A stretch of 64,000 nucleotides of DNA from an uncultured Gemmatimonadota bacterium. Its GTDB lineage: Bacteria; Gemmatimonadota; CAZMKB01. Position numbers and translations under genes: made by a program. The notes under the pieces were generated by a model. The model had not been told where the DNA came from and ran no database searches. It worked only from the letters and a program-made list of their open reading frames with translations. This document shows, one piece after another, positions 1 through 64,000 of the stretch (the first letter of the stretch is position 1; each line of letters starts with the position of its first letter). The stretch lies in NCBI GenBank assembly GCA_964654825.1, contig CAZZKG010000003.1, positions 26,531-90,530 on the forward strand, in the 5' to 3' direction.

Positions 1-2
1 TG

Positions 3-164
3 GGACCTGTTACCCTCACCATTCAGCCGGGCGGAAGTGTCGGTGGAAACCTGACGCACTCGATCCCCAACGGGGCGCCGCCGTGGGATTACCTGTACCA
101 GGCCGTTATCATTCAGAACGAAGAAGTAGTGGATGTGACAAACTTCAATTTCACCGTCGAGTAA
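3..164 (+). CDS. 3' end of a CDS truncated by the window start (C-terminal ~53 aa, ...NFNFTVE*)
   Basis: Open frame 3 runs from the window edge to TAA at 162-164. Not in the ORF track because it has no start codon. No recognisable domain. Confidence 0.25.
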   Translation, partial: GPVTLTIQPGGSVGGNLTHSIPNGAPPWDYLYQAVIIQNEEVVDVTNFNFTVE

Positions 165-313
165 TCAGGGACGGAACACCAGTGTTTTGTCATGTAGGAA
201 GTGGCACAAGATCACGAAGTAATTTTGTCTGCCTGCAAGGCTCGACTGAGGGAGCAACGCTGCAGGCAGATAAAAGGACAAGTGAGATGTGTCAGTTGTT
301 GCATGACAGGGCA

Positions 314-1153
314 CTAGTTGTCATGTGGCGGGAGAGGGCTTACAAACAGTGAGTCGTTCAGACCCGGGTTTATCTCGTAGGTGAGGATGGTCGTTTCCTG
401 GGCGAAAAGACCGTTCATGTACAACCTTACCCGGTAAGGGAGCAGAATGCCATCCGTTTTCCGATAGTCGAGGAGATCGAGCCGCACATGCTCTTCCACT
501 TCTCCGGCGAAGACGGGGTAATCCATCCTGCTCACGTGGAGTTCGTCGAGGTCTATCCACAGCGTCGTCTCGTCCGACTCCCCGTCGATAACGTAGACAA
601 TATAATGCGGTTTACCGTCGATGAAAGATTTACCCTTGATCATGGTGATTGCAGTCGAGTCAGTAGCCTGGATGAGGAAGTTCGGAAAATGTTTGAGCGA
701 TCTCCTCAAGAACTCGATCATTCTCCGATCCCCGGGGCTGGCTACCCCGTTTTCCACATACCAGGCAGACCCCTCGTTGTAACTCTGGACGTAGGTGTTA
801 TCGCCGATACTGGCCTCGCTCTTCATTTTTCCGGGGAAAGAGTAGAATGCGGTTTCCCGGGCTGATTCTCTTCCATCCGGGCCGAGACTCGAAGTGGTTG
901 TCATCTTCAGAGAATTCAAAGATGAGATTGACTTCATCCCACCGTGAGCATCAAGTGCTGTAAGGAGGATACTCCGCGCCGTGGGTTGAGTTTCCGGGCC
1001 GGATGTTTCCTCCTGAGTTTGACGTATCGCATCCGGCTCTTCTCTTCTTCCGGTGAAGGGGATGATCAGAATGAGAACGGTAAGGAGAAGAATAGCGATC
1101 AATATATACAGGTAAGGTACCTTTGTCTTTTTTGTGCTCAAACGTACCTCCAT
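314..1153 (-). CDS. hypothetical membrane-anchored / secreted protein
   Basis: 279-aa ORF. N-terminal KKTK followed by a long hydrophobic stretch (YLYILIAILLLTVLILIIPF), which looks like a signal anchor. No recognisable catalytic motif. Confidence 0.45.
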   Translation of the reverse strand: MEVRLSTKKTKVPYLYILIAILLLTVLILIIPFTGRREEPDAIRQTQEETSGPETQPTARSILLTALDAHGGMKSISSLNSLKMTTTSSLGPDGRESARETAFYSFPGKMKSEASIGDNTYVQSYNEGSAWYVENGVASPGDRRMIEFLRRSLKHFPNFLIQATDSTAITMIKGKSFIDGKPHYIVYVIDGESDETTLWIDLDELHVSRMDYPVFAGEVEEHVRLDLLDYRKTDGILLPYRVRLYMNGLFAQETTILTYEINPGLNDSLFVSPLPPHDN

Positions 1154-1345
1154 TTTCTATGAGCAATTTACATTTTTCCCGTTCCTTTGTAAAGCCTGTC
1201 ACTGATCGGCACGTGTGATCATTTTTTACACCGTTTCGTTGGTGCGGTCCGTGGATGCACACATTATGGAGAAGAAGGTGCAGGGAGGAGCAGTAATTCT
1301 ATGAGGGGGAGAAGGTATCACTTTACTCTTATATAGAAAAAAAGC

Positions 1346-1373
1346 TTGATATTGATATTCCCCGTGTTATACA
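1346..1373 (+). promoter_or_regulatory. putative sigma-70-type promoter (TTGATA-16bp-TATACA) upstream of the sigma factor gene
   Basis: TTGATA at 1346-1351 and TATACA at 1368-1373 with a 16-bp spacer, about 85 bp upstream of the ATG at 1459. Confidence 0.3.
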
Positions 1374-1458
1374 TTATTGATGGAAATCGGATTGCTTTTC
1401 GAATCCATAAAAAAGACCGGTACAACTCCTTTTCAATCAACAGTCGAATAGGAATCTC

Positions 1459-2307
1459 ATGTCCGACACCCGGTATCAACCAGATGATGCACTTCTGAAA
1501 ATTTATTTCAAAGAAATAGGGAAGTATTCCCCTCTTCCCCGTGAGGAAGAAAAGAGCCTCGCCCGAAATGCCAGGAAAGGGGATGCAAACGCACTGGAGA
1601 AACTCGTGAGAGCCAACCTTCGCTTCGTCATCAGGGTTGCCAAGAAATACCAGAACAGGGGGCTCTCGCTGTCGGATCTGATCGCCGAGGGCAACATGGG
1701 TCTTATGAGAGCGGCCATCAAGTTCGACGAGACGAAAAACATAAAATTCATTTCCTATGCAATCTGGTGGATCAGGCAGGCGATTCTGCAGGCTCTGGCA
1801 GAACAGTCACGGCTGTTCCGAGTTCCCCTCAACAGGGCCGATCTCTTCCACAAGCTCAGCAGAAAATCCGGCAGCCTCACCCAGCAGCTCGGCAGAGAGC
1901 CGACCGATGAAGAAATGTCGAGAGAAATGGGTCTGCCTCTGGAAGAAATCGATTCCCTGCTTGTTCTGACGCGGTCTTCACTCTCCCTGGATGCACCGGT
2001 AACCTCGGGTGATGAAACCGAACTCAGAAACTATATTCCAGATGATATCCATCCGAACCCCGAGGAAATTACCTTCGAGAAGATGAGAGCAACTGCCATC
2101 GACAGAGCTCTCTCGAGATTGAACGAACGAGAAGCAAAAGTGCTCAGGTTGTACTTCGGCCTTAACGGGGAGAAGAACCACACTCTCGAAGAGATTGGGA
2201 GGGGAGAGGGGATAACACGTGAGAGGGTGAGGCAGATTAAGAAACATGCATTGAAAAAATTGAGGCAGAAGTCGAGAGCGGAAATATTAAAATCGTTCCT
2301 TGAGTGA
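1459..2307 (+). CDS. RNA polymerase sigma factor, sigma-70 family (group 2/3-like, 282 aa)
   Basis: Region 2 motifs (LVRANLRFVIRVAKKY, DLIAEGNMGLMRAAIKFD, FISYAIWWIRQAI). Region 4 helix-turn-helix (LEEIGRGEGITRERVRQIKKHALKKLR). Confidence 0.85.
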   Translation: MSDTRYQPDDALLKIYFKEIGKYSPLPREEEKSLARNARKGDANALEKLVRANLRFVIRVAKKYQNRGLSLSDLIAEGNMGLMRAAIKFDETKNIKFISYAIWWIRQAILQALAEQSRLFRVPLNRADLFHKLSRKSGSLTQQLGREPTDEEMSREMGLPLEEIDSLLVLTRSSLSLDAPVTSGDETELRNYIPDDIHPNPEEITFEKMRATAIDRALSRLNEREAKVLRLYFGLNGEKNHTLEEIGRGEGITRERVRQIKKHALKKLRQKSRAEILKSFLE

Positions 2308-2487
2308 CATACAGATACATTTTGATCGTAGAGTACACATACGCTAATGTAAACATCGGGCTTGCTGCCAGTGAAGGAGGTGATTATAGGAGGTCCAGTC
2401 AAAATCGATGATGGAAGGTTTACCGTGCGGTAACACTGGTGAAGAAGAGGTGAGTACTGGGATAATTCAGAATAGAAGGAGCAGAAT

Positions 2488-3036
2488 ATGAAACTAACTT
2501 TCTCACGCAAGGGATACGTCATGGCATTCCTCCTCCTCTCCATTGCCATCAGTGGATGTGGCAAGGAGCAACCGCCTCCGAAAATCGAAGAGCCGGTTGT
2601 GGACGAAGATGCTCTCAGAAGGCAGGAAGAAGAAGAAAGACTCCGCAGAGAGGAAGAGGCGAGAAGACAACTGGAGGAGAGGAAAAGGGTAGTCGAGGAA
2701 AAGATCTCAGTGATGATCCATTTCGATTTCGACCGGTACACCATAAAGGACGAGTATAAGGACGTCCTCTCCGAGAAAGCTCAGTTGCTCAGGGAGTGGT
2801 CTACCGTCATGCTAAAGGTCGAAGGCCACTGCGATGAGTGGGGGACCAACGAGTACAACCTCGCCCTTGGTGAGAGGAGAGCGGACGCTGTAAAAGAATA
2901 CCTGATTGGTGCCGGAGTATCTGCTGACAGGATTACCACTGTTTCCTTCGGGGAAGAGAAACCTCTGGACATGGGTCATACGAAGGAGGCCTGGAAGAAA
3001 AACAGGAGGGCTGAATTTAAAATAGTCTCCTGGTAA
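2488..3036 (+). CDS. OmpA-family peptidoglycan-associated lipoprotein (Pal-like)
   Basis: Lipoprotein signal peptide with lipobox Cys (LLLSIAISGCG). Charged E/R-rich linker. C-terminal OmpA_C domain (NLALGERRADAVKEYL...RRAEFKIV). Confidence 0.8.
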   Translation: MKLTFSRKGYVMAFLLLSIAISGCGKEQPPPKIEEPVVDEDALRRQEEEERLRREEEARRQLEERKRVVEEKISVMIHFDFDRYTIKDEYKDVLSEKAQLLREWSTVMLKVEGHCDEWGTNEYNLALGERRADAVKEYLIGAGVSADRITTVSFGEEKPLDMGHTKEAWKKNRRAEFKIVSW

Positions 3037-3207
3037 AGCACCGGTTTCCCTGTGAATAGGGCCACGAAGGTCCTGTTCATGAATACGGTGATGCACCGAG
3101 GCCGTTTCCGCTCTTGCAGTGAGCCATGGATCTCCGGGGGCATACTGCAGGTGGAGATGGCCTTTTGCTTGGAACAAAGCTCCCGATGAGGGAGTGAGGA
3201 ATCACAG

Positions 3208-4431
3208 ATGAGAATACTGGCGATCGTCATGGCGGGCGGACGGGGGACACGGTTGTTCCCTCTTACGAAGTATCGAAGTAAACCTGCCGTGCATTTTGGA
3301 GGGAGATACAGGATCATCGATTTTGTTCTCAGTAACCTGGTGAACTCCGGTATCCACTCCATCTATGTACTGACGCAGTTTAAATCCCAATCCCTCAACG
3401 ACCACCTGTCGAGGGGCTGGCAGTTTGGCAGTTTACTTCAGGATTATTTCGTCACACCCGTTCCGGCGCAGATGCAGATCAACGGCAGCTGGTACCAGGG
3501 GACCTCGGATGCTGTATTCCAGAACCTGCATCTGATCGAATCCTTCAACCCGGACATCGTGGCGATATTCGGTGCGGATCATGTGTATCGGATGGATGTC
3601 AGGCGTATGATCGATTTCCACATGTCGAGAAACGCGGATGTGACCATCGCCGCTCTCCCCATACCGATAGAAGAGTCACACTGTTTCGGGATCATCGAAG
3701 TGGACTCGAAGTGGAAGATGGTACGATTCGAGGAAAAGCCCCGACACCCCGCGCCGCTGCCCGATGATCCGACCCTCGCTTTGAGCTCGTTGGGTAATTA
3801 CCTGATCAACACTCAGGTCCTCATCAAGGAACTCGAACGCGATAACAATCTGGACACTGCCCACGATTTCGGGCAGAGCATCATACCCTCTCTGCCAATG
3901 AGGAGGGACGTCCATGTGTATGATTTCAGAAAAAACAGGATCCCGGCTCCTGCGAAAGGCGAGGAACATTCGTACTGGAAGGACATCGGGACCATCAAGG
4001 CTTATTATGAAGCCAACATGGAACTCAAGGCCGTGGATCCTCTCTTCAATCTCTACAACAAATCGTGGCCCATAAAAACCGCACCCTCCGGTTTCCCCCC
4101 GGCCAAGTTCATCTTCGACGAACAGGGCAGAAGGGGGATGGCAGTAAACAGCCTTATCTCCGAAGGGAGTATCATCTCCGGCGGCTACGTCGCCGACTCT
4201 GTTCTCGGCAGAAACGTTTTCGTCCACAGCTATTCCCGCGTGGAACGTTCGATCATTTTCCACGATGTCGATATCGGAAGAAATTCCGAGATCAGGAATA
4301 CCATCGTGGACGGTATGGTGCGTATCCCGCCCGGTACCGTAGTGGGATTCGATCCCGAATCAGATGGTAAGCGCTTTCATGTCTCGGAAGAAGGTATCGT
4401 TGTTATTCCGCGAGGGTTTGACAACTGGTGA
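3208..4431 (+). CDS. glgC: glucose-1-phosphate adenylyltransferase
   Basis: N-terminal GGRGTRLFPLTKYRSKPAVHFGG motif, sugar-nucleotidyltransferase core and C-terminal left-handed beta-helix. 407 aa, typical GlgC size. Confidence 0.9.
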   Translation: MRILAIVMAGGRGTRLFPLTKYRSKPAVHFGGRYRIIDFVLSNLVNSGIHSIYVLTQFKSQSLNDHLSRGWQFGSLLQDYFVTPVPAQMQINGSWYQGTSDAVFQNLHLIESFNPDIVAIFGADHVYRMDVRRMIDFHMSRNADVTIAALPIPIEESHCFGIIEVDSKWKMVRFEEKPRHPAPLPDDPTLALSSLGNYLINTQVLIKELERDNNLDTAHDFGQSIIPSLPMRRDVHVYDFRKNRIPAPAKGEEHSYWKDIGTIKAYYEANMELKAVDPLFNLYNKSWPIKTAPSGFPPAKFIFDEQGRRGMAVNSLISEGSIISGGYVADSVLGRNVFVHSYSRVERSIIFHDVDIGRNSEIRNTIVDGMVRIPPGTVVGFDPESDGKRFHVSEEGIVVIPRGFDNW

Positions 4432-4456
4432 TTGTCAGAAAGCGAGGTGAGGATAC

Positions 4457-4927
4457 ATGATCAGTCTCAGCAGGTTTCTCGTCCCGACGGATTTTTCCGA
4501 TTTTTCCCGGTATGCGCTCGAATATGCGATCTCTCTTGCGAAGAAGTGTAATGCAAAGATCACACTCCTGCATGTGATCGATATGAATCAGTTTCCTCCC
4601 GATCTCACCCTGCATCACCTCTCACTCGATCCGGAGAAGCTGGAGGAAGCCCTTGTACAGGAATCGTCGGAGAAACTCCGAAAGTTTACCTCGAGGGTGA
4701 AGAGATCTCGCCTGACGGTGAAGTCGATCGTAGAAAGCGGTAAACCGTTCGTTGAAATCATCACCACTGCGCGGGAGATGAAAGCGAGCCTCATCATTAT
4801 GGGGACCCACGGACTCACCGGTATCGCCCACGCTCTGCTTGGCAGTACTGCGGAAAAAGTGGTGAGGAAGGCCCCGTGCCCCGTGCTCACCGTAAAGAGA
4901 CCGGATCATGAATTCAAAAGTCCTTAG
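4457..4927 (+). CDS. universal stress protein (UspA family)
   Basis: 156 aa. ITLLHVID and IIMGTHGLTGIAHALLGSTAEKVVRKAPCPVLTVK motifs typical of the UspA ATP-binding fold. Confidence 0.85.
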   Translation: MISLSRFLVPTDFSDFSRYALEYAISLAKKCNAKITLLHVIDMNQFPPDLTLHHLSLDPEKLEEALVQESSEKLRKFTSRVKRSRLTVKSIVESGKPFVEIITTAREMKASLIIMGTHGLTGIAHALLGSTAEKVVRKAPCPVLTVKRPDHEFKSP

Positions 4928-6293
4928 ATCTGTTTTTCTCGCATTTCTTCTTCTCCTCCTCCTCTCCTCCCGTCCACAGGCGAAGAAAGCCTCCTTCTAT
5001 CCAGGGGCGGACTTTTCAAAAAGGGCAGGTGTCCTCGAATGCCGGGAAGGGGTTACGTACACGTCAGCTGTTTTTCCCTTCGGGAGGACTGCCGACAGCC
5101 TCAGTCTCGTACTCGCCACTCAGGTCGAGAATCAGGATCTCCTCTTCGTAAAAATGGACACGAGGATGATTTCGGAACTCGAATTTTCACTCTATTTGAG
5201 AAACGAGGAAACCGGATTCGTTCTCTCCCGCACGTGGGAGGAATCCCTCACCGTAAAAACCGAATCAGAGACACGCTCTCCCATGAAGAGCGTCTTCCAG
5301 GCGGTTTTGAGCTGCCCCGCCGGCTCCACCGCTACTATTTTTTCTCATGAAATTGCCGACAAACATGCGACTAACACCGGTATCCTCGGTCCAACGAAAA
5401 TACTTCTGAAAAAACCGGAGAAACCGCTCAATCTCTCTGGACCCTATACAACTTACGCGAAGTCGGCGGGAGAAGGAGAAGACAGGATCAGGTTTACACC
5501 GGGATCGAATTACCAGGACCAGCTTTTCAATCCCGGCAAAGATTATGGTTATGGAGTGGATGGGGTCGGTTTCTACTTCGAATTGAGTAGATCCGACACG
5601 ACTGGTTCGGAACGTCTCACGGTCCGGACGAGGCTCCGTTATCAGGAGAAGGACTGGAAAGAGATCGGTGATCTGACTGATGTGTCGGTATCGGGTACCG
5701 GCTCCTTCTTCGTCCGGCCCGGACTCGAAAAACTCGACCTCGGAGAGGGGATTCTCAGAGTCGATGTCCTGGACCGGGAGGGGAAACTGCTCACGAGCGA
5801 CTCCACGTTTTTCTTCTGTTCACTAACGGAAACATGGATTCTCACAGAATATGACGGTGCAATCGAATACCTCGATCTTCTATTGACACCCCAGGAAAAG
5901 AAATCGTTCGATCAGTCGCAGAAGGGGGAAGAGCGAAGAAAACTGTGGAGATCGTTCTGGAAGGAGAGGGACCCGATACCCGCCACGTCCCAGAACGAGC
6001 GTCTGATCGAATACTTCAGGAGGATACAGGTGGCAGACGCCCGTTTCTCGACTCCTATCATGGAGGGATGGAAGAGCGACCGGGGCAGGGTGTATATACT
6101 CCTGGGACCACCGGAGGAAATATATCTCCAGGATGGTGCGCAGAGACTGGAGAAGTATGAAATCTGGATATATGACCGGACTCTTGGTTTTCAGCTCATA
6201 CTCTATTTTGTCGACAGGGGTTTTACGGGATTGTACTGGCTCCAGAACGAAGGTGATTTTCAGCAGGCGCTCTCACGGATGAGGGGGAGTTGA
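4908..6293 (+). CDS. GWxTD domain-containing secreted protein
   Basis: Signal peptide, with a C-terminal GWKSDRGRVYILLGPPEEIYLQDG...YEIWIY motif matching the GWxTD domain signature. Overlaps the usp stop by 20 bp. Confidence 0.55.
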   Translation: MNSKVLRSVFLAFLLLLLLSSRPQAKKASFYPGADFSKRAGVLECREGVTYTSAVFPFGRTADSLSLVLATQVENQDLLFVKMDTRMISELEFSLYLRNEETGFVLSRTWEESLTVKTESETRSPMKSVFQAVLSCPAGSTATIFSHEIADKHATNTGILGPTKILLKKPEKPLNLSGPYTTYAKSAGEGEDRIRFTPGSNYQDQLFNPGKDYGYGVDGVGFYFELSRSDTTGSERLTVRTRLRYQEKDWKEIGDLTDVSVSGTGSFFVRPGLEKLDLGEGILRVDVLDREGKLLTSDSTFFFCSLTETWILTEYDGAIEYLDLLLTPQEKKSFDQSQKGEERRKLWRSFWKERDPIPATSQNERLIEYFRRIQVADARFSTPIMEGWKSDRGRVYILLGPPEEIYLQDGAQRLEKYEIWIYDRTLGFQLILYFVDRGFTGLYWLQNEGDFQQALSRMRGS

Positions 6294-6410
6294 GGGAACA
6301 CGATACCACGAATGATGTATAAAGATTGAAAAGATTTCCGGGACCACCGGATTCCGGTCCCGGTAATCGGGATTTATCGTAATCGTCGTCTTTACTTTGG
6401 AGGTCTGTAA

Positions 6411-7913
6411 ATGAAGAAGATGAAGTTTGCAGGTATGATTCTGGTGCCGTTGTTGATGCTGGTAGCAGGGTTTTATCTCGGAACGAGCACCGATGCCGGA
6501 ATCTTTTCCAGGTTGCCGGCGTCCGATCTGGTTGCTCTCCCCTCGCCCGATACCGGCGATCTCGAAGCGGTTCGATCCTTCAGTGATGCGCTCATAGAGG
6601 TGTCGGAGAGTGTGAACCCCACCGTGGTGACGATATTCAGCGAGAAGACGGTGAGGAGATCCGGCTCGAGTTTTCAGGATTCCCCCCTGAGGGAGTTCTT
6701 CGGTGACGATTTCGCACGGCGCTTCTTCGGTGTACCTGAACATGATCAGGAGTTCCGGCAGCGGGGGCTTGGTTCCGGTGTCATCGTCAGCAGTGATGGA
6801 TACATTCTAACCAACAATCACGTTGTTGAAGGTGCGGATAAGATCAAGGTCGGTTTCGGAGAAGGGGAGCCGGTGGAGGGTGAAATCATCGGGAATGATA
6901 GAGCGACTGACATAGCCGTCATCAAAGTCGTCAAAGACGGATTGAAAGCCGCGAAGCTCGGTGATTCGGATACTATCAAGGTGGGCGAGTGGGTCGTCGC
7001 CATCGGTAATCCGTTCGGTCTGGAGCACTCGGTCACCGCCGGAATCATCAGTTACAAGGGCAGGTCCAATGTCCGGATAGCCGACTATGAAGATTTTATT
7101 CAGACTGATGCCGCGATAAATCCCGGGAACAGCGGTGGACCGCTGGTTAATCTGGACGGCGAGGTTGTCGGTATAAATACCGCCATTGCCAGTAATTCAG
7201 GTGCCTACCAGGGAGTCGGCTTTGCCATCCCCATAAGTCTCGCCAAGAGGATCATGGAGGAGCTCATCAGCAGTGGGAGAGTCGTCAGGGGCTGGCTCGG
7301 CGTCTACATCCAGGATGTCACTCCCACGGTGGCTGAAGCTCTGGATCTTCCCGACAAGGAAGGTGTTCTTGTGACTGACGTGGTCGACGGAGGGCCGAGC
7401 GAGGAAGCGGGACTGAAACGATATGACGTCATTCTGGAGCTCGACGGGAAAAAGTTGAAAGATGGGACTGAACTGAGGAACACCGTCGCTTCAACTTCGC
7501 CCGGCACGAAGGTGGATCTCACCGTTCGACGTGAAGGTAAGAAGAAGAAGATCGGCGTGAAACTCGGTGAACTGCCGTCAGGTGAGCAGCCGATGGCCGG
7601 CAGCAGATCCGACATCCTCAATAAGCTCGGGTTGAGGCTCCACGACGTCACGCCTGATCTCCAGCGAAGGTACGGTCTCTCCGGTGAGACAGGGGTAGTA
7701 GTGGTCGAAGTGCTTCCCGGCAGCGTTTCACAGGAGGCCGGATTCAGGAGCGGAGATTTTATCGTGGAGATCAATCAGAAGGCCGTCGAATCCGTATCGG
7801 AATTGAGAACGGTCCTTTCGGCGATGGATCCGGGTGATTCGGTCCTGTTCCTCGTTGAGAGAGGATCCGGAACGTTTTTCGTCGCACTCAAGCTTCCGGG
7901 AGATGGGAACTGA
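6411..7913 (+). CDS. htrA: periplasmic serine endoprotease DegP/HtrA with two PDZ domains
   Basis: Signal peptide. Trypsin-like domain with catalytic His (TNNHVV), Asp (DIAVIK) and Ser (GNSGGPL). Two PDZ-like segments. 500 aa. Confidence 0.9.
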   Translation: MKKMKFAGMILVPLLMLVAGFYLGTSTDAGIFSRLPASDLVALPSPDTGDLEAVRSFSDALIEVSESVNPTVVTIFSEKTVRRSGSSFQDSPLREFFGDDFARRFFGVPEHDQEFRQRGLGSGVIVSSDGYILTNNHVVEGADKIKVGFGEGEPVEGEIIGNDRATDIAVIKVVKDGLKAAKLGDSDTIKVGEWVVAIGNPFGLEHSVTAGIISYKGRSNVRIADYEDFIQTDAAINPGNSGGPLVNLDGEVVGINTAIASNSGAYQGVGFAIPISLAKRIMEELISSGRVVRGWLGVYIQDVTPTVAEALDLPDKEGVLVTDVVDGGPSEEAGLKRYDVILELDGKKLKDGTELRNTVASTSPGTKVDLTVRREGKKKKIGVKLGELPSGEQPMAGSRSDILNKLGLRLHDVTPDLQRRYGLSGETGVVVVEVLPGSVSQEAGFRSGDFIVEINQKAVESVSELRTVLSAMDPGDSVLFLVERGSGTFFVALKLPGDGN

Positions 7914-7932
7914 TCGATTACGGATTTCTCCA

Positions 7933-7980
7933 GGGGGAAAGCGTCGGGGATTGACCCGGGCGCCTTCCCCCTCTTTGTAT
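7933..7980 (+). terminator. possible stem-loop terminator after htrA
   Basis: AGGGGGAA (7933-7940) pairs with TTCCCCCT (7965-7972). The loop is long and the U-tract weak (CTTTGTAT). Confidence 0.3.
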
Positions 7981-8131
7981 CTGGGGGAGTCCGGATGACC
8001 CGCCGGGTGCGTGGAGCCATTCCATATATCTGAATCCGGTTGAATAACACCATATTAAAAAGTTGACACTGCAGGGCGGAATTGATACTTTTAATGCACT
8101 TTCATTGATCACCCCTCGAAAGAGGATTCAG

Positions 8132-9373
8132 ATGGATTCCCGGGCGCTCGAGAAGACAATCCAGAAAATAGGCACGTACCGGGACGAGATGATTGATTTT
8201 CAGAAGAAGCTCACATCCATGAAAGCCCTCTCTCCGGAAAACGGCGGTATCGGCGAGATTGAAAAAGCAACATTTCTGAAAACGTATCTCGAGAATATGG
8301 ATAACGTGAGCGTCGAGGAAATTCGGGCTGAAGACAGGAGAGTACCCTGCGGCTACAGGCCGAATCTGATAGCGAGGCTGCCCGGGGAAAAACACGATAG
8401 GACTGTCTGGGTCATGGCGCACACCGATGTGGTGCCGGCGGGAGAACCGAGTCTCTGGAGGGGAGACCCCTTCGATGCCTGGGAGGAAGACGGTTTGCTC
8501 TATGGGAGAGGAGTCGAAGACAATCAGCAGGGGCTGGTTTCCTCCCTCTTCGCTCTACGGGCTCTCGTTGAGCTGCAGATAGAACCGTCTCTGGATGTGG
8601 GGCTGGTTCTCGTCGCTGACGAAGAGACAGCGAGTGTGTACGGTATCGATTATCTGCTCGAGGCGAAGCGCGATCTTTTCAGGGATAATGATCTGATTAT
8701 CATTCCTGATGCCGGTAATGAAGACGGTACGATGATCGAAGTGGCAGAGAAGAGTATCGTGTGGCTCAAGTTTACGACAAAGGGGGCCCAGTGCCATGCT
8801 TCCACACCGGAGAAAGGGGCAAATGCATTCCGTGCGGCGAGCAACCTCATCGTAAAACTCTCTTCACTCTACGATATTTTCGGGATCAGTAACGAAATCT
8901 TCGATCCCCCGATTTCGACTTTCGAACCGACGAAAAAAGATTCGAATGTCCCGAATATCAATACTATTCCCGGTGAGGACATCTTCTATCTCGATTCGAG
9001 GATACTGCCAGCCTACGACGTCGATGAAGTTATGGAGAAGATCAGGAGCATGACCGGAGAGATAGAGGATCTGTTCGGGGTGAAAATACAATTCGAAACT
9101 GTGCAAATGGAAGTGGCAACCGATCCCACACCTGATGATGCGCCGGTGGTGAAGGCTCTCCAGAAAGCTATCAAGGAACTGCGTGATAAGGAGGCGCAGC
9201 CGATGGGTATCGGAGGCGGAACGGTCGCATCGTACTTCAGGAGAAGAGGGTACCAGGCTGCGGTCTGGGGCACGATGGATGAATCAGCTCACCAGCCGAA
9301 TGAGTACTGTAAAATCAGTAATATGGTTGAGGACGCGAAGGTGTTCGCGCATGTGTTTCTGCAGGACTCCTGA
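8132..9373 (+). CDS. M20 family metallopeptidase (ArgE/DapE/carboxypeptidase G2-like)
   Basis: MAHTDVVPAG, EEDGLLYGRGVEDNQQG and VLVADEETAS metal-binding motifs plus a dimerisation domain. The ATG at 8132 with an AAAGAGGA RBS is preferred over the ORF-track start at 8063. Confidence 0.8.
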   Translation: MDSRALEKTIQKIGTYRDEMIDFQKKLTSMKALSPENGGIGEIEKATFLKTYLENMDNVSVEEIRAEDRRVPCGYRPNLIARLPGEKHDRTVWVMAHTDVVPAGEPSLWRGDPFDAWEEDGLLYGRGVEDNQQGLVSSLFALRALVELQIEPSLDVGLVLVADEETASVYGIDYLLEAKRDLFRDNDLIIIPDAGNEDGTMIEVAEKSIVWLKFTTKGAQCHASTPEKGANAFRAASNLIVKLSSLYDIFGISNEIFDPPISTFEPTKKDSNVPNINTIPGEDIFYLDSRILPAYDVDEVMEKIRSMTGEIEDLFGVKIQFETVQMEVATDPTPDDAPVVKALQKAIKELRDKEAQPMGIGGGTVASYFRRRGYQAAVWGTMDESAHQPNEYCKISNMVEDAKVFAHVFLQDS

Positions 9374-9408
9374 TCCCCTCGGCTGGACCCTCAACTCGCT
9401 CACTGCTA

Positions 9409-11430
9409 TTGGAGAAGGAGGCCCTCATGGCAGATAAGGAGTTCAAGACCTATGTCCCTGCAGACACCGATATGCTGGAGTTCACCTTTAAAGCGGTACT
9501 GGTTGGTGCCATCTTTGCCATCATCCTCGGCTCAGCAAATGCATATCTCGGTCTCAAGGCGGGTATGACCGTTGCTGCTACTTTTCCTGCTGCCGTGATG
9601 GCCATGGCGATCCTCAAAGTCTTCGGGGGGAGCATCCTCGAAGAGAATATATGCAGGACAACCGCCGCGGTTGGTGAAGCGCTCGTTGCGGGTGCCATTT
9701 TCACCATACCTGCGTTTCTCATTGCAGAGGACCCGGCGACCGGTGAGAAGCTATGGACCAGTATCAAGTGGTCGGAGAGTACTGCTCTCATGCTCGTCGG
9801 CGGCATTCTCGGTGTTCTGTTCGTCGTGTTTCTCAGGAGGATTCTGCTAGAGGACAAAACACTTCCTTTTCCCGAAAGTGTCGCCTGCTCGGAGATCGTC
9901 AAGGCGGGTCAGAAGGGGCAATCAGGCGCGAAGTACGTCTTCGGGTCCATCGGTCTTGCGGCTGTTATCGAGCTCTTAAAGAATAATTACGGTCTCGAAA
10001 TGATCACGGCTTATGTCCGAACATTTATCCCCATGAAAGTCCTCAACTTCAAACTGGTGACCACGCAGCTCAAACAAATCAAGGAGACGTTTACAACGAC
10101 AGGCGGGGTTTTTCTCGAGACACCAGCTGCATCTCCCGCTATGGTGGGTGTAGGCTATATCATCGGGCCCAGGCTCTCGGCGATCGTTTTCAGCGGTGGA
10201 GTCTTCGGCTGGCTTCTCCTCGTGCCGCTCCTGGTCTTCATCGACAACAGTTACAGTGGTATGGTCGACAGCGGCCAGACCACCTGGGTCGAGATCTGTA
10301 ACGCCGTCTGGAACTCCCAGGTGCGACCGCTGGCTGTAGGCGCTATGCTGGTCGGTGCGTTCTACACGCTCTTCACGATGCGGAGTTCCCTCGGTGCCGG
10401 CATTGCCAGGGCTTTCCGGGATATGAGCAAGGTGAGTAAGGATATTGAAAAAACGAACAGACTCGATCAGGATATTCCATACAAATGGGTTGTTATCGGT
10501 GTCATTTTCCTCGTTATCCCCATAACAATAATCTACTATCACTTCAGCGGGAGCCTTGGCGGCGCATTGCTCGCCGCTCTGGTGATGACTCTGGCCGGCT
10601 TTCTCTTCGCAGCTGTTGCCGGATACCTCGTCGGCACAATCGGAAGCTCGAACAATCCCATCTCGGGCCTGACATTGTCAACGCTGATCGTTGCTGCTCT
10701 CCTGATGGTGCTCATCGGCGTAAAGGGGGCAGCCGGTATCGCCGCTGTTCTGGGTGTCGCGGCCGTAGTTTGCTGCTCTTCGGGTGTCGCAGGTGACATT
10801 ATCCAGGATCTCAAGGTGGGCCACATCCTCGGCGGAACACCATGGAAGATGGAATTGGGGTGTATGATAGGTGTGGTTGCCGCTGCACTCGTGATGGTTT
10901 TTCCCCTGCAGATGTTACATGAAGCCAATCTCGCAACGGGAGGTATCGGCGGTGATGCACTCCCCGCTCCGCAGGCAGGTCTGATGGCGATGCTCTCCCA
11001 GGGAATCATCGGGGGAGGCATGGCATGGCCTCTCGTCCTCGTGGGTATTCTCTTCTCAGTGGGTCTGATACTCATCAAAGCACCCTCGCCGATGCTCATC
11101 GCGGTGGGGATGTATCTTCCTTTCAATACGACCGCAGCAATATTCTGCGGTGGGATTGTGAAGTATATCGTCACTACTATCATTGAAAAACGCAATACTC
11201 CGGCAAGTGAAAAGGAGACAGTTGAGAATACGGGTATTCTGGTCGCCTCCGGACTGATTGCCGGTGAAGCGCTCATGGGGATCCTCATTGCATTTTATGT
11301 TGTCACTACCGGGAATCCGATTTATCAGATCATCCCGGGCGGTTCCCCCTGGCTGGGATTGCTCGTGTTTGCGGTCCTGGCGTATGTTCTGATCAATATT
11401 CCGCTGAAGGTGAGCAAAGAGGCCTCTTAA
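9409..11430 (+). CDS. OPT-family oligopeptide transporter
   Basis: 673 aa. About 16 predicted TM helices. N-terminal region (EFTFKAVLVGAIFAIILGSANAYLGLKAGMTVAATFPAAV) typical of OPT superfamily transporters. Confidence 0.85.
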   Translation: MEKEALMADKEFKTYVPADTDMLEFTFKAVLVGAIFAIILGSANAYLGLKAGMTVAATFPAAVMAMAILKVFGGSILEENICRTTAAVGEALVAGAIFTIPAFLIAEDPATGEKLWTSIKWSESTALMLVGGILGVLFVVFLRRILLEDKTLPFPESVACSEIVKAGQKGQSGAKYVFGSIGLAAVIELLKNNYGLEMITAYVRTFIPMKVLNFKLVTTQLKQIKETFTTTGGVFLETPAASPAMVGVGYIIGPRLSAIVFSGGVFGWLLLVPLLVFIDNSYSGMVDSGQTTWVEICNAVWNSQVRPLAVGAMLVGAFYTLFTMRSSLGAGIARAFRDMSKVSKDIEKTNRLDQDIPYKWVVIGVIFLVIPITIIYYHFSGSLGGALLAALVMTLAGFLFAAVAGYLVGTIGSSNNPISGLTLSTLIVAALLMVLIGVKGAAGIAAVLGVAAVVCCSSGVAGDIIQDLKVGHILGGTPWKMELGCMIGVVAAALVMVFPLQMLHEANLATGGIGGDALPAPQAGLMAMLSQGIIGGGMAWPLVLVGILFSVGLILIKAPSPMLIAVGMYLPFNTTAAIFCGGIVKYIVTTIIEKRNTPASEKETVENTGILVASGLIAGEALMGILIAFYVVTTGNPIYQIIPGGSPWLGLLVFAVLAYVLINIPLKVSKEAS

Positions 11431-11431
11431 T

Positions 11432-11776
11432 ATGAGTAAGAAAGAAGTAAATCTCCTCGAACTAGTACCATTCCGGAACAGGGAATGGGAAAAGGACGAG
11501 CAGGCTCAAGTCGTGATCCTGGCACCACGATTCACCAATAAGTGGTTGCTGAAGATGCTCGTCCCGAGGATGAAGAGCCCCAGCTACCGCGTCAACCTGG
11601 ATGCCGTCGGAAGCTGGGTGTGGTTGAACTGCGATGGTGAGAAGACTGTCGAAGAGATCGGGAAAGGCCTGGTGAAAAAGTTCGGGGAAAACGTGGAACC
11701 GGTGTATGACCGGTTGGGTCAGCTCTTCCGAATAATGGAAGAGCACCTCTTCATCAGATTCAAAAACCTGACCTGA
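11432..11776 (+). CDS. PqqD-family protein (RiPP-recognition-element-like small protein)
   Basis: 114 aa. YRVNLDAVGSWVWLNCDGEKTVEEIGKGLVKKFGENVEPVYDRLGQLFRIMEEHLFI fits the PqqD fold signature (LN.tg..iW.l.DG..tv.eI). Starts 2 bp after the OPT stop. Confidence 0.55.
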   Translation: MSKKEVNLLELVPFRNREWEKDEQAQVVILAPRFTNKWLLKMLVPRMKSPSYRVNLDAVGSWVWLNCDGEKTVEEIGKGLVKKFGENVEPVYDRLGQLFRIMEEHLFIRFKNLT

Positions 11777-11826
11777 AGAACCTGGTCCCCTTTTGACAGA
11801 ACATGAGGAGAAGCGGTCGGCACACG

Positions 11827-12975
11827 ATGAACATCGGGATTCTCAAAGAAAAAACGGAAGGTGAGAGAAGGGTAGGGCTTACCCCTTCTGTGGTCAACTC
11901 GCTGGTGAGGCAGGGTCACAGTGTATTCGTCGAAGAGGGGGCCGGCATCAGGTCTTTCTTCGAAGACCAGGATTATGAATCGGCCGGTGCCAGAGTGGTA
12001 AAGGGTGCCGACGAACTCATCGGCCGTTCGAAGATCGTTATCAAAGTCTCTCCCCTCGCACCACAGGAATATGAACGGCTGGTACCGAATCAGATTGTCC
12101 TCGGTTTCATGCACATAGCCATAGCTACCGAACCATCGATCCGGGAGATCATCAACAAGAAGGTGACCGTCATCGGATATGAGATCATCGAGGACACGCG
12201 CGGCCGGCTCCCCATTCTCATTCCCATGAGCGAGATAGCAGGTCAGGTCTGTGTGCAGATTGCCGCTCATTATCTCCAGGGTGATCAGGGCGGGAGAGGG
12301 CTTCTCGTGGGGGGCATGCCGGGAGTACCACCGGCAGTATTCGTAATCGCGGGAGCCGGTGTTGTGGGGACCGAGGCTGCCAGGGCTGCACTCGGCCTCG
12401 GTGCTCAGGTGGTTGTTCTCGACAAGGAAGTGGAAAAACTGAGACGTATCGACGAACTTTTTGGAAAAAGAATCGCAACAGCCGTTGCCACAAAGTACAA
12501 TCTCGATCGTGTCGTGAAATTTGCCGATGTATTCATCGGGTCGGTCCTGATCCACGGAGAGAAGACCCCGATTCTCGTCACCCGTGAGATGCTCCATTCT
12601 ATGAAAAAGGGTGCGGTAATCGTTGATGTGTCGATAGACCAGGGAGGCTGTATCGAAACGAGCAGGCCAACAACTACCGAATCGCCTGTTTTCGTCGAGG
12701 AAGGAGTAGTCCACTACTGTGTTCCCTACATCCCCTCCGTGGTGAGCAGGACTGCCACTCGAGCCCTCAGCAATGTTGTACTCCCGTTCATTTCTCAAAT
12801 CGCCGAGATCGGCATCGAGGAAGCCGTACAACAGAATCTCACACTGGCGAGAGGAGTGTATTTTTACAAGGGTCGGTGCGTCAAAGCTGGACTCTCCCAG
12901 GCCTTCGGGATAGGCTGTAATCCGATCCAGGATATCCTTGATGGGAAAGTCTGGGTCGACGACCTCTCCCTGTGA
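11827..12975 (+). CDS. ald: alanine dehydrogenase
   Basis: MNIGILKEKTEGERRVGLTP N-terminus and Rossmann motif (VIAGAGVVGTEAARAALGLGAQVVVLD), AlaDH/PNT family. Start taken at the ATG at 11827 rather than the ORF-track 11803. Confidence 0.85.
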   Translation: MNIGILKEKTEGERRVGLTPSVVNSLVRQGHSVFVEEGAGIRSFFEDQDYESAGARVVKGADELIGRSKIVIKVSPLAPQEYERLVPNQIVLGFMHIAIATEPSIREIINKKVTVIGYEIIEDTRGRLPILIPMSEIAGQVCVQIAAHYLQGDQGGRGLLVGGMPGVPPAVFVIAGAGVVGTEAARAALGLGAQVVVLDKEVEKLRRIDELFGKRIATAVATKYNLDRVVKFADVFIGSVLIHGEKTPILVTREMLHSMKKGAVIVDVSIDQGGCIETSRPTTTESPVFVEEGVVHYCVPYIPSVVSRTATRALSNVVLPFISQIAEIGIEEAVQQNLTLARGVYFYKGRCVKAGLSQAFGIGCNPIQDILDGKVWVDDLSL

Positions 12976-13146
12976 CCATTCTGTGTTATCGGTCTCAAAA
13001 GATAAGCATCAGATCGGTGGAGTCCCACTCTGCTTCTTTGGTTTTCCTTGATTTTTGCATCCTCCCATGTAAATTTATGAAACAGATGGAGTCGTGTGCA
13101 GGGGTTTGTTTTACCGTTATCATGGAAGTAATTGAAGGAGTACGAG

Positions 13147-14214
13147 ATGACCTTGTTTGAGAAAATGAGTGAACTGGATCATGAACAGGTGGTGTATTGC
13201 CACAACAAAGAAGCCGGTCTTAAGGCAATAATTGCGATCCATAACACGACACTCGGCCCGGCTCTCGGCGGGACGAGGATGTGGCCTTTCGAAAGTGAAG
13301 ATGAAGCCTTGATTGATGTACTCCGGTTGTCCAGGGGTATGACTTATAAGGCCTCACTGGCGGGACTGAACCTCGGTGGTGGAAAAGCCGTCATCATCGG
13401 CGATCCAAAGAAAGACAAGACGGAAAAACTATTCCGGGCTTTCGGCAGGTTTGTCCAGACCCTGGGTGGTCGATACATCACGGCTGAAGATGTTGGTACC
13501 GCTGTGCAGGACATGGACTACGTATACATGGAAACCAAACACGTCACCGGTGTTACACAGGCACACGGCGGGAGTGGTGACCCTTCACCGGTTACCGCCT
13601 GGGGTGTGTTTCACGGTATCAGGGCATGTGTGAAGGAGAAGATGAACAGAGATGATCTGGAGGGTCTCACTGTCGCTGTTCAGGGGCTTGGCCACGTTGG
13701 GTATTATCTGGTGAAAAATCTCACCGAGGCCGGTGCGAAATGCGTCGTCACCGATATCGATAACGAGAAAATCAATCGTGTGGTCGATGAGTTTGAGGCC
13801 GTGAGAGTCGAACCGGATGACATCTACGGGGTCGATGCCGAAATTTTTGCACCATGTGCTCTGGGGGCAGTCATCAACGACAAGACAATCCCGATGCTCA
13901 AGTGCCAGATCGTCGCCGGGGGTGCAAACAACCAGCTCGCCACAGAAAAACACGGCGACATTCTCTCAGAAAAGCAAGTCCTTTACGCACCCGACTATGT
14001 CATCAATGCCGGTGGCCTGATCAATGTCTCTATCGAGCTCGAGGGTTATGTGAAGGAAAGAGCTCTCATGAAAACCTCCCAGATCTATGACACACTGCTG
14101 AAGATCTTTGAGATAAAGAATAAGCAGAACGTTCCCACCTACAGAGCGGCAGACCTTCTCGCCGAGGAGAGGATCAGAACAACCGGAGGGATTCACAGCA
14201 GTTATCTCCCTTAA
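13147..14214 (+). CDS. leucine dehydrogenase (Glu/Leu/Phe/Val dehydrogenase family)
   Basis: GLKAIIAIHNTTLGPALGGTRMWPFESEDEALIDVLRLSRGMTYKASLAGLNLGGGKAVIIGDPKK is the catalytic Lys/Gly-rich motif. Rossmann motif VQGLGHVGYYL. About 355 aa. GAAGGAG RBS 6 nt before the ATG at 13147. Confidence 0.8.
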   Translation: MTLFEKMSELDHEQVVYCHNKEAGLKAIIAIHNTTLGPALGGTRMWPFESEDEALIDVLRLSRGMTYKASLAGLNLGGGKAVIIGDPKKDKTEKLFRAFGRFVQTLGGRYITAEDVGTAVQDMDYVYMETKHVTGVTQAHGGSGDPSPVTAWGVFHGIRACVKEKMNRDDLEGLTVAVQGLGHVGYYLVKNLTEAGAKCVVTDIDNEKINRVVDEFEAVRVEPDDIYGVDAEIFAPCALGAVINDKTIPMLKCQIVAGGANNQLATEKHGDILSEKQVLYAPDYVINAGGLINVSIELEGYVKERALMKTSQIYDTLLKIFEIKNKQNVPTYRAADLLAEERIRTTGGIHSSYLP

Positions 14215-14228
14215 CATGTGGGTAAAGG

Positions 14229-14591
14229 ATGACTAAACTATTGATCGTAGATGATGAAGGACCTCTGCGGCTCCTCTACGAGAAGGAGTTTACCGAGGAG
14301 GGATACGAAGTTGTCATTGCAGGAGATGGCAGGGAAGCGGTCGAAAAGATCGAGGAGGAAACACCGGACCTGGTCATTCTCGACATCCAGATGCCTGAGA
14401 TGGACGGTCTCGAGGCCATGGGGAGGATACTCGGGAAGCATAACAAAATTCCAGTCATTATCAACACTGCGTATTCAAGCTACAAGAGCAATTTCATGAG
14501 TTGGGCGGCCGATGCCTATGTAGTGAAATCGTCGAACCTCGATGAGTTGAAATCTACCATCAGGGAGGTTCTCGAAAACTACAATAAGTAG
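14229..14591 (+). CDS. single-domain response regulator (CheY-like receiver)
   Basis: LLIVDDEGPLR, DLVILDIQMPEMDG, PVIINTAYSS and K motifs, a canonical receiver. 120 aa with no output domain. Confidence 0.85.
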   Translation: MTKLLIVDDEGPLRLLYEKEFTEEGYEVVIAGDGREAVEKIEEETPDLVILDIQMPEMDGLEAMGRILGKHNKIPVIINTAYSSYKSNFMSWAADAYVVKSSNLDELKSTIREVLENYNK

Positions 14592-14616
14592 CACTACTCC
14601 CCAAAAAGACCGGAGT

Positions 14617-15864
14617 ATGCAGCTCGTCAATATACTGGACAGCGGATATATGAGAGATAGTCTCGTGATTGTCCTCGCCGGGGGTCATGGTGAAAGATTA
14701 TATCCCCTAACAAAGGACAGGACAAAACCTGCTGTTCCTTTCGGTGGCGCCTACCGGATCATCGACTTTACTCTTTCCAATTGCGTAAACTCAGGTCTCA
14801 GAAAAATCCTCGTCCTCACCCAGTACAAATCATTCTCTCTGGATACACACATCAAACAGGGCTGGTTTTTCCTGAGGAGGAGGGAGCTCGGCGAATTCAT
14901 CGAGACAATCCCCCCGCAGTTGAGAAGTTCACAAAAGTGGTACCAGGGAACGGCGGACGCGATTTTCCAGAATATTAACATACTGAACGAGGAACGTCCG
15001 AAGCGTATTTTCATTCTCTCGGGTGATCACATCTATCGCATGAATTATAAACGGATGCTCGAGTGCCATCTCGACAGAGGTGCCAACCTCACTCTGGCAT
15101 GTCTGGAGATGCCGAAAATCGGTATCGAGAGATTCGGGACGGTGAACGCGGATACGGATTTCAGGGTAATCGGTTTCAAAGAGAAATCGAAGACTCCGCT
15201 GTCTCATCCGACAAAGTCGAATAGATCTCTCGTTTCGATGGGAGTCTACCTTTTCGAAACCGAAACCCTCGTCCGTGCCGTTATCAGAGATGCAAAAAAA
15301 GATTCTTCGCACGATTTCGGGAGAAACATCATTCCGGAGATGCTATCCACTCACAAGATATTCGCCTACAATTTTATCGACGAGTCGAAGGGAATTCCGA
15401 TGTACTGGAGAGATATCGGTACCATCGACAGCTACTGGGAAGCCAACATGGATCTCCTGAAGAAAGATCCACCGCTAGACCTCTATAACAGCCACTGGCC
15501 GATCTTCACGGCCAACAGGATGGCTCCACCGTCAATCGTGAAGTGTGAAACGAAAAACGGAAAAGTGACCGGTGTTATCGACTCCATCATCGCAAACGGC
15601 TGTAAAATCCAGGGAGCCGTGGTGAAGCGATCAATACTCTCGCCCGGAGTGACAACCAACCCGAATTCGAGGATCACCGATTCTATCATCATGGCAGGGG
15701 TGGTCATCGGTAGAGGTGTGCGGATCAAGAAAACGATCGTTGACAAGAATGTCATCATCCCCGACAACTTCTCGATAGGGTACCGAAAGGAAGAGGACAG
15801 AAAGCGATTCATGATCTCACCCGGGGGAATCACCATTGTTCCCAAGGGTTATCGTTTCCAGTGA
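14617..15864 (+). CDS. glucose-1-phosphate adenylyltransferase paralog (second GlgC/GlgD-like subunit)
   Basis: GGHGERLYPLTKDRTKPAVPFGGAYRIIDFTLSNCVNSG, WYQGTADAIFQN and a C-terminal LbH domain. Clearly paralogous to the gene at 3208. Confidence 0.85.
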   Translation: MQLVNILDSGYMRDSLVIVLAGGHGERLYPLTKDRTKPAVPFGGAYRIIDFTLSNCVNSGLRKILVLTQYKSFSLDTHIKQGWFFLRRRELGEFIETIPPQLRSSQKWYQGTADAIFQNINILNEERPKRIFILSGDHIYRMNYKRMLECHLDRGANLTLACLEMPKIGIERFGTVNADTDFRVIGFKEKSKTPLSHPTKSNRSLVSMGVYLFETETLVRAVIRDAKKDSSHDFGRNIIPEMLSTHKIFAYNFIDESKGIPMYWRDIGTIDSYWEANMDLLKKDPPLDLYNSHWPIFTANRMAPPSIVKCETKNGKVTGVIDSIIANGCKIQGAVVKRSILSPGVTTNPNSRITDSIIMAGVVIGRGVRIKKTIVDKNVIIPDNFSIGYRKEEDRKRFMISPGGITIVPKGYRFQ

Positions 15865-17563
15865 CCTGGAGGGCAGTTTGAGCGAGGAAGTACAAAAGGA
15901 GGTACCGGAAGTCAAGTGCTGGGAAATCCTCGAGTGCGAGTACGAGTCATGTTCCGCTTTTGGCGAGCCTGACCGGGTGTGCTGGCTCCTCGAGGACGCT
16001 GCGTGCGCCAACAGGCCGGGTGTCAAACCCGAAGACAAGTTCATCGAGGTCTGCAGCGACTGCGATGTGTTCGAAAAGAGGCTCGAGCGGGCACTGGGTC
16101 GAAGGATAGATGACTACGCAATTAACGAGACGCTACAGAAACTCATCAACGAGCTGGGGTTCAGGCACTACGAGCTCAAACGGACGAACGAAAGCCTGAT
16201 CAGGAGAGTGAGAGGGCTTACTTTCTTCGGCGAGGTCTCCGCCGATCTGGCAAGTACAAAAGAGCTCGATGAGATATTACAGATCATTCTCACCGGGATC
16301 ACCTTCGGCGATGTCCTGGGATTCAACAGGGCCTTTCTCTTTCTCGTGAATGAGCCCCGGCGTCAACTCGACGGAAGACTCGCCGTGGGTCCGGCTGACG
16401 AGAAAGAAGCTCACCGTATATGGACCGAGCTCTCATCTGAACCACTTTCCATCAAAGAGATGATCGAGACGAAGAGGAAGATCGCCAATGGTGCCGACCG
16501 GTTCGTCAACACTCTCGTGAAACAGATCTCGGTCTCTCTCGACAACGAAGACAACATTCTCATCAAAGCCATGAAGGAAAAGAAGTCTTTCAATATCAAC
16601 AGGACATCGGATGAACTGAATGGCAGTATGGAGATGATCGAGACGCTGGGTACGGATGCGTTCGCAGTCGTTCCTCTCACTGTGAAGGAGCGGGGGCTGG
16701 GGGTTCTGGTGGCGGACAATATCTACTCGCGACGCCCCATCACCAAAGATGATATGAACTTGCTCGAGACCTTCGTTCACCAGGCGAGTATCGCCATCCA
16801 CGATGCGGGTCTCTATACGAGTCTTTCTGAGAAGGTGCAGGAACTCGAAGAGGCATATCGCATACTCCAGGATAATCAGGAGAGGTTGGTGAGGGCGGAA
16901 AAACTAGCAGCTGTTGGAGAGATTACAGCCAAGGTCGCTCACGAGATAAAGAATCCGTTAACCTCCATAGGGGGGTTTACCCGCTCCATCTACAAGGGTG
17001 TCGGTGAGGACGACCCGAACAGGAAATACCTCGAGGTGATCCTTCAGGAGGTCGAAAGGCTAGAAGGTATTCTCCATGATCTGCTCTCCTTCGCCCATCC
17101 CTCGCCGCCGGAGAAGATGAAGCGGAACATCAACGAAATCATAGAGAAAAGCATCCTTGTACTCTCCGGAGAAGTGGACAGAAACATGATCGAGCTGGAC
17201 CTTCACCTTCTGCCCGATCTTCCCGATGTGTGGTATGATTCCAGGCAGCTCAAACAGGTATTCATCAATCTCTTCAAGAATGCCATCCAGGCCATGGATA
17301 GTAACGGCAAGCTGAGGATCGAGAGCCAGAGGACCGACCGGTGGGTCTGTGTGAGTGTGATGGATACCGGGATGGGGATCCCCCAGGAGAACATGTCAAA
17401 GCTCTTTCTTCCGTTCTTCACGACGAAACACGATGGGTCCGGGCTGGGACTGCCCGTGAGCCACCAGATTCTCAAAGATCACGATGGCTACATCGATGTG
17501 TCCAGCCAGGAAGGGGTCGGTACCAACTTCATGGTCTACCTCCCCATCAAGGAAGAGCCGTAA
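15836..17563 (+). CDS. sensor histidine kinase with N-terminal Cys-rich module and GAF domain
   Basis: N-terminal Cys cluster (KCWEILECEYESCSAFGEPDRVCWLLEDAACANRPG...VCSDCDVFEK). GAF-like middle. HisKA H-box (VAHEIKNPLTSIGGF). HATPase_c (DTGMGIPQE...GSGLGLPVSHQI). TTG start in the ORF track, so the exact start is uncertain. Confidence 0.8.
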   Translation: MFPRVIVSSDLEGSLSEEVQKEVPEVKCWEILECEYESCSAFGEPDRVCWLLEDAACANRPGVKPEDKFIEVCSDCDVFEKRLERALGRRIDDYAINETLQKLINELGFRHYELKRTNESLIRRVRGLTFFGEVSADLASTKELDEILQIILTGITFGDVLGFNRAFLFLVNEPRRQLDGRLAVGPADEKEAHRIWTELSSEPLSIKEMIETKRKIANGADRFVNTLVKQISVSLDNEDNILIKAMKEKKSFNINRTSDELNGSMEMIETLGTDAFAVVPLTVKERGLGVLVADNIYSRRPITKDDMNLLETFVHQASIAIHDAGLYTSLSEKVQELEEAYRILQDNQERLVRAEKLAAVGEITAKVAHEIKNPLTSIGGFTRSIYKGVGEDDPNRKYLEVILQEVERLEGILHDLLSFAHPSPPEKMKRNINEIIEKSILVLSGEVDRNMIELDLHLLPDLPDVWYDSRQLKQVFINLFKNAIQAMDSNGKLRIESQRTDRWVCVSVMDTGMGIPQENMSKLFLPFFTTKHDGSGLGLPVSHQILKDHDGYIDVSSQEGVGTNFMVYLPIKEEP

Positions 17564-17790
17564 TTCTGCTGAAGTCCCTCCTCGCCTGATATCTCTCACA
17601 CTCGTTCACCGGACACCCTGCGCTGGCCTGTGCATTTCATATCTCAAGTCGCTCACTTCACCAGGAGTAGTACCCGGAGCCCGGTGATTCGCTCCGAGGA
17701 ATATTTTCGGAAATCTTTTTGAGATATTTTGACATGAAATGAGTTTCCAGGATCACTCCGAAGGATTTTTCGAGAATTTTGACGATCTGC

Positions 17791-17819
17791 TTGACAGAAA
17801 TCCTGATTCCGGGTATAAT
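17791..17819 (+). promoter_or_regulatory. consensus sigma-70 promoter (TTGACA-17bp-TATAAT)
   Basis: TTGACA at 17791-17796 and TATAAT at 17814-17819, 45 bp upstream of the ATG at 17865. Two further TTTTGAC repeats lie upstream, near 17730 and 17772. Confidence 0.5.
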
Positions 17820-17864
17820 CTTTGCTATAGGATTCAGAGACGGCCCTGGCAAGGATGGTGTCCG

Positions 17865-18728
17865 ATGAAAAGGATTATTTTAATTCTCTTCCTCTTTCTG
17901 ATTCTCCCAGCAGCTCTATTCTCAGAACCGGTCGAAGAAATCCTCACTTACTATGATCCGCACGTCCCCGGTCACTACCATGTTATGCCACGGAACAGCG
18001 GCTATGCTCTCTACTATGAACTTCAGGATTTCGATCTTCCAGCCGAGATACGGATCACCGGTGTGTGGGTCTACTCAGCGATGTACGGCATGGTCGTCAT
18101 CTCGCTGTGCGAGGATGACACAACCAACTCTCCCTGGGAGCATTTTCCCTCGGGCGATACGCTTACTACCGTGACGTACCTTGATCCGGGCGGGATCTCT
18201 CCTGATACCGTCTCGATCGGCGGGATCGATATCCGGAATGACATGACTTTATGGATCGTGATCGACCACGAAATTGACGGTGTGCCTTTCTTCGTCTCAG
18301 CGCAAGAGCCCCCGACTGGCCGAACCATGATCAGATCGAAAGCGACCGGAGCCTGGTATTCCGACATAGACGATTGGTCCGTGGGGCTCCTCATCGAGTA
18401 CGAAGCCGTCGGTATCGAGCCGGATCCGGAACCGGACAACCTTCCCAGGACGATTTCTCTCCACCAGAACTATCCCAACCCGTTCAACCCGCAGACGACG
18501 ATCACCTTAGACACGAAAGAAGGAGAGGTGGTGAACCTCTCCATCTACAACATGCGCGGTGTCATCGTAAAACATCTGTTCGACGGCGTGTATCTCGACG
18601 CCGGCCGCCACAGTATCGTCTGGGATGGTACGGACGCAGGCGGTCGCAGCGTTGAATCGGGTATCTACTTCTACCGGCTCGAGACCGGTGACGATGTCAG
18701 AATCAGGAAAATGGTTCTTCTGAAGTAA
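17865..18728 (+). CDS. secreted protein with T9SS-type C-terminal sorting domain (Por_Secre_tail-like)
   Basis: Signal peptide (MKRIILILFLFLILPAALFS). C-terminal LHQNYPNPFNPQTTITL...GIYFYRLETGD, a hallmark T9SS CTD / FlgD-Ig-like domain. Internal ATG at 17865 preferred over the ORF-track 17739. Confidence 0.65.
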   Translation: MKRIILILFLFLILPAALFSEPVEEILTYYDPHVPGHYHVMPRNSGYALYYELQDFDLPAEIRITGVWVYSAMYGMVVISLCEDDTTNSPWEHFPSGDTLTTVTYLDPGGISPDTVSIGGIDIRNDMTLWIVIDHEIDGVPFFVSAQEPPTGRTMIRSKATGAWYSDIDDWSVGLLIEYEAVGIEPDPEPDNLPRTISLHQNYPNPFNPQTTITLDTKEGEVVNLSIYNMRGVIVKHLFDGVYLDAGRHSIVWDGTDAGGRSVESGIYFYRLETGDDVRIRKMVLLK

Positions 18729-18750
18729 TCTATTCAAAATGAGGGGGGGA

Positions 18751-20358
18751 ATGATGAGAAATGCGGCGGTTCTTCTCTGCGTGTTGTTCCTCGCGGGCAC
18801 GAGTACAATATCCGCCCAGGAGAGCTGGTTCGACAACAGCGTGATTGTCGGTGTCCCCGACGGATTCGATCCGTTTCAGGAAGCGATCGGTCAGATAGAA
18901 GAGGACCTGAACATACTGATCACACCCGAAGATGCCATCGAAATCTTCTGCGCCTGGTACGTAGAAGGGGATGAAATAAACGCGATCGAGCTGCACGAGT
19001 TCGAATTCCAGGGCCTCGCAGGGACGGGCCCGACGGTGCCGGAGGTGATCGCCGCATACGAATCCGTCGGTCTTCACGCGGAGCCGCGGTACATGTACGA
19101 GACGTTTCAGTCTCCCCGCATGAAATTTTCTCACCGGGAGCCGGTGACCATACCGGATTCCCTCTTTCTGAAACAGGTGCCGTACCCGCTGGGTGGGACA
19201 GATCCCGAGACCGGTTTCCGGTACACGAAGATCGTCGAGTCCTGGGGCGAGGTCGACACGGAGGACTTCCAGGAAGTTGTGCTCCAGATAAATGACACGG
19301 GTGTCTGGTGGTACCACAAGGATTTCGGTCCGAACCTCTGGCAGAACCTCGGTGAGGATCTCAACAACGACGGGAGCACGATCCACTGGTACCCCGACGA
19401 AGGGATCTGGTACTTCGATGCGTATGACATCAACGGGATCGACGATGACGGCAACGGCCTGGTGGATGATTTCATCGGGATCAACGCCTATCCCCCCGTC
19501 CACAACGATCCTGCGCCCGTTTTCGATCATCGATGCCATGGCACAATGGTGGCTTCCGTGGCCGGAGCGGTCACCGGCAACTGGTCCGGCATGTCCGGGG
19601 CAGCTGTCCCCGGAGTAGTGAAGATCCAACCGGTGAAGTGCGGCAACGCCAATACCATCGATTCCTGGGCTGCCGTTCGGGCACTCAACTATGCCGTCTG
19701 GACGACGCTTCATGGCGGAACTGACAGAGGACCCGTGCCGGTGGTCGTCAATATGTCCTGGGGTGGTTTGTTCGAGTCCAGACTGATCGAGTCCATGCTC
19801 GATTGTTTCACCGCCTACGGTGGGATACCGGTTTTCGCTGCCGGTAATTTCGGTTCATCCTGGACCGTCTACCCTGCTGCTTATCATTACGGCCCGATTC
19901 TAACCGCCTCGACTAAAGACAACGTCCGGGCCGTGTGGTCGAGCTACGGGCCCTGGATGTATCCTGATGGTCTCGCCGCACCTGGTAAAGATGTCCTTGT
20001 AATGGAAATGGATGTCAGCCCCGGCGATGTGAACCTCTCGTATATCAGAGAATCGGGGACCTCCTTCTCGGCTCCGCTCGTGGCTGCTTCGATCGCCAAC
20101 TTCTGGTCACAGCATGCGGAATTCACCAACGAGGACGTGATGACCGCCCTCCGGCAGCATTTCTTCAAGCCGGAAGATTACGACATCAACGATCCGCATC
20201 CCGATTCAGTCTCCGAATACTACGGGAAGGGGATCGTGGATGTCCTGGGGCTCATGCGGCACGGGCAGGAAACCGTAGAGATACTGAAAACCGGGGATGA
20301 CCGTCAGTCCACTTCACCGGGACCCGAGAAGACTTTTCTATCATCGATCTTTCCGTGA
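18751..20358 (+). CDS. subtilisin-like serine protease (peptidase S8), secreted
   Basis: Signal peptide. Catalytic Asp (DDDGNGLVDD), His (HGTMVASVAGA) and Ser (GTSFSAPLVAAS). GAGGGGGGG RBS before the ATG at 18751. Confidence 0.85.
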   Translation: MMRNAAVLLCVLFLAGTSTISAQESWFDNSVIVGVPDGFDPFQEAIGQIEEDLNILITPEDAIEIFCAWYVEGDEINAIELHEFEFQGLAGTGPTVPEVIAAYESVGLHAEPRYMYETFQSPRMKFSHREPVTIPDSLFLKQVPYPLGGTDPETGFRYTKIVESWGEVDTEDFQEVVLQINDTGVWWYHKDFGPNLWQNLGEDLNNDGSTIHWYPDEGIWYFDAYDINGIDDDGNGLVDDFIGINAYPPVHNDPAPVFDHRCHGTMVASVAGAVTGNWSGMSGAAVPGVVKIQPVKCGNANTIDSWAAVRALNYAVWTTLHGGTDRGPVPVVVNMSWGGLFESRLIESMLDCFTAYGGIPVFAAGNFGSSWTVYPAAYHYGPILTASTKDNVRAVWSSYGPWMYPDGLAAPGKDVLVMEMDVSPGDVNLSYIRESGTSFSAPLVAASIANFWSQHAEFTNEDVMTALRQHFFKPEDYDINDPHPDSVSEYYGKGIVDVLGLMRHGQETVEILKTGDDRQSTSPGPEKTFLSSIFP

Positions 20359-20388
20359 GGTGAGGGACATTTCTGTCACCGGTGTCAT

Positions 20389-20976
20389 CTATCGATGAGC
20401 GGCACGCCAGTCGGAGTCGTGGAAGAGGCGTTCGAGCTGCTCTTTCAGCTCCTCGAGGTTACACGACATGTGAAGAAGGTCCTGGGAATGGCCGGTCGTG
20501 TCCTTTACGAACTCCGGAATAATCAATTCCTCGTGAAAACCCAGCTTGCGGAAAATCTTCTGGGCATCCACCTGCGGTCTCATCATCTGGACGACTATCT
20601 TCTCGAGATTCATCCGGGTCGCGATGATGTAAAGCTCTCTTGCCATGAGCATCCCCAGTCCCTGATTCTGGTATGAGCGGGCGATGATCAGACGCATCTC
20701 CCCTACGTGTTTGGTCCAGCCGTGCCCTTCCAGTTCAAGAGCGCCGTCTCCGACTATCTCATCGTCACGGACTGCAACTAATCGAACAACCTCCTCGGCC
20801 AGCTGACGTTTGATCCGCTCTTTGACCACCTCCCGTTTCGTCACGTCAACTCGAAGATACTTCCTGTCCTTCTCCGGGAGGTCGTCGAAGAACTTGAACG
20901 AGCGGTCGAGATCATCTTCTCTCATGTTCCGTATGATTATCTCGGTACCATCCTTCAGTTTTACCTTGTTATTCAT
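20389..20976 (-). CDS. GNAT family N-acetyltransferase
   Basis: Acetyl-CoA binding motif (RSYQNQGLGMLMAREL). 195 aa. Convergent with the S8 protease gene. Confidence 0.8.
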   Translation of the reverse strand: MNNKVKLKDGTEIIIRNMREDDLDRSFKFFDDLPEKDRKYLRVDVTKREVVKERIKRQLAEEVVRLVAVRDDEIVGDGALELEGHGWTKHVGEMRLIIARSYQNQGLGMLMARELYIIATRMNLEKIVVQMMRPQVDAQKIFRKLGFHEELIIPEFVKDTTGHSQDLLHMSCNLEELKEQLERLFHDSDWRAAHR

Positions 20977-21568
20977 ACCTCACTCCTCTCTTCCGTTTCA
21001 AACGGGAAAAAGGTCCTTCTCTACTGAAAACGCAGGGGCGCGATTGTTTTCGGTCTACTTCTTTTGATTATATCTCTCCAGTCGATTCGTGTCAACAGAA
21101 AGAGTTCCTTAGATTTCCTCCGGTGAGTTGTCAGGTGCGACCGGAACCATGCCCGGTATCTCCTTTCTCCATAGCTCACTGACGGATGGTGAAAGGGTAT
21201 GTTCATATTCCGAATCGGATATAATCGGTTTATTGGAAATACTGACGCCTAACTTAATGTTTACAATATTTATTGCATTAGTTCGGGGTTCTTTTTTTCC
21301 TTTCACATGATCGCAGAGAGCTACCAGGAGCTACTGGCGATATAATGGTCTTTTCAGACCATTCATCCCATCTCAAAAGCAAGATCCTGATTTTAAAGAA
21401 CTTCTGAAATAGGATTGCGACAAAACCTTATGACCCTGCTTCAGTCTTTTCGCGAGGTGGGTTTGAACTGTTATTCCGATTGTTGAGCATGAGGAGGTGA
21501 TAAACATGATCAAATAACAGTGGCACCTCGTACAACAGATTAATTTTACTACGAGAAAGGGGAGAGAA

Positions 21569-23113
21569 ATGAGAAATTTGATTATTATCATGATTCTGGC
21601 GTGGGGATTTATCGTTGTCCCATCTTCCGCCTTCACACAAATTCAATGGTCGGACAGGGTTATTATACCTGAGAGCAACTATACGAGTGGTGGTTTTTAT
21701 GGTGGGGATGGAGAGAGAGACATACCGGGTGAGTGGATCGATTGGTGTTTAGGTAACTATCTTCCCGGCAGTGGTTTGATATCCGATGATATGATATTTT
21801 CAACAAATGTTGGAAATTTTATGGTTCCTGGTGACTGGTATGAGAGGATGCGGATTAAAGAAAACGGCCAGATCGGCATCGGGACTGATAGTCCTTACCA
21901 GGCCCTGACCATGAGCGGTACAATCGGGTTCGAGGATGGAACGACACCCTTGCTGATGAACAGTGAGAATTGCTGCACCTACGGGAACCGCATGATCTGG
22001 GCCCACAGCCCGGGCTACGCGGATTGGGGTATCTACTATGACGACAATGACGATCAAATGCGCTGGCGAAATTTATCTGCTGATATTTTGACGGTTGACT
22101 TTATATCCGGCCGTATTGGCGTCAACACGACAAACCCGGTTGCCCAACTCGATGTTCGGGCCGAAGGCGGATATTCAGCAATCTACGGCTATCGTGAAGA
22201 CAACGGGAACTTAGGCATTATCGGTTATGATTCAGATGGAGTGTATGGATATAGCCCAATCAACTTCGGCACAGGTGTGACCGGTGTCGCAGCCGGTTCC
22301 GGGGCCTGCGGAGTTTATGGTAAAACGACCAATTCTCAGAGCTATGCAGGATATTTCTGGACAGATGTAGGAAACGGGGTCATAAGCGAGGGCCATTGGT
22401 ATGGCTTCAAAGGCGTGGCTGATCAAGGTACCGGTGTGAGCGGTGAACATTCGCCTACTGGCAATTATGGAGCCCTTGGTACAGCCTACTGGGCTGGATA
22501 CTTCACTGGTGATGTCTATATTTCAGGCAGTCTAACCAAAGGATCAGGTTCTTTCGTCCAGCCTCATGCCAAGGACCCTTCCAGGGAAATCAATTATGCG
22601 TTTTTTGAGGGCCCTGAACATGCGGTGTTCCTGAGAGGTTCGGCACAGCTTAAAGATGGCAAGGCTGTAATCGAATTGCCCGAACATTTTCAGATCGTTG
22701 CTGCTGAAGAAGGAGTACAGGTCCAGGTTACACCCGTTGAGGATTGTAACGGAATGTTCGTAGCAAACAAAAGCCGTGAACGGATCGAAGTCAAGGAACT
22801 CATGAGTGGGAAGCATAATGCAAAATTCGACTATTTCATCACTGCAATCCGTGATGGTTTCCAAGAACACGAACCTGTAACTGCAAACACTCATTTCAAG
22901 CCCGGAGACGATGAAAGTGCAAAGGAGTTCGAAAAGCGCTTCAGCCGAGACGACATGACCACAAGGGCAATGCGGTCAATGCTCATCTCGAACGGTATTC
23001 TCTCGGAAGACGGGAAGCTCAATATGGCAAAAGTCAGCGAATTAGGCTGGATTGTGGCAGAAGACAATTCCGATGCGGAGGGAGAGCGTCTGGCTGAGCT
23101 TCGTAAACGATAA
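21569..23113 (+). CDS. secreted phage-tail-fibre-like repeat protein (GIGT-motif beta-helical repeats, Gly/Tyr-rich)
   Basis: Signal peptide. Motifs NGQIGIGTDSPYQALTMSG and GRIGVNTTNPVAQLDVRAEG resemble tail-fibre 'GNVGIGTTSP..L.V.G' repeats. Followed by GxYGY repeats. The gene and its 5' flank are visibly AT-richer than their surroundings. Confidence 0.45.
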   Translation: MRNLIIIMILAWGFIVVPSSAFTQIQWSDRVIIPESNYTSGGFYGGDGERDIPGEWIDWCLGNYLPGSGLISDDMIFSTNVGNFMVPGDWYERMRIKENGQIGIGTDSPYQALTMSGTIGFEDGTTPLLMNSENCCTYGNRMIWAHSPGYADWGIYYDDNDDQMRWRNLSADILTVDFISGRIGVNTTNPVAQLDVRAEGGYSAIYGYREDNGNLGIIGYDSDGVYGYSPINFGTGVTGVAAGSGACGVYGKTTNSQSYAGYFWTDVGNGVISEGHWYGFKGVADQGTGVSGEHSPTGNYGALGTAYWAGYFTGDVYISGSLTKGSGSFVQPHAKDPSREINYAFFEGPEHAVFLRGSAQLKDGKAVIELPEHFQIVAAEEGVQVQVTPVEDCNGMFVANKSRERIEVKELMSGKHNAKFDYFITAIRDGFQEHEPVTANTHFKPGDDESAKEFEKRFSRDDMTTRAMRSMLISNGILSEDGKLNMAKVSELGWIVAEDNSDAEGERLAELRKR

Positions 23114-23253
23114 TCCACAGGAGAAAATATGTAACTATCTCGAGGTAGGCAGACCTTCCGGTTGACATGATCACGGTGACAGGGTATTATCCGGATGTTT
23201 ACGCAATCTCATGGAAAGGTAGATATGAATCATGCATCACGGGAGGAGTATTC

Positions 23254-24018
23254 ATGGATTGGATTTTCGACCCCCAGGCATGGATCGCCCTGGCAACACT
23301 GACCGCACTGGAGATCATTCTCGGTATCGACAACATCATCTTTATTTCCGTGCTGTCCGGTCGGCTTCACGGGAGACAGCGGGCACAGTCGAGAACGACC
23401 GGTCTCCTCCTCGCCATGCTCACCAGAATCCTGCTGCTCATTTCTCTGGCCTGGCTGTCGAGCCTCACGACCACTCTGTTCACTGTACTCGATCACCCGG
23501 TCTCCGCCCGTGACCTGATCCTCTTCGTTGGTGGCCTGTTCCTGCTCGGAAAAGCCACGTTCGAGATTCATCACAATCTCGAAGGCGCCGATGACACAGG
23601 CAAGCAGAGGAGTGCGGCTACTTTCTTCTCGGTGATTGTGCAGATAATGCTGCTCGATGTCATTTTTTCTCTCGATTCGGTCATTACCGCCATCGGTATG
23701 GCGGAACATCTCGCGGTGATGATAACCGCCATCGTAGTTGCTGTTTTCGTGATGATCGCCGCAGCCGGTCCGATATCCGATTTCGTCGAGGATCACCCCA
23801 CGGTGAAGATGCTCGCAATGAGCTTTCTCCTGCTGGTAGGCATGTCGCTCGTCGCCGAGGGATTCGGCCAGCACATCTCCAAGGGATACCTCTACTTCGC
23901 CATGGGATTTTCGGTTTTCGTGGAGATGCTGAATCTACGGGTGCGGAGCAGACGTGTCCAGCCGCCGGTGCGTCTCAGACGCCATATATCTCCGAAAACG
24001 GTCGATGGCCGCGCGTGA
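23254..24018 (+). CDS. TerC-family integral membrane protein
   Basis: LEIILGIDNIIFISVL motif and repeated TM segments with a second DxxxT motif (FSLDSVITAIGM). GGGAGGAG RBS before the ATG at 23254. Confidence 0.85.
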   Translation: MDWIFDPQAWIALATLTALEIILGIDNIIFISVLSGRLHGRQRAQSRTTGLLLAMLTRILLLISLAWLSSLTTTLFTVLDHPVSARDLILFVGGLFLLGKATFEIHHNLEGADDTGKQRSAATFFSVIVQIMLLDVIFSLDSVITAIGMAEHLAVMITAIVVAVFVMIAAAGPISDFVEDHPTVKMLAMSFLLLVGMSLVAEGFGQHISKGYLYFAMGFSVFVEMLNLRVRSRRVQPPVRLRRHISPKTVDGRA

Positions 24019-24125
24019 AGAGTCCCGGCCTGGTCCATGGTTAGCACGCGGGGACCTCTTCCCGATCCTGTGGGGTAATCGGCTGTTCCACAGTAGCAGT
24101 GATAGTTCTTTTCGGCCGGTTCTTG

Positions 24126-24155
24126 TTGACATATAATTTTATCTGTAATATAATA
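24126..24155 (+). promoter_or_regulatory. near-consensus sigma-70 promoter (TTGACA-18bp-TATAAT)
   Basis: TTGACA at 24126-24131 and TATAAT at 24150-24155, about 50 bp upstream of the beta-helix protein gene. Confidence 0.45.
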
Positions 24156-24205
24156 CTCATTAGTGAGAACCGGTTGTCTCTCCCAGGTTTACGCAGAGGT
24201 TTCCG

Positions 24206-26200
24206 ATGAGGTATCTTATTACCCTCCTTGTCCTTCTGAGTTTTCCATCAGTGACGCTGCCTGGGACGATACGTGTCCCGGAGGACCATGCGACGATCCA
24301 GGGAGGGATCGATGCAGCTGAGCACGGGGATACCGTGCTTGTTGCCGATGGTCTGTATTCGGGCGAGGGCAACAGGGATATCGATTTTTCAGGCAAGGCC
24401 ATCATCGTAACATCTTTCAATGGACCTGACTCTACCATTATCGATTGTGAGGGCGATTCCCTGAACCAGCACAGGGGATTTTTGTTCACGAGTTATGAGG
24501 ACTCCACTGCGGTGCTTCAGGGATTTACGATACGGGCGGGGTATGTGGGAGCATATCCTGACGAGGAGGGTGGGGCGATCTACTGCCTCATGTCATCTCC
24601 GACAATCAAGAACAACAGGTTCGTTGAAAATCGTGCTTCATACGGCAGCGTCCTCTACTGCGAGGATGCTTCACCGATAGTCACCGGGAACACGATTGAG
24701 GGGAATGTCGCAACTTCCGGCGCTACGATCTTGTGCAACCAGGCCTCTCCTGTGTTCAAAGAAAACACGGTTCTCTCGAACACAGCCGGCTCCTTAGGAG
24801 GCGGCATCTATTGCTGGGATTCTTCCCCAATCATCGAGGACAACACCTTCGGAAGCAACCGGACCTCATCTGGCGGAGCAGTATTCTGCGACAATCAATC
24901 TCATCCATTCATAACCGACAACACGATTACGGGGAACATCGCAGAATATTACGGCGGAGGGATTTACTGTGCCTGGAATTCATCTCCGATCATCGAGGGA
25001 AACACCATCAGCCAGGACAGCGCTTCCTACGGCGGTGGAATCTCCTGCACGGAGTCTTCTCCAACAATCATCGGTAATCAAATCAATGAAAATACAGCTA
25101 CACATGGCGGCGGACTCTACCTGGACTGTGATTCCGTCGTAGTTGCGGATAATACCATCATGGGGAATACAGGAGAATGGTATGGTGGCGGAATTTACGG
25201 CGGAGGACCATCCTCATTGATCAGCGGTAACATCATCGCAGGAAACATCCAGATCGATTCGCACGGTGGTGGAGGGGGGATTTCCTCGGGTTCATCAATC
25301 ATAGAAGGGAATCTCATACTCAATAACAGTGCGGGTGGGGAAGGGGGAGGAATAAGGTGTAAGAATAACGCCAACGCTTTGATCGTCGATAATACCATCT
25401 CCGGTAATTCATCTGCAGTATACGGAGGTGGGCTTTTTATTCTAAATGCCTCTCCAACAATTTGTACAACTACGATTACACAAAACACTGTTGATGGGAA
25501 GGGGGCAGGAATATACCTCGATATGGCATCACCAACCATAATCAGTTCTACCATCGCGGACAACATCGCCTCACGTCGGGGAGGAGGAATATTCTGCGAG
25601 TTCTATTCCAATTTCCCCATAATGGCAAACTGCATCATCTGGGATAACCAGCCGGACCAGGTACTGGGAAATTATCCGACCATTCTCTATTCCGATGTCA
25701 AGGGAAGCTGGCCGGGTATCGGGAATATCAATACAGACCCGCTCTTCGTCCTCTCAGAAAAAGGGGACTACCGCCTCCTCTGGGGTTCACCCTGTATCGA
25801 TGCAGGATTTCCCGACTCGCTTGATGCCGATGGAACCAGGAGTGACATGGGCGCCCACTCCTTCGACCAGGATGACTACCTCACGCTCTACATGACACCC
25901 GATACGAGTGAGGTGTCACCGGGTGGCCAACTCGGAGTTACCTATACGCTCATTAACCGATGGAGTGAGCCGGAACAGTGCTGGTTTACCTCCCGGATTC
26001 ACCTGCAGGGGGGGAGAACATTCCCGGTTATCGAGACGACCGAATACACCGTGCCGGCCGAGTATGTATTTCAAGTCCATCTGGAACATGATATACCTAC
26101 AGTAGCTCCTCCGAGGTACTGCGAATACCGTGCTCTCATCGGACTACCTCCCGGGGCATTGTATGACCGGGACAGTTTCAGTTTCAGCGTTGGCGAATGA
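24206..26200 (+). CDS. secreted right-handed parallel beta-helix repeat protein (PbH1/NosD-like)
   Basis: Signal peptide. About 15 tandem ~23-aa repeats of the form GGGIYC..SSP.I..NTI.GN.A..YGGGI, typical of pectate-lyase-fold beta-helix repeats. Confidence 0.75.
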   Translation: MRYLITLLVLLSFPSVTLPGTIRVPEDHATIQGGIDAAEHGDTVLVADGLYSGEGNRDIDFSGKAIIVTSFNGPDSTIIDCEGDSLNQHRGFLFTSYEDSTAVLQGFTIRAGYVGAYPDEEGGAIYCLMSSPTIKNNRFVENRASYGSVLYCEDASPIVTGNTIEGNVATSGATILCNQASPVFKENTVLSNTAGSLGGGIYCWDSSPIIEDNTFGSNRTSSGGAVFCDNQSHPFITDNTITGNIAEYYGGGIYCAWNSSPIIEGNTISQDSASYGGGISCTESSPTIIGNQINENTATHGGGLYLDCDSVVVADNTIMGNTGEWYGGGIYGGGPSSLISGNIIAGNIQIDSHGGGGGISSGSSIIEGNLILNNSAGGEGGGIRCKNNANALIVDNTISGNSSAVYGGGLFILNASPTICTTTITQNTVDGKGAGIYLDMASPTIISSTIADNIASRRGGGIFCEFYSNFPIMANCIIWDNQPDQVLGNYPTILYSDVKGSWPGIGNINTDPLFVLSEKGDYRLLWGSPCIDAGFPDSLDADGTRSDMGAHSFDQDDYLTLYMTPDTSEVSPGGQLGVTYTLINRWSEPEQCWFTSRIHLQGGRTFPVIETTEYTVPAEYVFQVHLEHDIPTVAPPRYCEYRALIGLPPGALYDRDSFSFSVGE

Positions 26201-26238
26201 CAGTATTCTCACACACTGGTACAGATGAAATTACTGCA

Positions 26239-26268
26239 TTTGACGGAGAGGGGGCGATCTGTTAATAT
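26239..26268 (+). promoter_or_regulatory. possible sigma-70 promoter (TTGACG-18bp-TAATAT)
   Basis: About 140 bp upstream of the ATG at 26412. Weak. Confidence 0.25.
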
Positions 26269-26411
26269 TTTAGGAGAGGAACGTTCTTCCCACAACCACA
26301 CTTCTTTTTCCACACATACATTTTCATGCTGCCTGTCCCTGCGGAGATCGTACCGCTCTTATGATTAACTGATTTATTCACTATTCATTTTCCTTCGAAG
26401 GGGGTGGAACA

Positions 26412-27380
26412 ATGATCGAGAAACTTCGTTTCTGGAAAAAACTCCTTATAGCGACCGTCGTGGGTGCCTTTTCGACTACGCTTGCCTTCCCTCAAGGCTA
26501 CGATACTCGGAGGAAGAACCGGGAGGCTGTCCCTGACATCGAAAATCCTCACTGGCTCTATGTAGAGAACGACACCGACGGGGATCTCCTTGCCGATGAG
26601 GAAGAGATCGCACTCGGGTACGATGAGAATGACAGGGACATGAATGAGAACTGGTGGCGAGACGGCGTTGAACTGGGAAAACTCTACAAGAATATAATTG
26701 AGAACCTGCCGGTCCGTGAGATGGGAGAGCCGGAGCCGTTTGGGATCTATAAGATCGATTACGTCGCCTACGGATTTGAGTACTGCATGGTGTGCGGTGA
26801 GCTGGTGAACATGGGCTATTACACGATCGTCAACCCGGTTACCGGTGAAGAGGTGGATGTCCAGAAGATGGGTTTCCACTATATGAAACACGGTTCATTC
26901 ACGTATGACGGTGGATACCACGATGGTCGCGTTGACGTGGTTGCTCTCGCCGGTGTTCTGCATGATCCTCATCTGATCCCTGTCACCGGCGACACCGATT
27001 CCGATTATCTCACCGACGCTGAGGAAGAATCGATCGGATCTGATGCAGAAGATCCCGACGAAGACGGCAACTGGATCACCGATGGTGCCGACCTGGCGCA
27101 TCAGATGGCTCAGGACATAAACGCTCTCCCCGTGGGTCCGCTGCCCGATCAGGTATACAGGATCGAGAACATGGCCTACGGCTTCGAAATCTGCGAGATC
27201 TGCGGTGAAGACGTGAATATGGGCTATGTCGAGATCCACAATCCGATGAGAGACACCTCATTTCAGCTCGACTATATCGCGTTGCATTCGATGGAGCACG
27301 AGAGCTTCGACTACGAGGGCAGCATCCACGAAGGAAGGATCGACCTGGTCACGCTCAAAGAAGTGCTCGAGGGAGAGTGA
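26412..27380 (+). CDS. secreted hypothetical protein with an internally duplicated ~135-aa module (DTDxD acidic motif + GFE.C..CGE.VNMGY + H..H.SF.Y.G..H.GR)
   Basis: Signal peptide. Two tandem copies of the module are alignable by eye. Each carries a CxxC pair and a His-rich stretch. No family recognised. Confidence 0.5.
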   Translation: MIEKLRFWKKLLIATVVGAFSTTLAFPQGYDTRRKNREAVPDIENPHWLYVENDTDGDLLADEEEIALGYDENDRDMNENWWRDGVELGKLYKNIIENLPVREMGEPEPFGIYKIDYVAYGFEYCMVCGELVNMGYYTIVNPVTGEEVDVQKMGFHYMKHGSFTYDGGYHDGRVDVVALAGVLHDPHLIPVTGDTDSDYLTDAEEESIGSDAEDPDEDGNWITDGADLAHQMAQDINALPVGPLPDQVYRIENMAYGFEICEICGEDVNMGYVEIHNPMRDTSFQLDYIALHSMEHESFDYEGSIHEGRIDLVTLKEVLEGE

Positions 27381-27913
27381 GAGACATCGAGAGAATAATC
27401 TTGCCGTTCATCAAATTTGATTTCCAGCTTGCTTACCTCGTTACTCTGACTCTCCACGGGTTGAAACCGCTGAGCCGCTGGGAAAAGGGGCTGAATCGAG
27501 AGTTCGTGGACCTCATCGAGGAAACCGGCCTTTATGTCAGGAAGATCCCACGATCCGTCAAATCCGGGAGGAAGGTGGAAGAGATCGTCTTCAGCCTTTC
27601 GGAGGAACAGGTGATGTCCTACTACGAGGAGTTTGCTGGTACGCCCGTCGATAAATCCGCTGCGACCCGGAGAAAGGAAGGATTACTCTTCGGTTATCCG
27701 GAGTGCTGCACCAAACACTTCATTACGAAACCATACGACCGGAATCATCTCAACCCCGAAGATCAGAAAATCCTTTTCCACTGGGCCTGCCCCGGATGTG
27801 AGCGAACGGAAGATCTCCTTCCGAAATATCGCGAGATCCACGGCTGGCTCAGAGACCTCGAGAACGGAAAACGGAACATCGTGACTGGAGAATCCCCACT
27901 TTTCGCCGACTAG
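27377..27913 (+). CDS. hypothetical protein with CC...C..C motif (GYPECCTKHF...WACPGCER)
   Basis: 178 aa. GTG start overlapping the upstream stop as GTGA, so the two genes are translationally coupled. Four-Cys motif suggests metal binding. No family recognised. Confidence 0.45.
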   Translation: MRDIERIILPFIKFDFQLAYLVTLTLHGLKPLSRWEKGLNREFVDLIEETGLYVRKIPRSVKSGRKVEEIVFSLSEEQVMSYYEEFAGTPVDKSAATRRKEGLLFGYPECCTKHFITKPYDRNHLNPEDQKILFHWACPGCERTEDLLPKYREIHGWLRDLENGKRNIVTGESPLFAD

Positions 27914-28815
27914 GACTTCTGTCCCGTCAGGACCTTCTCAATTTCCTCCTTCCAGCTTTTCGCGTAGGGTGAGCCGTGCTCGATCATCTCCTCGACACAT
28001 GCCCGGTATCTATCTGCAAGGTACGTGATGAGCTCAGGGTCCCTCTTCACTCGCATGCCGACGTTGATGATCTTCGAAACTGTATTCCAATCCAGACGGT
28101 ACCCTTCGGGATCGACTCCGAGAAAGTCGGCGACTGAGGCCAGGTAGCGTCTCGGTTCTTCTATCATCTCATCGTAATATTTCACCAGTACATTCTTCTC
28201 GCCGAAATACCGGGACCACCTCGAAATAAGCTGAACGAAGCTCCCGAGGTTCGTGAATTCGTTGTCGAAATGATGGAGAAAATCGGCCTTCGGGACCTCA
28301 TCCATCCGTTTTTTGCGATGCATGCAAAGATTCATGACGGCGAGAGACCACGCCCGGTCGACGGGGTTCCTGAGCAGTATCAGTATCCTGGTTTCGGGAT
28401 ATTGTGCGGCTATATCCGACAGAGCCGCCTCGGGGAGCTGATAGTAGAGCGGTGTGATGTCTCCGGTCACCCTGTCTCTCTTGCTCCCCCGTTCGAAAAG
28501 TTTTTCGTACCACGAGTCCGTCCGCGGCAGGAGGAAGAATCTGAAATACCACGGGACCGAACAGATGTTCAGATGATAGAGTTCCCGCAGAAAGCCCTGT
28601 ATTTCATTCCTCGTGCTACGGTAATGCCAGTGTGACCCGGTAACTCTCTTCAGAAGGGTGTCTTCCGGCAAAAACTGCTTCACCCAGAAGTAACGCAGCT
28701 CCTTCACCGGAGGCAGCCAGATCTCCGGGTGTTTCTTCAGATTGACCCAGAGCCACGATGTCCCGGTCTTCTCCGGGCCGATGCAGAGAAAGTTCGGCCC
28801 TCTTCTCTCCTTCAT
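27910..28815 (-). CDS. sulfotransferase-family protein (PAPS-dependent)
   Basis: 5'-PSB-like P-loop (FLCIGPEKTGTSWL). 3'-PB-like motif (ILILLRNPVDRAWS). Internal ATG at 28815 preferred over the ORF-track 28902. Confidence 0.7.
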   Translation of the reverse strand: MKERRGPNFLCIGPEKTGTSWLWVNLKKHPEIWLPPVKELRYFWVKQFLPEDTLLKRVTGSHWHYRSTRNEIQGFLRELYHLNICSVPWYFRFFLLPRTDSWYEKLFERGSKRDRVTGDITPLYYQLPEAALSDIAAQYPETRILILLRNPVDRAWSLAVMNLCMHRKKRMDEVPKADFLHHFDNEFTNLGSFVQLISRWSRYFGEKNVLVKYYDEMIEEPRRYLASVADFLGVDPEGYRLDWNTVSKIINVGMRVKRDPELITYLADRYRACVEEMIEHGSPYAKSWKEEIEKVLTGQKS

Positions 28816-28980
28816 CCTGTTGTCCTGTCTGGGAAAGTACTCGCCTGCCGGCAAATCAGGAGCTCGGCGACGAGGGAGCCGCCGATGTTCGGCATCTCGC
28901 AATTTTGATTATCAACCCCTCCGGTACACCGCACTTCTCGTGCCGATAATATCCACCTCCGGAGGCCCTGTCAACGGGCC

Positions 28981-30204
28981 TCATTTTCCGAGAAGCGTGT
29001 TGTACACGGAGAGAACGGACCGGTAGTGTACTTCCCTGTTATATTTCTCCTTCACTTTCTTGTATCCGTTTCCCCCGAAAAGGCGAAGAAGGTTCGAGTC
29101 ATCTGCCAGAAGGCGGATCTTCTCACTGAGTTTCTCTTCATCACCTGCAGGGAAGAGTAGTCCGTCCTTCCCATCATCGATGAGATCCGGGATACCACCG
29201 ATCCGGGAGCCGATCACCGGTTTACCAAACGCCATGGATTCGAGGATCGACAGCGGACAGTTTTCATACCATATCGAGGGAAGCACCGTAAACAAACACC
29301 CTCTGATCAGCCCCTCGATCTCCACATGGTCCTTCTGGCCCACAAAACGAACGTTCGATACCTGTTCTTTCCCTGAAAGATATTCCAGCTCACTTCTCTG
29401 GGGGCCGTCCCCGGCCAGAACGAGTGAGAGATCGGGGAGTCGGCTCATTGCACGAATGAGGGTCGCGAGCCCCTTCTCGAGTGACAGTCTTCCGAAGTAG
29501 AGAACGTAGTCACCGGTATCCGGTCCCAAATCCTCGGGGATCGGATCGACGAAATTGGGAACAAATTGGATCTTTTCAGCCGGTATCCCGAACTCTATCA
29601 GGATTTTCTTCATGAACTCACTCGGAGTGATGATCAGATCGAGGCCCTTCTCATACGATCCCAGCATCCGGTGAAGGTACGCTTCAGTTGCCAGAATCAA
29701 TCCCGAAAAAACAGATCCGCCGTGGCAACTTGTGAGTAGGACCTGGTACGATTTTCCTCCGCGGCACTTTTCACAGATGTCCACTCCATTGAAGAGCGTG
29801 TAATTCGGGCAGATGAGTTTGTAATCGTGAGCGGTCATGACGACCGGGATCCCCTTTTTCTCGAGTTCGAGGAGAACAGAGGGTGAAATATGATGGTAAA
29901 TATTGTGGAAATGCGCGATTTCCGGTCGAAACCGGTCGATGAGTTTTCCTATCCTTTGTCTGGCCTGGGTGGAGTAGACGATTCTCGCTGAAGCCCTGAC
30001 ACGATCGAACAGGCCTCCCGGATTCTGAAAATCTAAATGATCGACGAAGTAGTCCGCATAGACGGTCGGAAGGTTCTTCCCGTCCTTCATGGAGAAGCAA
30101 GCGACTTCATGGCCCTTCTCCTCGAGGATCCGGGACAATTCCAGGTAGTAGCGATTCGCGCCGCCATGGTGGTGATGGGCCTTGTTGATCTGCAGTATCT
30201 TCAT
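28981..30204 (-). CDS. glycosyltransferase family 4 (GT-B, RfaB-like)
   Basis: N-terminal MKILQINKAHHHHGGANRY. C-terminal GRLSLEKG...E(x7)E motif (ILESMAFGKPVIGSRIGGIPDLIDDGKDGLLFPAGDE). Confidence 0.85.
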   Translation of the reverse strand: MKILQINKAHHHHGGANRYYLELSRILEEKGHEVACFSMKDGKNLPTVYADYFVDHLDFQNPGGLFDRVRASARIVYSTQARQRIGKLIDRFRPEIAHFHNIYHHISPSVLLELEKKGIPVVMTAHDYKLICPNYTLFNGVDICEKCRGGKSYQVLLTSCHGGSVFSGLILATEAYLHRMLGSYEKGLDLIITPSEFMKKILIEFGIPAEKIQFVPNFVDPIPEDLGPDTGDYVLYFGRLSLEKGLATLIRAMSRLPDLSLVLAGDGPQRSELEYLSGKEQVSNVRFVGQKDHVEIEGLIRGCLFTVLPSIWYENCPLSILESMAFGKPVIGSRIGGIPDLIDDGKDGLLFPAGDEEKLSEKIRLLADDSNLLRLFGGNGYKKVKEKYNREVHYRSVLSVYNTLLGK

Positions 30205-30223
30205 AAGCAGAGAGGACTGGAGT

Positions 30224-31363
30224 TCATGGAACGATCCCTTTTTCCGCAGCAAGTTGAAGGTAGATATCTTCGATTCGCCTCACGTGGAGGCGGATGTCGA
30301 AGTTCTCTTCGGCAGTCTTTCGGGAATTTTCTGCAAGAAGTGCGGCGAGCCCCCGGTTGCCGAGAAGCATCGAGAGAGCCTCCGCCAGGGTGGATTCATC
30401 CCTGGGCGGGACGAGGAGACCGTGTACATCATCTTCGATGACACCGCGGATGCCGTCGACTGATGTCGCGACGATTGGTTTCTCAGAGGCCATCGCTTCA
30501 AGCAGGGTGATGGGTAATCCCTCGTAGATGGATGGCATGACGTAAATGTCCGACAGTGCCATGAGCTCCGGTATATCCCTTCGAACTCCGAGTAACCGGA
30601 TCTCGTCAGTCAGTCCTTCCTGTCCGATCTGAGATTTCAGGGTGAGCTCGAGGGGCCCCTCACCGATGATGAGTACGGAAATGTCGGGGTACTGTTGTTT
30701 CAATTTACCGGCTGCCCGGATGAGGTATGAGTGCCCCTTCTGTTCGACGAGTCTCCCGATGGCGAGGATAACACGTTTCCCCCTGAGACCGAGTTCATCC
30801 CGCAGTGTTTCATTAATGGGTACCGACCTGTAGAATGAGGTGTCGATACCGTTCGGGATGGTGACGATCTTATCCGCCTGTATCCCACCTTTCTCGATGG
30901 CGTTCTTCCGTACCTCATCACTCACCGCTATGATTCGGTCGTTCAGGCGGGACGTCAGAGAGTCGATCGAAACCTTGATCCGTTCGGATAACCCCCCGCC
31001 GGTATCCCAGTCCGTGACGAGATGATAGGTGGTAACGATGACAGGGATCCCTCCCAGATATCCGGCCACCCGTCCCTGGCGGTCGAAAAGATGAGTATGC
31101 AGAATATCGAATCGCTTTCGCCGCAGGCAGGAAATCATCCGAAAGAAGGTTAAGGGATCTCTTTTCGGAGCATTCCACTCGTGCACGGTTATACCTTCAT
31201 CCCTGAATTCCTGTGATAGCTTCCCGGCGTGGTAGAAGCAGTGGACCTCTGGCGTGAATCGTTCGTTGTCGAGGAATTTCAGAAAAGAGAGGAGAAGCGT
31301 CTCCGATCCGCCGTAATCCAGAGAAGGGACGAGATATGCAACAGAAAATGGTCTCATTTTCAT
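30224..31363 (-). CDS. glycosyltransferase family 4
   Basis: YGGSETLLLSF N-terminus. GRLVEQKG...LLEAMASEKPIVATSVDGIRGVIEDDVHGLLVPPRDE. Confidence 0.85.
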   Translation of the reverse strand: MKMRPFSVAYLVPSLDYGGSETLLLSFLKFLDNERFTPEVHCFYHAGKLSQEFRDEGITVHEWNAPKRDPLTFFRMISCLRRKRFDILHTHLFDRQGRVAGYLGGIPVIVTTYHLVTDWDTGGGLSERIKVSIDSLTSRLNDRIIAVSDEVRKNAIEKGGIQADKIVTIPNGIDTSFYRSVPINETLRDELGLRGKRVILAIGRLVEQKGHSYLIRAAGKLKQQYPDISVLIIGEGPLELTLKSQIGQEGLTDEIRLLGVRRDIPELMALSDIYVMPSIYEGLPITLLEAMASEKPIVATSVDGIRGVIEDDVHGLLVPPRDESTLAEALSMLLGNRGLAALLAENSRKTAEENFDIRLHVRRIEDIYLQLAAEKGIVP

Positions 31364-31366
31364 TTG

Positions 31367-32610
31367 TCAGGTTCTTAGCGAGTCGAGTTCATTCAGAATT
31401 TCCAGAAAACGCGGCCTGTTCGCTTCTACCGTCAGATTACTTCGGGCGAAATCCATCTGCTTATCCCTCACCCGGTTGTAGTAGGATTCATCAGTCAGAA
31501 GGTGAACGATTTCTTCCGAGAATTTTCGCGGATCATCCTGTACGGCGGCCGTGTTATCGTCGAAGAAATCGATGCCCTCGGCGCCGACTGCGGTCGTGAC
31601 AACGGGCTTACCCAGGAGAAAAGCCTCGAGAATCTTGATCTTGATCCCGCTTCCAACCCGGATGGGAGCAATGCAAACCCTGTATCTGCTCAGCTCTTTC
31701 GCCGGATTTTCGAGAAATCCGATGAAGTGGATCTGTGCACGCTTCAGTAGGGCTCGCTTCAGGGAAGGCTTACACTCTCCTACAACAAAGAGCTTCACAT
31801 CGCCCAGAGCATTCACCAGAGTCTGATATATTTCTTCCAGAAAATAAAAAACAGCATCGAAATTGTTATACCGGTTGAGGCTGCCGATGAAGTAGAGTGA
31901 GTTTTCGATCTCATCACTATCAGAGTGTGTTTTGATCACGTCAGGAGTGGATATTATGGACAGAGGGACGACCCGAAAATTGACGTATCCCATTTTCCGT
32001 CCTTCCGCCTGAATGTGCCGAACATCGGCGGAGGAGATCGCAAAGACATCTGTGAATCGGGCGATCGACCGGAGTTCTTCCCGTTTCTTCAAAGCGAAGT
32101 AAGGCCGCATCAGCGCTCGTTTCAGACGGCTACTCTCGACCTGCAGCCGACGGTCATTGTTGATGAATGCGGCATCGTGGATGAACAGAATTGTCCGCGA
32201 CCTCCCGCCCACCGCGCGCTCGAGCAGAGAGTTGTGCCAGTATTCGATGATGACTAAATCGTACCGTCCGATCTTCACGAGTCTACTCAGCGTCTTTCTG
32301 AAGAGGCGGGGTGTGTGATAACTGACCTCTATCGACTGCAGTAGAAATATCAGCTTGAGAATATTAAGAACCTTGAAGAAAATCCGGTGCAGTGGGGATT
32401 GTTTGTGTGGTGCGAGAATGACATGGACATCTTCACACATGGCACGCAGGGCATCCGCCGATTTTTTTTCTGCATCGGAGTGCGCCATCCCCAGAAAACT
32501 CACACTGTGATCCCGGGACAGCAGTTCGAGAAGGTGGGAGGACACGATGTCCGAACCCGTCTTCCCCAACGATGGAATGGTGGTTTTCACCAGCAGAATT
32601 TTTTTCATGT
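31367..32610 (-). CDS. glycosyltransferase family 4
   Basis: MKKILLVKTTIPSLGKTGSDIV N-terminus after a GGAGGGG RBS. C-terminal ILEAFLLGKPVVTTAVGAEGIDFFDDNTAAVQDD. The ORF-track N-terminal extension to 32977 is judged spurious. Confidence 0.8.
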
Positions 32611-33066
32611 CGCTGATACCCCTCCCCGACATACCTGTACGGCACTCTCTGCACGCAAATGTTGTTCCGAGAGTTACAGGCGACCTCATTCGATAATATC
32701 CGCCTCCAGGAGGGATGTCAACCGTAATGTTCTTATGTTGCAATAGTGAATCACCGATAGAACGCTGCCTGGTATTTTTTGCAACTCCGGGAGTGAACTT
32801 TCCGGGTTCTCCAATGGTACCAATATACAGGAATGAACCGCTGTGGTCGATTCCCCGAGAAATGAAGAGTAGTATCCATGTCCCGTACCAACCGGTCGGT
32901 CCGGGTAGTCCCAATAATATTAACAGTTTGGCGTGGTTCGTTTTCCCCCGATGCAGGGAATTTCTGACTGCCCGCAAAAAAGAGGATTTATCACGACAGG
33001 GCCTCCCCGGATGGCATAGATTTTGCGATTTTTACAAGAAAGCCATAATTTTTTGGAGGTTGCCTT

Positions 33067-34722
33067 ATGGATAATAAAAGATCAAGAGCTTTCCATATTA
33101 TTGTGCTCTCTCTATGCGGTGTTATTCTTTCAGCCGGCCTCACGTTCGGGTGGGATGATCCCGTATTTCCCCGACTTGCGAATTATTTCCTTCCCCACCA
33201 GATCGACGACAGGGATGTTGAGATCCTTTCGAGATGGGACATCCTCATTATCGAGAAGAAACTCGATACCTGGCAGGAGGTCCGGGAAAGGATCAAGTCC
33301 ATCGAAGCCCACAATCCCGAAATCGTACTGCTGATGTATACACAATCTGCGAATGCAAACATTACCGAGTCCCCCCCCAGTCCCATCGCCGAAGCCTGCG
33401 ACCTGTATGACTGGTGGCTCCGTGATTACGAGGGGAACAAACTGGAATATGAGAATTTCCCCTGGAGCCTGCTTATCAACATGACCAACATGGAAGCCGC
33501 CTCCGGTAATCACCCCGAAGGGATGAAACCGAATCAATTTCTCGCCGACTTCGCCATCAACGATCATCTCGCACTGTATTCTTACTGGGATGGCATCTTT
33601 TACGATACATTCGCAGACAACCTATCCTGGATGCACGAGGATATCAAGGATGCCAACAGGAACGGAATTCCCGAATTCGACAACGAAGAGAACGGCGACG
33701 AGCCGAAGTTTGCGAGTATCTGGGCCGAAGGGGCGCTGACTCTCCTCAACTACACCCGCCAGCTGGACGAAGATGTTATCATTGTCGGCAACGGCCTGCA
33801 CAAGGGTGCACTCGATGGACTCAACGGTAGACTTCTCGAGGGTTTCAGACCGAGCCCGAGTAAGAACATTCACTCCTTCTGTTCCAACCACAGGTATCTC
33901 ACCCAGGGATCACAGACCCCAAAGATCAGCATCATCAACGGAAGTCTCTCGGGTCCGGATATGACCGCCTACAAGGTGATGCGTTTCACATTCTGTGCGA
34001 CGCTGATGACCGATAATTATTACAGTCTTGATTACGGTACACAGTATCACGGAGAAGCTCTCTGGTACGACGAGTACTCACTTCAGCCCGATGGCACCGT
34101 CAATGCCCGGACTACCCATCTCAGCGGACCTATCGATGGTGAACAGACAAACATTTCGGTTCTGAGTACCCAGGGATTCGAGCCGAGCGGTATTGTCCAA
34201 ATCGATGGGGAACAGATCTACTACGAATACAAGGATCCTTACCATCTCATGAATTGTTACCGGGGATATCCCAGAAGGACGAAGTATGATTTGAGAGTTC
34301 CGCACCCCAACGGAAGTCTGGTCATCCAGCACAATGCGGATAACAGGCACTATCTCGGCAGGGCCTACGGTCCGGCATTTGACGCGAGTGATCCCCTGGT
34401 CAAACTCGATGATTTGTTAGAGGCCGCCGGCTGGAGTGCCGATGAAGATGAAGCAGAGAACATCAACTCCCGGGTCTGGCGAAGAGATTTCGAAAACGGG
34501 ACGGCTCTCGTTAATCCGACGGACAATTCTGCTCTCGTCTACGGGCTCGGTCAAAAGGTGTATCAAAAGATCAGCGGTATCCAGGATCCGGTACACAATA
34601 ACGGCCTGGTGATCCGTGATACGCTGAGAATCGATCCCAAGGATGGTTACATACTTGCGTGGATCTCCGAAACTGACACGATACCGCCGATACCGCCGGA
34701 AGGGTTACACATTCGGCCGTAG
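33067..34722 (+). CDS. secreted putative TIM-barrel glycoside hydrolase-like protein (GH114/GHL-like), function uncertain
   Basis: Signal anchor. RWDILIIE / NGIPEF / IIVGNGLH pattern reminiscent of GH114-like endo-polysaccharide hydrolases. Divergent from the GT operon. Confidence 0.35.
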   Translation: MDNKRSRAFHIIVLSLCGVILSAGLTFGWDDPVFPRLANYFLPHQIDDRDVEILSRWDILIIEKKLDTWQEVRERIKSIEAHNPEIVLLMYTQSANANITESPPSPIAEACDLYDWWLRDYEGNKLEYENFPWSLLINMTNMEAASGNHPEGMKPNQFLADFAINDHLALYSYWDGIFYDTFADNLSWMHEDIKDANRNGIPEFDNEENGDEPKFASIWAEGALTLLNYTRQLDEDVIIVGNGLHKGALDGLNGRLLEGFRPSPSKNIHSFCSNHRYLTQGSQTPKISIINGSLSGPDMTAYKVMRFTFCATLMTDNYYSLDYGTQYHGEALWYDEYSLQPDGTVNARTTHLSGPIDGEQTNISVLSTQGFEPSGIVQIDGEQIYYEYKDPYHLMNCYRGYPRRTKYDLRVPHPNGSLVIQHNADNRHYLGRAYGPAFDASDPLVKLDDLLEAAGWSADEDEAENINSRVWRRDFENGTALVNPTDNSALVYGLGQKVYQKISGIQDPVHNNGLVIRDTLRIDPKDGYILAWISETDTIPPIPPEGLHIRP

Positions 34723-34796
34723 ATATCAGGATTCGACCTGTATTGTCCTTCATCCGGATACTCTTCCTGAAATGGTTCCATCTCCTTCGTCGGGTG

Positions 34797-37700
34797 CTAT
34801 TCGGCTGGTTTTTCGATAAGTGCGCGACCGCATTTTCCGTCGATTCGGATCAAGAGCGGTGACTCGAGGTGCACGTGTTTCACGTAGTTCAATGCTTTGA
34901 CCTCATGAAGGCTCTCGAGCCAGTCCCAATCTATGAAGCTGTTTTTCGAACCCTGTGTCGTGTAGATGTAACCAATACCTTTCGAAACGATATTCTGGAA
35001 GAAGTGTGTCCCCTGTGACGGCTCGATCATAAATCCTTCAAAGGCAGTCTCGATCATCACAAAAACACCTGATATCTGACTCCATTTAACCGGTATACCC
35101 AGCCACCTGTCCTGAGTGCCCCATCGGCCCGGCCCAATGAGCACATAAGGTGTCGAGGACGCTGCAAGTTTCCGGTTCACCTTGCCGATCTCCTCTGCGA
35201 TGCGAACGGTCTTCGACACATCGAAGGTTTTCTGAGAAACATACACGATGTCTCTGATCGAGTCGATCGCTCCGATCCCCAGGGCCTTGTCCGAGTGAAT
35301 GAACACATTGTTCGCGCTGGTGAATTCGCTGGCTGAGATCTCACAGAGCTCCATCGAAGGGATGAGAGGGCGCACCTGCAGAATGGAGAACGTGGGATTT
35401 TTTTGTTTCTCAGGATCGAAATGCACGGCGAACTCCAATTCGACAGGGCATCCCATGCCTCTCTGACCGATTCGCAGAACGTCCTTGAGTATGTCCGCCA
35501 GAGGGAAAGTCTTATATTTCAAAATCCCGGCGAACGTGACGAGGGGCGCTCCCGTACCGGAGAAACCATCTCGTATCACCCCGTCGGTACTGTCATATGT
35601 ACTGGCGATGAGATCGAGCGTACCATCACTTTTGATGCTGTTGATATTCAGCTTTTTCAGCGTCGAATCATCCCGCTCTGTCAGCTCGAAATCGTCCCTG
35701 GCGGTGTTCAGCACATACAGGTCGGTCTGTGCATTCTCGAGAATGAGCTCTTTAGAGGAGAACTCGGGGATGATCTCAGGATATTCCGGTGAGAATCTGA
35801 GCACTTTCTCACCGCCGACTACCGCTCTTCCGAGTCCGACCGCGAGGCACGCCACCCCGTCTTCGAACGTCTGATGCGACACCGGGTAGAAATTATACGA
35901 CTGAGCCACTCCGGAGAAGGTCGGGTAGAATCGACCTCCGAAATCCGTGCCGACGAGCTCCTGGACGATCACCGCCATCTTCTCCTCTTCTACATTGGAA
36001 GATGTCGACGTGATGTATTCCCTGGGTTCATTGAAGAAGACTGATGCATAAACGAGCTTGATAGCCCGGCTGAGATGCTTCAGGCGGACCCTCGAGTTCC
36101 TGTGATTATTGGGCAGCATGTACGTCGAGTAGAGTCCAGCGAAAGGATGGTGGTGGGAGTCTTCGAGAAGCCCGGAGGACCTGATCGCGAGAGGTGTCCT
36201 GAAATGCTGCAGTACCAGCGAAAGCTTGTCTTTCAACTCCTTGTGCAGTTTACCCTTGAGAAACGCTTTCGCGATCTCCCGGTCGGACATGTCCGTCCGC
36301 TCGGCGAATCTCAGGAGGTTGTTGTCCTTGATGAATCTATCGAACTCGAGTGTGCCTATTACGACTGTGCTCGGAATCGTGATATTGATCCCCTTGTATT
36401 TCTTTTCGAGGTTGTACCTCCCGAGAAGGGATCTCATAAAAGCGATCCCCCGGCCCTTCCCGCCGAGTGAGTCTCCCGTCAGTCTCGTGAAAGAGGACTC
36501 GAACTCGTATTTCTGCTGAGCGAAGTTAGTGATGACTCCGAGCTGCTTCTCTCTTCTGCTCTCTCTGAATACTTCGAGGAGGTATTTTCTGACTTCATGT
36601 AGATCAGTGAAGTCCCCGGCTTTCTTCGGCCGCATTTTCAGGGCCGGTTTGAACTCACATCGCGCAAACAGCCAGTTCGAAAAATGGTTCCTCTCCGCGT
36701 GGAACTGTATCGATTCGAGTGGCACCTCCTGGATTTTCTTCACGAATTCGTGTATCGTGGAAGCACGTGCGATCTCGATGGTTTCTTCGTGCACGGTTTC
36801 AGTCGGTTTGATCTTTTTCTTTCTGCCCTTCCCTGATTTCTTTTTCTTCGGCACAAGGAATATAAAATCACCGAAACCGATGTGGTTCAGGAGGAAGTGC
36901 TGAAAATCCTGCAGGAGACCGGAGGAGTGCTTGTCGAGAAAATACGTGCCTATCGCTTCCGCTTTTTCCCGATTCTTTGGATCAGAAGACTGCATAAGGA
37001 CAGGAATGTTCTCGGACTCTTTCTTGATCAGTCTGCAAAACTCGAATCCAGCTTCGGAATCTTCCTTACCGTTCCGTTTGAATGTGACGTCGCTGATTAT
37101 ACCCTGTACGTATTCCTTGTACTGTTCGAAGAGCGCGACTCCTTCCTCGAATGTTTCCGCGAGGAGGATCTTCGGACGAGCCCGCCTCGTTAAGAGCTGC
37201 TGCATTTCGTTCATGTCCTCCGAGATCGCCCGCTGGGTTTGTTTCACGATCTCGATATAGAAGATCGGGAGAAACAGCGAGTAGTAACGGATCGAATCTT
37301 CGAGCATTATGAGAACACGCACGTTTCCGTTCTGAGTGTCGTTTTTCGCGTTCATCATATCTTCGACGTACTTGATGATGGCGAGGAACAACGTCGGATC
37401 ACCGGTCCAGAAGAAGGCCTTGTCGACTCTCTTTACGTCATATTTCTTCTGGACGAGCCGGATATCCGCCGAATCTATCGCGAGGAGAATGACAGGAAGG
37501 GTCGGGTAAAGTTCTTTGACCTTTTTACCGAAATTGAACGGATCCATCCCAATGTTTTTGGACATGGTGATAACCAGATCGTAGCGTTGTTCTTCAAGTT
37601 TCGAAAGCGCCTTTTTCGCGGAATTTACCCGGATCACCCGTGGTGGGGAACTGAGCAGCAGGTGACGGTACTGGCCGATGAGAAGTTCGGAGATGAGCCC

Positions 37701-37835
37701 TTCTTCTTCGATGATGAATGCGTCGTAGTAACTCGATACGAGGAGAATATCCCTCAGCTTGAACGGCATGAGCGTGTGAAACATTTTACTGAGCTGCTCG
37801 TAATCCCCCTCGAAGTTGTTATTCCGTTTTATCAT
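34797..37835 (-). CDS. PEP/pyruvate-binding (pyruvate,water-dikinase-like) protein with N-terminal pseudo-receiver domains
   Basis: N-terminus has two receiver-like folds lacking the Asp-Asp pocket (DILLVSSYY, DLVITMSKNIGMDPF). Central PPDK_N-like ATP-grasp motif (LAIRSSGLLEDSHHHPFAGLYSTY). C-terminal PEP-utilisers-like segment. GGAGGAA RBS 9 nt before the ATG at 37835. About 1012 aa. Confidence 0.6.
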   Translation of the reverse strand: MIKRNNNFEGDYEQLSKMFHTLMPFKLRDILLVSSYYDAFIIEEEGLISELLIGQYRHLLLSSPPRVIRVNSAKKALSKLEEQRYDLVITMSKNIGMDPFNFGKKVKELYPTLPVILLAIDSADIRLVQKKYDVKRVDKAFFWTGDPTLFLAIIKYVEDMMNAKNDTQNGNVRVLIMLEDSIRYYSLFLPIFYIEIVKQTQRAISEDMNEMQQLLTRRARPKILLAETFEEGVALFEQYKEYVQGIISDVTFKRNGKEDSEAGFEFCRLIKKESENIPVLMQSSDPKNREKAEAIGTYFLDKHSSGLLQDFQHFLLNHIGFGDFIFLVPKKKKSGKGRKKKIKPTETVHEETIEIARASTIHEFVKKIQEVPLESIQFHAERNHFSNWLFARCEFKPALKMRPKKAGDFTDLHEVRKYLLEVFRESRREKQLGVITNFAQQKYEFESSFTRLTGDSLGGKGRGIAFMRSLLGRYNLEKKYKGINITIPSTVVIGTLEFDRFIKDNNLLRFAERTDMSDREIAKAFLKGKLHKELKDKLSLVLQHFRTPLAIRSSGLLEDSHHHPFAGLYSTYMLPNNHRNSRVRLKHLSRAIKLVYASVFFNEPREYITSTSSNVEEEKMAVIVQELVGTDFGGRFYPTFSGVAQSYNFYPVSHQTFEDGVACLAVGLGRAVVGGEKVLRFSPEYPEIIPEFSSKELILENAQTDLYVLNTARDDFELTERDDSTLKKLNINSIKSDGTLDLIASTYDSTDGVIRDGFSGTGAPLVTFAGILKYKTFPLADILKDVLRIGQRGMGCPVELEFAVHFDPEKQKNPTFSILQVRPLIPSMELCEISASEFTSANNVFIHSDKALGIGAIDSIRDIVYVSQKTFDVSKTVRIAEEIGKVNRKLAASSTPYVLIGPGRWGTQDRWLGIPVKWSQISGVFVMIETAFEGFMIEPSQGTHFFQNIVSKGIGYIYTTQGSKNSFIDWDWLESLHEVKALNYVKHVHLESPLLIRIDGKCGRALIEKPAE

Positions 37836-38048
37836 GAAAAATGATTCCTCCGATGCCCCAATACCTGTGCGTGTGTTCGTTCCAAGAATATATGGATGAC
37901 GGGGGATGCGGTCAACCGCCTGGAAACGCACAATTCCGGCCAGCTTACTAAACCCCTTCAGGTAAATTGATCTGTTCATAAATACGGTGACGCATCGATG
38001 GCCTGAGACATTAGTATTTATGAACAGGGCCACTAAGTCGATAAATAG

Positions 38049-38076
38049 TTGACTTTTATATTTTAGCTGATATATT
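38049..38076 (+). promoter_or_regulatory. putative sigma-70 promoter (TTGACT-16bp-TATATT) upstream of gdhA
   Basis: TTGACT at 38049-38054 and TATATT at 38071-38076. Confidence 0.35.
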
Positions 38077-38159
38077 TCACGCTATTCTCAGGTAGGTATT
38101 TCCCTGTCTCTGGGGCTGTTTCGTAAGTCCTTGCAGTTTCTTTTTTTACGGAGGAGAAG

Positions 38160-39515
38160 ATGTCGGAAGCCGTTGATGCCTTCATGGCGATGGTCAAGGC
38201 AAAAGATCCCGCCCAGCCTGCGTTTCACCAGGCCGTGTTCGAGGTGGTCAACTCACTTTTGCCGTTTATCGAAAAAAATCCAAAATATCAGAAAGCAAAG
38301 ATCCTCGAACGTATCGTCGAGCCCGAGCGTGTCATCATGTTCCGGGTACCCTGGCTCGATGACAGGGGTGATGTCCAGGTCAACAGGGGATTCCGTATCG
38401 AGATGAACAGCGCGATCGGTCCCTACAAGGGCGGACTTCGTTTCCACCCATCAGTCAATCTGGGCATCCTCAAGTTCCTGGCCTTCGAACAGGTTTTCAA
38501 GAACAGCCTCACCACACTCCCGATGGGTGGGGGCAAGGGTGGTTCAGATTTCGATCCGAAGGGGAAGAGTGACAATGAAGTGATGCGGTTCTGCCAGAGT
38601 TTCATGACGGAACTGTGCCGCCACATCGGGCCGAATACGGATGTACCGGCCGGTGATATCGGTGTCGGTGGCAGAGAGATCGGTTACCTCTTCGGCCAGT
38701 ATAAAAGGATTCGCAACGAATTTACCGGCGTTCTCACCGGGAAAGGCCGCAACTGGGGCGGCTCGCTGATACGGCCGGAAGCAACCGGATACGGTGCCGT
38801 CTACTTCGCGGCCGAGATGCTGAGTTCCCGTGGCGACACACTCGAAGGCAAGACCTGCCTGGTCTCAGGAAGCGGAAATGTGGCACAGTACACCACCGAG
38901 AAGATCCATGAGCTCGGCGGGAAGGTGGTTACCCTTTCGGACTCGAGCGGGTATATCTATGATGAGTCCGGAGTTGATTCTGACAAACTGGCTTTCGTCA
39001 TGGATCTCAAAAACGCACGCCGCGGCAGGATAAAGGAGTACGCCGATAAGTACAAGGTACCTTTCACGCCGGTCGATTCCGGTCTAGATCACAATCCGCT
39101 CTGGAACCACAAAGCGGATTGTGCATTCCCCTGCGCCACTCAAAACGAAATCAACGGGGAGGATGCCCGGAACCTGGTGAATAACGGAGTGAGTGTCGTC
39201 AGCGAAGGGGCAAACATGCCCACGACCCCGGACGGGATTGACATCTACCTGCAGGAGAAGATCCTCTACGGTCCCGGAAAAGCGGCAAACGCCGGAGGTG
39301 TTGCCGTCTCGGGTCTCGAGATGTCACAGAACTCCCTCAGGCTTTCATGGACCCGTGAGGAGGTCGACCAGCGTCTGCATGGTATCATGAAGGCGATCCA
39401 TGCGCAGTGCGTGGAACACGGGAAAGTCGGTGATTATGTCAATTACGTCGATGGTGCCAATATCGCCGGTTTTATCAAAATCGCTGACACCATGATCGAT
39501 CAGGGAGTGGTGTAA
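38160..39515 (+). CDS. gdhA: NADP-specific glutamate dehydrogenase
   Basis: LPMGGGKGGSDFDPKGKSDNEVMRFCQSFMTEL catalytic motif. Rossmann motif VSGSGNVAQY. 451 aa. Confidence 0.9.
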   Translation: MSEAVDAFMAMVKAKDPAQPAFHQAVFEVVNSLLPFIEKNPKYQKAKILERIVEPERVIMFRVPWLDDRGDVQVNRGFRIEMNSAIGPYKGGLRFHPSVNLGILKFLAFEQVFKNSLTTLPMGGGKGGSDFDPKGKSDNEVMRFCQSFMTELCRHIGPNTDVPAGDIGVGGREIGYLFGQYKRIRNEFTGVLTGKGRNWGGSLIRPEATGYGAVYFAAEMLSSRGDTLEGKTCLVSGSGNVAQYTTEKIHELGGKVVTLSDSSGYIYDESGVDSDKLAFVMDLKNARRGRIKEYADKYKVPFTPVDSGLDHNPLWNHKADCAFPCATQNEINGEDARNLVNNGVSVVSEGANMPTTPDGIDIYLQEKILYGPGKAANAGGVAVSGLEMSQNSLRLSWTREEVDQRLHGIMKAIHAQCVEHGKVGDYVNYVDGANIAGFIKIADTMIDQGVV

Positions 39516-39549
39516 ATCTTCTCGCTTTTCACTTTTCGACCACAAGCAC

Positions 39550-39581
39550 GAGGCAGGCTCCTGAAGCCTGCCTCTTTTTTT
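39550..39581 (+). terminator. rho-independent terminator after gdhA
   Basis: GAGGCAGGC (39550-39558) pairs with GCCTGCCTC (39566-39574), followed by TTTTTTT. Confidence 0.7.
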
Positions 39582-39767
39582 CTCGGCCACAATTTCGACC
39601 ATCTCATTGTTCAGCTCTACCTATACCAGGTTCCTCCTGGACGTATGACTGACTCTTAGGTAGTGATTGTTCCTCGATCTGTTTTTTCGACCCATTTCGG
39701 CGTGAAAATGTCCTCGGAGCATTCTCCCGGATAAAGGCGAACACGACACCGACAGGAGTCGACAGGC

Positions 39768-39805
39768 TTGACAAAATGGCAACATGTGTGCTATCATTTT
39801 GTCAA
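39768..39805 (+). promoter_or_regulatory. sigma-70-like promoter (TTGACA-18bp-TATCAT) overlapped by a perfect 11-bp inverted repeat (TTGACAAAATG ... CATTTTGTCAA)
   Basis: The inverted-repeat arms at 39768-39778 and 39795-39805 bracket the -35/-10 elements. A putative operator upstream of the histidine kinase gene. Confidence 0.45.
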
Positions 39806-39844
39806 AATGGTTGACGAACAGGTGATTGTGGAGGAGAAAAATTT

Positions 39845-42505
39845 ATGATCAAGCCTGATGAGATCCTTGAATCTCTCGTCACGGTTATGGCAGATAGCTC
39901 GAACCTGGATTCCCTCATGGTTGCTTCACTCGACCTCCTTATCAAAGTGTCCCGAGCCAGTGGAGGGTATCTTCGGGTTGTCGATGCGGCAGGGGAGGGG
40001 AAGACTGTCAGAAAACATTTCTCCCGCGAAGCCTTTCAAATGGTGAACAAACCGGAGTATCAAAACGGCAAGGTCAAAGCCGGGGTCATGAGTACTTCGA
40101 CGGGAAAAGTCCTCATATTTCTCTTCTGTGAGAATGAAACGCAGACCGGGTTTGTTGCCCTTGACTACCGGAGTAGGTCCGTCTCATCGATCGATAATAA
40201 TACCGGCTCGATGGAGACACTTGTCCGGCTCATCGGTTACCAGATCGTGTCCAGATGTCAGGCCGAGATGATGCACAGGAGATACGAAGAGTACAAACGG
40301 GTGATCGAGAAAGCACCGATCGGTATATTGATTTTCGACCACAGCGGCAAGCTGACTTCGATCAACCCGTTCCACACATCCGGACTTCCTGCCCACCGGG
40401 GTAAAGATCTCATCCGGACCACAAACGTGTTACATGATGAATCAATCAAACAGGCGGGACTTCTGAATTATTTCAAAAAACTCCTCGGGGGCGAACCGTT
40501 CGAGCTCTTCAATCACCCTTACACGACCATGTTCATGAAGAAAAATGTCTTTGTGGATGTCCGGGGTGTTCCCCTGATCGGTAGCGAGGGAAAGATAGAG
40601 GGCGGTATCGTTCTGATCAACAATGTGACCGAAAAGGCATGGCTCGAAGAGGAGCTCAGGAATTCCCGTGATCATCTCGAAAACATCATTAACAGTATCG
40701 ACAATGAGATCATCGTCGTCGATCGAAACCACACGATTCAGCTCGTGAACAACGCCTATATCAGAAATTACAATCTGGAAAGCTCTTCTCTCATCGGCAT
40801 GAAGTGCTACTACGTGAGTCACGGAAAAAAGGAGCCATGTACACTCGAAAACAGGGAGTGCCCGGTGAGTAACGTCTTCGCTGATGGTAGGACACGGACG
40901 ATGATTCACCGTCATCAGGGGAAACACGGACCGAGGTCGGTCGAGGTCACCTACACTCCCCTGAAGGACTCGGAGGGTGAAGTTGTTAATGTCATCATCG
41001 TCGCTCAGGATATCACGGAGAGGCTGGTTCTCGAGGTCGAGAGGGAGAAGACCAGGGAGGAATTGAGAGCAGTGTTCGAAGGTATTACCGATTCCATCAT
41101 GGTAATAGACCGGGATTTGAAGATCATCAAAGCCAACAGCGGAAGCGGCCTCCTCTACCACCTGAGAACGGATGACATCATCGGGAAAAAATGTCTCGAT
41201 GTCATAAGAGGGAGCGGTGGAGGGTTTCTCGATTGCCCTGCCGAGAAAACATTCAAAACCGGCCACCCGCTCACACTCTCTGACTGTCTGCTCGAGATAG
41301 CGAACCAGAAGTTATACGCTGATCTGTTCACCTACCCCTCATTCGATCAGGATGGCAACATCTCACATGTAATCATGTACATCCGCGATGTCACGGAGAG
41401 GAAGCTGCTCGAACGCAAATACAGGGACAGGGAAGCTCTGCTTGCGAACATCAGCTCCGACTCCGCTGATGCGATTTTCAGCCTGGACGACGATGACATC
41501 ATCACCTCCTGGAACAAAGGTGCCCAGAAAATGTTCGGGTACGAGGAGAAGGAGGTCGTCGGGAAGAACATCGAATTACTCATCCCCGAGGAGGGGAAGA
41601 AGCAGTTCGAAGAGATTCGGACGATACTGTACCGGGAGGGTTTCGTCAGAAACGTCGAAGCCCGCTGGCAGACGAAGGACGGGCGTGAAGTGGAAATCAT
41701 TTTTACGCGAACTACCCTCACCGATGCCGATGGAAATGTCGTGGGGAGCTCCATCGTGATTAAGGACATCTCCCGTCTGAAAGAGATGGGCCGTGAGCTT
41801 ATTCATGTGGAAAAGCTTGCAGTTCTCGGTAAGATGTCGGCCACCGTGGCACACGAGATCAGAAATCCCCTGGGTTCCATTACACTCAACCTGGATATTC
41901 TGGAGGAGGAAATCGGTGCAGCCGGGGAGAAGCAGGACCCCATCATCCCCGAGCTCTTGTCCTCGATCAGATCCGAGCTCAAACGGCTCTCGCTGATATC
42001 CGATGACTATCTCCGTTTCACGAGGTATCCAAAAGTGAACCTCGCCATGATTGCGTTCGACGACCTCATTGCCGGGGCTGTCGGGCCGCTGAGGGCCCAC
42101 CTCGAGTCGAGGGGCATCGACCTCGAGATTGTTCCGGAGGATGGGACAGGTGTGATCTCAGTTGATGAATATCAGATCGTCCAGGCACTGAGGAATCTGA
42201 TTATCAACGCATCGGAGGCCATGCCCGAACCCGGCACAATCACCATAAAGTACGCAAGACATGAAGATATCGCTGTCATTCAGGTATCTGATACCGGTGT
42301 TGGGATACGCTCCACGGATCTGAACATGATTTTCGATCCTTTTTTTACGACCAAGGAGAAGGGTACCGGTCTGGGCTTGTCCATCGTGAAACAGATTATC
42401 GAACTGCATGGTGGAAAGATCGAATGTGAGAGTACCCCGGGAAAGGGAACCGGTTTTACGCTTCGTTTTCCTGTCATGGAACCTGCTCCCGGAGAAGCCA
42501 GGTGA
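39845..42505 (+). CDS. multi-PAS/GAF sensor histidine kinase
   Basis: GAF-like N-terminus and several PAS-like segments. H-box VAHEIRNPLGSITLNL. HATPase_c (DTGVGIRS...GTGLGLSIVKQIIELHGG). Stop overlaps the next gene start as GTGA. Confidence 0.85.
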   Translation: MIKPDEILESLVTVMADSSNLDSLMVASLDLLIKVSRASGGYLRVVDAAGEGKTVRKHFSREAFQMVNKPEYQNGKVKAGVMSTSTGKVLIFLFCENETQTGFVALDYRSRSVSSIDNNTGSMETLVRLIGYQIVSRCQAEMMHRRYEEYKRVIEKAPIGILIFDHSGKLTSINPFHTSGLPAHRGKDLIRTTNVLHDESIKQAGLLNYFKKLLGGEPFELFNHPYTTMFMKKNVFVDVRGVPLIGSEGKIEGGIVLINNVTEKAWLEEELRNSRDHLENIINSIDNEIIVVDRNHTIQLVNNAYIRNYNLESSSLIGMKCYYVSHGKKEPCTLENRECPVSNVFADGRTRTMIHRHQGKHGPRSVEVTYTPLKDSEGEVVNVIIVAQDITERLVLEVEREKTREELRAVFEGITDSIMVIDRDLKIIKANSGSGLLYHLRTDDIIGKKCLDVIRGSGGGFLDCPAEKTFKTGHPLTLSDCLLEIANQKLYADLFTYPSFDQDGNISHVIMYIRDVTERKLLERKYRDREALLANISSDSADAIFSLDDDDIITSWNKGAQKMFGYEEKEVVGKNIELLIPEEGKKQFEEIRTILYREGFVRNVEARWQTKDGREVEIIFTRTTLTDADGNVVGSSIVIKDISRLKEMGRELIHVEKLAVLGKMSATVAHEIRNPLGSITLNLDILEEEIGAAGEKQDPIIPELLSSIRSELKRLSLISDDYLRFTRYPKVNLAMIAFDDLIAGAVGPLRAHLESRGIDLEIVPEDGTGVISVDEYQIVQALRNLIINASEAMPEPGTITIKYARHEDIAVIQVSDTGVGIRSTDLNMIFDPFFTTKEKGTGLGLSIVKQIIELHGGKIECESTPGKGTGFTLRFPVMEPAPGEAR

Positions 42506-43893
42506 AGAAAAAGAGTGATAAAACCGGAAATGATCACAAGGTCGTACTGATCGTCGAGGATGACGACAGTGTCAGAAGAAGCATCGATATTTCCTTGAAG
42601 CGGGCCGGATACGGGACCCTGATCGCAGAGAATGGTGACCAGGCGATCACTGCGTTGAGGAACAGGTATGTCCACCTTGTCCTTACGGATCTCAGGATGC
42701 CCAAAACCGACGGGCTCGAACTGCTGAGAGCCGCGAAAGTGATCAGACCGGAGGCCGAGGTCATCGTGATGACCGCGTATGGAACAATCGAGACCGCGGT
42801 CGAGGCGATGAAAGTCGGCGCGTACGATTTTATAGAGAAACCGTTCAACCGCCAGACGCTCCTGGCACTCGTGAGAAAAGCTCTCGAGAAACAGTCACTC
42901 GTCGTCGAGAACAGGTTGCTCAGGAAAAAACTCGAGGGGCTCGAGGACAAGCCGCTGTTCATCGGAAAATCCAGGGCTTCGAGAGGAGTTCTGAGGCTGG
43001 CCGAGCAGGTCGCAGCCAGTAAAGCAACCGTGCTCATCCAGGGGAAAAGCGGGACGGGGAAGGGTCTGGTCGCGAAACTCATTCATGAACTGAGCGACCG
43101 GAGGGGAGGACCGTTCGTGCACATCAGCTGTGCCGCCATTCCCGAAACGCTCCTCGAAGCGGAACTCTTCGGATACGAGAGGGGTGCCTTTACCGGAGCG
43201 ATCGCACGGAAGGAAGGCCGGTTCGAAATGGCGGCCGGTGGCTCGATCTTTCTCGACGAGGTGGGCGAAGCGCCACCTTCCACGCAGGTGAAACTCCTGA
43301 GGGTCCTTCAGGAGGGAGAATTCGAACGCCTCGGCGGCAAGAGGACCTTGAAATCCGATGCGCGTGTCATCGCCGCGACGAATCGGAATCTCCTCGAAGC
43401 GATGCAGGCCAATATGTTCAGGGAAGATCTCTATTACCGGCTCAATGTGATCACCATCACCCTTCCCACTCTCAGTGAGAGGACGGAAGACATACCGCTT
43501 CTGGCGCATCACTTCCTCAGCCACTACGCGAGGAAGAACGGCAAACGGGTGAAAGGGGTATCCCAGGATGTGCTCGACCTGTTCAACGACTACATATGGC
43601 CCGGCAACATCAGGGAACTCGAAAATGTAATCGAACGCGCCGTCGTTATCAGCCAGGACGAGTACATCGATGTTGCCGATCTGCCCGATGAGCTCAGGAG
43701 GCGGAGGATACCGACCGATAAAGTGCTCCATATCCCGATCGGTACGAGTCTGAGAGAGACGAAGAAACTGCTCATCCTCGAAACTCTGAAGCACACAAAC
43801 GGCGACAAGGGGACATCGGCAAAAATCCTCGGCGTGGCGACCAGGACCATCTACCGTCTCCTGGAAGAAGAGAAAGACAAAAAGAAGAACTGA
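42502..43893 (+). CDS. sigma-54-dependent response regulator (NtrC family: receiver + AAA+ + HTH)
   Basis: Receiver (VLIVEDDD, HLVLTDLRMPKTDG). Walker A GKSGTGKGLVA. GAFTGA motif. ESELFGHE-like ELFGYERGAF. C-terminal Fis-type HTH. Confidence 0.9.
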   Translation: MKKKSDKTGNDHKVVLIVEDDDSVRRSIDISLKRAGYGTLIAENGDQAITALRNRYVHLVLTDLRMPKTDGLELLRAAKVIRPEAEVIVMTAYGTIETAVEAMKVGAYDFIEKPFNRQTLLALVRKALEKQSLVVENRLLRKKLEGLEDKPLFIGKSRASRGVLRLAEQVAASKATVLIQGKSGTGKGLVAKLIHELSDRRGGPFVHISCAAIPETLLEAELFGYERGAFTGAIARKEGRFEMAAGGSIFLDEVGEAPPSTQVKLLRVLQEGEFERLGGKRTLKSDARVIAATNRNLLEAMQANMFREDLYYRLNVITITLPTLSERTEDIPLLAHHFLSHYARKNGKRVKGVSQDVLDLFNDYIWPGNIRELENVIERAVVISQDEYIDVADLPDELRRRRIPTDKVLHIPIGTSLRETKKLLILETLKHTNGDKGTSAKILGVATRTIYRLLEEEKDKKKN

Positions 43894-43916
43894 TACTCCC
43901 ACCTCCGATTTTCATC

Positions 43917-43932
43917 TGGCACAATAGTTGCT
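43917..43932 (+). promoter_or_regulatory. sigma-54 (-24/-12) promoter: TGGCACA-atag-TTGCT
   Basis: Exact match to the consensus TGGCACG-N4-TTGCW. GG at 43918-43919 and GC at 43930-43931. 100 bp upstream of the CDS at 44033 and immediately downstream of the NtrC-type activator gene. Confidence 0.6.
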
Positions 43933-44032
43933 CTCCGCCTAAATATAACGTGTCCTCCTGCCGGGATCTCGCTGATTTTTTCTTCTTCTCCCCGGTGGGC
44001 ATACTGAACACTTCCCATGCGGATTACATCTC

Positions 44033-44452
44033 ATGGAGAAACTCTCCCGGGCAATCCTCATCGAACCCGATGCCCTCTTCAGAGAAGCACTGAAGAAAGT
44101 TCTTGAGAGAGAAGGGTTTAAGGTTCTCGAGGCATGTTGTCTGGGTGAGGCCCTCCCCCTGATTCTCGGGTCGAACGTGTCCCTGATCACCACGGAGTTA
44201 AAACTCCCGGACTCGGAGGGACCGGAGACGATTGACCGGCTCCTCGACGTATCACCGGATTCTCAGGTGATCATCCTCACCGCCTTTCCCGAGCTGATAC
44301 CGAATGGCGGTTCTGATCGTTATTCCATTGAAAACGTTATATTTATGAGGAAACCGGTCGGTTTGAAGGATCTCCTCGAGAGAATCTCCTGTCCCCAAGC
44401 GGCGAAAACCCAGAAAATGAAAGACAAAATGTCAGGCGAAATCTCCTCATGA
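44033..44452 (+). CDS. receiver-like domain protein with non-canonical phosphorylation site (Asp->Glu)
   Basis: AILIEPDAL in place of DD. LITTELKLPDSEG in place of the LxxDxxMP phospho-acceptor Asp. Conserved T (IILTAF) and K (MRKPV). Confidence 0.5.
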   Translation: MEKLSRAILIEPDALFREALKKVLEREGFKVLEACCLGEALPLILGSNVSLITTELKLPDSEGPETIDRLLDVSPDSQVIILTAFPELIPNGGSDRYSIENVIFMRKPVGLKDLLERISCPQAAKTQKMKDKMSGEISS

Positions 44453-44628
44453 GAGTTGATTTTGCCTGAATGTCGCATCCGGAGGTTTTCTCACCTCACT
44501 TCTGTCAGACTGAAGTTGGAGTTGCTGAGGAATATCCTCCCGATCGAGAATCGCTTATGTAATAACTTGGGATATAAGTAGTTAGAGAATATACTCACAG
44601 CCTCGACAGTGTTGATTCCTGGCACGAT

Positions 44629-44644
44629 GGTTGCTTCTCTCTCA
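44629..44644 (+). promoter_or_regulatory. sigma-54 (-24/-12) promoter: TGGCACG-atgg-TTGCT
   Basis: Perfect consensus. GC at 44642-44643 lies 27 bp upstream of the ATG at 44671 of the first NHL gene. Confidence 0.65.
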
Positions 44645-44670
44645 GTGAATATCATCAAGGGGTCAACACG

Positions 44671-45618
44671 TTGATTTTCTCTGTATCTCACAGACTGATT
44701 ATTTCCGCATTTCTACTGGTTATCGGGACTGTCGGGGCGGACCTTTTTGCCGAACCTGACGTCACAGTCGAAAATGTCACCTACGGTAAGTCACAGAACC
44801 TCATCTTTCAGGCCCCGAGCAGCATCTATTATGATACCAGAAAAGCCGAGATCTATGTCACCGACTCGGGCAACGCTTCTGTTCTCATTTTTAATAGCCA
44901 GGGCAGTTTTCTCTTCAGTTTCAGACACTGGGTGAAGCGGGACGGCAGAGTGATACCCGGCGAGCCCAGAGATATCGTCGTGTCAGGACGCGGGTACATG
45001 TACCTCACCGATGCTCTCTCCCGGGAGATCGACATCATCAGCGTGAGGGGTGAGAAGATAGAGACGATCGATCCCGGAGATTACAAACCTTACCGTGACA
45101 AAGTAGTGTATCCGCAGTACATGGCGATCGACCCGGCTGACACATTGTATGTCACCATTGATGGAGATGTCAAAGAGGTCCTCGTTCTGGATCCCGAGCT
45201 GAGGTTCGTGAGATCGATCACAGGCACCGGAGGCGGATTCGGGGTCCTCACCGGGATAGCGCTCGATGAGTCGGGCAGGGTGCTGGTCACAGACATCGAA
45301 GGGCCCGAATGCGTGCAGGTTTACTCCCGGGCCGGCGAGTTTCTCTTCGGTTTCGGCGTCAAAGCAATAGGTGATGAGAATTTTTCCCATCCTCACGGTC
45401 TCGCCGTCACCTCGGAGGGAGACATCTGGGTCGTCGACTCGTTCCGGCAGGTCGTCAAAAGATTTACACGTGATGGTACGTTCAAGGAAATGGTCGGTGG
45501 GTTCGGATTCAGGCCCGGTGATCAGCAGTATCCGATCGGGATAGACTCGGATCAGAAAGACAGGATTTTTGTCGCAGAGAAAGTTGGTCGCAGGTTTCAA
45601 ATACTGCGGGCTCACTAG
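44671..45618 (+). CDS. secreted NHL-repeat (six-bladed beta-propeller) protein
   Basis: Signal peptide. Repeated blades of the form IYVTD..., LYVTIDGD, RVLVTDIEG, IWVVDSF and RIFVAEK. Confidence 0.75.
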   Translation: MIFSVSHRLIISAFLLVIGTVGADLFAEPDVTVENVTYGKSQNLIFQAPSSIYYDTRKAEIYVTDSGNASVLIFNSQGSFLFSFRHWVKRDGRVIPGEPRDIVVSGRGYMYLTDALSREIDIISVRGEKIETIDPGDYKPYRDKVVYPQYMAIDPADTLYVTIDGDVKEVLVLDPELRFVRSITGTGGGFGVLTGIALDESGRVLVTDIEGPECVQVYSRAGEFLFGFGVKAIGDENFSHPHGLAVTSEGDIWVVDSFRQVVKRFTRDGTFKEMVGGFGFRPGDQQYPIGIDSDQKDRIFVAEKVGRRFQILRAH

Positions 45619-45686
45619 TGTTCTGTCCGCAGAAAATGGACTCGGGCGGTGCCTGGGAACGTTACCACGAAAGGAGGTGAAGTAGA

Positions 45687-46721
45687 TTGAGGAGATTCAC
45701 AACTGGGGTCGTCGGAGCAGTGGCTGTACTCGCTCTTGCAAGTTTTGCCTTCGCGGGTGACTACCATCATGGTAGTACACTCAACTGCTCCGAATGTCAT
45801 GTTATGCACTACAGTCAGTCTCACGGTTATGATGGTGGTGGAGTATTCACTCCGCTGGGCCCTGACGGTCCATACGAATATCTCTTGAGAAATGAGATAA
45901 ACGACCTGTGTCTCACCTGCCACGACGGACAGACATTCGCTCCGGACGTCTTTGAAGCAGGCACGCAGGTTGGACTGGTCAGGCAAGCCGGTGCGCTGAG
46001 TGAGGTGGGTGGACCTTCGCCCTACGAGGAGACAAACGGTCACACTCTCGGGACGACGGATGCTCCTCCTGGAAATGATGCAGGCTGGACACCGGATCCG
46101 GACCAGGGTCTGACATGTACAGACTGCCATCAACCTCACGGTTACGGCGGTCCGACGGATGATCCATACAGGAACCTCAGCCCGAACTCGGGCGGCGGTT
46201 TCCACGCGTCCGTCACCTACGCTGTCGGAACGAATGATCTCGCCATGGACACCTACGAAAGGGTGAATTCAGGGTCGGATCACTATTCCTTCGACAACGT
46301 AGACTTCAACGAGCCTGATCCCACGGGGTCCGGTTACGCCGCCTGGTGTAAGACCTGTCACACACTGTTCCACGGTGACAAGGGCGGCAGCGAGGTCGGC
46401 GGTGCCACAGGCGAAGAGTGGTTGAGGCACCCTCAGGCGGATGCCGACGTCGGTGATGTCGGTGGTGGACATTCAAGCGCTGATGTTTTTGTGGCTGATG
46501 ATGTCTATCCGAAGGTGATGACCGCTACAGAGAACTGGGCACCAACTGACCCGGCTGATGTGACGGATCACACGCCATCGTGCTTCTCGTGCCACAAAGC
46601 CCACGGGAACCAGAATCCCTTCGGGCTTATCTTCCTGGGGACAACCCTCCCCATTACGGAAGAGGGCACGGGCGACGGAGTGTATGTAACACTCTGTCAA
46701 CAGTGCCACGTGCAGGGTTAG
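45687..46721 (+). CDS. multiheme c-type cytochrome (6 CxxCH)
   Basis: Signal peptide. CSECH, CLTCH, CTDCH, CKTCH, CFSCH and CQQCH motifs. Confidence 0.85.
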   Translation: MRRFTTGVVGAVAVLALASFAFAGDYHHGSTLNCSECHVMHYSQSHGYDGGGVFTPLGPDGPYEYLLRNEINDLCLTCHDGQTFAPDVFEAGTQVGLVRQAGALSEVGGPSPYEETNGHTLGTTDAPPGNDAGWTPDPDQGLTCTDCHQPHGYGGPTDDPYRNLSPNSGGGFHASVTYAVGTNDLAMDTYERVNSGSDHYSFDNVDFNEPDPTGSGYAAWCKTCHTLFHGDKGGSEVGGATGEEWLRHPQADADVGDVGGGHSSADVFVADDVYPKVMTATENWAPTDPADVTDHTPSCFSCHKAHGNQNPFGLIFLGTTLPITEEGTGDGVYVTLCQQCHVQG

Positions 46722-46737
46722 TAATCCCTGTTGATCG

Positions 46738-46775
46738 AGGGGGGTGCTGGTGGTGATCGCACCCCCTTCCTTTGT
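46738..46775 (+). terminator. stem-loop terminator after the 6-haem cytochrome gene
   Basis: GGGGGGTGC (46738-46746) pairs with GCACCCCC (46758-46765), followed by TTCCTTTGT. Confidence 0.5.
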
Positions 46776-46797
46776 AAGGATTTTTCGGACAATTTAA

Positions 46798-47715
46798 ATG
46801 ATGAGATGTATTACAATGTTTTCGCTTCTCCTCCTCCTCGTGGTGAACACGGGTGCCGAATCTCAGATACTTCACTTCTCCCTCACCGAACGGTACGCGC
46901 TCTCCACCTTCCCCGGGGAGGGTGGCTTCGGGAGGATTTCCGACGTTTCCTACAGTCTCGATCTCGACGAGATTCTGGTGGCTGATGAGGTGAGGAGGAG
47001 AATTTTCACCTTCAAATCGGACGGCACTCCCGAGCAGGCTCTGGGAGTCGCCACCGATATCCCGCCGCCGTCTGCGACGGTTCCTGGTGGGGATGGGAAG
47101 GTCTATATCGTCGAGGCCCGGACGGGCAAGCTTTTTACGCTGAATCGTGTTGAAGGAGAACAAGTTGTTCCATTTCGAATAACCGGTGAAAAAATCATGG
47201 ATGAGGTCCGTGTGAGCGGTCTGGTGAGAAGCCGGGCGGGTGTTCTTTACCTTGTTACCGATGACGGGAAACAGATCATCATGTGTGATGGGGAGGGGCA
47301 TTACCGCGGGATGAGTGACCGGGGAGTGAGGCTCGGGAGGCTCATCGCGATCGATGTCGATGACCGTGGGAGGATCATCGCCGCGACCCGTGGATTGATC
47401 CCCCTCCGACTGTTCGATGGTTCGGGTTCTTTTTTGAGGAATATCGAGATCAGGGATCTCGCGACGGATATGTCGAGATCCGAGATCGGAGGTGTCGCAT
47501 TCGATGCCCAGGGGAGGGTGTGGCTCACATACCCCGTGGATGGTCTCGTCAGGGTGTTCGATGAAACCGGAACGCTTCTGGACGAGATCGGGAGCTCGGA
47601 GATACCCGGCGGACTTTTTTCCCCGGCTGATATCGAGATCACCCCGATGGGCGATTTACTTATCCTCGAACGGGGATCGAACCGGGTACGCTGTTTCTCG
47701 ATGGAATTACAGTGA
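46798..47715 (+). CDS. secreted NHL-repeat beta-propeller protein
   Basis: Signal peptide. Blades KVYIVEARTG, VLYLVTDDG, RIIAATRG, RVWLTYPVDG and DLLILERG. Confidence 0.7.
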   Translation: MMRCITMFSLLLLLVVNTGAESQILHFSLTERYALSTFPGEGGFGRISDVSYSLDLDEILVADEVRRRIFTFKSDGTPEQALGVATDIPPPSATVPGGDGKVYIVEARTGKLFTLNRVEGEQVVPFRITGEKIMDEVRVSGLVRSRAGVLYLVTDDGKQIIMCDGEGHYRGMSDRGVRLGRLIAIDVDDRGRIIAATRGLIPLRLFDGSGSFLRNIEIRDLATDMSRSEIGGVAFDAQGRVWLTYPVDGLVRVFDETGTLLDEIGSSEIPGGLFSPADIEITPMGDLLILERGSNRVRCFSMELQ

Positions 47716-48623
47716 AAAATAAATTCTTTCCTGTTGTGATGATACCACTGCTCCTGGTCTCCGTCTTTACAGATGTCGGAGAGGGAATCGCTGAGGTGCG
47801 CCTGCAACTGAAGCCCGCGGCAATGCTCACGGCACCGGGAGCCAGGCTTTCTTCGGTCGCTTACTCCGATGTCTGGGATGAGATCTACGCCGTGGATATG
47901 CTTACCGGGGATATCCTGGTGAGCAAAATGAAATCTCTAAGGTTCGATAAGCTGGAAGTGCGAGGGGAGCTCAAAGCATACGCTCTCACCGTCGGGGATG
48001 AGGATTTTCTGTTCGTCACTGACCTCCGCGGGTCCGGCGTGACCAAGATCACACCCGCTGGGGATATCGTTACGAGAATCGATGTGGGCACGGAAGAGGC
48101 TCCCGGTACCTGTCTCGGCAGGATAAGGACAGGCCCTGAGGGCAGGATCTATGCCGTCGAGCGTTCCGGGGACAGGATTTTTATTTTTGATAACAAGCTC
48201 GAGTCCATGGAGATTGTTCACCTGGGATCCCCGTCCGACACCCTTACGGTCGTGGATCTGACATTCGGTGAAGGCGGGACGATTCTGGCTCTTTCTTCGA
48301 AAGGCCAGGTACTCCGGAAGTTCGATGGTTCTGGAACGTATCTGGGAGGGTTCGGGATCCACAGTACGGACAAGAGCGCATTCTCGCTGCCGAGTGCGAT
48401 CACAAGGGGACCTGATGGTAATCTCTGGATAGTCGACTCCTTCCAGCACACTGTAAAATTGTACTCACAGACTGGTGATTTTCTCTACGCTCTGCTCGAT
48501 ATGGCCGCGTCCGGGAAAGGTCTCTACTTCCCGGTGGACATCGTATTCATCTCGAGGGACCGGGTTGCCTTACTGGACAAGGGATCATCGAGTATAAAGT
48601 TCTTCGAGGTGGAAAGCTCCTGA
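47712..48623 (+). CDS. secreted NHL-repeat beta-propeller protein
   Basis: Overlaps the upstream stop by 4 bp. Blades IYAVDMLTGD, FLFVTDLRG, RIYAVERSGD, NLWIVDSFQH and RVALLDKG. Confidence 0.7.
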   Translation: MKNKFFPVVMIPLLLVSVFTDVGEGIAEVRLQLKPAAMLTAPGARLSSVAYSDVWDEIYAVDMLTGDILVSKMKSLRFDKLEVRGELKAYALTVGDEDFLFVTDLRGSGVTKITPAGDIVTRIDVGTEEAPGTCLGRIRTGPEGRIYAVERSGDRIFIFDNKLESMEIVHLGSPSDTLTVVDLTFGEGGTILALSSKGQVLRKFDGSGTYLGGFGIHSTDKSAFSLPSAITRGPDGNLWIVDSFQHTVKLYSQTGDFLYALLDMAASGKGLYFPVDIVFISRDRVALLDKGSSSIKFFEVESS

Positions 48624-48633
48624 CGGTGATCGT

Positions 48634-50730
48634 ATGACAGGATGGTTCGAAAGAAAAAGCGTTTATTTCGGCCTGGTACTCGTTCTTTCGGCGGGGAACC
48701 TGACCGCCGATGAACATCATGACAGTAATGAGATTCCATGCTCCGACTGTCACACCATGCATTACGGTGACGTCACGTTCGACAGAGAACCGCTGCGCCC
48801 AGGAGGTCCTTTCGAGCACCTCCTGCTGGCGCCGGAGGACGAACTCTGCCTCAGTTGCCACGATGGTACAGATCCCTCCGCTCCGAACGTTGTCTCAGGA
48901 GAAGGGGCGGAGTTGTCCGGAGGGTGGTTCACGCTGGGATCCGGTTCTGATGAGAACGGACATACACTGGGAAGCCGCGAGCTTCCACCGGGGTCGACAC
49001 GCGACCGAGTCGATACGCGATTGCGATGCATCTCCTGCCACGATCCGCACGGGAATAAATATTACCGGAATCTACGCCCGGCTCCCGGGGGAGGGGAAGG
49101 ACCCGGCCTGACATCCGGGAGAGAAACAGCCGGATCGAGTAACACGAGCGTGCTGATGCTGGATGCCTCGGGTGCCTCTAGGTATGCCCCGGAGAGTGTA
49201 CGGTTTCATGGATCGTTACAGACGGGTCAGGGCGCGCACATTTCTGCATGGTGCGGGGGCTGTCACACCATGATGCACGGCGATGGAGGAGATCCGGAAA
49301 TGGGTGGTTCGTTGTACGGGCACCGGGAAGCGAAGACTGTCTGGCTGCAGCATCCGGTAAAAGGTATCCCGATGTCTCTCTCCGTCAAAAACGGACACGA
49401 TGAGAACAGGGGCTGGTTCGAAGATTACGCTTCGAGACTCTCGGTTGCTTCTTCGGGAGAAGTCCCGGGCACTCCGGCTGCGAGCGACAACGAGATTACA
49501 TGCCTCACCTGCCACGCCGCCCACGGCAGCGGTTTTCGTTTCTCCCTCATTTACGACGACGCCGAAACAGTGCTCGAAAGAGACGGTCGGCGATTGAGTC
49601 AGAGCTGCCGGCAGTGCCACCGGTTCGGTCACGAGCCGTTTGAACACACTCTTCACGGTGATCCTGAGAACGGCGTCCAGAGGACAGGTTCACCCGACGA
49701 GCGGGGTGAGTGCAGTCAATGTCACATTATGCATGGCGCGGTCGAGAGCGGTGTTACAGGCGGTGAGGCGTTCCCCTATCTCCTCTTTACCGAAAACGGC
49801 AACAATCTCTGCTACGGAGGAGGCGATGCCGGAGGATGTCACCGTGACAGGCCGTTCAATTATCCGGCGCGGGAAAGCGATCGAATGCCGGAGTATGCGG
49901 ATAATCCCGGTTACTTCGAGTTCAACAACGGCGCCGTTCGCATTCCCGGGGTCAACAAACGCAACCGCTGGCCCGGAGAGCAGGCCTACGAGAACCCTCT
50001 GACGTACAAAGGCGGGAAGTTGTTCTCCCCGCACGCATTCGATCAGGACATGCCGATAGTGGATGAATCCGGACAGGGGGCCTGCCGGAACTGCCACGAT
50101 CCTCACGAGGGTGATGGATCACATGATCTTCTGGTGATGGAATACGGTCCGGTGAGCGGTGCCGGTGAAATCAAAGCCCCGGCAGCGTACGATCTCTGCC
50201 TGGGCTGTCATTCGTTCGAGGGGCCGGTGGGTATGGACATCGAGAACAAATGGATCCGTGACTACTATGATTCATCGATCAACGAGGATCTGACCACCGG
50301 CCACCAGATACGCTTCAATCCCCGTGTAGCCCTGTCATGGCCGAGCAACGTGGAGCTGGGGGACAAGTTGCCATGTTATGACTGTCACAACCCCCACGGT
50401 TCCTGGGGAAATGATGGAACGAATCCGAACGGTTATCTGATCAGCGATGAGAGGCCGGATTGGAGCGGCCTGACCGACACTCTGGATGATCCAGGACAGT
50501 CACGGAGATTCTGCCTCGGCTGCCACATCTCCTCTGATGGCGAAGCGGGTTCACGGTCAGTGGAAGGCATTATCATGAATACGATTTCGAGTCGAAAAGG
50601 CCACTTGTCCTCATCCGGGGCGTCGTGTCATACCTGTCATGGTGGTGATTATTCGACCTCCAACTCATTCAATGTGCATCACCCGGCTGGAGGTGCGGTT
50701 GCCATCGAGAAGGAAAAACAGATCCGTTAG
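48634..50730 (+). CDS. multiheme c-type cytochrome (12 CxxCH)
   Basis: Signal peptide. Twelve CxxCH motifs. The N-terminal CSDCHTMHYG...LCLSCHDG module is shared with the 6-haem and 7-haem cytochromes. Confidence 0.85.
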   Translation: MTGWFERKSVYFGLVLVLSAGNLTADEHHDSNEIPCSDCHTMHYGDVTFDREPLRPGGPFEHLLLAPEDELCLSCHDGTDPSAPNVVSGEGAELSGGWFTLGSGSDENGHTLGSRELPPGSTRDRVDTRLRCISCHDPHGNKYYRNLRPAPGGGEGPGLTSGRETAGSSNTSVLMLDASGASRYAPESVRFHGSLQTGQGAHISAWCGGCHTMMHGDGGDPEMGGSLYGHREAKTVWLQHPVKGIPMSLSVKNGHDENRGWFEDYASRLSVASSGEVPGTPAASDNEITCLTCHAAHGSGFRFSLIYDDAETVLERDGRRLSQSCRQCHRFGHEPFEHTLHGDPENGVQRTGSPDERGECSQCHIMHGAVESGVTGGEAFPYLLFTENGNNLCYGGGDAGGCHRDRPFNYPARESDRMPEYADNPGYFEFNNGAVRIPGVNKRNRWPGEQAYENPLTYKGGKLFSPHAFDQDMPIVDESGQGACRNCHDPHEGDGSHDLLVMEYGPVSGAGEIKAPAAYDLCLGCHSFEGPVGMDIENKWIRDYYDSSINEDLTTGHQIRFNPRVALSWPSNVELGDKLPCYDCHNPHGSWGNDGTNPNGYLISDERPDWSGLTDTLDDPGQSRRFCLGCHISSDGEAGSRSVEGIIMNTISSRKGHLSSSGASCHTCHGGDYSTSNSFNVHHPAGGAVAIEKEKQIR

Positions 50731-52360
50731 TACCGGGATCTGCCTGCTCTTCGCTCTGATCGCGGGATCGGGAGTATTAGGAAGAGCGAGCGGGCAGGCG
50801 AGATTGGGAGGAAGATTGAACCTGTTTTATCAGGAATCGAGGCTGGGAGACCTGTACTCCAGGAATTCCAACCAGAATCTGGATCTAACGATCTACGATG
50901 ATCTCTTTGCGAAGAACATGATTTCCCTGTCATATCTCATGGAACGAAAAACAGGATCCTCCCAGCCGCAGGATTTCCTGAGGCACAGGATCAGATCGAC
51001 CATCACCGGCAGAGCCTTCGTCTTTACTTCCGAGTATTCACCCCCTCACACGCTGAGGGGGACAATCGGGGAAACTTCTCAGAAATCGGACAGGAAGAGA
51101 TTCCTTCTGGGAGTGAATCCCGAGGATTACCCGGTATTCTCACTCTCCTACGACCGATCCGACCGCCACGGCGGAGCCGGCAATTTCAGAGTGGATTCTG
51201 TGAACGAGAACTCACTCGCTGCGACCAGTTATGACTACCGATTTGCCGGCGCACGCGCGACGTTCAGGGAGAGGAAGACCACCAACCACCTGGACACGGG
51301 TCTCAACCGAAGATTGAGTGAAGGCACCGGCGGCGTGACACTGGAAAGCAGGCTTGGCCCAATCGGGAGTTTCATGGCCAGCTATGACGGTCTGCTCTCA
51401 AAGGAAAAATTTGGGGGGAGGGACAGGGCCCGCGTGAGAATCGACAATGTGCGGGGACTCTTCTCTTCGAATCCTGCCAGGTGGCTCACTCTCTCGGCCA
51501 ACTTCCTCGGGTCAATCATTGACAGGGAAAACGAGACCGCCAACAGGACTCTATCGCAGGAGCTCTATACCGCGGCAACGTATCAGCCGAGGGAATACCT
51601 TCAGTTCCAGTTTGCGAGAGACATCAGGGAAACAGAAGAAGACGGCACGACGACACTCTCGGATTATGCGAGGGCCCAGAGTACGATTCAGGGTTATCTG
51701 AGGGACGGCATCCGGGGCAGAGCGTCGATCCAGAGGACATTCGTCATCAAAAGTGAAGAGGGAGCATTTCCGTCGAACGGTTATTTTTTCAACCTGGACA
51801 CCGACTTGATGCCCGGAGCGATACTGGCATTCGATCTCAATGTGACGAAGAGCGAGAATCCCAATGCACAGATCGGCACCTACCAGGTCAGAAAAGTGGT
51901 TGATCTGAGAGGCTTCCCGAGATCCGACCTGTCGATCAATTTCGCGTACCGGACCCTCCAGTTCGGCAACTCTCTCGATCTGCTCGGTTCGAAGACGTAC
52001 GATGTCGAATTAGATCTGAACTACCGGCCGAAACCGAGATTTTCAACAATTCTCACCCTCACCCGGAGCGTCGACAGGCGTGTGCTCGGTGGAGCGGGGT
52101 TGTTTCTGAGCTCCACGACGACATATTCACTGGCCGGTGGAAGTCACCTGAGCTTCATTTACATCCGCCGCGATGTGAGCGGTGCTATTATCCAGACTCC
52201 CGGCGTCAGTGCGCAGGGTACCTATCCCAATAACTATCTCCTCGAACTGGTGATCCTGATGGCACGGCAGACGAGGCTCAGCGTGAAATATGATATCAGG
52301 GATCTCTCCCAGGGCAGCATCAGCACCGTGCTGGGAATAACTTTCATCAAGAGGTTTTAA
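50672..52360 (+). CDS. putative outer-membrane beta-barrel protein (candidate porin partner of the cytochromes)
   Basis: Positively charged n-region followed by a hydrophobic signal segment (TGICLLFALIAGSGVLG). Alternating-polarity strands throughout. C-terminal ...GITFIKRF ending in aromatic Phe. Start uncertain. Overlaps the upstream cytochrome 3' end. Confidence 0.45.
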   Translation: MCITRLEVRLPSRRKNRSVSTGICLLFALIAGSGVLGRASGQARLGGRLNLFYQESRLGDLYSRNSNQNLDLTIYDDLFAKNMISLSYLMERKTGSSQPQDFLRHRIRSTITGRAFVFTSEYSPPHTLRGTIGETSQKSDRKRFLLGVNPEDYPVFSLSYDRSDRHGGAGNFRVDSVNENSLAATSYDYRFAGARATFRERKTTNHLDTGLNRRLSEGTGGVTLESRLGPIGSFMASYDGLLSKEKFGGRDRARVRIDNVRGLFSSNPARWLTLSANFLGSIIDRENETANRTLSQELYTAATYQPREYLQFQFARDIRETEEDGTTTLSDYARAQSTIQGYLRDGIRGRASIQRTFVIKSEEGAFPSNGYFFNLDTDLMPGAILAFDLNVTKSENPNAQIGTYQVRKVVDLRGFPRSDLSINFAYRTLQFGNSLDLLGSKTYDVELDLNYRPKPRFSTILTLTRSVDRRVLGGAGLFLSSTTTYSLAGGSHLSFIYIRRDVSGAIIQTPGVSAQGTYPNNYLLELVILMARQTRLSVKYDIRDLSQGSISTVLGITFIKRF

Positions 52361-52959
52361 TGGAGAGAATATTTTCGAAAATCGATTTGAGAGGCCTGAA
52401 AGTTGCAGTTTTTCTTGTACTTATCCTGTCAGTACAGCAGTGTGGAGGTCCCCGGAGGTTCGTGCACCCCGAGGCCGATGTCTCGTACTACGAGCGGCTT
52501 GGCCTGCTGTCGTTCGAGAACCTCGCCACTGACCGGGTCGCAGGTGAAAAAGTCACCAACGCGTTCCTCACGGAACTGTTGATCTCGAAGCGGTTCGAGG
52601 TCGTGGAGCCAGGCAGGGTCAACAGGGCCTCGAGAGAGCTCGGGCTTCCTTCTCCACTCATAGGCGGCGAGCTCACGCCCGAGGAGGTCAAGGAACTGGG
52701 TGAGCAACTCGGGGTCGAGGCGCTTTTGAGGGGTGTGGTTCGTGAATATGAGATGGTACGCATCGGGCAGACACAGTACCCGCTGGTCACCCTCGACATC
52801 GAATTGCTGGACGTAGCGACCGGGACCACCGTCTGGGTTATCAGTCATACGAAAAAGGGAGGTCCCAACCTGCCCTTCGTCAGTGTTGGAGAAACGTTCA
52901 CCCTTGGAGAACTGTTGCAGGAAATATGTCACGATATCGTATCGAAAATCCCGAAATAA
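52360..52959 (+). CDS. lipoprotein, LpoB/TolB-N-like fold (putative)
   Basis: Signal peptide with Cys (LSVQQCGG). Pattern LLSFENLATD...FEVVEP...LG..LGVEALLRGVVREYE resembles the LpoB/CsgG/TolB-N fold family. Paralogous to the next gene. Confidence 0.4.
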   Translation: MERIFSKIDLRGLKVAVFLVLILSVQQCGGPRRFVHPEADVSYYERLGLLSFENLATDRVAGEKVTNAFLTELLISKRFEVVEPGRVNRASRELGLPSPLIGGELTPEEVKELGEQLGVEALLRGVVREYEMVRIGQTQYPLVTLDIELLDVATGTTVWVISHTKKGGPNLPFVSVGETFTLGELLQEICHDIVSKIPK

Positions 52960-53555
52960 GACGAATCAGGTACCCGATCCTGATCTTCGCGCTCCTCTTG
53001 TTGATCTGTTCCGGTTGCGGACCGACACCGCGGACTTACCTGAACGATGATATCAATACACTTCAGGGGTACCGTGTAGCGCTCTTGCCACTCGACAACC
53101 TTAGTGGAGTGGACGGTGCCACCGAGAAGATCGATGAGCTTCTTCTCGTCGAGCTGCTGAGGACCGGCTCTTTCCAGGTCATCGAACCCGGGGAAGTCGA
53201 AAGGGTGCTCCTGGAACTGAGGATCCGGAGGACCTCCGAGCTTTCTCTGGAAGATATGACTGCGGTCTCCCAGCGGTTGAATGCGGATGCTCTCCTTGTG
53301 GGGTCGGTGCTCGAATACGGTAGAAAAGAATCGAGATCAATCGGCGGTGGACAGGTCCCCAGTATCACCATTGTACTCAGACTGGTGGATGTCAAAAACG
53401 GACAGGTCCGGTGGGCGTCCTCACACTCGAGGACCGGTGATGATGCGGAAAAGGTGTTTGGGATCGGGAGGATCAGGGATCACAGCAGACTCAGTAGAGA
53501 GATCGTCAAAGAGATGCTCGAATCATTAGAGCTGACAGTATCGGCACAGAAATGA
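52926..53555 (+). CDS. lipoprotein, LpoB/TolB-N-like fold (paralog)
   Basis: Lipobox-like LLICSGCG. VALLPLDNLSG...FQVIEPGEV...ADALLVGSVLEYG parallels the previous protein. Confidence 0.4.
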   Translation: MSRYRIENPEIRRIRYPILIFALLLLICSGCGPTPRTYLNDDINTLQGYRVALLPLDNLSGVDGATEKIDELLLVELLRTGSFQVIEPGEVERVLLELRIRRTSELSLEDMTAVSQRLNADALLVGSVLEYGRKESRSIGGGQVPSITIVLRLVDVKNGQVRWASSHSRTGDDAEKVFGIGRIRDHSRLSREIVKEMLESLELTVSAQK

Positions 53556-54022
53556 GGGTTGTTACTATGTCCAGGTTCGTGATGATTGTTTTCCTTCTCT
53601 GTTTGACAACAATGACGGGGTATTCGGATGTGCTGAGTGAAGAGACACCCCCCGCTGACCCCGGGTCGATTACCCTTCTGGCGAAGCACCGGCTCTACCC
53701 CGATTTTTCCGAACAACACACCGTCGCCATGAACCAGAGATTCGCCATATCCGATGAGGGGTACGAAGCGGTCATCACCAGGTATCTCCCTGATTTCGCC
53801 ATCCAGATCACCGATGAGGGGAAGAAGATATTCTCCAAATCGACAGAGGCCAACAATCCGGCATTCTGGATCGTCGTGTACAAGGACAGTGCGGCGGTAG
53901 ACAGTGTGTGGGCGTTTTCTGTCAGGGGAGCGCCTCATTTTTCGAGGAATTCATTCATATATTTCGAGATCCTCGAGTTCGATTCAGGGGACACCTCTGG
54001 TGAAACGGAGGAGGGGCAATGA
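53552..54022 (+). CDS. small secreted hypothetical protein
   Basis: Signal peptide. No recognised domain. Its 4-bp overlaps with both neighbours suggest translational coupling. Confidence 0.4.
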   Translation: MRVVTMSRFVMIVFLLCLTTMTGYSDVLSEETPPADPGSITLLAKHRLYPDFSEQHTVAMNQRFAISDEGYEAVITRYLPDFAIQITDEGKKIFSKSTEANNPAFWIVVYKDSAAVDSVWAFSVRGAPHFSRNSFIYFEILEFDSGDTSGETEEGQ

Positions 54023-57000
54023 GGAGAACGGGTTTCATTTTTGCAGTCATATTCTTCTCTCTCGCAGTTCTGATTCTTGCAGGGTCTCTCGAGGGCCGTA
54101 AAAAATGTTATGACTGTCACAAAGAAAAGAAGAGTGAGTTTCTGTCGCATCCGAACGTCCACAAACCCGTGAAGAATGAGGACTGCGAAGATTGCCATCG
54201 AAGGCACGGTTTCGCCCAGACCCTTCTGCTCAAACGTGAGGGCAGGGCGTTGTGCACGGAGTGCCATCCGGGCATCGAAGATGAATTGAGCAAGAATGTG
54301 ATACACGATCCGCTCGAGACCGGCCAGTGCAATGCATGTCATGATCCCCATGCCTCTGACGCGGATGCTCTCGTCCGAAGTGAGGATATCGCCGGTCTCT
54401 GTTTTACGTGCCATACCGAACTCGGATCGCCACCCGAGGGTAGCCGGATCCACAAACCCTTCGAGGAAGGTCGGTGCATGGATTGTCATCAACCACATTC
54501 CTCCGATGCCGAAGGACTGCTGGTCCAGGATGAGCCACAGCTCTGCTACGGCTGTCACGAAGAGGAGAAGATACTTAAAAAACAAGGCCACTCTATTCTC
54601 GCGGCCGGGATCGCCACCTGTACCGATTGTCACTCTCCTCATTTCTCACCGGTTAAATCATTGATCGACACTCACGCCCACGAGCCGTTCCGTAATTCGG
54701 AATGCGATATATGTCATATCGAAGAGGGAGGAAAATTCTCTTCCGAACTCGTGGAGGAAGTCCCCGGCCTCTGTATGATGTGTCACGATACCATCTCGGA
54801 GAAGATCGGACTGGCCGTACCTCATGCTCCGGTCGCATCAGGTGAATGTCTCATGTGCCATAATCCGCACAGGAGTGACAGAGAGAAGCTGCTCACCGAC
54901 AACCAGAAGATGCTCTGTGCAGAATGTCATGAAGAGGCTGCCGGGAGAGGAGGCGCACAATCGGTACACGATCCTTTCGAGACGGGCAATTGTACCGGAT
55001 GCCACGATCCTCACGGCTCCGACAACCAGGCTCTTCTCGATACATCCGGCAGGGAACTCTGTTCCACGTGTCATGCCGACCTTGTGGAGAAGCTGGATTC
55101 GGCACCACACAGTCATCCGCCGGCATCGGATCCGGGTTGTGAACACTGTCACCAACCGCATGACTCGAAGATGAAGCACCTTCTCACCGATTATCCAAAA
55201 AACCTCTGTTTCGAGTGTCACGAAGATGCGAGAGCTCAGGGGAGATTTTCCCTTCAGCATGTGCCCTTCGACGGGGGTGATTGTGGGGCATGTCACGAGC
55301 CTCACGCCTCCGAACAGGACGTTATGCTCAGACGGTCTCCCGAGGAATTATGCATCACGTGCCACGCCGACATAGCGGCAAGGGTGAATGCGACTCATCC
55401 ACATCCTCCTGTGATGGAAGGGGCCTGCCTGAGCTGTCATGTCCCTCATGCCGCTCAGGGTGATGAGCTTCTCGTCTCGGGCCAGAGTGAGATATGCGGC
55501 ACCTGTCATGACATGGGGCTGGAAGGAATAAGCCACGTTCATGGGGCGCTCGAGGAAGGGAAGTGCAGCGGCTGTCATGATCCTCACGGCGGTGAAACAG
55601 AGCATTTCCTGAAAGCCGAGGGGAAAGAGCTGTGTTACAGCTGTCACTCCGAATTCCGGAAAAAGGAAGAGGACCCAATCGTACATCAACCGGTGAAAGA
55701 CGGGGAGTGTAATAAATGTCATCTTCCTCACGGTTCTACGGTGAAATGGAATCTTGTTGATGAGGTCTCAGCCCTGTGCGGCAACTGCCATGATTTGAGC
55801 GACGAAGGAGCCGGGATGGCACACAGGGATCTGGATATGGAATCCTCCACCTGTACATCCTGTCATGATCCCCACAGTTCCGAGAAGGAGGGGCTTATTG
55901 CAAGGAATGTTCACGAACCATTCGAATCCGGTGTGTGTGAAGCCTGCCACGAATTCGACCCTGCTACGGGTCAGGCCGCGCTCACCGATGATCAGGTCGA
56001 GATCTGCACTGACTGTCACGAAGACATCCTCACCGGCACTCATATCCACAACGCAATCGAAGATGTCGGTTGTACGGCTTGCCACAGCCCACACGCTTCA
56101 TCGAGGGATTTCCTCCTGATCGACAACAGAAATTCCATATGCATAGAGTGCCATCCCGATCACTCGGCAGATCAGGAGTTCACATCGAGTCATCCCATGA
56201 TCACCCGCGGTGAGTGTGAGACATGTCACGTACCTCATTCCGCAGACAATAACAAATTACTCGTGTCGAATCAGCCGGGTCTCTGTTTCGAATGCCACGC
56301 GAGTGTCGAAGCTGATAAGAACTACAACATGCATGCCCCGTTCGCCGGAGGTATGTGCACGGATTGTCACAGTCCGCACACCTCTCAATCAGTGAAACTT
56401 CTGACTAATGACGTTCCCGGTCTCTGCCTGTCATGTCATGGAGGAGATATCCCTGGCCTCAGGAGAAAACACGGCGGTCACCATGTCGATGGGGGCAACT
56501 GCGCAGTGTGTCATGATGCTCACTGGACTCCGCCCGGTTCACAGTCGCTACTCTATCCGGTGGTTCATGAACCTCTCAATTCCGGATGTGACGTGTGTCA
56601 TCCGAGGGGTATCCTCGCCGGGACGGAGAAGCCGGAAGACCTGTGCCTCGGCTGCCATGACAGAATCGTAGAAGATACCGACAGATACGTGCATCAGGCT
56701 TTGCAGAAGAGAGGGGGGTGCACGAACTGCCATAATCCACACCGGGGGTACGGGAAGGAATTACTGAAAAAGGAAGGTGATGATATCTGCTTCACCTGCC
56801 ACGATGAAAAAAGTAAAACCGGAAGAAGAGTTGTACATGAACCAGTTCCTGACGGATGTCTCAATTGTCATTCAGCACACAGTGCGGGTGAAGAGTTCCT
56901 GCTCCCGTCGCCTGTGAACGAGCTCTGTGGTACCTGCCACGAGGCGGAGCTCCAGATGCACAGCCATCCGTCGGGAGGGAGTGCGAAGGATCCGAGGACC

Positions 57001-57126
57001 GGGGAAGCGCTCACCTGTGCGAGCTGTCATGACGCTCACTCGAGTGATGTGCAGACCCTGCTCCGTGCTGATCCGAAAAAGGAGCTGTGTCTGGGATGTC
57101 ACTACCTGGATAAAAATTTTCAGTAA
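54019..57126 (+). CDS. giant multiheme c-type cytochrome (~42 CxxCH in 1035 aa; c7/c3-like tandem di-haem repeats)
   Basis: Signal anchor. I count 42 CxxCH motifs. Most sit in repeating units of the form C..CH.PH.S......L....LC..CH, about one haem per 25 aa. Confidence 0.9.
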   Translation: MRRTGFIFAVIFFSLAVLILAGSLEGRKKCYDCHKEKKSEFLSHPNVHKPVKNEDCEDCHRRHGFAQTLLLKREGRALCTECHPGIEDELSKNVIHDPLETGQCNACHDPHASDADALVRSEDIAGLCFTCHTELGSPPEGSRIHKPFEEGRCMDCHQPHSSDAEGLLVQDEPQLCYGCHEEEKILKKQGHSILAAGIATCTDCHSPHFSPVKSLIDTHAHEPFRNSECDICHIEEGGKFSSELVEEVPGLCMMCHDTISEKIGLAVPHAPVASGECLMCHNPHRSDREKLLTDNQKMLCAECHEEAAGRGGAQSVHDPFETGNCTGCHDPHGSDNQALLDTSGRELCSTCHADLVEKLDSAPHSHPPASDPGCEHCHQPHDSKMKHLLTDYPKNLCFECHEDARAQGRFSLQHVPFDGGDCGACHEPHASEQDVMLRRSPEELCITCHADIAARVNATHPHPPVMEGACLSCHVPHAAQGDELLVSGQSEICGTCHDMGLEGISHVHGALEEGKCSGCHDPHGGETEHFLKAEGKELCYSCHSEFRKKEEDPIVHQPVKDGECNKCHLPHGSTVKWNLVDEVSALCGNCHDLSDEGAGMAHRDLDMESSTCTSCHDPHSSEKEGLIARNVHEPFESGVCEACHEFDPATGQAALTDDQVEICTDCHEDILTGTHIHNAIEDVGCTACHSPHASSRDFLLIDNRNSICIECHPDHSADQEFTSSHPMITRGECETCHVPHSADNNKLLVSNQPGLCFECHASVEADKNYNMHAPFAGGMCTDCHSPHTSQSVKLLTNDVPGLCLSCHGGDIPGLRRKHGGHHVDGGNCAVCHDAHWTPPGSQSLLYPVVHEPLNSGCDVCHPRGILAGTEKPEDLCLGCHDRIVEDTDRYVHQALQKRGGCTNCHNPHRGYGKELLKKEGDDICFTCHDEKSKTGRRVVHEPVPDGCLNCHSAHSAGEEFLLPSPVNELCGTCHEAELQMHSHPSGGSAKDPRTGEALTCASCHDAHSSDVQTLLRADPKKELCLGCHYLDKNFQ

Positions 57127-57184
57127 ACCGTTCTATCAGAGGAAAGAGTTTAACGAAACAGGGGGAGTAAGGAGAGAAGTCTGG

Positions 57185-58360
57185 ATGAACATCAAGAAAA
57201 CTAGTATTTTCGCGGGTGTCACTGTCCTGCTGCTCGTGATCTCGCTGCCGGTGATGCTCCTGGCGCAGAGAAGCCGGGATTCGTTCAGGGGGGCGAAGAT
57301 TCACATCGGAGGGGTCAATCCCGACCTCCGGGCTCCCAATCTGCTGCCGCCCGGTGAGGGGCCGTATCACAACGGTGAGACCCTCGTCTGCACCGATTGC
57401 CACGTCATGCACGCCAGCATGCAGCATAATTACGCCGGCGGCACCGGGCCAGAGGGTGGAGTCGACGGGTTTCCATGGGAACCTGATCCCGCACCCACAC
57501 TGCTCAAAGCGCCTGATCCGCTCGATCTCTGTCTGGTGTGTCACGACGGAGTGACGGGGATTCCCGATGTCGTCGGGGAGGATGTCAATGGCCTTGTTCA
57601 GCGTGCCGGTGGATTTTTCGATGAACCCGAAGTCGAAACACCGAACGGACATGACCTCGGCAGAGATCTGCCGGATGGCTGGGAGTTCTGTATGCGATGC
57701 CACTGGGGTGATCCCGAGGACCAGAAAGTGACCTGTATCGACTGTCACAACCCTCACGGAAACGGGAACCCGCGCAACCTCCAGTGGGCGTCTGATCCCG
57801 ATGCGACACCTCCGGTCGGCCTGTTTGTCGATCCTGCAGCGGGTGATATGGACAGGTATGAAAGGTCGAGGGTGTCATACGGTACACTCAACTCGGAATC
57901 ACTGAGGGAAGTCACAAACATCTGCCTGGACTGTCACCACATATTTTCGGGAGGTACATACATCGATCCCGACGGTGATGGGATCCATTCCAGACACCCG
58001 ACATACGACAGTGAGCGAAGTTCGCCCAACAATATCCAGCAGGGTGAGGCCCGGGGCTCGACCAATCCTGATCACTGGGAAGACGGATCTGGATCCGGTT
58101 TCGACGGTACAGAGAGAGTGAAGTTCGTAGTCAGCGGGGCATCCGACTATGATGCTGCCCTCGTTGTCGACGCGTCGACGAACGGTGTGTTCTGTCTGTC
58201 GTGCCATTACGTGCACGGTTCGACCGAACCGTTCGCGCTCACCTGGCCGATCGAGGATGTGGTGAACTATGTCGGTTGTGACCAGTGTCACTACCTCGCT
58301 CAGGTTGATGAGATTCCGTTGAGCGGAGTTGTCAACAGGAGAGGATTTCAGACTCGATAA
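57185..58360 (+). CDS. multiheme c-type cytochrome (7 CxxCH)
   Basis: GGAGAG RBS. Signal peptide (MNIKKTSIFAGVTVLLLVISLPVMLLA). Seven CxxCH motifs. N-terminal CTDCHVMHAS...LCLVCHDG module shared with the 6- and 12-haem proteins. Confidence 0.85.
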   Translation: MNIKKTSIFAGVTVLLLVISLPVMLLAQRSRDSFRGAKIHIGGVNPDLRAPNLLPPGEGPYHNGETLVCTDCHVMHASMQHNYAGGTGPEGGVDGFPWEPDPAPTLLKAPDPLDLCLVCHDGVTGIPDVVGEDVNGLVQRAGGFFDEPEVETPNGHDLGRDLPDGWEFCMRCHWGDPEDQKVTCIDCHNPHGNGNPRNLQWASDPDATPPVGLFVDPAAGDMDRYERSRVSYGTLNSESLREVTNICLDCHHIFSGGTYIDPDGDGIHSRHPTYDSERSSPNNIQQGEARGSTNPDHWEDGSGSGFDGTERVKFVVSGASDYDAALVVDASTNGVFCLSCHYVHGSTEPFALTWPIEDVVNYVGCDQCHYLAQVDEIPLSGVVNRRGFQTR

Positions 58361-58531
58361 CTCGAGAAAAATCTGCCGGAAATCCGCATCCATCTGCCGA
58401 AGAAGGATGATATTGCGGAGAGTTGGGAAGGAGGATATATTTAGGGCGATTTTGGCTTAAGTGTAATTCATGGGTAGGGAGGCGTGCTTCACTCTCTCTC
58501 TAAACACGCACTCTTCACCGTGGGAGGTAGT

Positions 58532-59077
58532 ATGAAGAAGAGTCTACTTGTTTTCCTGGCAGCGGGATTTGTCGCTGCTATGTTTCTCTCTCAAAGTGTC
58601 GCCAGCGCAGCCCAGTACGTCGGTACGAAAAAATGCAGGATGTGTCACATGTCCAAATCCAAGGGTGCTCAGTTTTCCGTCTGGGAGGGAAGCCGGCATG
58701 CCGGTGCATATCAGACCCTGACCTCGGATAAAGCGAAAGAAATCTACGCGAAAGCGGTTCCCGATGGTACCGGGAATCCGGCGGAATCGGATGAGTGTCT
58801 CGCATGTCACTCGACGGGATTCGGGAAGGCCGCGGAGCTCTTCGCGGGCACATTCGACAAGACCGAAGGGGTTGGTTGCGAAGCATGTCATGGACCCGGG
58901 AGTGATTATCAGAAGATGATCGTCATGAAAGACAAGGAGAAAGCGGTCGCGGCGGGGTTGAATATTCCGACCGAAGAAACCTGCAAGGGATGTCACAACG
59001 AAAAGAGCCCGACTTACAAGGAATTCGCGTTCGACACGTATTTTGCAAAGATCGCGCACCCGATTCCTGCGAAATAA
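58532..59077 (+). CDS. tetrahaem c-type cytochrome (periplasmic, c554/c3-like)
   Basis: GGGAGG RBS. Signal peptide. CRMCH, CLACH, CEACH and CKGCH motifs. Confidence 0.8.
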   Translation: MKKSLLVFLAAGFVAAMFLSQSVASAAQYVGTKKCRMCHMSKSKGAQFSVWEGSRHAGAYQTLTSDKAKEIYAKAVPDGTGNPAESDECLACHSTGFGKAAELFAGTFDKTEGVGCEACHGPGSDYQKMIVMKDKEKAVAAGLNIPTEETCKGCHNEKSPTYKEFAFDTYFAKIAHPIPAK

Positions 59078-59109
59078 CGTCATAGAGAAGTTGTCATCCA
59101 GACGAGAAA

Positions 59110-59142
59110 GCCCTTCACCGGTTCAGTGAGGGGCTTTTTTCA
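59110..59142. terminator. bidirectional rho-independent terminator between the cytochrome gene (+) and mobB (-)
   Basis: AAGCCCTTCAC pairs with GTGAGGGGCTT around a 7-nt loop, followed by TTTTTT. Confidence 0.6.
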
Positions 59143-59177
59143 GTTGTGCGCCCGGCAGTGCGTGCTTGCCGGGAGTT

Positions 59178-59858
59178 TTACTCGTCTGTCTCCGAGGCTT
59201 CTTCTCCGGCGGCCGTGTCCACCAGTATTTCGATCTTCCCGGGGGCATGGCACCCTTTCAGGGCGCTGATCATCCCGACGATCGCGTTGGTGAGGATGTC
59301 CTTCACGAATCCCTTGAGGCCGATTTTTTTTCCGTCAACTCGGACTTCTATGTCCATTTTCGTTCCTCCCTTTCTCTTGAGGAGCTTTCTATCGATAAAA
59401 GTCACGAGACCTTCGATATCGTCGGGTTCAAAGTCAGGGGTGTTTTCCGCGGGTGATCCTCTACCCACAGTCGCGATGAGCCCCCTCCGGTTGAAATCCG
59501 GCTCGTCTTCCTCTCCCGAGAGGTAGATCTTTTTGAGCGGTGAATGTTTAAATCCCTCGAGCAGGACCAGGTCCAGATCGTTCATGCACAGCTCGGCGAG
59601 GTACTGCGGTTTAAGGTTGAGATCGGTTGAGAAATGGGGCAGCGCGGCGCCTTCCGGCCCGACGAGCATGACACGGGAAGCCCCCGATTCGCGGAACCGC
59701 CACGTGTCCGTCCCGGAAGTGTCGAGATCGATCTTGTGGTGTGAGCTCTTGATCACTCCGACCCTCACACCCCGGGCGATGAAAACTTCGACGAGGCGGG
59801 TTATGAGGCGTGTCTTTCCACTTTTTTTCGTGCCGACGATGGCCAGCATCTTGACCAT
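59178..59858 (-). CDS. mobB: molybdopterin-guanine dinucleotide biosynthesis protein MobB-like P-loop protein with C-terminal extension
   Basis: MLAIVGTKKSGKTRLITRL Walker A. MobB-like GVIKSSHHKIDLDTSGTDTWRF. About 90 extra C-terminal residues. Confidence 0.7.
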   Translation of the reverse strand: MVKMLAIVGTKKSGKTRLITRLVEVFIARGVRVGVIKSSHHKIDLDTSGTDTWRFRESGASRVMLVGPEGAALPHFSTDLNLKPQYLAELCMNDLDLVLLEGFKHSPLKKIYLSGEEDEPDFNRRGLIATVGRGSPAENTPDFEPDDIEGLVTFIDRKLLKRKGGTKMDIEVRVDGKKIGLKGFVKDILTNAIVGMISALKGCHAPGKIEILVDTAAGEEASETDE

Positions 59859-60040
59859 AGGATATCCTCCCGTGATATAAATATACGTTCGTTTCTCTCA
59901 ATTTCAACAGGATTGGGATAATGGGCAAGGAGTGTAGTAAGTACAACTCTAAGATAAAGAGAAACACCTCCACTGCTGTTGAACGTCTTGACACTCATCC
60001 GGCGGCGGGCTAGTTTAATCTCAGCAGGAGTCCGGTATAC

Positions 60041-61198
60041 ATGGATAATGGAACAAACAGGGAACCCGATGTTCGAAAATTAACATCGGTCACCGTCATC
60101 GTATTTCTCATCGTTATCATCACCGTCCTCCACTACACAACACCTACAGCCCTGCCGATAAGGCACGATATCTACTACCGTCTATACTACATTCCTATCA
60201 TCCTCGCTGCATTCACCTTCGGGCTCGCCGGGGGTGTCATCTCAGGAGTAGTGATCAGCATCGTCATTTTTCCTCATATCCTTATCGACTGGGGCGGCCT
60301 GATGCTCCGGAACCTCAATATGATCATCGAGGTTGTTCTGTACAACATCGTGGGTCTTCTGACCGGCTTCCTCGTCTCATCGGAACGAAAGAGGCGCATC
60401 GAGCTGGAACTCGCCCAGAGCCGGTTACAGGAATCCTTCAAGGAACTCGAGGAGAGAGGAGAAAGGCTTCTGCAGGTCGAGGAAAGTCTGCGTGCTCATG
60501 AGAAACTGGCACTCCTGGGGGAGATGGCGGCGATAATGGCACATGAAGTGAGAAATCCTCTTGGCTCAATTCAGGGTGCGGCCGAACTCCTCACTCACCG
60601 GTCCCGGGATGATGAAGAGGCGAAAAAGTACTCCTCAATCCTCATCGATGAAGTCAGGAGACTCAACGGTGTCGTCACCGGCTTCATCGACTCGGCGAGA
60701 AAGAATGAGAGTATTCGAGAGAGGGTTGACGTCAGCGGAGTCCTCCGTGATGTCGTCTATCTATATTCCCGGTCTGCGCTGAAGAAAGGCGTCAGAGTGA
60801 AGGAGTGGTACCAGGATGGGCTCCCAGCTGTTCTCGCGAACGAGGACATGCTGAGACAGGTGTTCATCAACATTCTTCTGAATGCCGTGGAGGCGGTGAC
60901 CGGAAGTGGTGAGGTCTCTGTCAGTGCGAGTTCGAGCCTCACAGGAGTCCGGGTCGTGTTTCACGACACCGGCAAGGGGATTCCAGCGGATATACAGGAG
61001 AAGATCTTTGATCTTTTCTACACCACGAGGGAGGGGGGGACGGGGTTCGGTCTGGCTATTTCCAGAAGGATCGTCGAAGAACACGGCGGGCGTATAGAGA
61101 TCCGGAGTACTCCGGGCGAAGGGACCGAAGTGATCATAGAACTCCCCGCATGGAATGGAGACAAGTGCAGTGAAGACGCAAGTGATACTCATCGATGA
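60041..61198 (+). CDS. membrane sensor histidine kinase
   Basis: About 4 N-terminal TM helices. H-box MAHEVRNPLGSIQG. HATPase_c (DTGKGIPAD...GTGFGLAISRRIVEEHGG). Confidence 0.8.
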   Translation: MDNGTNREPDVRKLTSVTVIVFLIVIITVLHYTTPTALPIRHDIYYRLYYIPIILAAFTFGLAGGVISGVVISIVIFPHILIDWGGLMLRNLNMIIEVVLYNIVGLLTGFLVSSERKRRIELELAQSRLQESFKELEERGERLLQVEESLRAHEKLALLGEMAAIMAHEVRNPLGSIQGAAELLTHRSRDDEEAKKYSSILIDEVRRLNGVVTGFIDSARKNESIRERVDVSGVLRDVVYLYSRSALKKGVRVKEWYQDGLPAVLANEDMLRQVFINILLNAVEAVTGSGEVSVSASSSLTGVRVVFHDTGKGIPADIQEKIFDLFYTTREGGTGFGLAISRRIVEEHGGRIEIRSTPGEGTEVIIELPAWNGDKCSEDASDTHR

Positions 61199-62564
61199 TG
61201 ACAGGAACCTGAACGAGATACTGTCCGCTCATCTGAGAGACGGCGACTATGAGGTGTACTCCTTCACCAATCCGATTGAGGGAATGAAGCAGTTGAGAAC
61301 GGACGGGTACTCTCTTGTCATAAGTGACATGAAAATGGAACCGGTGGATGGCCTTACGGTTCTCGCCGAAGCGAAAAGAATCAATCCCGATGTACCGGTG
61401 ATCATGATCACCGGGCACGCCACGGTAAAGAACGCCGTGCAATCCATGAAACTCGGGGCTTACGACTACATCACCAAGCCGTTTTCGCGGGAGGAATTCC
61501 TCCACATCGTGGGAAACGCCGTCGATCACTTCAACCTCAGAGAGGAGAACCGGCGTCTCAGGCGGGACCTTTCGGGCCGCTATGATTTTTCTTCGATTGT
61601 CGGGAGAAGCGCTGCCCTCACGAAGGTCTTCAGTCTGATGGAGAAAGCGCTCGACAATAACGTCACCGTTCTCATCACCGGCGAGAGCGGCACAGGCAAG
61701 GAGCTCGTCGCGAGAGCGATCCATTACAACGGCATCAGAAAGCACATGCCGTTCATCGTCGTTAACTGTGCCTCCATCCCCGACACTCTGATCGAGTCCG
61801 AACTCTTCGGCCACGTGAGGGGCGCCTTCACAGGAGCACTTAAGGACAGAAAGGGAAAGTTCCAGACAGCCGACGGGGGGACCATATTCCTCGACGAGAT
61901 CGGGGATCTCAAGCTCGATCTCCAGGCAAAGCTTCTGAGGGTCCTGCAGGAAGGCGAATTTGAGCGGCTCGGTGAGGGAAAGCCGGTGCAGGTGGATGTT
62001 CGGGTGATCGCCGCGACGAACAGGCATATCGAGGAGATGGAAAAAACGGGGACTTTCCGTGAAGATCTGTACTACCGGGTATCTGTGTTCCCGATACAGC
62101 TCCCCCCGCTCAGAGAGAGAAGAGACGACATCCCCCTCCTAACGGACTTTTTTTTGAAGAAGTATTCCAGCGGGGACACCGCTCCCCGGATCGACAGGGA
62201 AACCGAGGAAGTACTCTCCCGTTATGACTGGCCGGGAAATGTCAGAGAACTCGAAAATGTGATCGAACGTTCACTCATCCTTTCCAGGGGAGAGGCGATC
62301 GGTGTCGCTCACCTCCCGGAGAAGCTCACGGAATCGAAGCTCTGGTGTGCGAACCTGTTCGAAATACCGGAGGGAGGGGTCGAGCTCGAAGAACTCGAAA
62401 AAAGCCTCATCCTCCAGGCTCTCCACAAGACTGGCGGGAACAGATCCCGAGCCGCTCGTCTCCTCGGCCTCTCACGGCCGACTCTCCTCTACCGCCTGGA
62501 AAAATACGACCTGGTGGGGGAGGAGAAGATGAAGAAAGGGCCGTCGGGAGACCCGGCAGTCTGA
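61155..62564 (+). CDS. sigma-54-dependent response regulator (NtrC family), second copy
   Basis: Receiver (VILIDDD, SLVISDMKMEPVDG). Walker A GESGTGKELVA. GAFTGA. C-terminal HTH. Confidence 0.9.
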   Translation: METSAVKTQVILIDDDRNLNEILSAHLRDGDYEVYSFTNPIEGMKQLRTDGYSLVISDMKMEPVDGLTVLAEAKRINPDVPVIMITGHATVKNAVQSMKLGAYDYITKPFSREEFLHIVGNAVDHFNLREENRRLRRDLSGRYDFSSIVGRSAALTKVFSLMEKALDNNVTVLITGESGTGKELVARAIHYNGIRKHMPFIVVNCASIPDTLIESELFGHVRGAFTGALKDRKGKFQTADGGTIFLDEIGDLKLDLQAKLLRVLQEGEFERLGEGKPVQVDVRVIAATNRHIEEMEKTGTFREDLYYRVSVFPIQLPPLRERRDDIPLLTDFFLKKYSSGDTAPRIDRETEEVLSRYDWPGNVRELENVIERSLILSRGEAIGVAHLPEKLTESKLWCANLFEIPEGGVELEELEKSLILQALHKTGGNRSRAARLLGLSRPTLLYRLEKYDLVGEEKMKKGPSGDPAV

Positions 62565-62826
62565 CATTTCACCTCTGCCTCTCTCATCTTTCCTGTGAAT
62601 GCCGCCATCACCGGTTCAAGTCAAAATCTTGAAACAGAACTTCCGTCTGGGAACACATCTTCGTCCGAGCTGTACCGAGACACCGGCAAATCTTTGACGG
62701 GATGGTCATCCAGGCCGGAGATCTGAAGTAGAAACAGGCACCGTCCCGAGGTTCAGACTGTGGTTGAAAAACAGCAAAGCAGTTGGTATATTCTCATCAG
62801 CTCCGTGGATTCACCAGGATATAATT

Positions 62827-63960
62827 ATGAAGGGTTGCACTGAGACAGATGCCTTCGTCGTAGGACTCGGGCCGGCGGGATCGACCTGCGCGTGGCTTCT
62901 TGCGATCATGGGGCTCTCGGTCATCGGCATCGATCGCAGCGGTTTCCCACGGATCAAGCCGTGCGGCGGCTGTATCAGCGACAGGTTGAGGAAAATGATG
63001 GGACCGGCGGTCGAAGATGCAGTGGAGAGGGAGTACTATGGATCAGTACTCGTTTATAGAGACGGGGAGGAACTTGCTTTCAGGTCGGATTCACCCGTGG
63101 CCTATGGTATCGGCAGGGAAGTCCTCGATTCTCTATTACTCGGCCGGGCACGCAGAGCCGGTGTCGAAGTAAACCTCGGCGAACGTTTTCTGACGGCTGT
63201 AGTTGAAGAAAATTTTATCGAAGTTCGCACAAATGAAAGATCGTACCGTGTACGATACCTGGTGGGAGCCGACGGAGCGGGCGGGACCGTGTCGAGAATG
63301 GTGCGAGGTGAAGCGCCCGCCATGATTGCCTACGACGTGAGGATCGACGGGTGGCCGTTCGACAGTCCCCGGGATATGCTGAGGATCTATTTCGGGAGCG
63401 TACCGGGAGGTTACGGCTGGGCGTTTCCGAAAAACGGATACACCTCCTTGGGCATCGTCACATCCACGGTAAAGGGTGCAAAGACCCGTGATCTCCTCGA
63501 CGGGTTCCTCCGTGAGACGATAGGTCTGGACCGCACAGGATCGGTTGAGGTGAGAGGCGGCCTGATCCCCCTTCACCGGAAGGGGAAGCTGCACAGATTA
63601 TCACTTAAACGGATAGTTCTAGTGGGGGATTCCGGTGGTTTCGTCGATCCGTTCCTCGCCGAAGGGATTTCGTATGCGGTGCAAAGTGCCATGCTTGCGG
63701 CGCCGATCATCGTGAGTGCCTGTGAACGGGGAGATGGGGACTTGAGTCTGTATGATACGGCAGCCAGAGATGTTTTTTATACTGCATTCGATTCCGCAGG
63801 TACACTGGCGAGATATGTCTACACTTTTCCGAGATTGTCATTCCTCGTTATGAAGAAAAAAAAAGAGATAGCCGGAGATCTCTTTCAGCTCATACGGGGT
63901 AATACTGTATATCAGGAATTCATCGGCCGGTTCAAAGCTTCGATCGGTTCGATTCTCTGA
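62827..63960 (+). CDS. geranylgeranyl reductase-family FAD-dependent oxidoreductase
   Basis: FAD-binding GxGxxG (DAFVVGLGPAGSTCA). Family-typical KPCGGCIS motif. Later GDSGGFVDPFLAEGI. ATG at 62827 preferred over 62764. Confidence 0.7.
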   Translation: MKGCTETDAFVVGLGPAGSTCAWLLAIMGLSVIGIDRSGFPRIKPCGGCISDRLRKMMGPAVEDAVEREYYGSVLVYRDGEELAFRSDSPVAYGIGREVLDSLLLGRARRAGVEVNLGERFLTAVVEENFIEVRTNERSYRVRYLVGADGAGGTVSRMVRGEAPAMIAYDVRIDGWPFDSPRDMLRIYFGSVPGGYGWAFPKNGYTSLGIVTSTVKGAKTRDLLDGFLRETIGLDRTGSVEVRGGLIPLHRKGKLHRLSLKRIVLVGDSGGFVDPFLAEGISYAVQSAMLAAPIIVSACERGDGDLSLYDTAARDVFYTAFDSAGTLARYVYTFPRLSFLVMKKKKEIAGDLFQLIRGNTVYQEFIGRFKASIGSIL

Positions 63961-64000
63961 GAGGGGAGGATGTTTTGAATCATATCGACAGGGACGAATT

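Follow-up and report, generated by a model that had tools for sequence, protein, structure and literature searches.

The window analysed here, a 64,000-nt stretch of DNA from an uncultured Gemmatimonadota bacterium, contains a 14.5 kb operon of 12 genes (A–L), among them J, a gene encoding a 42-haem c-type cytochrome. The operon and its flanking features are as follows.

39845-42505, + strand: upstream PAS histidine kinase
42502-43893, + strand: upstream NtrC-type sigma-54 activator
44620-44634, + strand: perfect sigma-54 -24/-12 box, TGGCACGATGGTTGC, 37 nt 5' of gene A
44671-45618, + strand: A, NHL-repeat beta-propeller, first gene of the operon
45687-46721, + strand: B, hexahaem OmcS-family cytochrome, 344 aa
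46798-47715, + strand: C, NHL-repeat beta-propeller with signal peptide
47712-48623, + strand: D, NHL-repeat beta-propeller with signal peptide
48634-50730, + strand: E, 12-haem cytochrome, with an OmcS-family module at residues 14-332 and 6 further haems in the C-terminal half
50639-52360, + strand: F, probable outer-membrane beta-barrel, ~540 aa when mature, ending ...ITFIKRF
52360-52959, + strand: G, LpoB-like lipoprotein 1
52926-53555, + strand: H, LpoB/CsgG-like lipoprotein 2, with lipobox ...LICSGC and motif (I/V)A(V/I)LPFxNxS
53552-54022, + strand: I, secreted protein, 156 aa, with signal peptide
54019-57126, + strand: J, 42-haem c-type cytochrome, 1035 aa, with Sec signal peptide
57185-58360, + strand: K, 7-haem OmcS-family cytochrome, 391 aa; its real start lies inside ORF 56927-58360
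58484-59077, + strand: L, tetrahaem c554-like secreted cytochrome, last gene of the operon
59151-59183, + strand: terminator-like hairpin, 74 nt past L (8-bp stem with 6 GC pairs, T-rich tail)
60041-61198, + strand: downstream histidine kinase
61155-62564, + strand: second, downstream sigma-54 activator

The kinase and NtrC-type activator encoded upstream (39845-43893) are probably the regulators of the operon. Two ORFs downstream of L (59146-59526 and 59533-59880) were rejected as genes, having no family match and an odd composition.

The OmcS-family module of B is also present in E and K. When a profile of 24 B orthologues was compared with all PDB sequences, the only significant match was OmcS (6ef8_A, E 1.8e-7), co-linear from N- to C-terminus, and the mature N-terminus of B, GDYHHGSTLNCSECHVMHY, aligns with OmcS residues 1-18; searched against the PDB as single sequences, B and E gave no match. 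F is a probable outer-membrane barrel on the strength of the beta-signal-like C-termini and amphipathic strands of its family, and its HMM matches a 697-aa outer-membrane protein of one of two 26-haem loci considered below (L077, E 2.7e-24). There was no Pfam match for F, the sole match of its profile in the PDB was a marginal one to MtrB (E 0.008), and an AF2 model from a 6-sequence alignment reached a pLDDT of 38; a word-index search with a 24-sequence alignment added one further fragment only. F overlaps E by 92 nt and its start codon is therefore uncertain. G and H match two lipoproteins in each of the loci L077 and L078 (E 1e-8 to 1e-25).

The gene immediately upstream of J had been described in the initial annotation as encoding a small secreted protein with a 4-bp overlap, and this was borne out: I has a hydrophobic, signal-like N-terminus, and its ORF overlaps that of J by ATGA, which couples their translation. 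I is a homologue of the ResB periplasmic domain, matching only residues ~280-420 of bona fide ResB, with P80, N102, A104, W120 and H129 as invariant residues. Full-length ResB/CcsB (PF05140) was rejected as an assignment, since I has 156 aa and a signal peptide only, without TM helices. Neither Pfam (even at E<=1) nor NCBIfam gave a match to I, and its profile had no match in the PDB.

Haem motifs, ligands and conservation of J

The J ORF begins with ATG, preceded by a Shine-Dalgarno sequence (GGAGGAGGGG), and runs for 1035 aa with no internal stops. A regex count on the translation finds exactly 42 CxxCH motifs, where about 42 had been claimed, and the same scan of the 1035 aa finds no CxxxCH, CxxxxCH or CxxCK variants; every one of the 84 cysteines lies within a CxxCH motif. 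The mature protein has 24.0 aa per haem, close to the estimate of one motif per 25 residues made previously. With Cys at ~1% and His at ~2%, our own arithmetic gives an expectation of <0.01 CxxCH per 1035 aa, and since all 42 motifs are also invariant and co-linear in 54 aligned family members that share only 33-38% identity, a chance origin is excluded. J contains 96 His in total, and 42 of those outside the motifs are invariant or nearly so among the 54 members, marking them as distal ligands; the haems are therefore probably all bis-His. In the same alignment no Met except the initiator is invariant or nearly so.

Motifs are spaced 19-30 residues apart, chiefly 23 and 25 in alternation, giving a repeat period of two haems in a unit of ~48 aa; the tandem unit recognised earlier (C..CH.PH.S...L...C..CH) corresponds to the 23-residue 'P' linker. 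The linker blocks run 8-1-16-1-8-1-7, and irregular junctions, which could be bends, are conserved at haems 9, 26 and 35. Cleavage of the signal peptide is likely at ...LAGS/LEG, which places haem 1 ~5 residues from the mature N-terminus, while 7 residues separate haem 42 from the C-terminus. There is no tandem repeat at the DNA level in the J gene, and the repeats are therefore old and detectable solely in protein. J belongs among proteins carrying Paired_CXXCH_1, a repeated ~41-residue domain with two CxxCH that is recognised by a score over a curated threshold: PF09699 matches J with 689 bits over 20 stretches (cut-off 20.6), and TIGR01905 with 659 bits (cut-off 25.2).

Exactly 42 motifs are present in all 54 aligned members of the family, which spans at least 10 phylum-level lineages. 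Hosts include Glassbacteria, Zixibacteria, Ignavibacteria, Krumholzibacteriota, Eisenbacteria, Latescibacterota, Gemmatimonadota and Nitrospirota, the nearest relative of the window's J being in a Candidatus Glassbacteria MAG. That 42 haems are fixed across such distant phyla suggests a constraint on length. Synteny of J with the barrel F and the two lipoproteins is strict across loci. The initial annotation had raised the prospect of a frameshift splitting the frame into several smaller cytochrome genes; none was found, the ORF being intact here and a complete gene with exactly 42 motifs being present at 57 of 76 related loci, with shortened or interrupted copies at several. An exact-sequence look-up recovered no identical copy of J, and the literature searched yielded no relevant paper on a 42-haem multihaem cytochrome.

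Modular architecture and fold of J

From linker grammar and profile scores, J is two cytochromes joined head to tail, the first with 26 haems and the second with 16:

J residues ~26-644: 26-haem module (linker grammar)
J residues ~645-1035: 16-haem module (profile scores, linker grammar, C-terminal motif)

Haems 1-26 have the same linker grammar as the 26-haem class; among the cluster members of ten 26-haem proteins there was no Geobacter entry. In L077 and L078 the 16-haem proteins have their best match at J residues 645-1035, end to end, and share a C-terminal motif with J. Because of the internal repeats, BLAST places the 16-haem protein ambiguously on J, and it is assigned to the C-terminal part from its profile scores, its linker grammar and the shared motif. 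In SEEP-SRB1, Desulfuromonadales and Anaeromyxobacter, cytochromes of 26 and 16 haems are encoded by adjacent separate genes (Skennerton et al. 2017, PMC5539420), an operon later treated as an OetABI-type conduit (Murali et al. 2023, PMC10553843) and, in the account of Shen et al. 2025 given in PMC13194489, forming part of the omcS-companion 'osc' operon of G. sulfurreducens.

MtrA (PDB 6R2Q) is the only significant solved relative of J, both by sequence and by fold. Foldseek recovers it with the J model at a low TM-score, as a long flexible rod would be expected to give, and the fold of the model is an MtrA-like chain of bis-His haems. The 454 bits scored on J by TIGR03508 (DmsE/MtrA decahaem) are the sum of 10 partial stretches, and plain membership of that family was rejected, as it comprises ten haems in ~300-350 aa compared to 42 in the 1035 aa of J.

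Proposed role of J and competing readings

We propose, with moderate confidence, that J is a Sec-exported, all-bis-His haem wire of the MtrA type, a 26+16 fusion that resides in and spans the periplasm and is encoded in a 12-gene operon that would serve OmcS-type "nanowire" respiration. As a ResB-domain maturation factor, I would aid the attachment of the 42 haems. The J rod, roughly 30 nm long, would then stand upright in the periplasm with one end docked in or at the barrel F and the other, haem-tipped end near an inner-membrane quinol/quinone oxidoreductase encoded elsewhere. Neither the operon nor the rest of the window encodes an inner-membrane redox partner, which counts against this proposal. 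Without needing soluble carriers, electrons would hop along a chain of haems joining the inner membrane to the OmcS-like cytochromes outside, their direction of flow being presumptive. The OmcS-family cytochromes B, E and K are candidate subunits of extracellular nanowires, and the two LpoB-like lipoproteins G and H would be placed at the outer membrane. Also against it, by simple scaling a straight J rod would measure ~34 nm, and commonly quoted periplasmic widths are somewhat less than this.

That the scaled length exceeds many quoted periplasmic widths may also be read as a sign that J is exported past the outer membrane, via F or otherwise, to act as a pre-polymerised extracellular or surface wire to which the OmcS-like proteins are accessory or parallel. 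A lipobox is a frequent mark of surface-exposed cytochromes in Geobacter and Shewanella, and lipoboxes occur in some relatives with 26 haems and in a few members with 42; the J of the window, however, lacks one and has an ordinary signal peptidase I site, as is the case for most of the family. UetJ, a paired-CXXCH undecahaem cytochrome from a cluster with NHL and barrel proteins, is predicted to be extracellular, and giant extracellular cytochromes of 10-85 haems have been proposed in PCC3 clusters (PMC5566968), but haem number is variable in the latter and invariant in J. The only solved relative, MtrA, is a periplasm-facing, barrel-sheathed component, Skennerton et al. considered the proteins of 26 and 16 haems to reside in the periplasm (PMC5539420), and GSU2495 is likewise listed as periplasmic. 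Moreover the extracellular role is already filled by low-density OmcS-type cytochromes of the same operon, and we consider an extracellular J unlikely. We regard as less likely still that J is a soluble periplasmic capacitor, buffering up to 42 electrons without a fixed docking geometry. Charge storage by abundant or large multihaem cytochromes has been proposed, including in Geobacter (PMC7399161; PMC10734462), and the lack of an inner-membrane partner encoded nearby would fit such a role, but a capacitor has no need of a fixed haem number, conserved junctions and termini, or haems at both tips, and the strict synteny of J with the barrel gene and both lipoprotein genes favours a complex of defined make-up.

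The remaining alternatives concern what J is rather than where it acts. The initial annotation had taken the tandem units for polymerised c7/c3-type domains, of which the dodecahaem GSU1996 is an example, and Cytochrome_C7 (141 bits), Cytochrom_c3_2 (139 bits) and Cytochrom_CIII (65 bits) do pass their Pfam thresholds on J. The tandem two-haem units stand, but a polymer of tri- or di-haem domains of this type is contradicted by the two-haem period and the 42 conserved distal His, and no similarity to solved c7 or GSU1996 structures is detectable by sequence or fold, making it very improbable. Repetitive genes are prone to mis-assembly and several related loci have truncated or interrupted copies, as might be expected if the ORF were an artefact of assembly, or a repeat gene in decay, and did not yield a single protein. 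Yet the gene holds no DNA-level repeat able to mislead an assembler, it is co-linear with 53 independent homologues of identical motif number, it has a ribosome-binding site and translational coupling, and most of the truncated copies are found at the ends of contigs; we give this explanation almost no weight.

The fusion hints at a serial arrangement of the separate 26- and 16-haem proteins in the known operon, which would together form a single wire. It is possible, though we would advance it only tentatively, that the invariant 42-haem J is a cable of fixed length leading from the inner membrane to an outer-membrane barrel that bears OmcS-type nanowires, with no soluble carrier; that its fusion shows how the split 26- and 16-haem cytochromes of Geobacter and ANME partners work, namely end to end; and that I is a dedicated holder or chaperone, not recognised before, with whose help the haem-attachment machinery threads 42 sites one after another. 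The route by which electrons cross the periplasm into cytochrome nanowires continues to be counted among the open questions, and in a 2025 review the way OmcS filaments are anchored and secreted, and their entry points, are described as speculative (PMC12307469). The family also puts OmcS-type machinery for extracellular electron transfer in many uncultured phyla of sediment and soil (Zixibacteria, Ignavibacteria, Krumholzibacteriota, Eisenbacteria, Latescibacterota, Glassbacteria), which is relevant to iron, manganese and interspecies electron cycling. The ResB-domain protein I may be a new cytochrome-maturation accessory of use in producing giant multihaem proteins in other hosts.

Comparison with known cytochrome systems

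J resembles MtrA in its all-bis-His chain, two-haem linker grammar and little secondary structure, and in being encoded with an outer-membrane barrel, whose family profile weakly matches MtrB. However MtrA has 10 haems and J has 42 in a protein ~4x as long, F (~540 aa) is shorter than MtrB (~695 aa), and the surface decahaem of MtrCAB-type systems (MtrC/OmcA) is absent beside J, where OmcS-type cytochromes are encoded instead. GSU1996 and GSU0592 are, like J, elongated, repeat-built periplasmic multihaem 'nanowire' proteins, but are made of three-haem domains with 12 haems, compared to a two-haem period and 42 haems in J. In the GSU1996 structure there is one His-Met haem per c7 domain.

PCC3 clusters share with the window a very haem-dense (~25 aa per haem), repeat-built cytochrome beside a porin, and their periplasmic cytochrome has been proposed to span the periplasm from side to side (He et al. 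2017, PMC5566968; Hoover et al. 2023, PMC10734462), but it carries 21-27 haems compared to 42 in J, and PCC3 hosts are mostly Proteobacteria, unlike those of J. Two features particular to PCC3, an inner-membrane protein of 5 TM helices with HX13H motifs and a giant extracellular cytochrome rich in Thr, Ser, Ala and Gly, are both missing from the window cluster: a scan of all operon products, and of 39.8-62.6 kb, found no ~300-aa five-helix protein with two HX13H motifs, and PCC3 membership was rejected for want of it. The Uet cluster of Candidatus Tenderia (bioRxiv 10.1101/2022.05.06.490989) is similar in its NHL propellers, large barrel and paired-CXXCH rod-like cytochrome, and in having cytochrome-maturation genes (CcsA/CcsB) attached. 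It differs in that UetJ has 11 haems where J has 42, and in encoding c7-type trihaem proteins, a cupredoxin and a PPIase but no OmcS-type proteins.

The likeness to Oet/osc-type operons is seen in several features: the modules of J keep the order of both cytochromes, 26-haem then 16-haem; beta-propeller proteins are encoded (three of NHL type in the window operon, six-bladed in that of Skennerton et al.); and OmcS-family cytochromes are encoded in the window operon. The proteins of the G. sulfurreducens osc operon are likened to the window genes by their published gene roles, OscG/E/F/I/J (GSU2494-2499) being candidate counterparts of F, G, H and J. The 26-haem loci L077 and L078 additionally have homologues of the F-type barrel and the LpoB-like lipoproteins. 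In these loci a PPIase precedes the 26-haem gene, whereas the window has the ResB-domain protein I in that place and no rotamase (peptidyl-prolyl cis-trans isomerase) domain among its operon products. The hosts of the split operons are mainly Desulfobacterota and those of the fused J belong to other phyla, and what is carried on two chains in the former is carried in the window on a single 42-haem chain.

Haem motifs and modular construction of J

The open reading frame J (54019-57126, +) is intact and encodes 1035 amino acids with exactly 42 CxxCH motifs, against a figure of about 42 in the initial annotation; a frameshift that would split the gene was looked for and the frame is uninterrupted, so the single polypeptide originally described stands. 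Motif counting on the translated ORF found no variant haem motifs, all 84 cysteines lie inside CxxCH motifs, and there are 96 histidines in total. Motifs are separated chiefly by 23 and 25 residues in turn (24.0 residues per haem in the mature protein), and the predicted mass is 110 kDa for the apoprotein and ~136 kDa for the holoprotein. Ahead of the start codon lies a strong Shine-Dalgarno sequence, and the 4-bp overlap claimed with the 156-aa ORF upstream is present (ATGA). In an alignment of 54 family members, 42/42 motifs are invariant and co-linear; a further 40 histidines are invariant and two nearly so, and there is no conserved methionine. These 42 additional histidines provide one distal ligand per haem, which implies that haems throughout the J family are bis-His coordinated.

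That J is an artefact is scarcely credible, since no tandem repeat was found at the DNA level in the gene, indicating that the repeats are ancient and mis-assembly unlikely. It is also very improbable that J is a c7 polymer. The c7/c3-type reading proposed initially does not hold up. The top Pfam model is Paired_CXXCH_1 (689 bits, 20 stretches), and on those stretches the C7 and c3 models trail far behind it. The NCBIfam DmsE/MtrA decahaem model reaches 454 bits, spread over 10 partial stretches.

We typed the inter-haem linkers by the position of their histidines. Most alternate strictly between an 'h' type (~25 aa, His 7-10 residues ahead of the next Cys) and a 'P' type (23 aa, xPH immediately after CxxCH), the alternation being broken at three conserved irregular junctions (haems 9, 26 and 35) to give haem blocks of 8, 1, 16, 1, 8, 1 and 7; the haem-spacing vector is kept across the family. 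Relatives shorter than J sort into distinct classes, with 26, 29 and 35 haems. Proteins of the 26-haem class have a linker grammar identical to that of haems 1-26 of J, and their C-terminus matches the junction at haem 26 of J. At two 26-haem loci, L077 and L078, the following gene specifies a cytochrome of 16 CxxCH whose linkers follow the grammar of haems 27-42. These two proteins align along their whole length with an HMM of J residues 645-1035 and give it their highest scores (338/300 bits, versus 269/262 bits for the first 16 haems of J); they share with J the C-terminal motif HPxGxxxxDPxxGxxxxCxxCHDxH. On this sequence evidence, J is a head-to-tail fusion of a 26-haem and then a 16-haem cytochrome, in the gene order of the separate forms.

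Distribution of the J family

Among about 5.8 billion proteins searched, ~59 clusters of J relatives were identified (1028-1090 aa, 34-38% identity, 97-100% coverage), nearly all with exactly 42 CxxCH. Scanning one genome per species placed the family in 74 MAGs, including Zixibacteria (18), Ignavibacteria (12), Eisenbacteria (6), Nitrospirota/Thermodesulfovibrionia (6), Krumholzibacteriota (4) and five of Deltaproteobacteria type, Geobacteraceae and Anaeromyxobacter among them; further hosts are Latescibacterota, Gemmatimonadota and Acidoferrum. The nearest relative, from a Candidatus Glassbacteria MAG, has 61% identity and full synteny. A complete gene with exactly 42 motifs is present at 57 of 76 loci, the J-family gene in the remaining 19 being mostly cut by contig ends; rare departures are a 45-CxxCH, 1134-aa protein (L022:9938-13342) and a complete gene with 41 (L069:10001-13150). 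Other architectures occur within the superfamily (database proteins P0056, P0100 and P0119): one protein of 1629 aa has its 52 CxxCH in four blocks joined by linkers of ~80 aa, and in others a cytochrome of 22 to 26 haems is fused to a peptidyl-prolyl isomerase domain.

Gene content of the J operon

The operon comprises 12 genes at about 44.6-59.2 kb.

Genes of the J operon
A, 44671-45618 (+), NHL-repeat propeller
B, 45687-46721 (+), 6-haem cytochrome
C, 46798-47715 (+), NHL-repeat propeller
D, 47712-48623 (+), NHL-repeat propeller
E, 48634-50730 (+), 12-haem cytochrome
F, 50639-52360 (+), 573 aa, without Pfam match
G, 52360-52959 (+), LpoB/CsgG-like lipoprotein
H, 52926-53555 (+), LpoB/CsgG-like lipoprotein
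I, 53552-54022 (+), 156 aa, without Pfam match
J, 54019-57126 (+), 42-haem cytochrome
K, 57185-58360 (+), 7-haem cytochrome (real start 57185)
L, 58484-59077 (+), c554-like tetrahaem cytochrome

The 64-kb window contains only two perfect sigma-54 boxes (TGGCAC-N5-TTGC), at 44620-44634 (+), 37 nt 5' of gene A, and at 43917-43931 (+), ahead of a 139-aa receiver-like ORF (44033-44452); both sit in the gap preceding the operon, which is flanked on each side by PAS-kinase/NtrC-type activator pairs. A terminator-like hairpin lies at 59151. Two ORFs beyond it (59146-59526 and 59533-59880, +) have Ser/Pro/Arg-rich, low-complexity translations without family matches and are probably not genes. Where the flanking sequence is long enough, almost all loci keep the synteny of A-J. 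Two arrangements occur, with the module upstream of I-J (as in the window) or downstream (Zixibacteria, Ignavibacteria); I directly precedes J in every case. About 10 kb upstream are a sulfotransferase and three GT4-type glycosyltransferases (27910-32977, -), for which a link to the operon would be conjectural; glycosyltransferase blocks are reported to adjoin OmcE nanowire clusters in Geobacter (bioRxiv 10.1101/2025.10.22.684050).

A profile of 24 B orthologues, searched against all PDB sequences, had one significant match, to OmcS, a nanowire subunit (E 1.8e-7); the alignment runs from residue 1 of the mature protein through the C-terminal haem site. The N-terminal match pairs FHSGGVAECEGCHTMH with DYHTGATLxCSDCHVMHY, and H41, invariant in the B family, aligns with OmcS His16, which in the OmcS structure serves as ligand to a haem in the following subunit. 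Such ligation between OmcS subunits is described in general terms in PMC12307469. The OmcS module of B recurs in K and the N-terminal half of E, and by this homology B (6 haems), E (12 haems) and K (7 haems) are all members of the OmcS family of nanowire subunits.

Orthologues of F, the candidate barrel, occur in >60 loci and end in Phe, Ile or Tyr, like BAM substrates. The family has 12 amphipathic period-2 segments, compared to 2.6±1.5 in column shuffles, and no hydrophobic helix past the signal peptide; its profile has one PDB match, the porin MtrB (E 0.008). The AF2 model contains ten long antiparallel strands (residues 127-317), with a low overall pLDDT of 38 because only six sequences were in the alignment. 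A 303-aa fragment 98% identical to F (P0125, on a 5.4-kb ENA metagenome contig) indicates that an organism very closely related to the source has been sampled elsewhere. G and H are paralogous, share the motif (I/V)A(V/I)LPFxNxS and carry a lipobox in 39/58 and 37/49 family members respectively; they are reminiscent of outer-membrane lipoproteins that assemble into rings, such as PelC or CsgG. Such a pair always accompanies the barrel gene, including in 26-haem loci, which have homologues of F, G/H and B, none of I, and a rotamase gene within the operon (in L077 directly upstream of the 26-haem gene).

Protein I is unrecognised by Pfam and NCBIfam. ResB/CcsB belongs to cytochrome-c biogenesis System II, and an iterated I-family HMM matches residues ~311-422 (E 5.9e-31) of a bona fide ResB (L022:5071-6585; PF05140, 265 bits) whose gene lies 3.4 kb upstream of the large cytochrome gene at locus L022, where there is no free-standing I; the reverse search also matches. 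With only the window's I as query, an unbiased HMMER search through 1.84 billion representative proteins returned 134 relatives, mostly free-standing and of 145-240 aa, including six full-length ResB proteins matched in their periplasmic domain. These matches identify I as a secreted protein homologous to a portion of the periplasmic domain of ResB/CcsB, and its translation is coupled to that of J; its putative role would be to aid haem attachment or to hold the nascent J chain.

Possible arrangement and relation to known systems

We consider it probable, though well short of certain, that J stands as a rod in the periplasm, docked by one end at or in the candidate barrel F and with the other near an inner-membrane quinol/quinone enzyme encoded elsewhere. 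In this arrangement J would either deliver electrons to the OmcS-type cytochromes outside or receive electrons from them. No inner-membrane redox partner was found within the window. The periplasmic rod is favoured by the haems within a few residues of each mature terminus and by the normal signal peptidase I site without a lipobox; against it, some J relatives are lipoproteins. That J is an extracellular wire is an unlikely alternative, and that it is a periplasmic capacitor seems less likely still. The constancy of the haem number is consistent with a constraint on distance; by contrast, the PCC3 cytochromes outside the cell range widely, from 10 to 35 haems (PMC10734462), as do other large multihaem cytochromes (PMC7399161). 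For the periplasmic rod, simple scaling from MtrA gives ~34 nm for 42 haems, with bends possible at the three irregular junctions. MtrA is a 10-haem, 80-Å, all-bis-His wire inside the 26-strand barrel MtrB, its C-terminus outward and its N-terminus in the periplasm (PMC7198977).

Published work already includes giant multihaem cytochromes with as many as 85 haems and the concept of wires that span the periplasm (PMC10734462, PMC5566968, PMC7399161). The 26+16-haem operon has likewise been described (PMC5539420) and later discussed as the Oet conduit (PMC10553843); it is also regarded as belonging to the omcS-companion 'osc' operon of G. sulfurreducens, whose oscI (GSU2495) and oscJ (GSU2494) appear in the literature as periplasmic cytochromes (PMC13194489, PMC10599522). 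Our literature search found no mention of a 42-haem cytochrome, and the fused form, its strict conservation over many non-Desulfobacterota phyla, its tie there to OmcS-family genes and its ResB-domain partner all appear to be new. In gene composition the J operon matches that reported for Desulfuromonadia OmcS/OmcE regions, which comprise multihaem cytochromes, beta-propeller lipoproteins, a nanowire subunit and a large barrel, and for which a filament mounted on a porin has been proposed (bioRxiv 10.1101/2025.10.22.684050).
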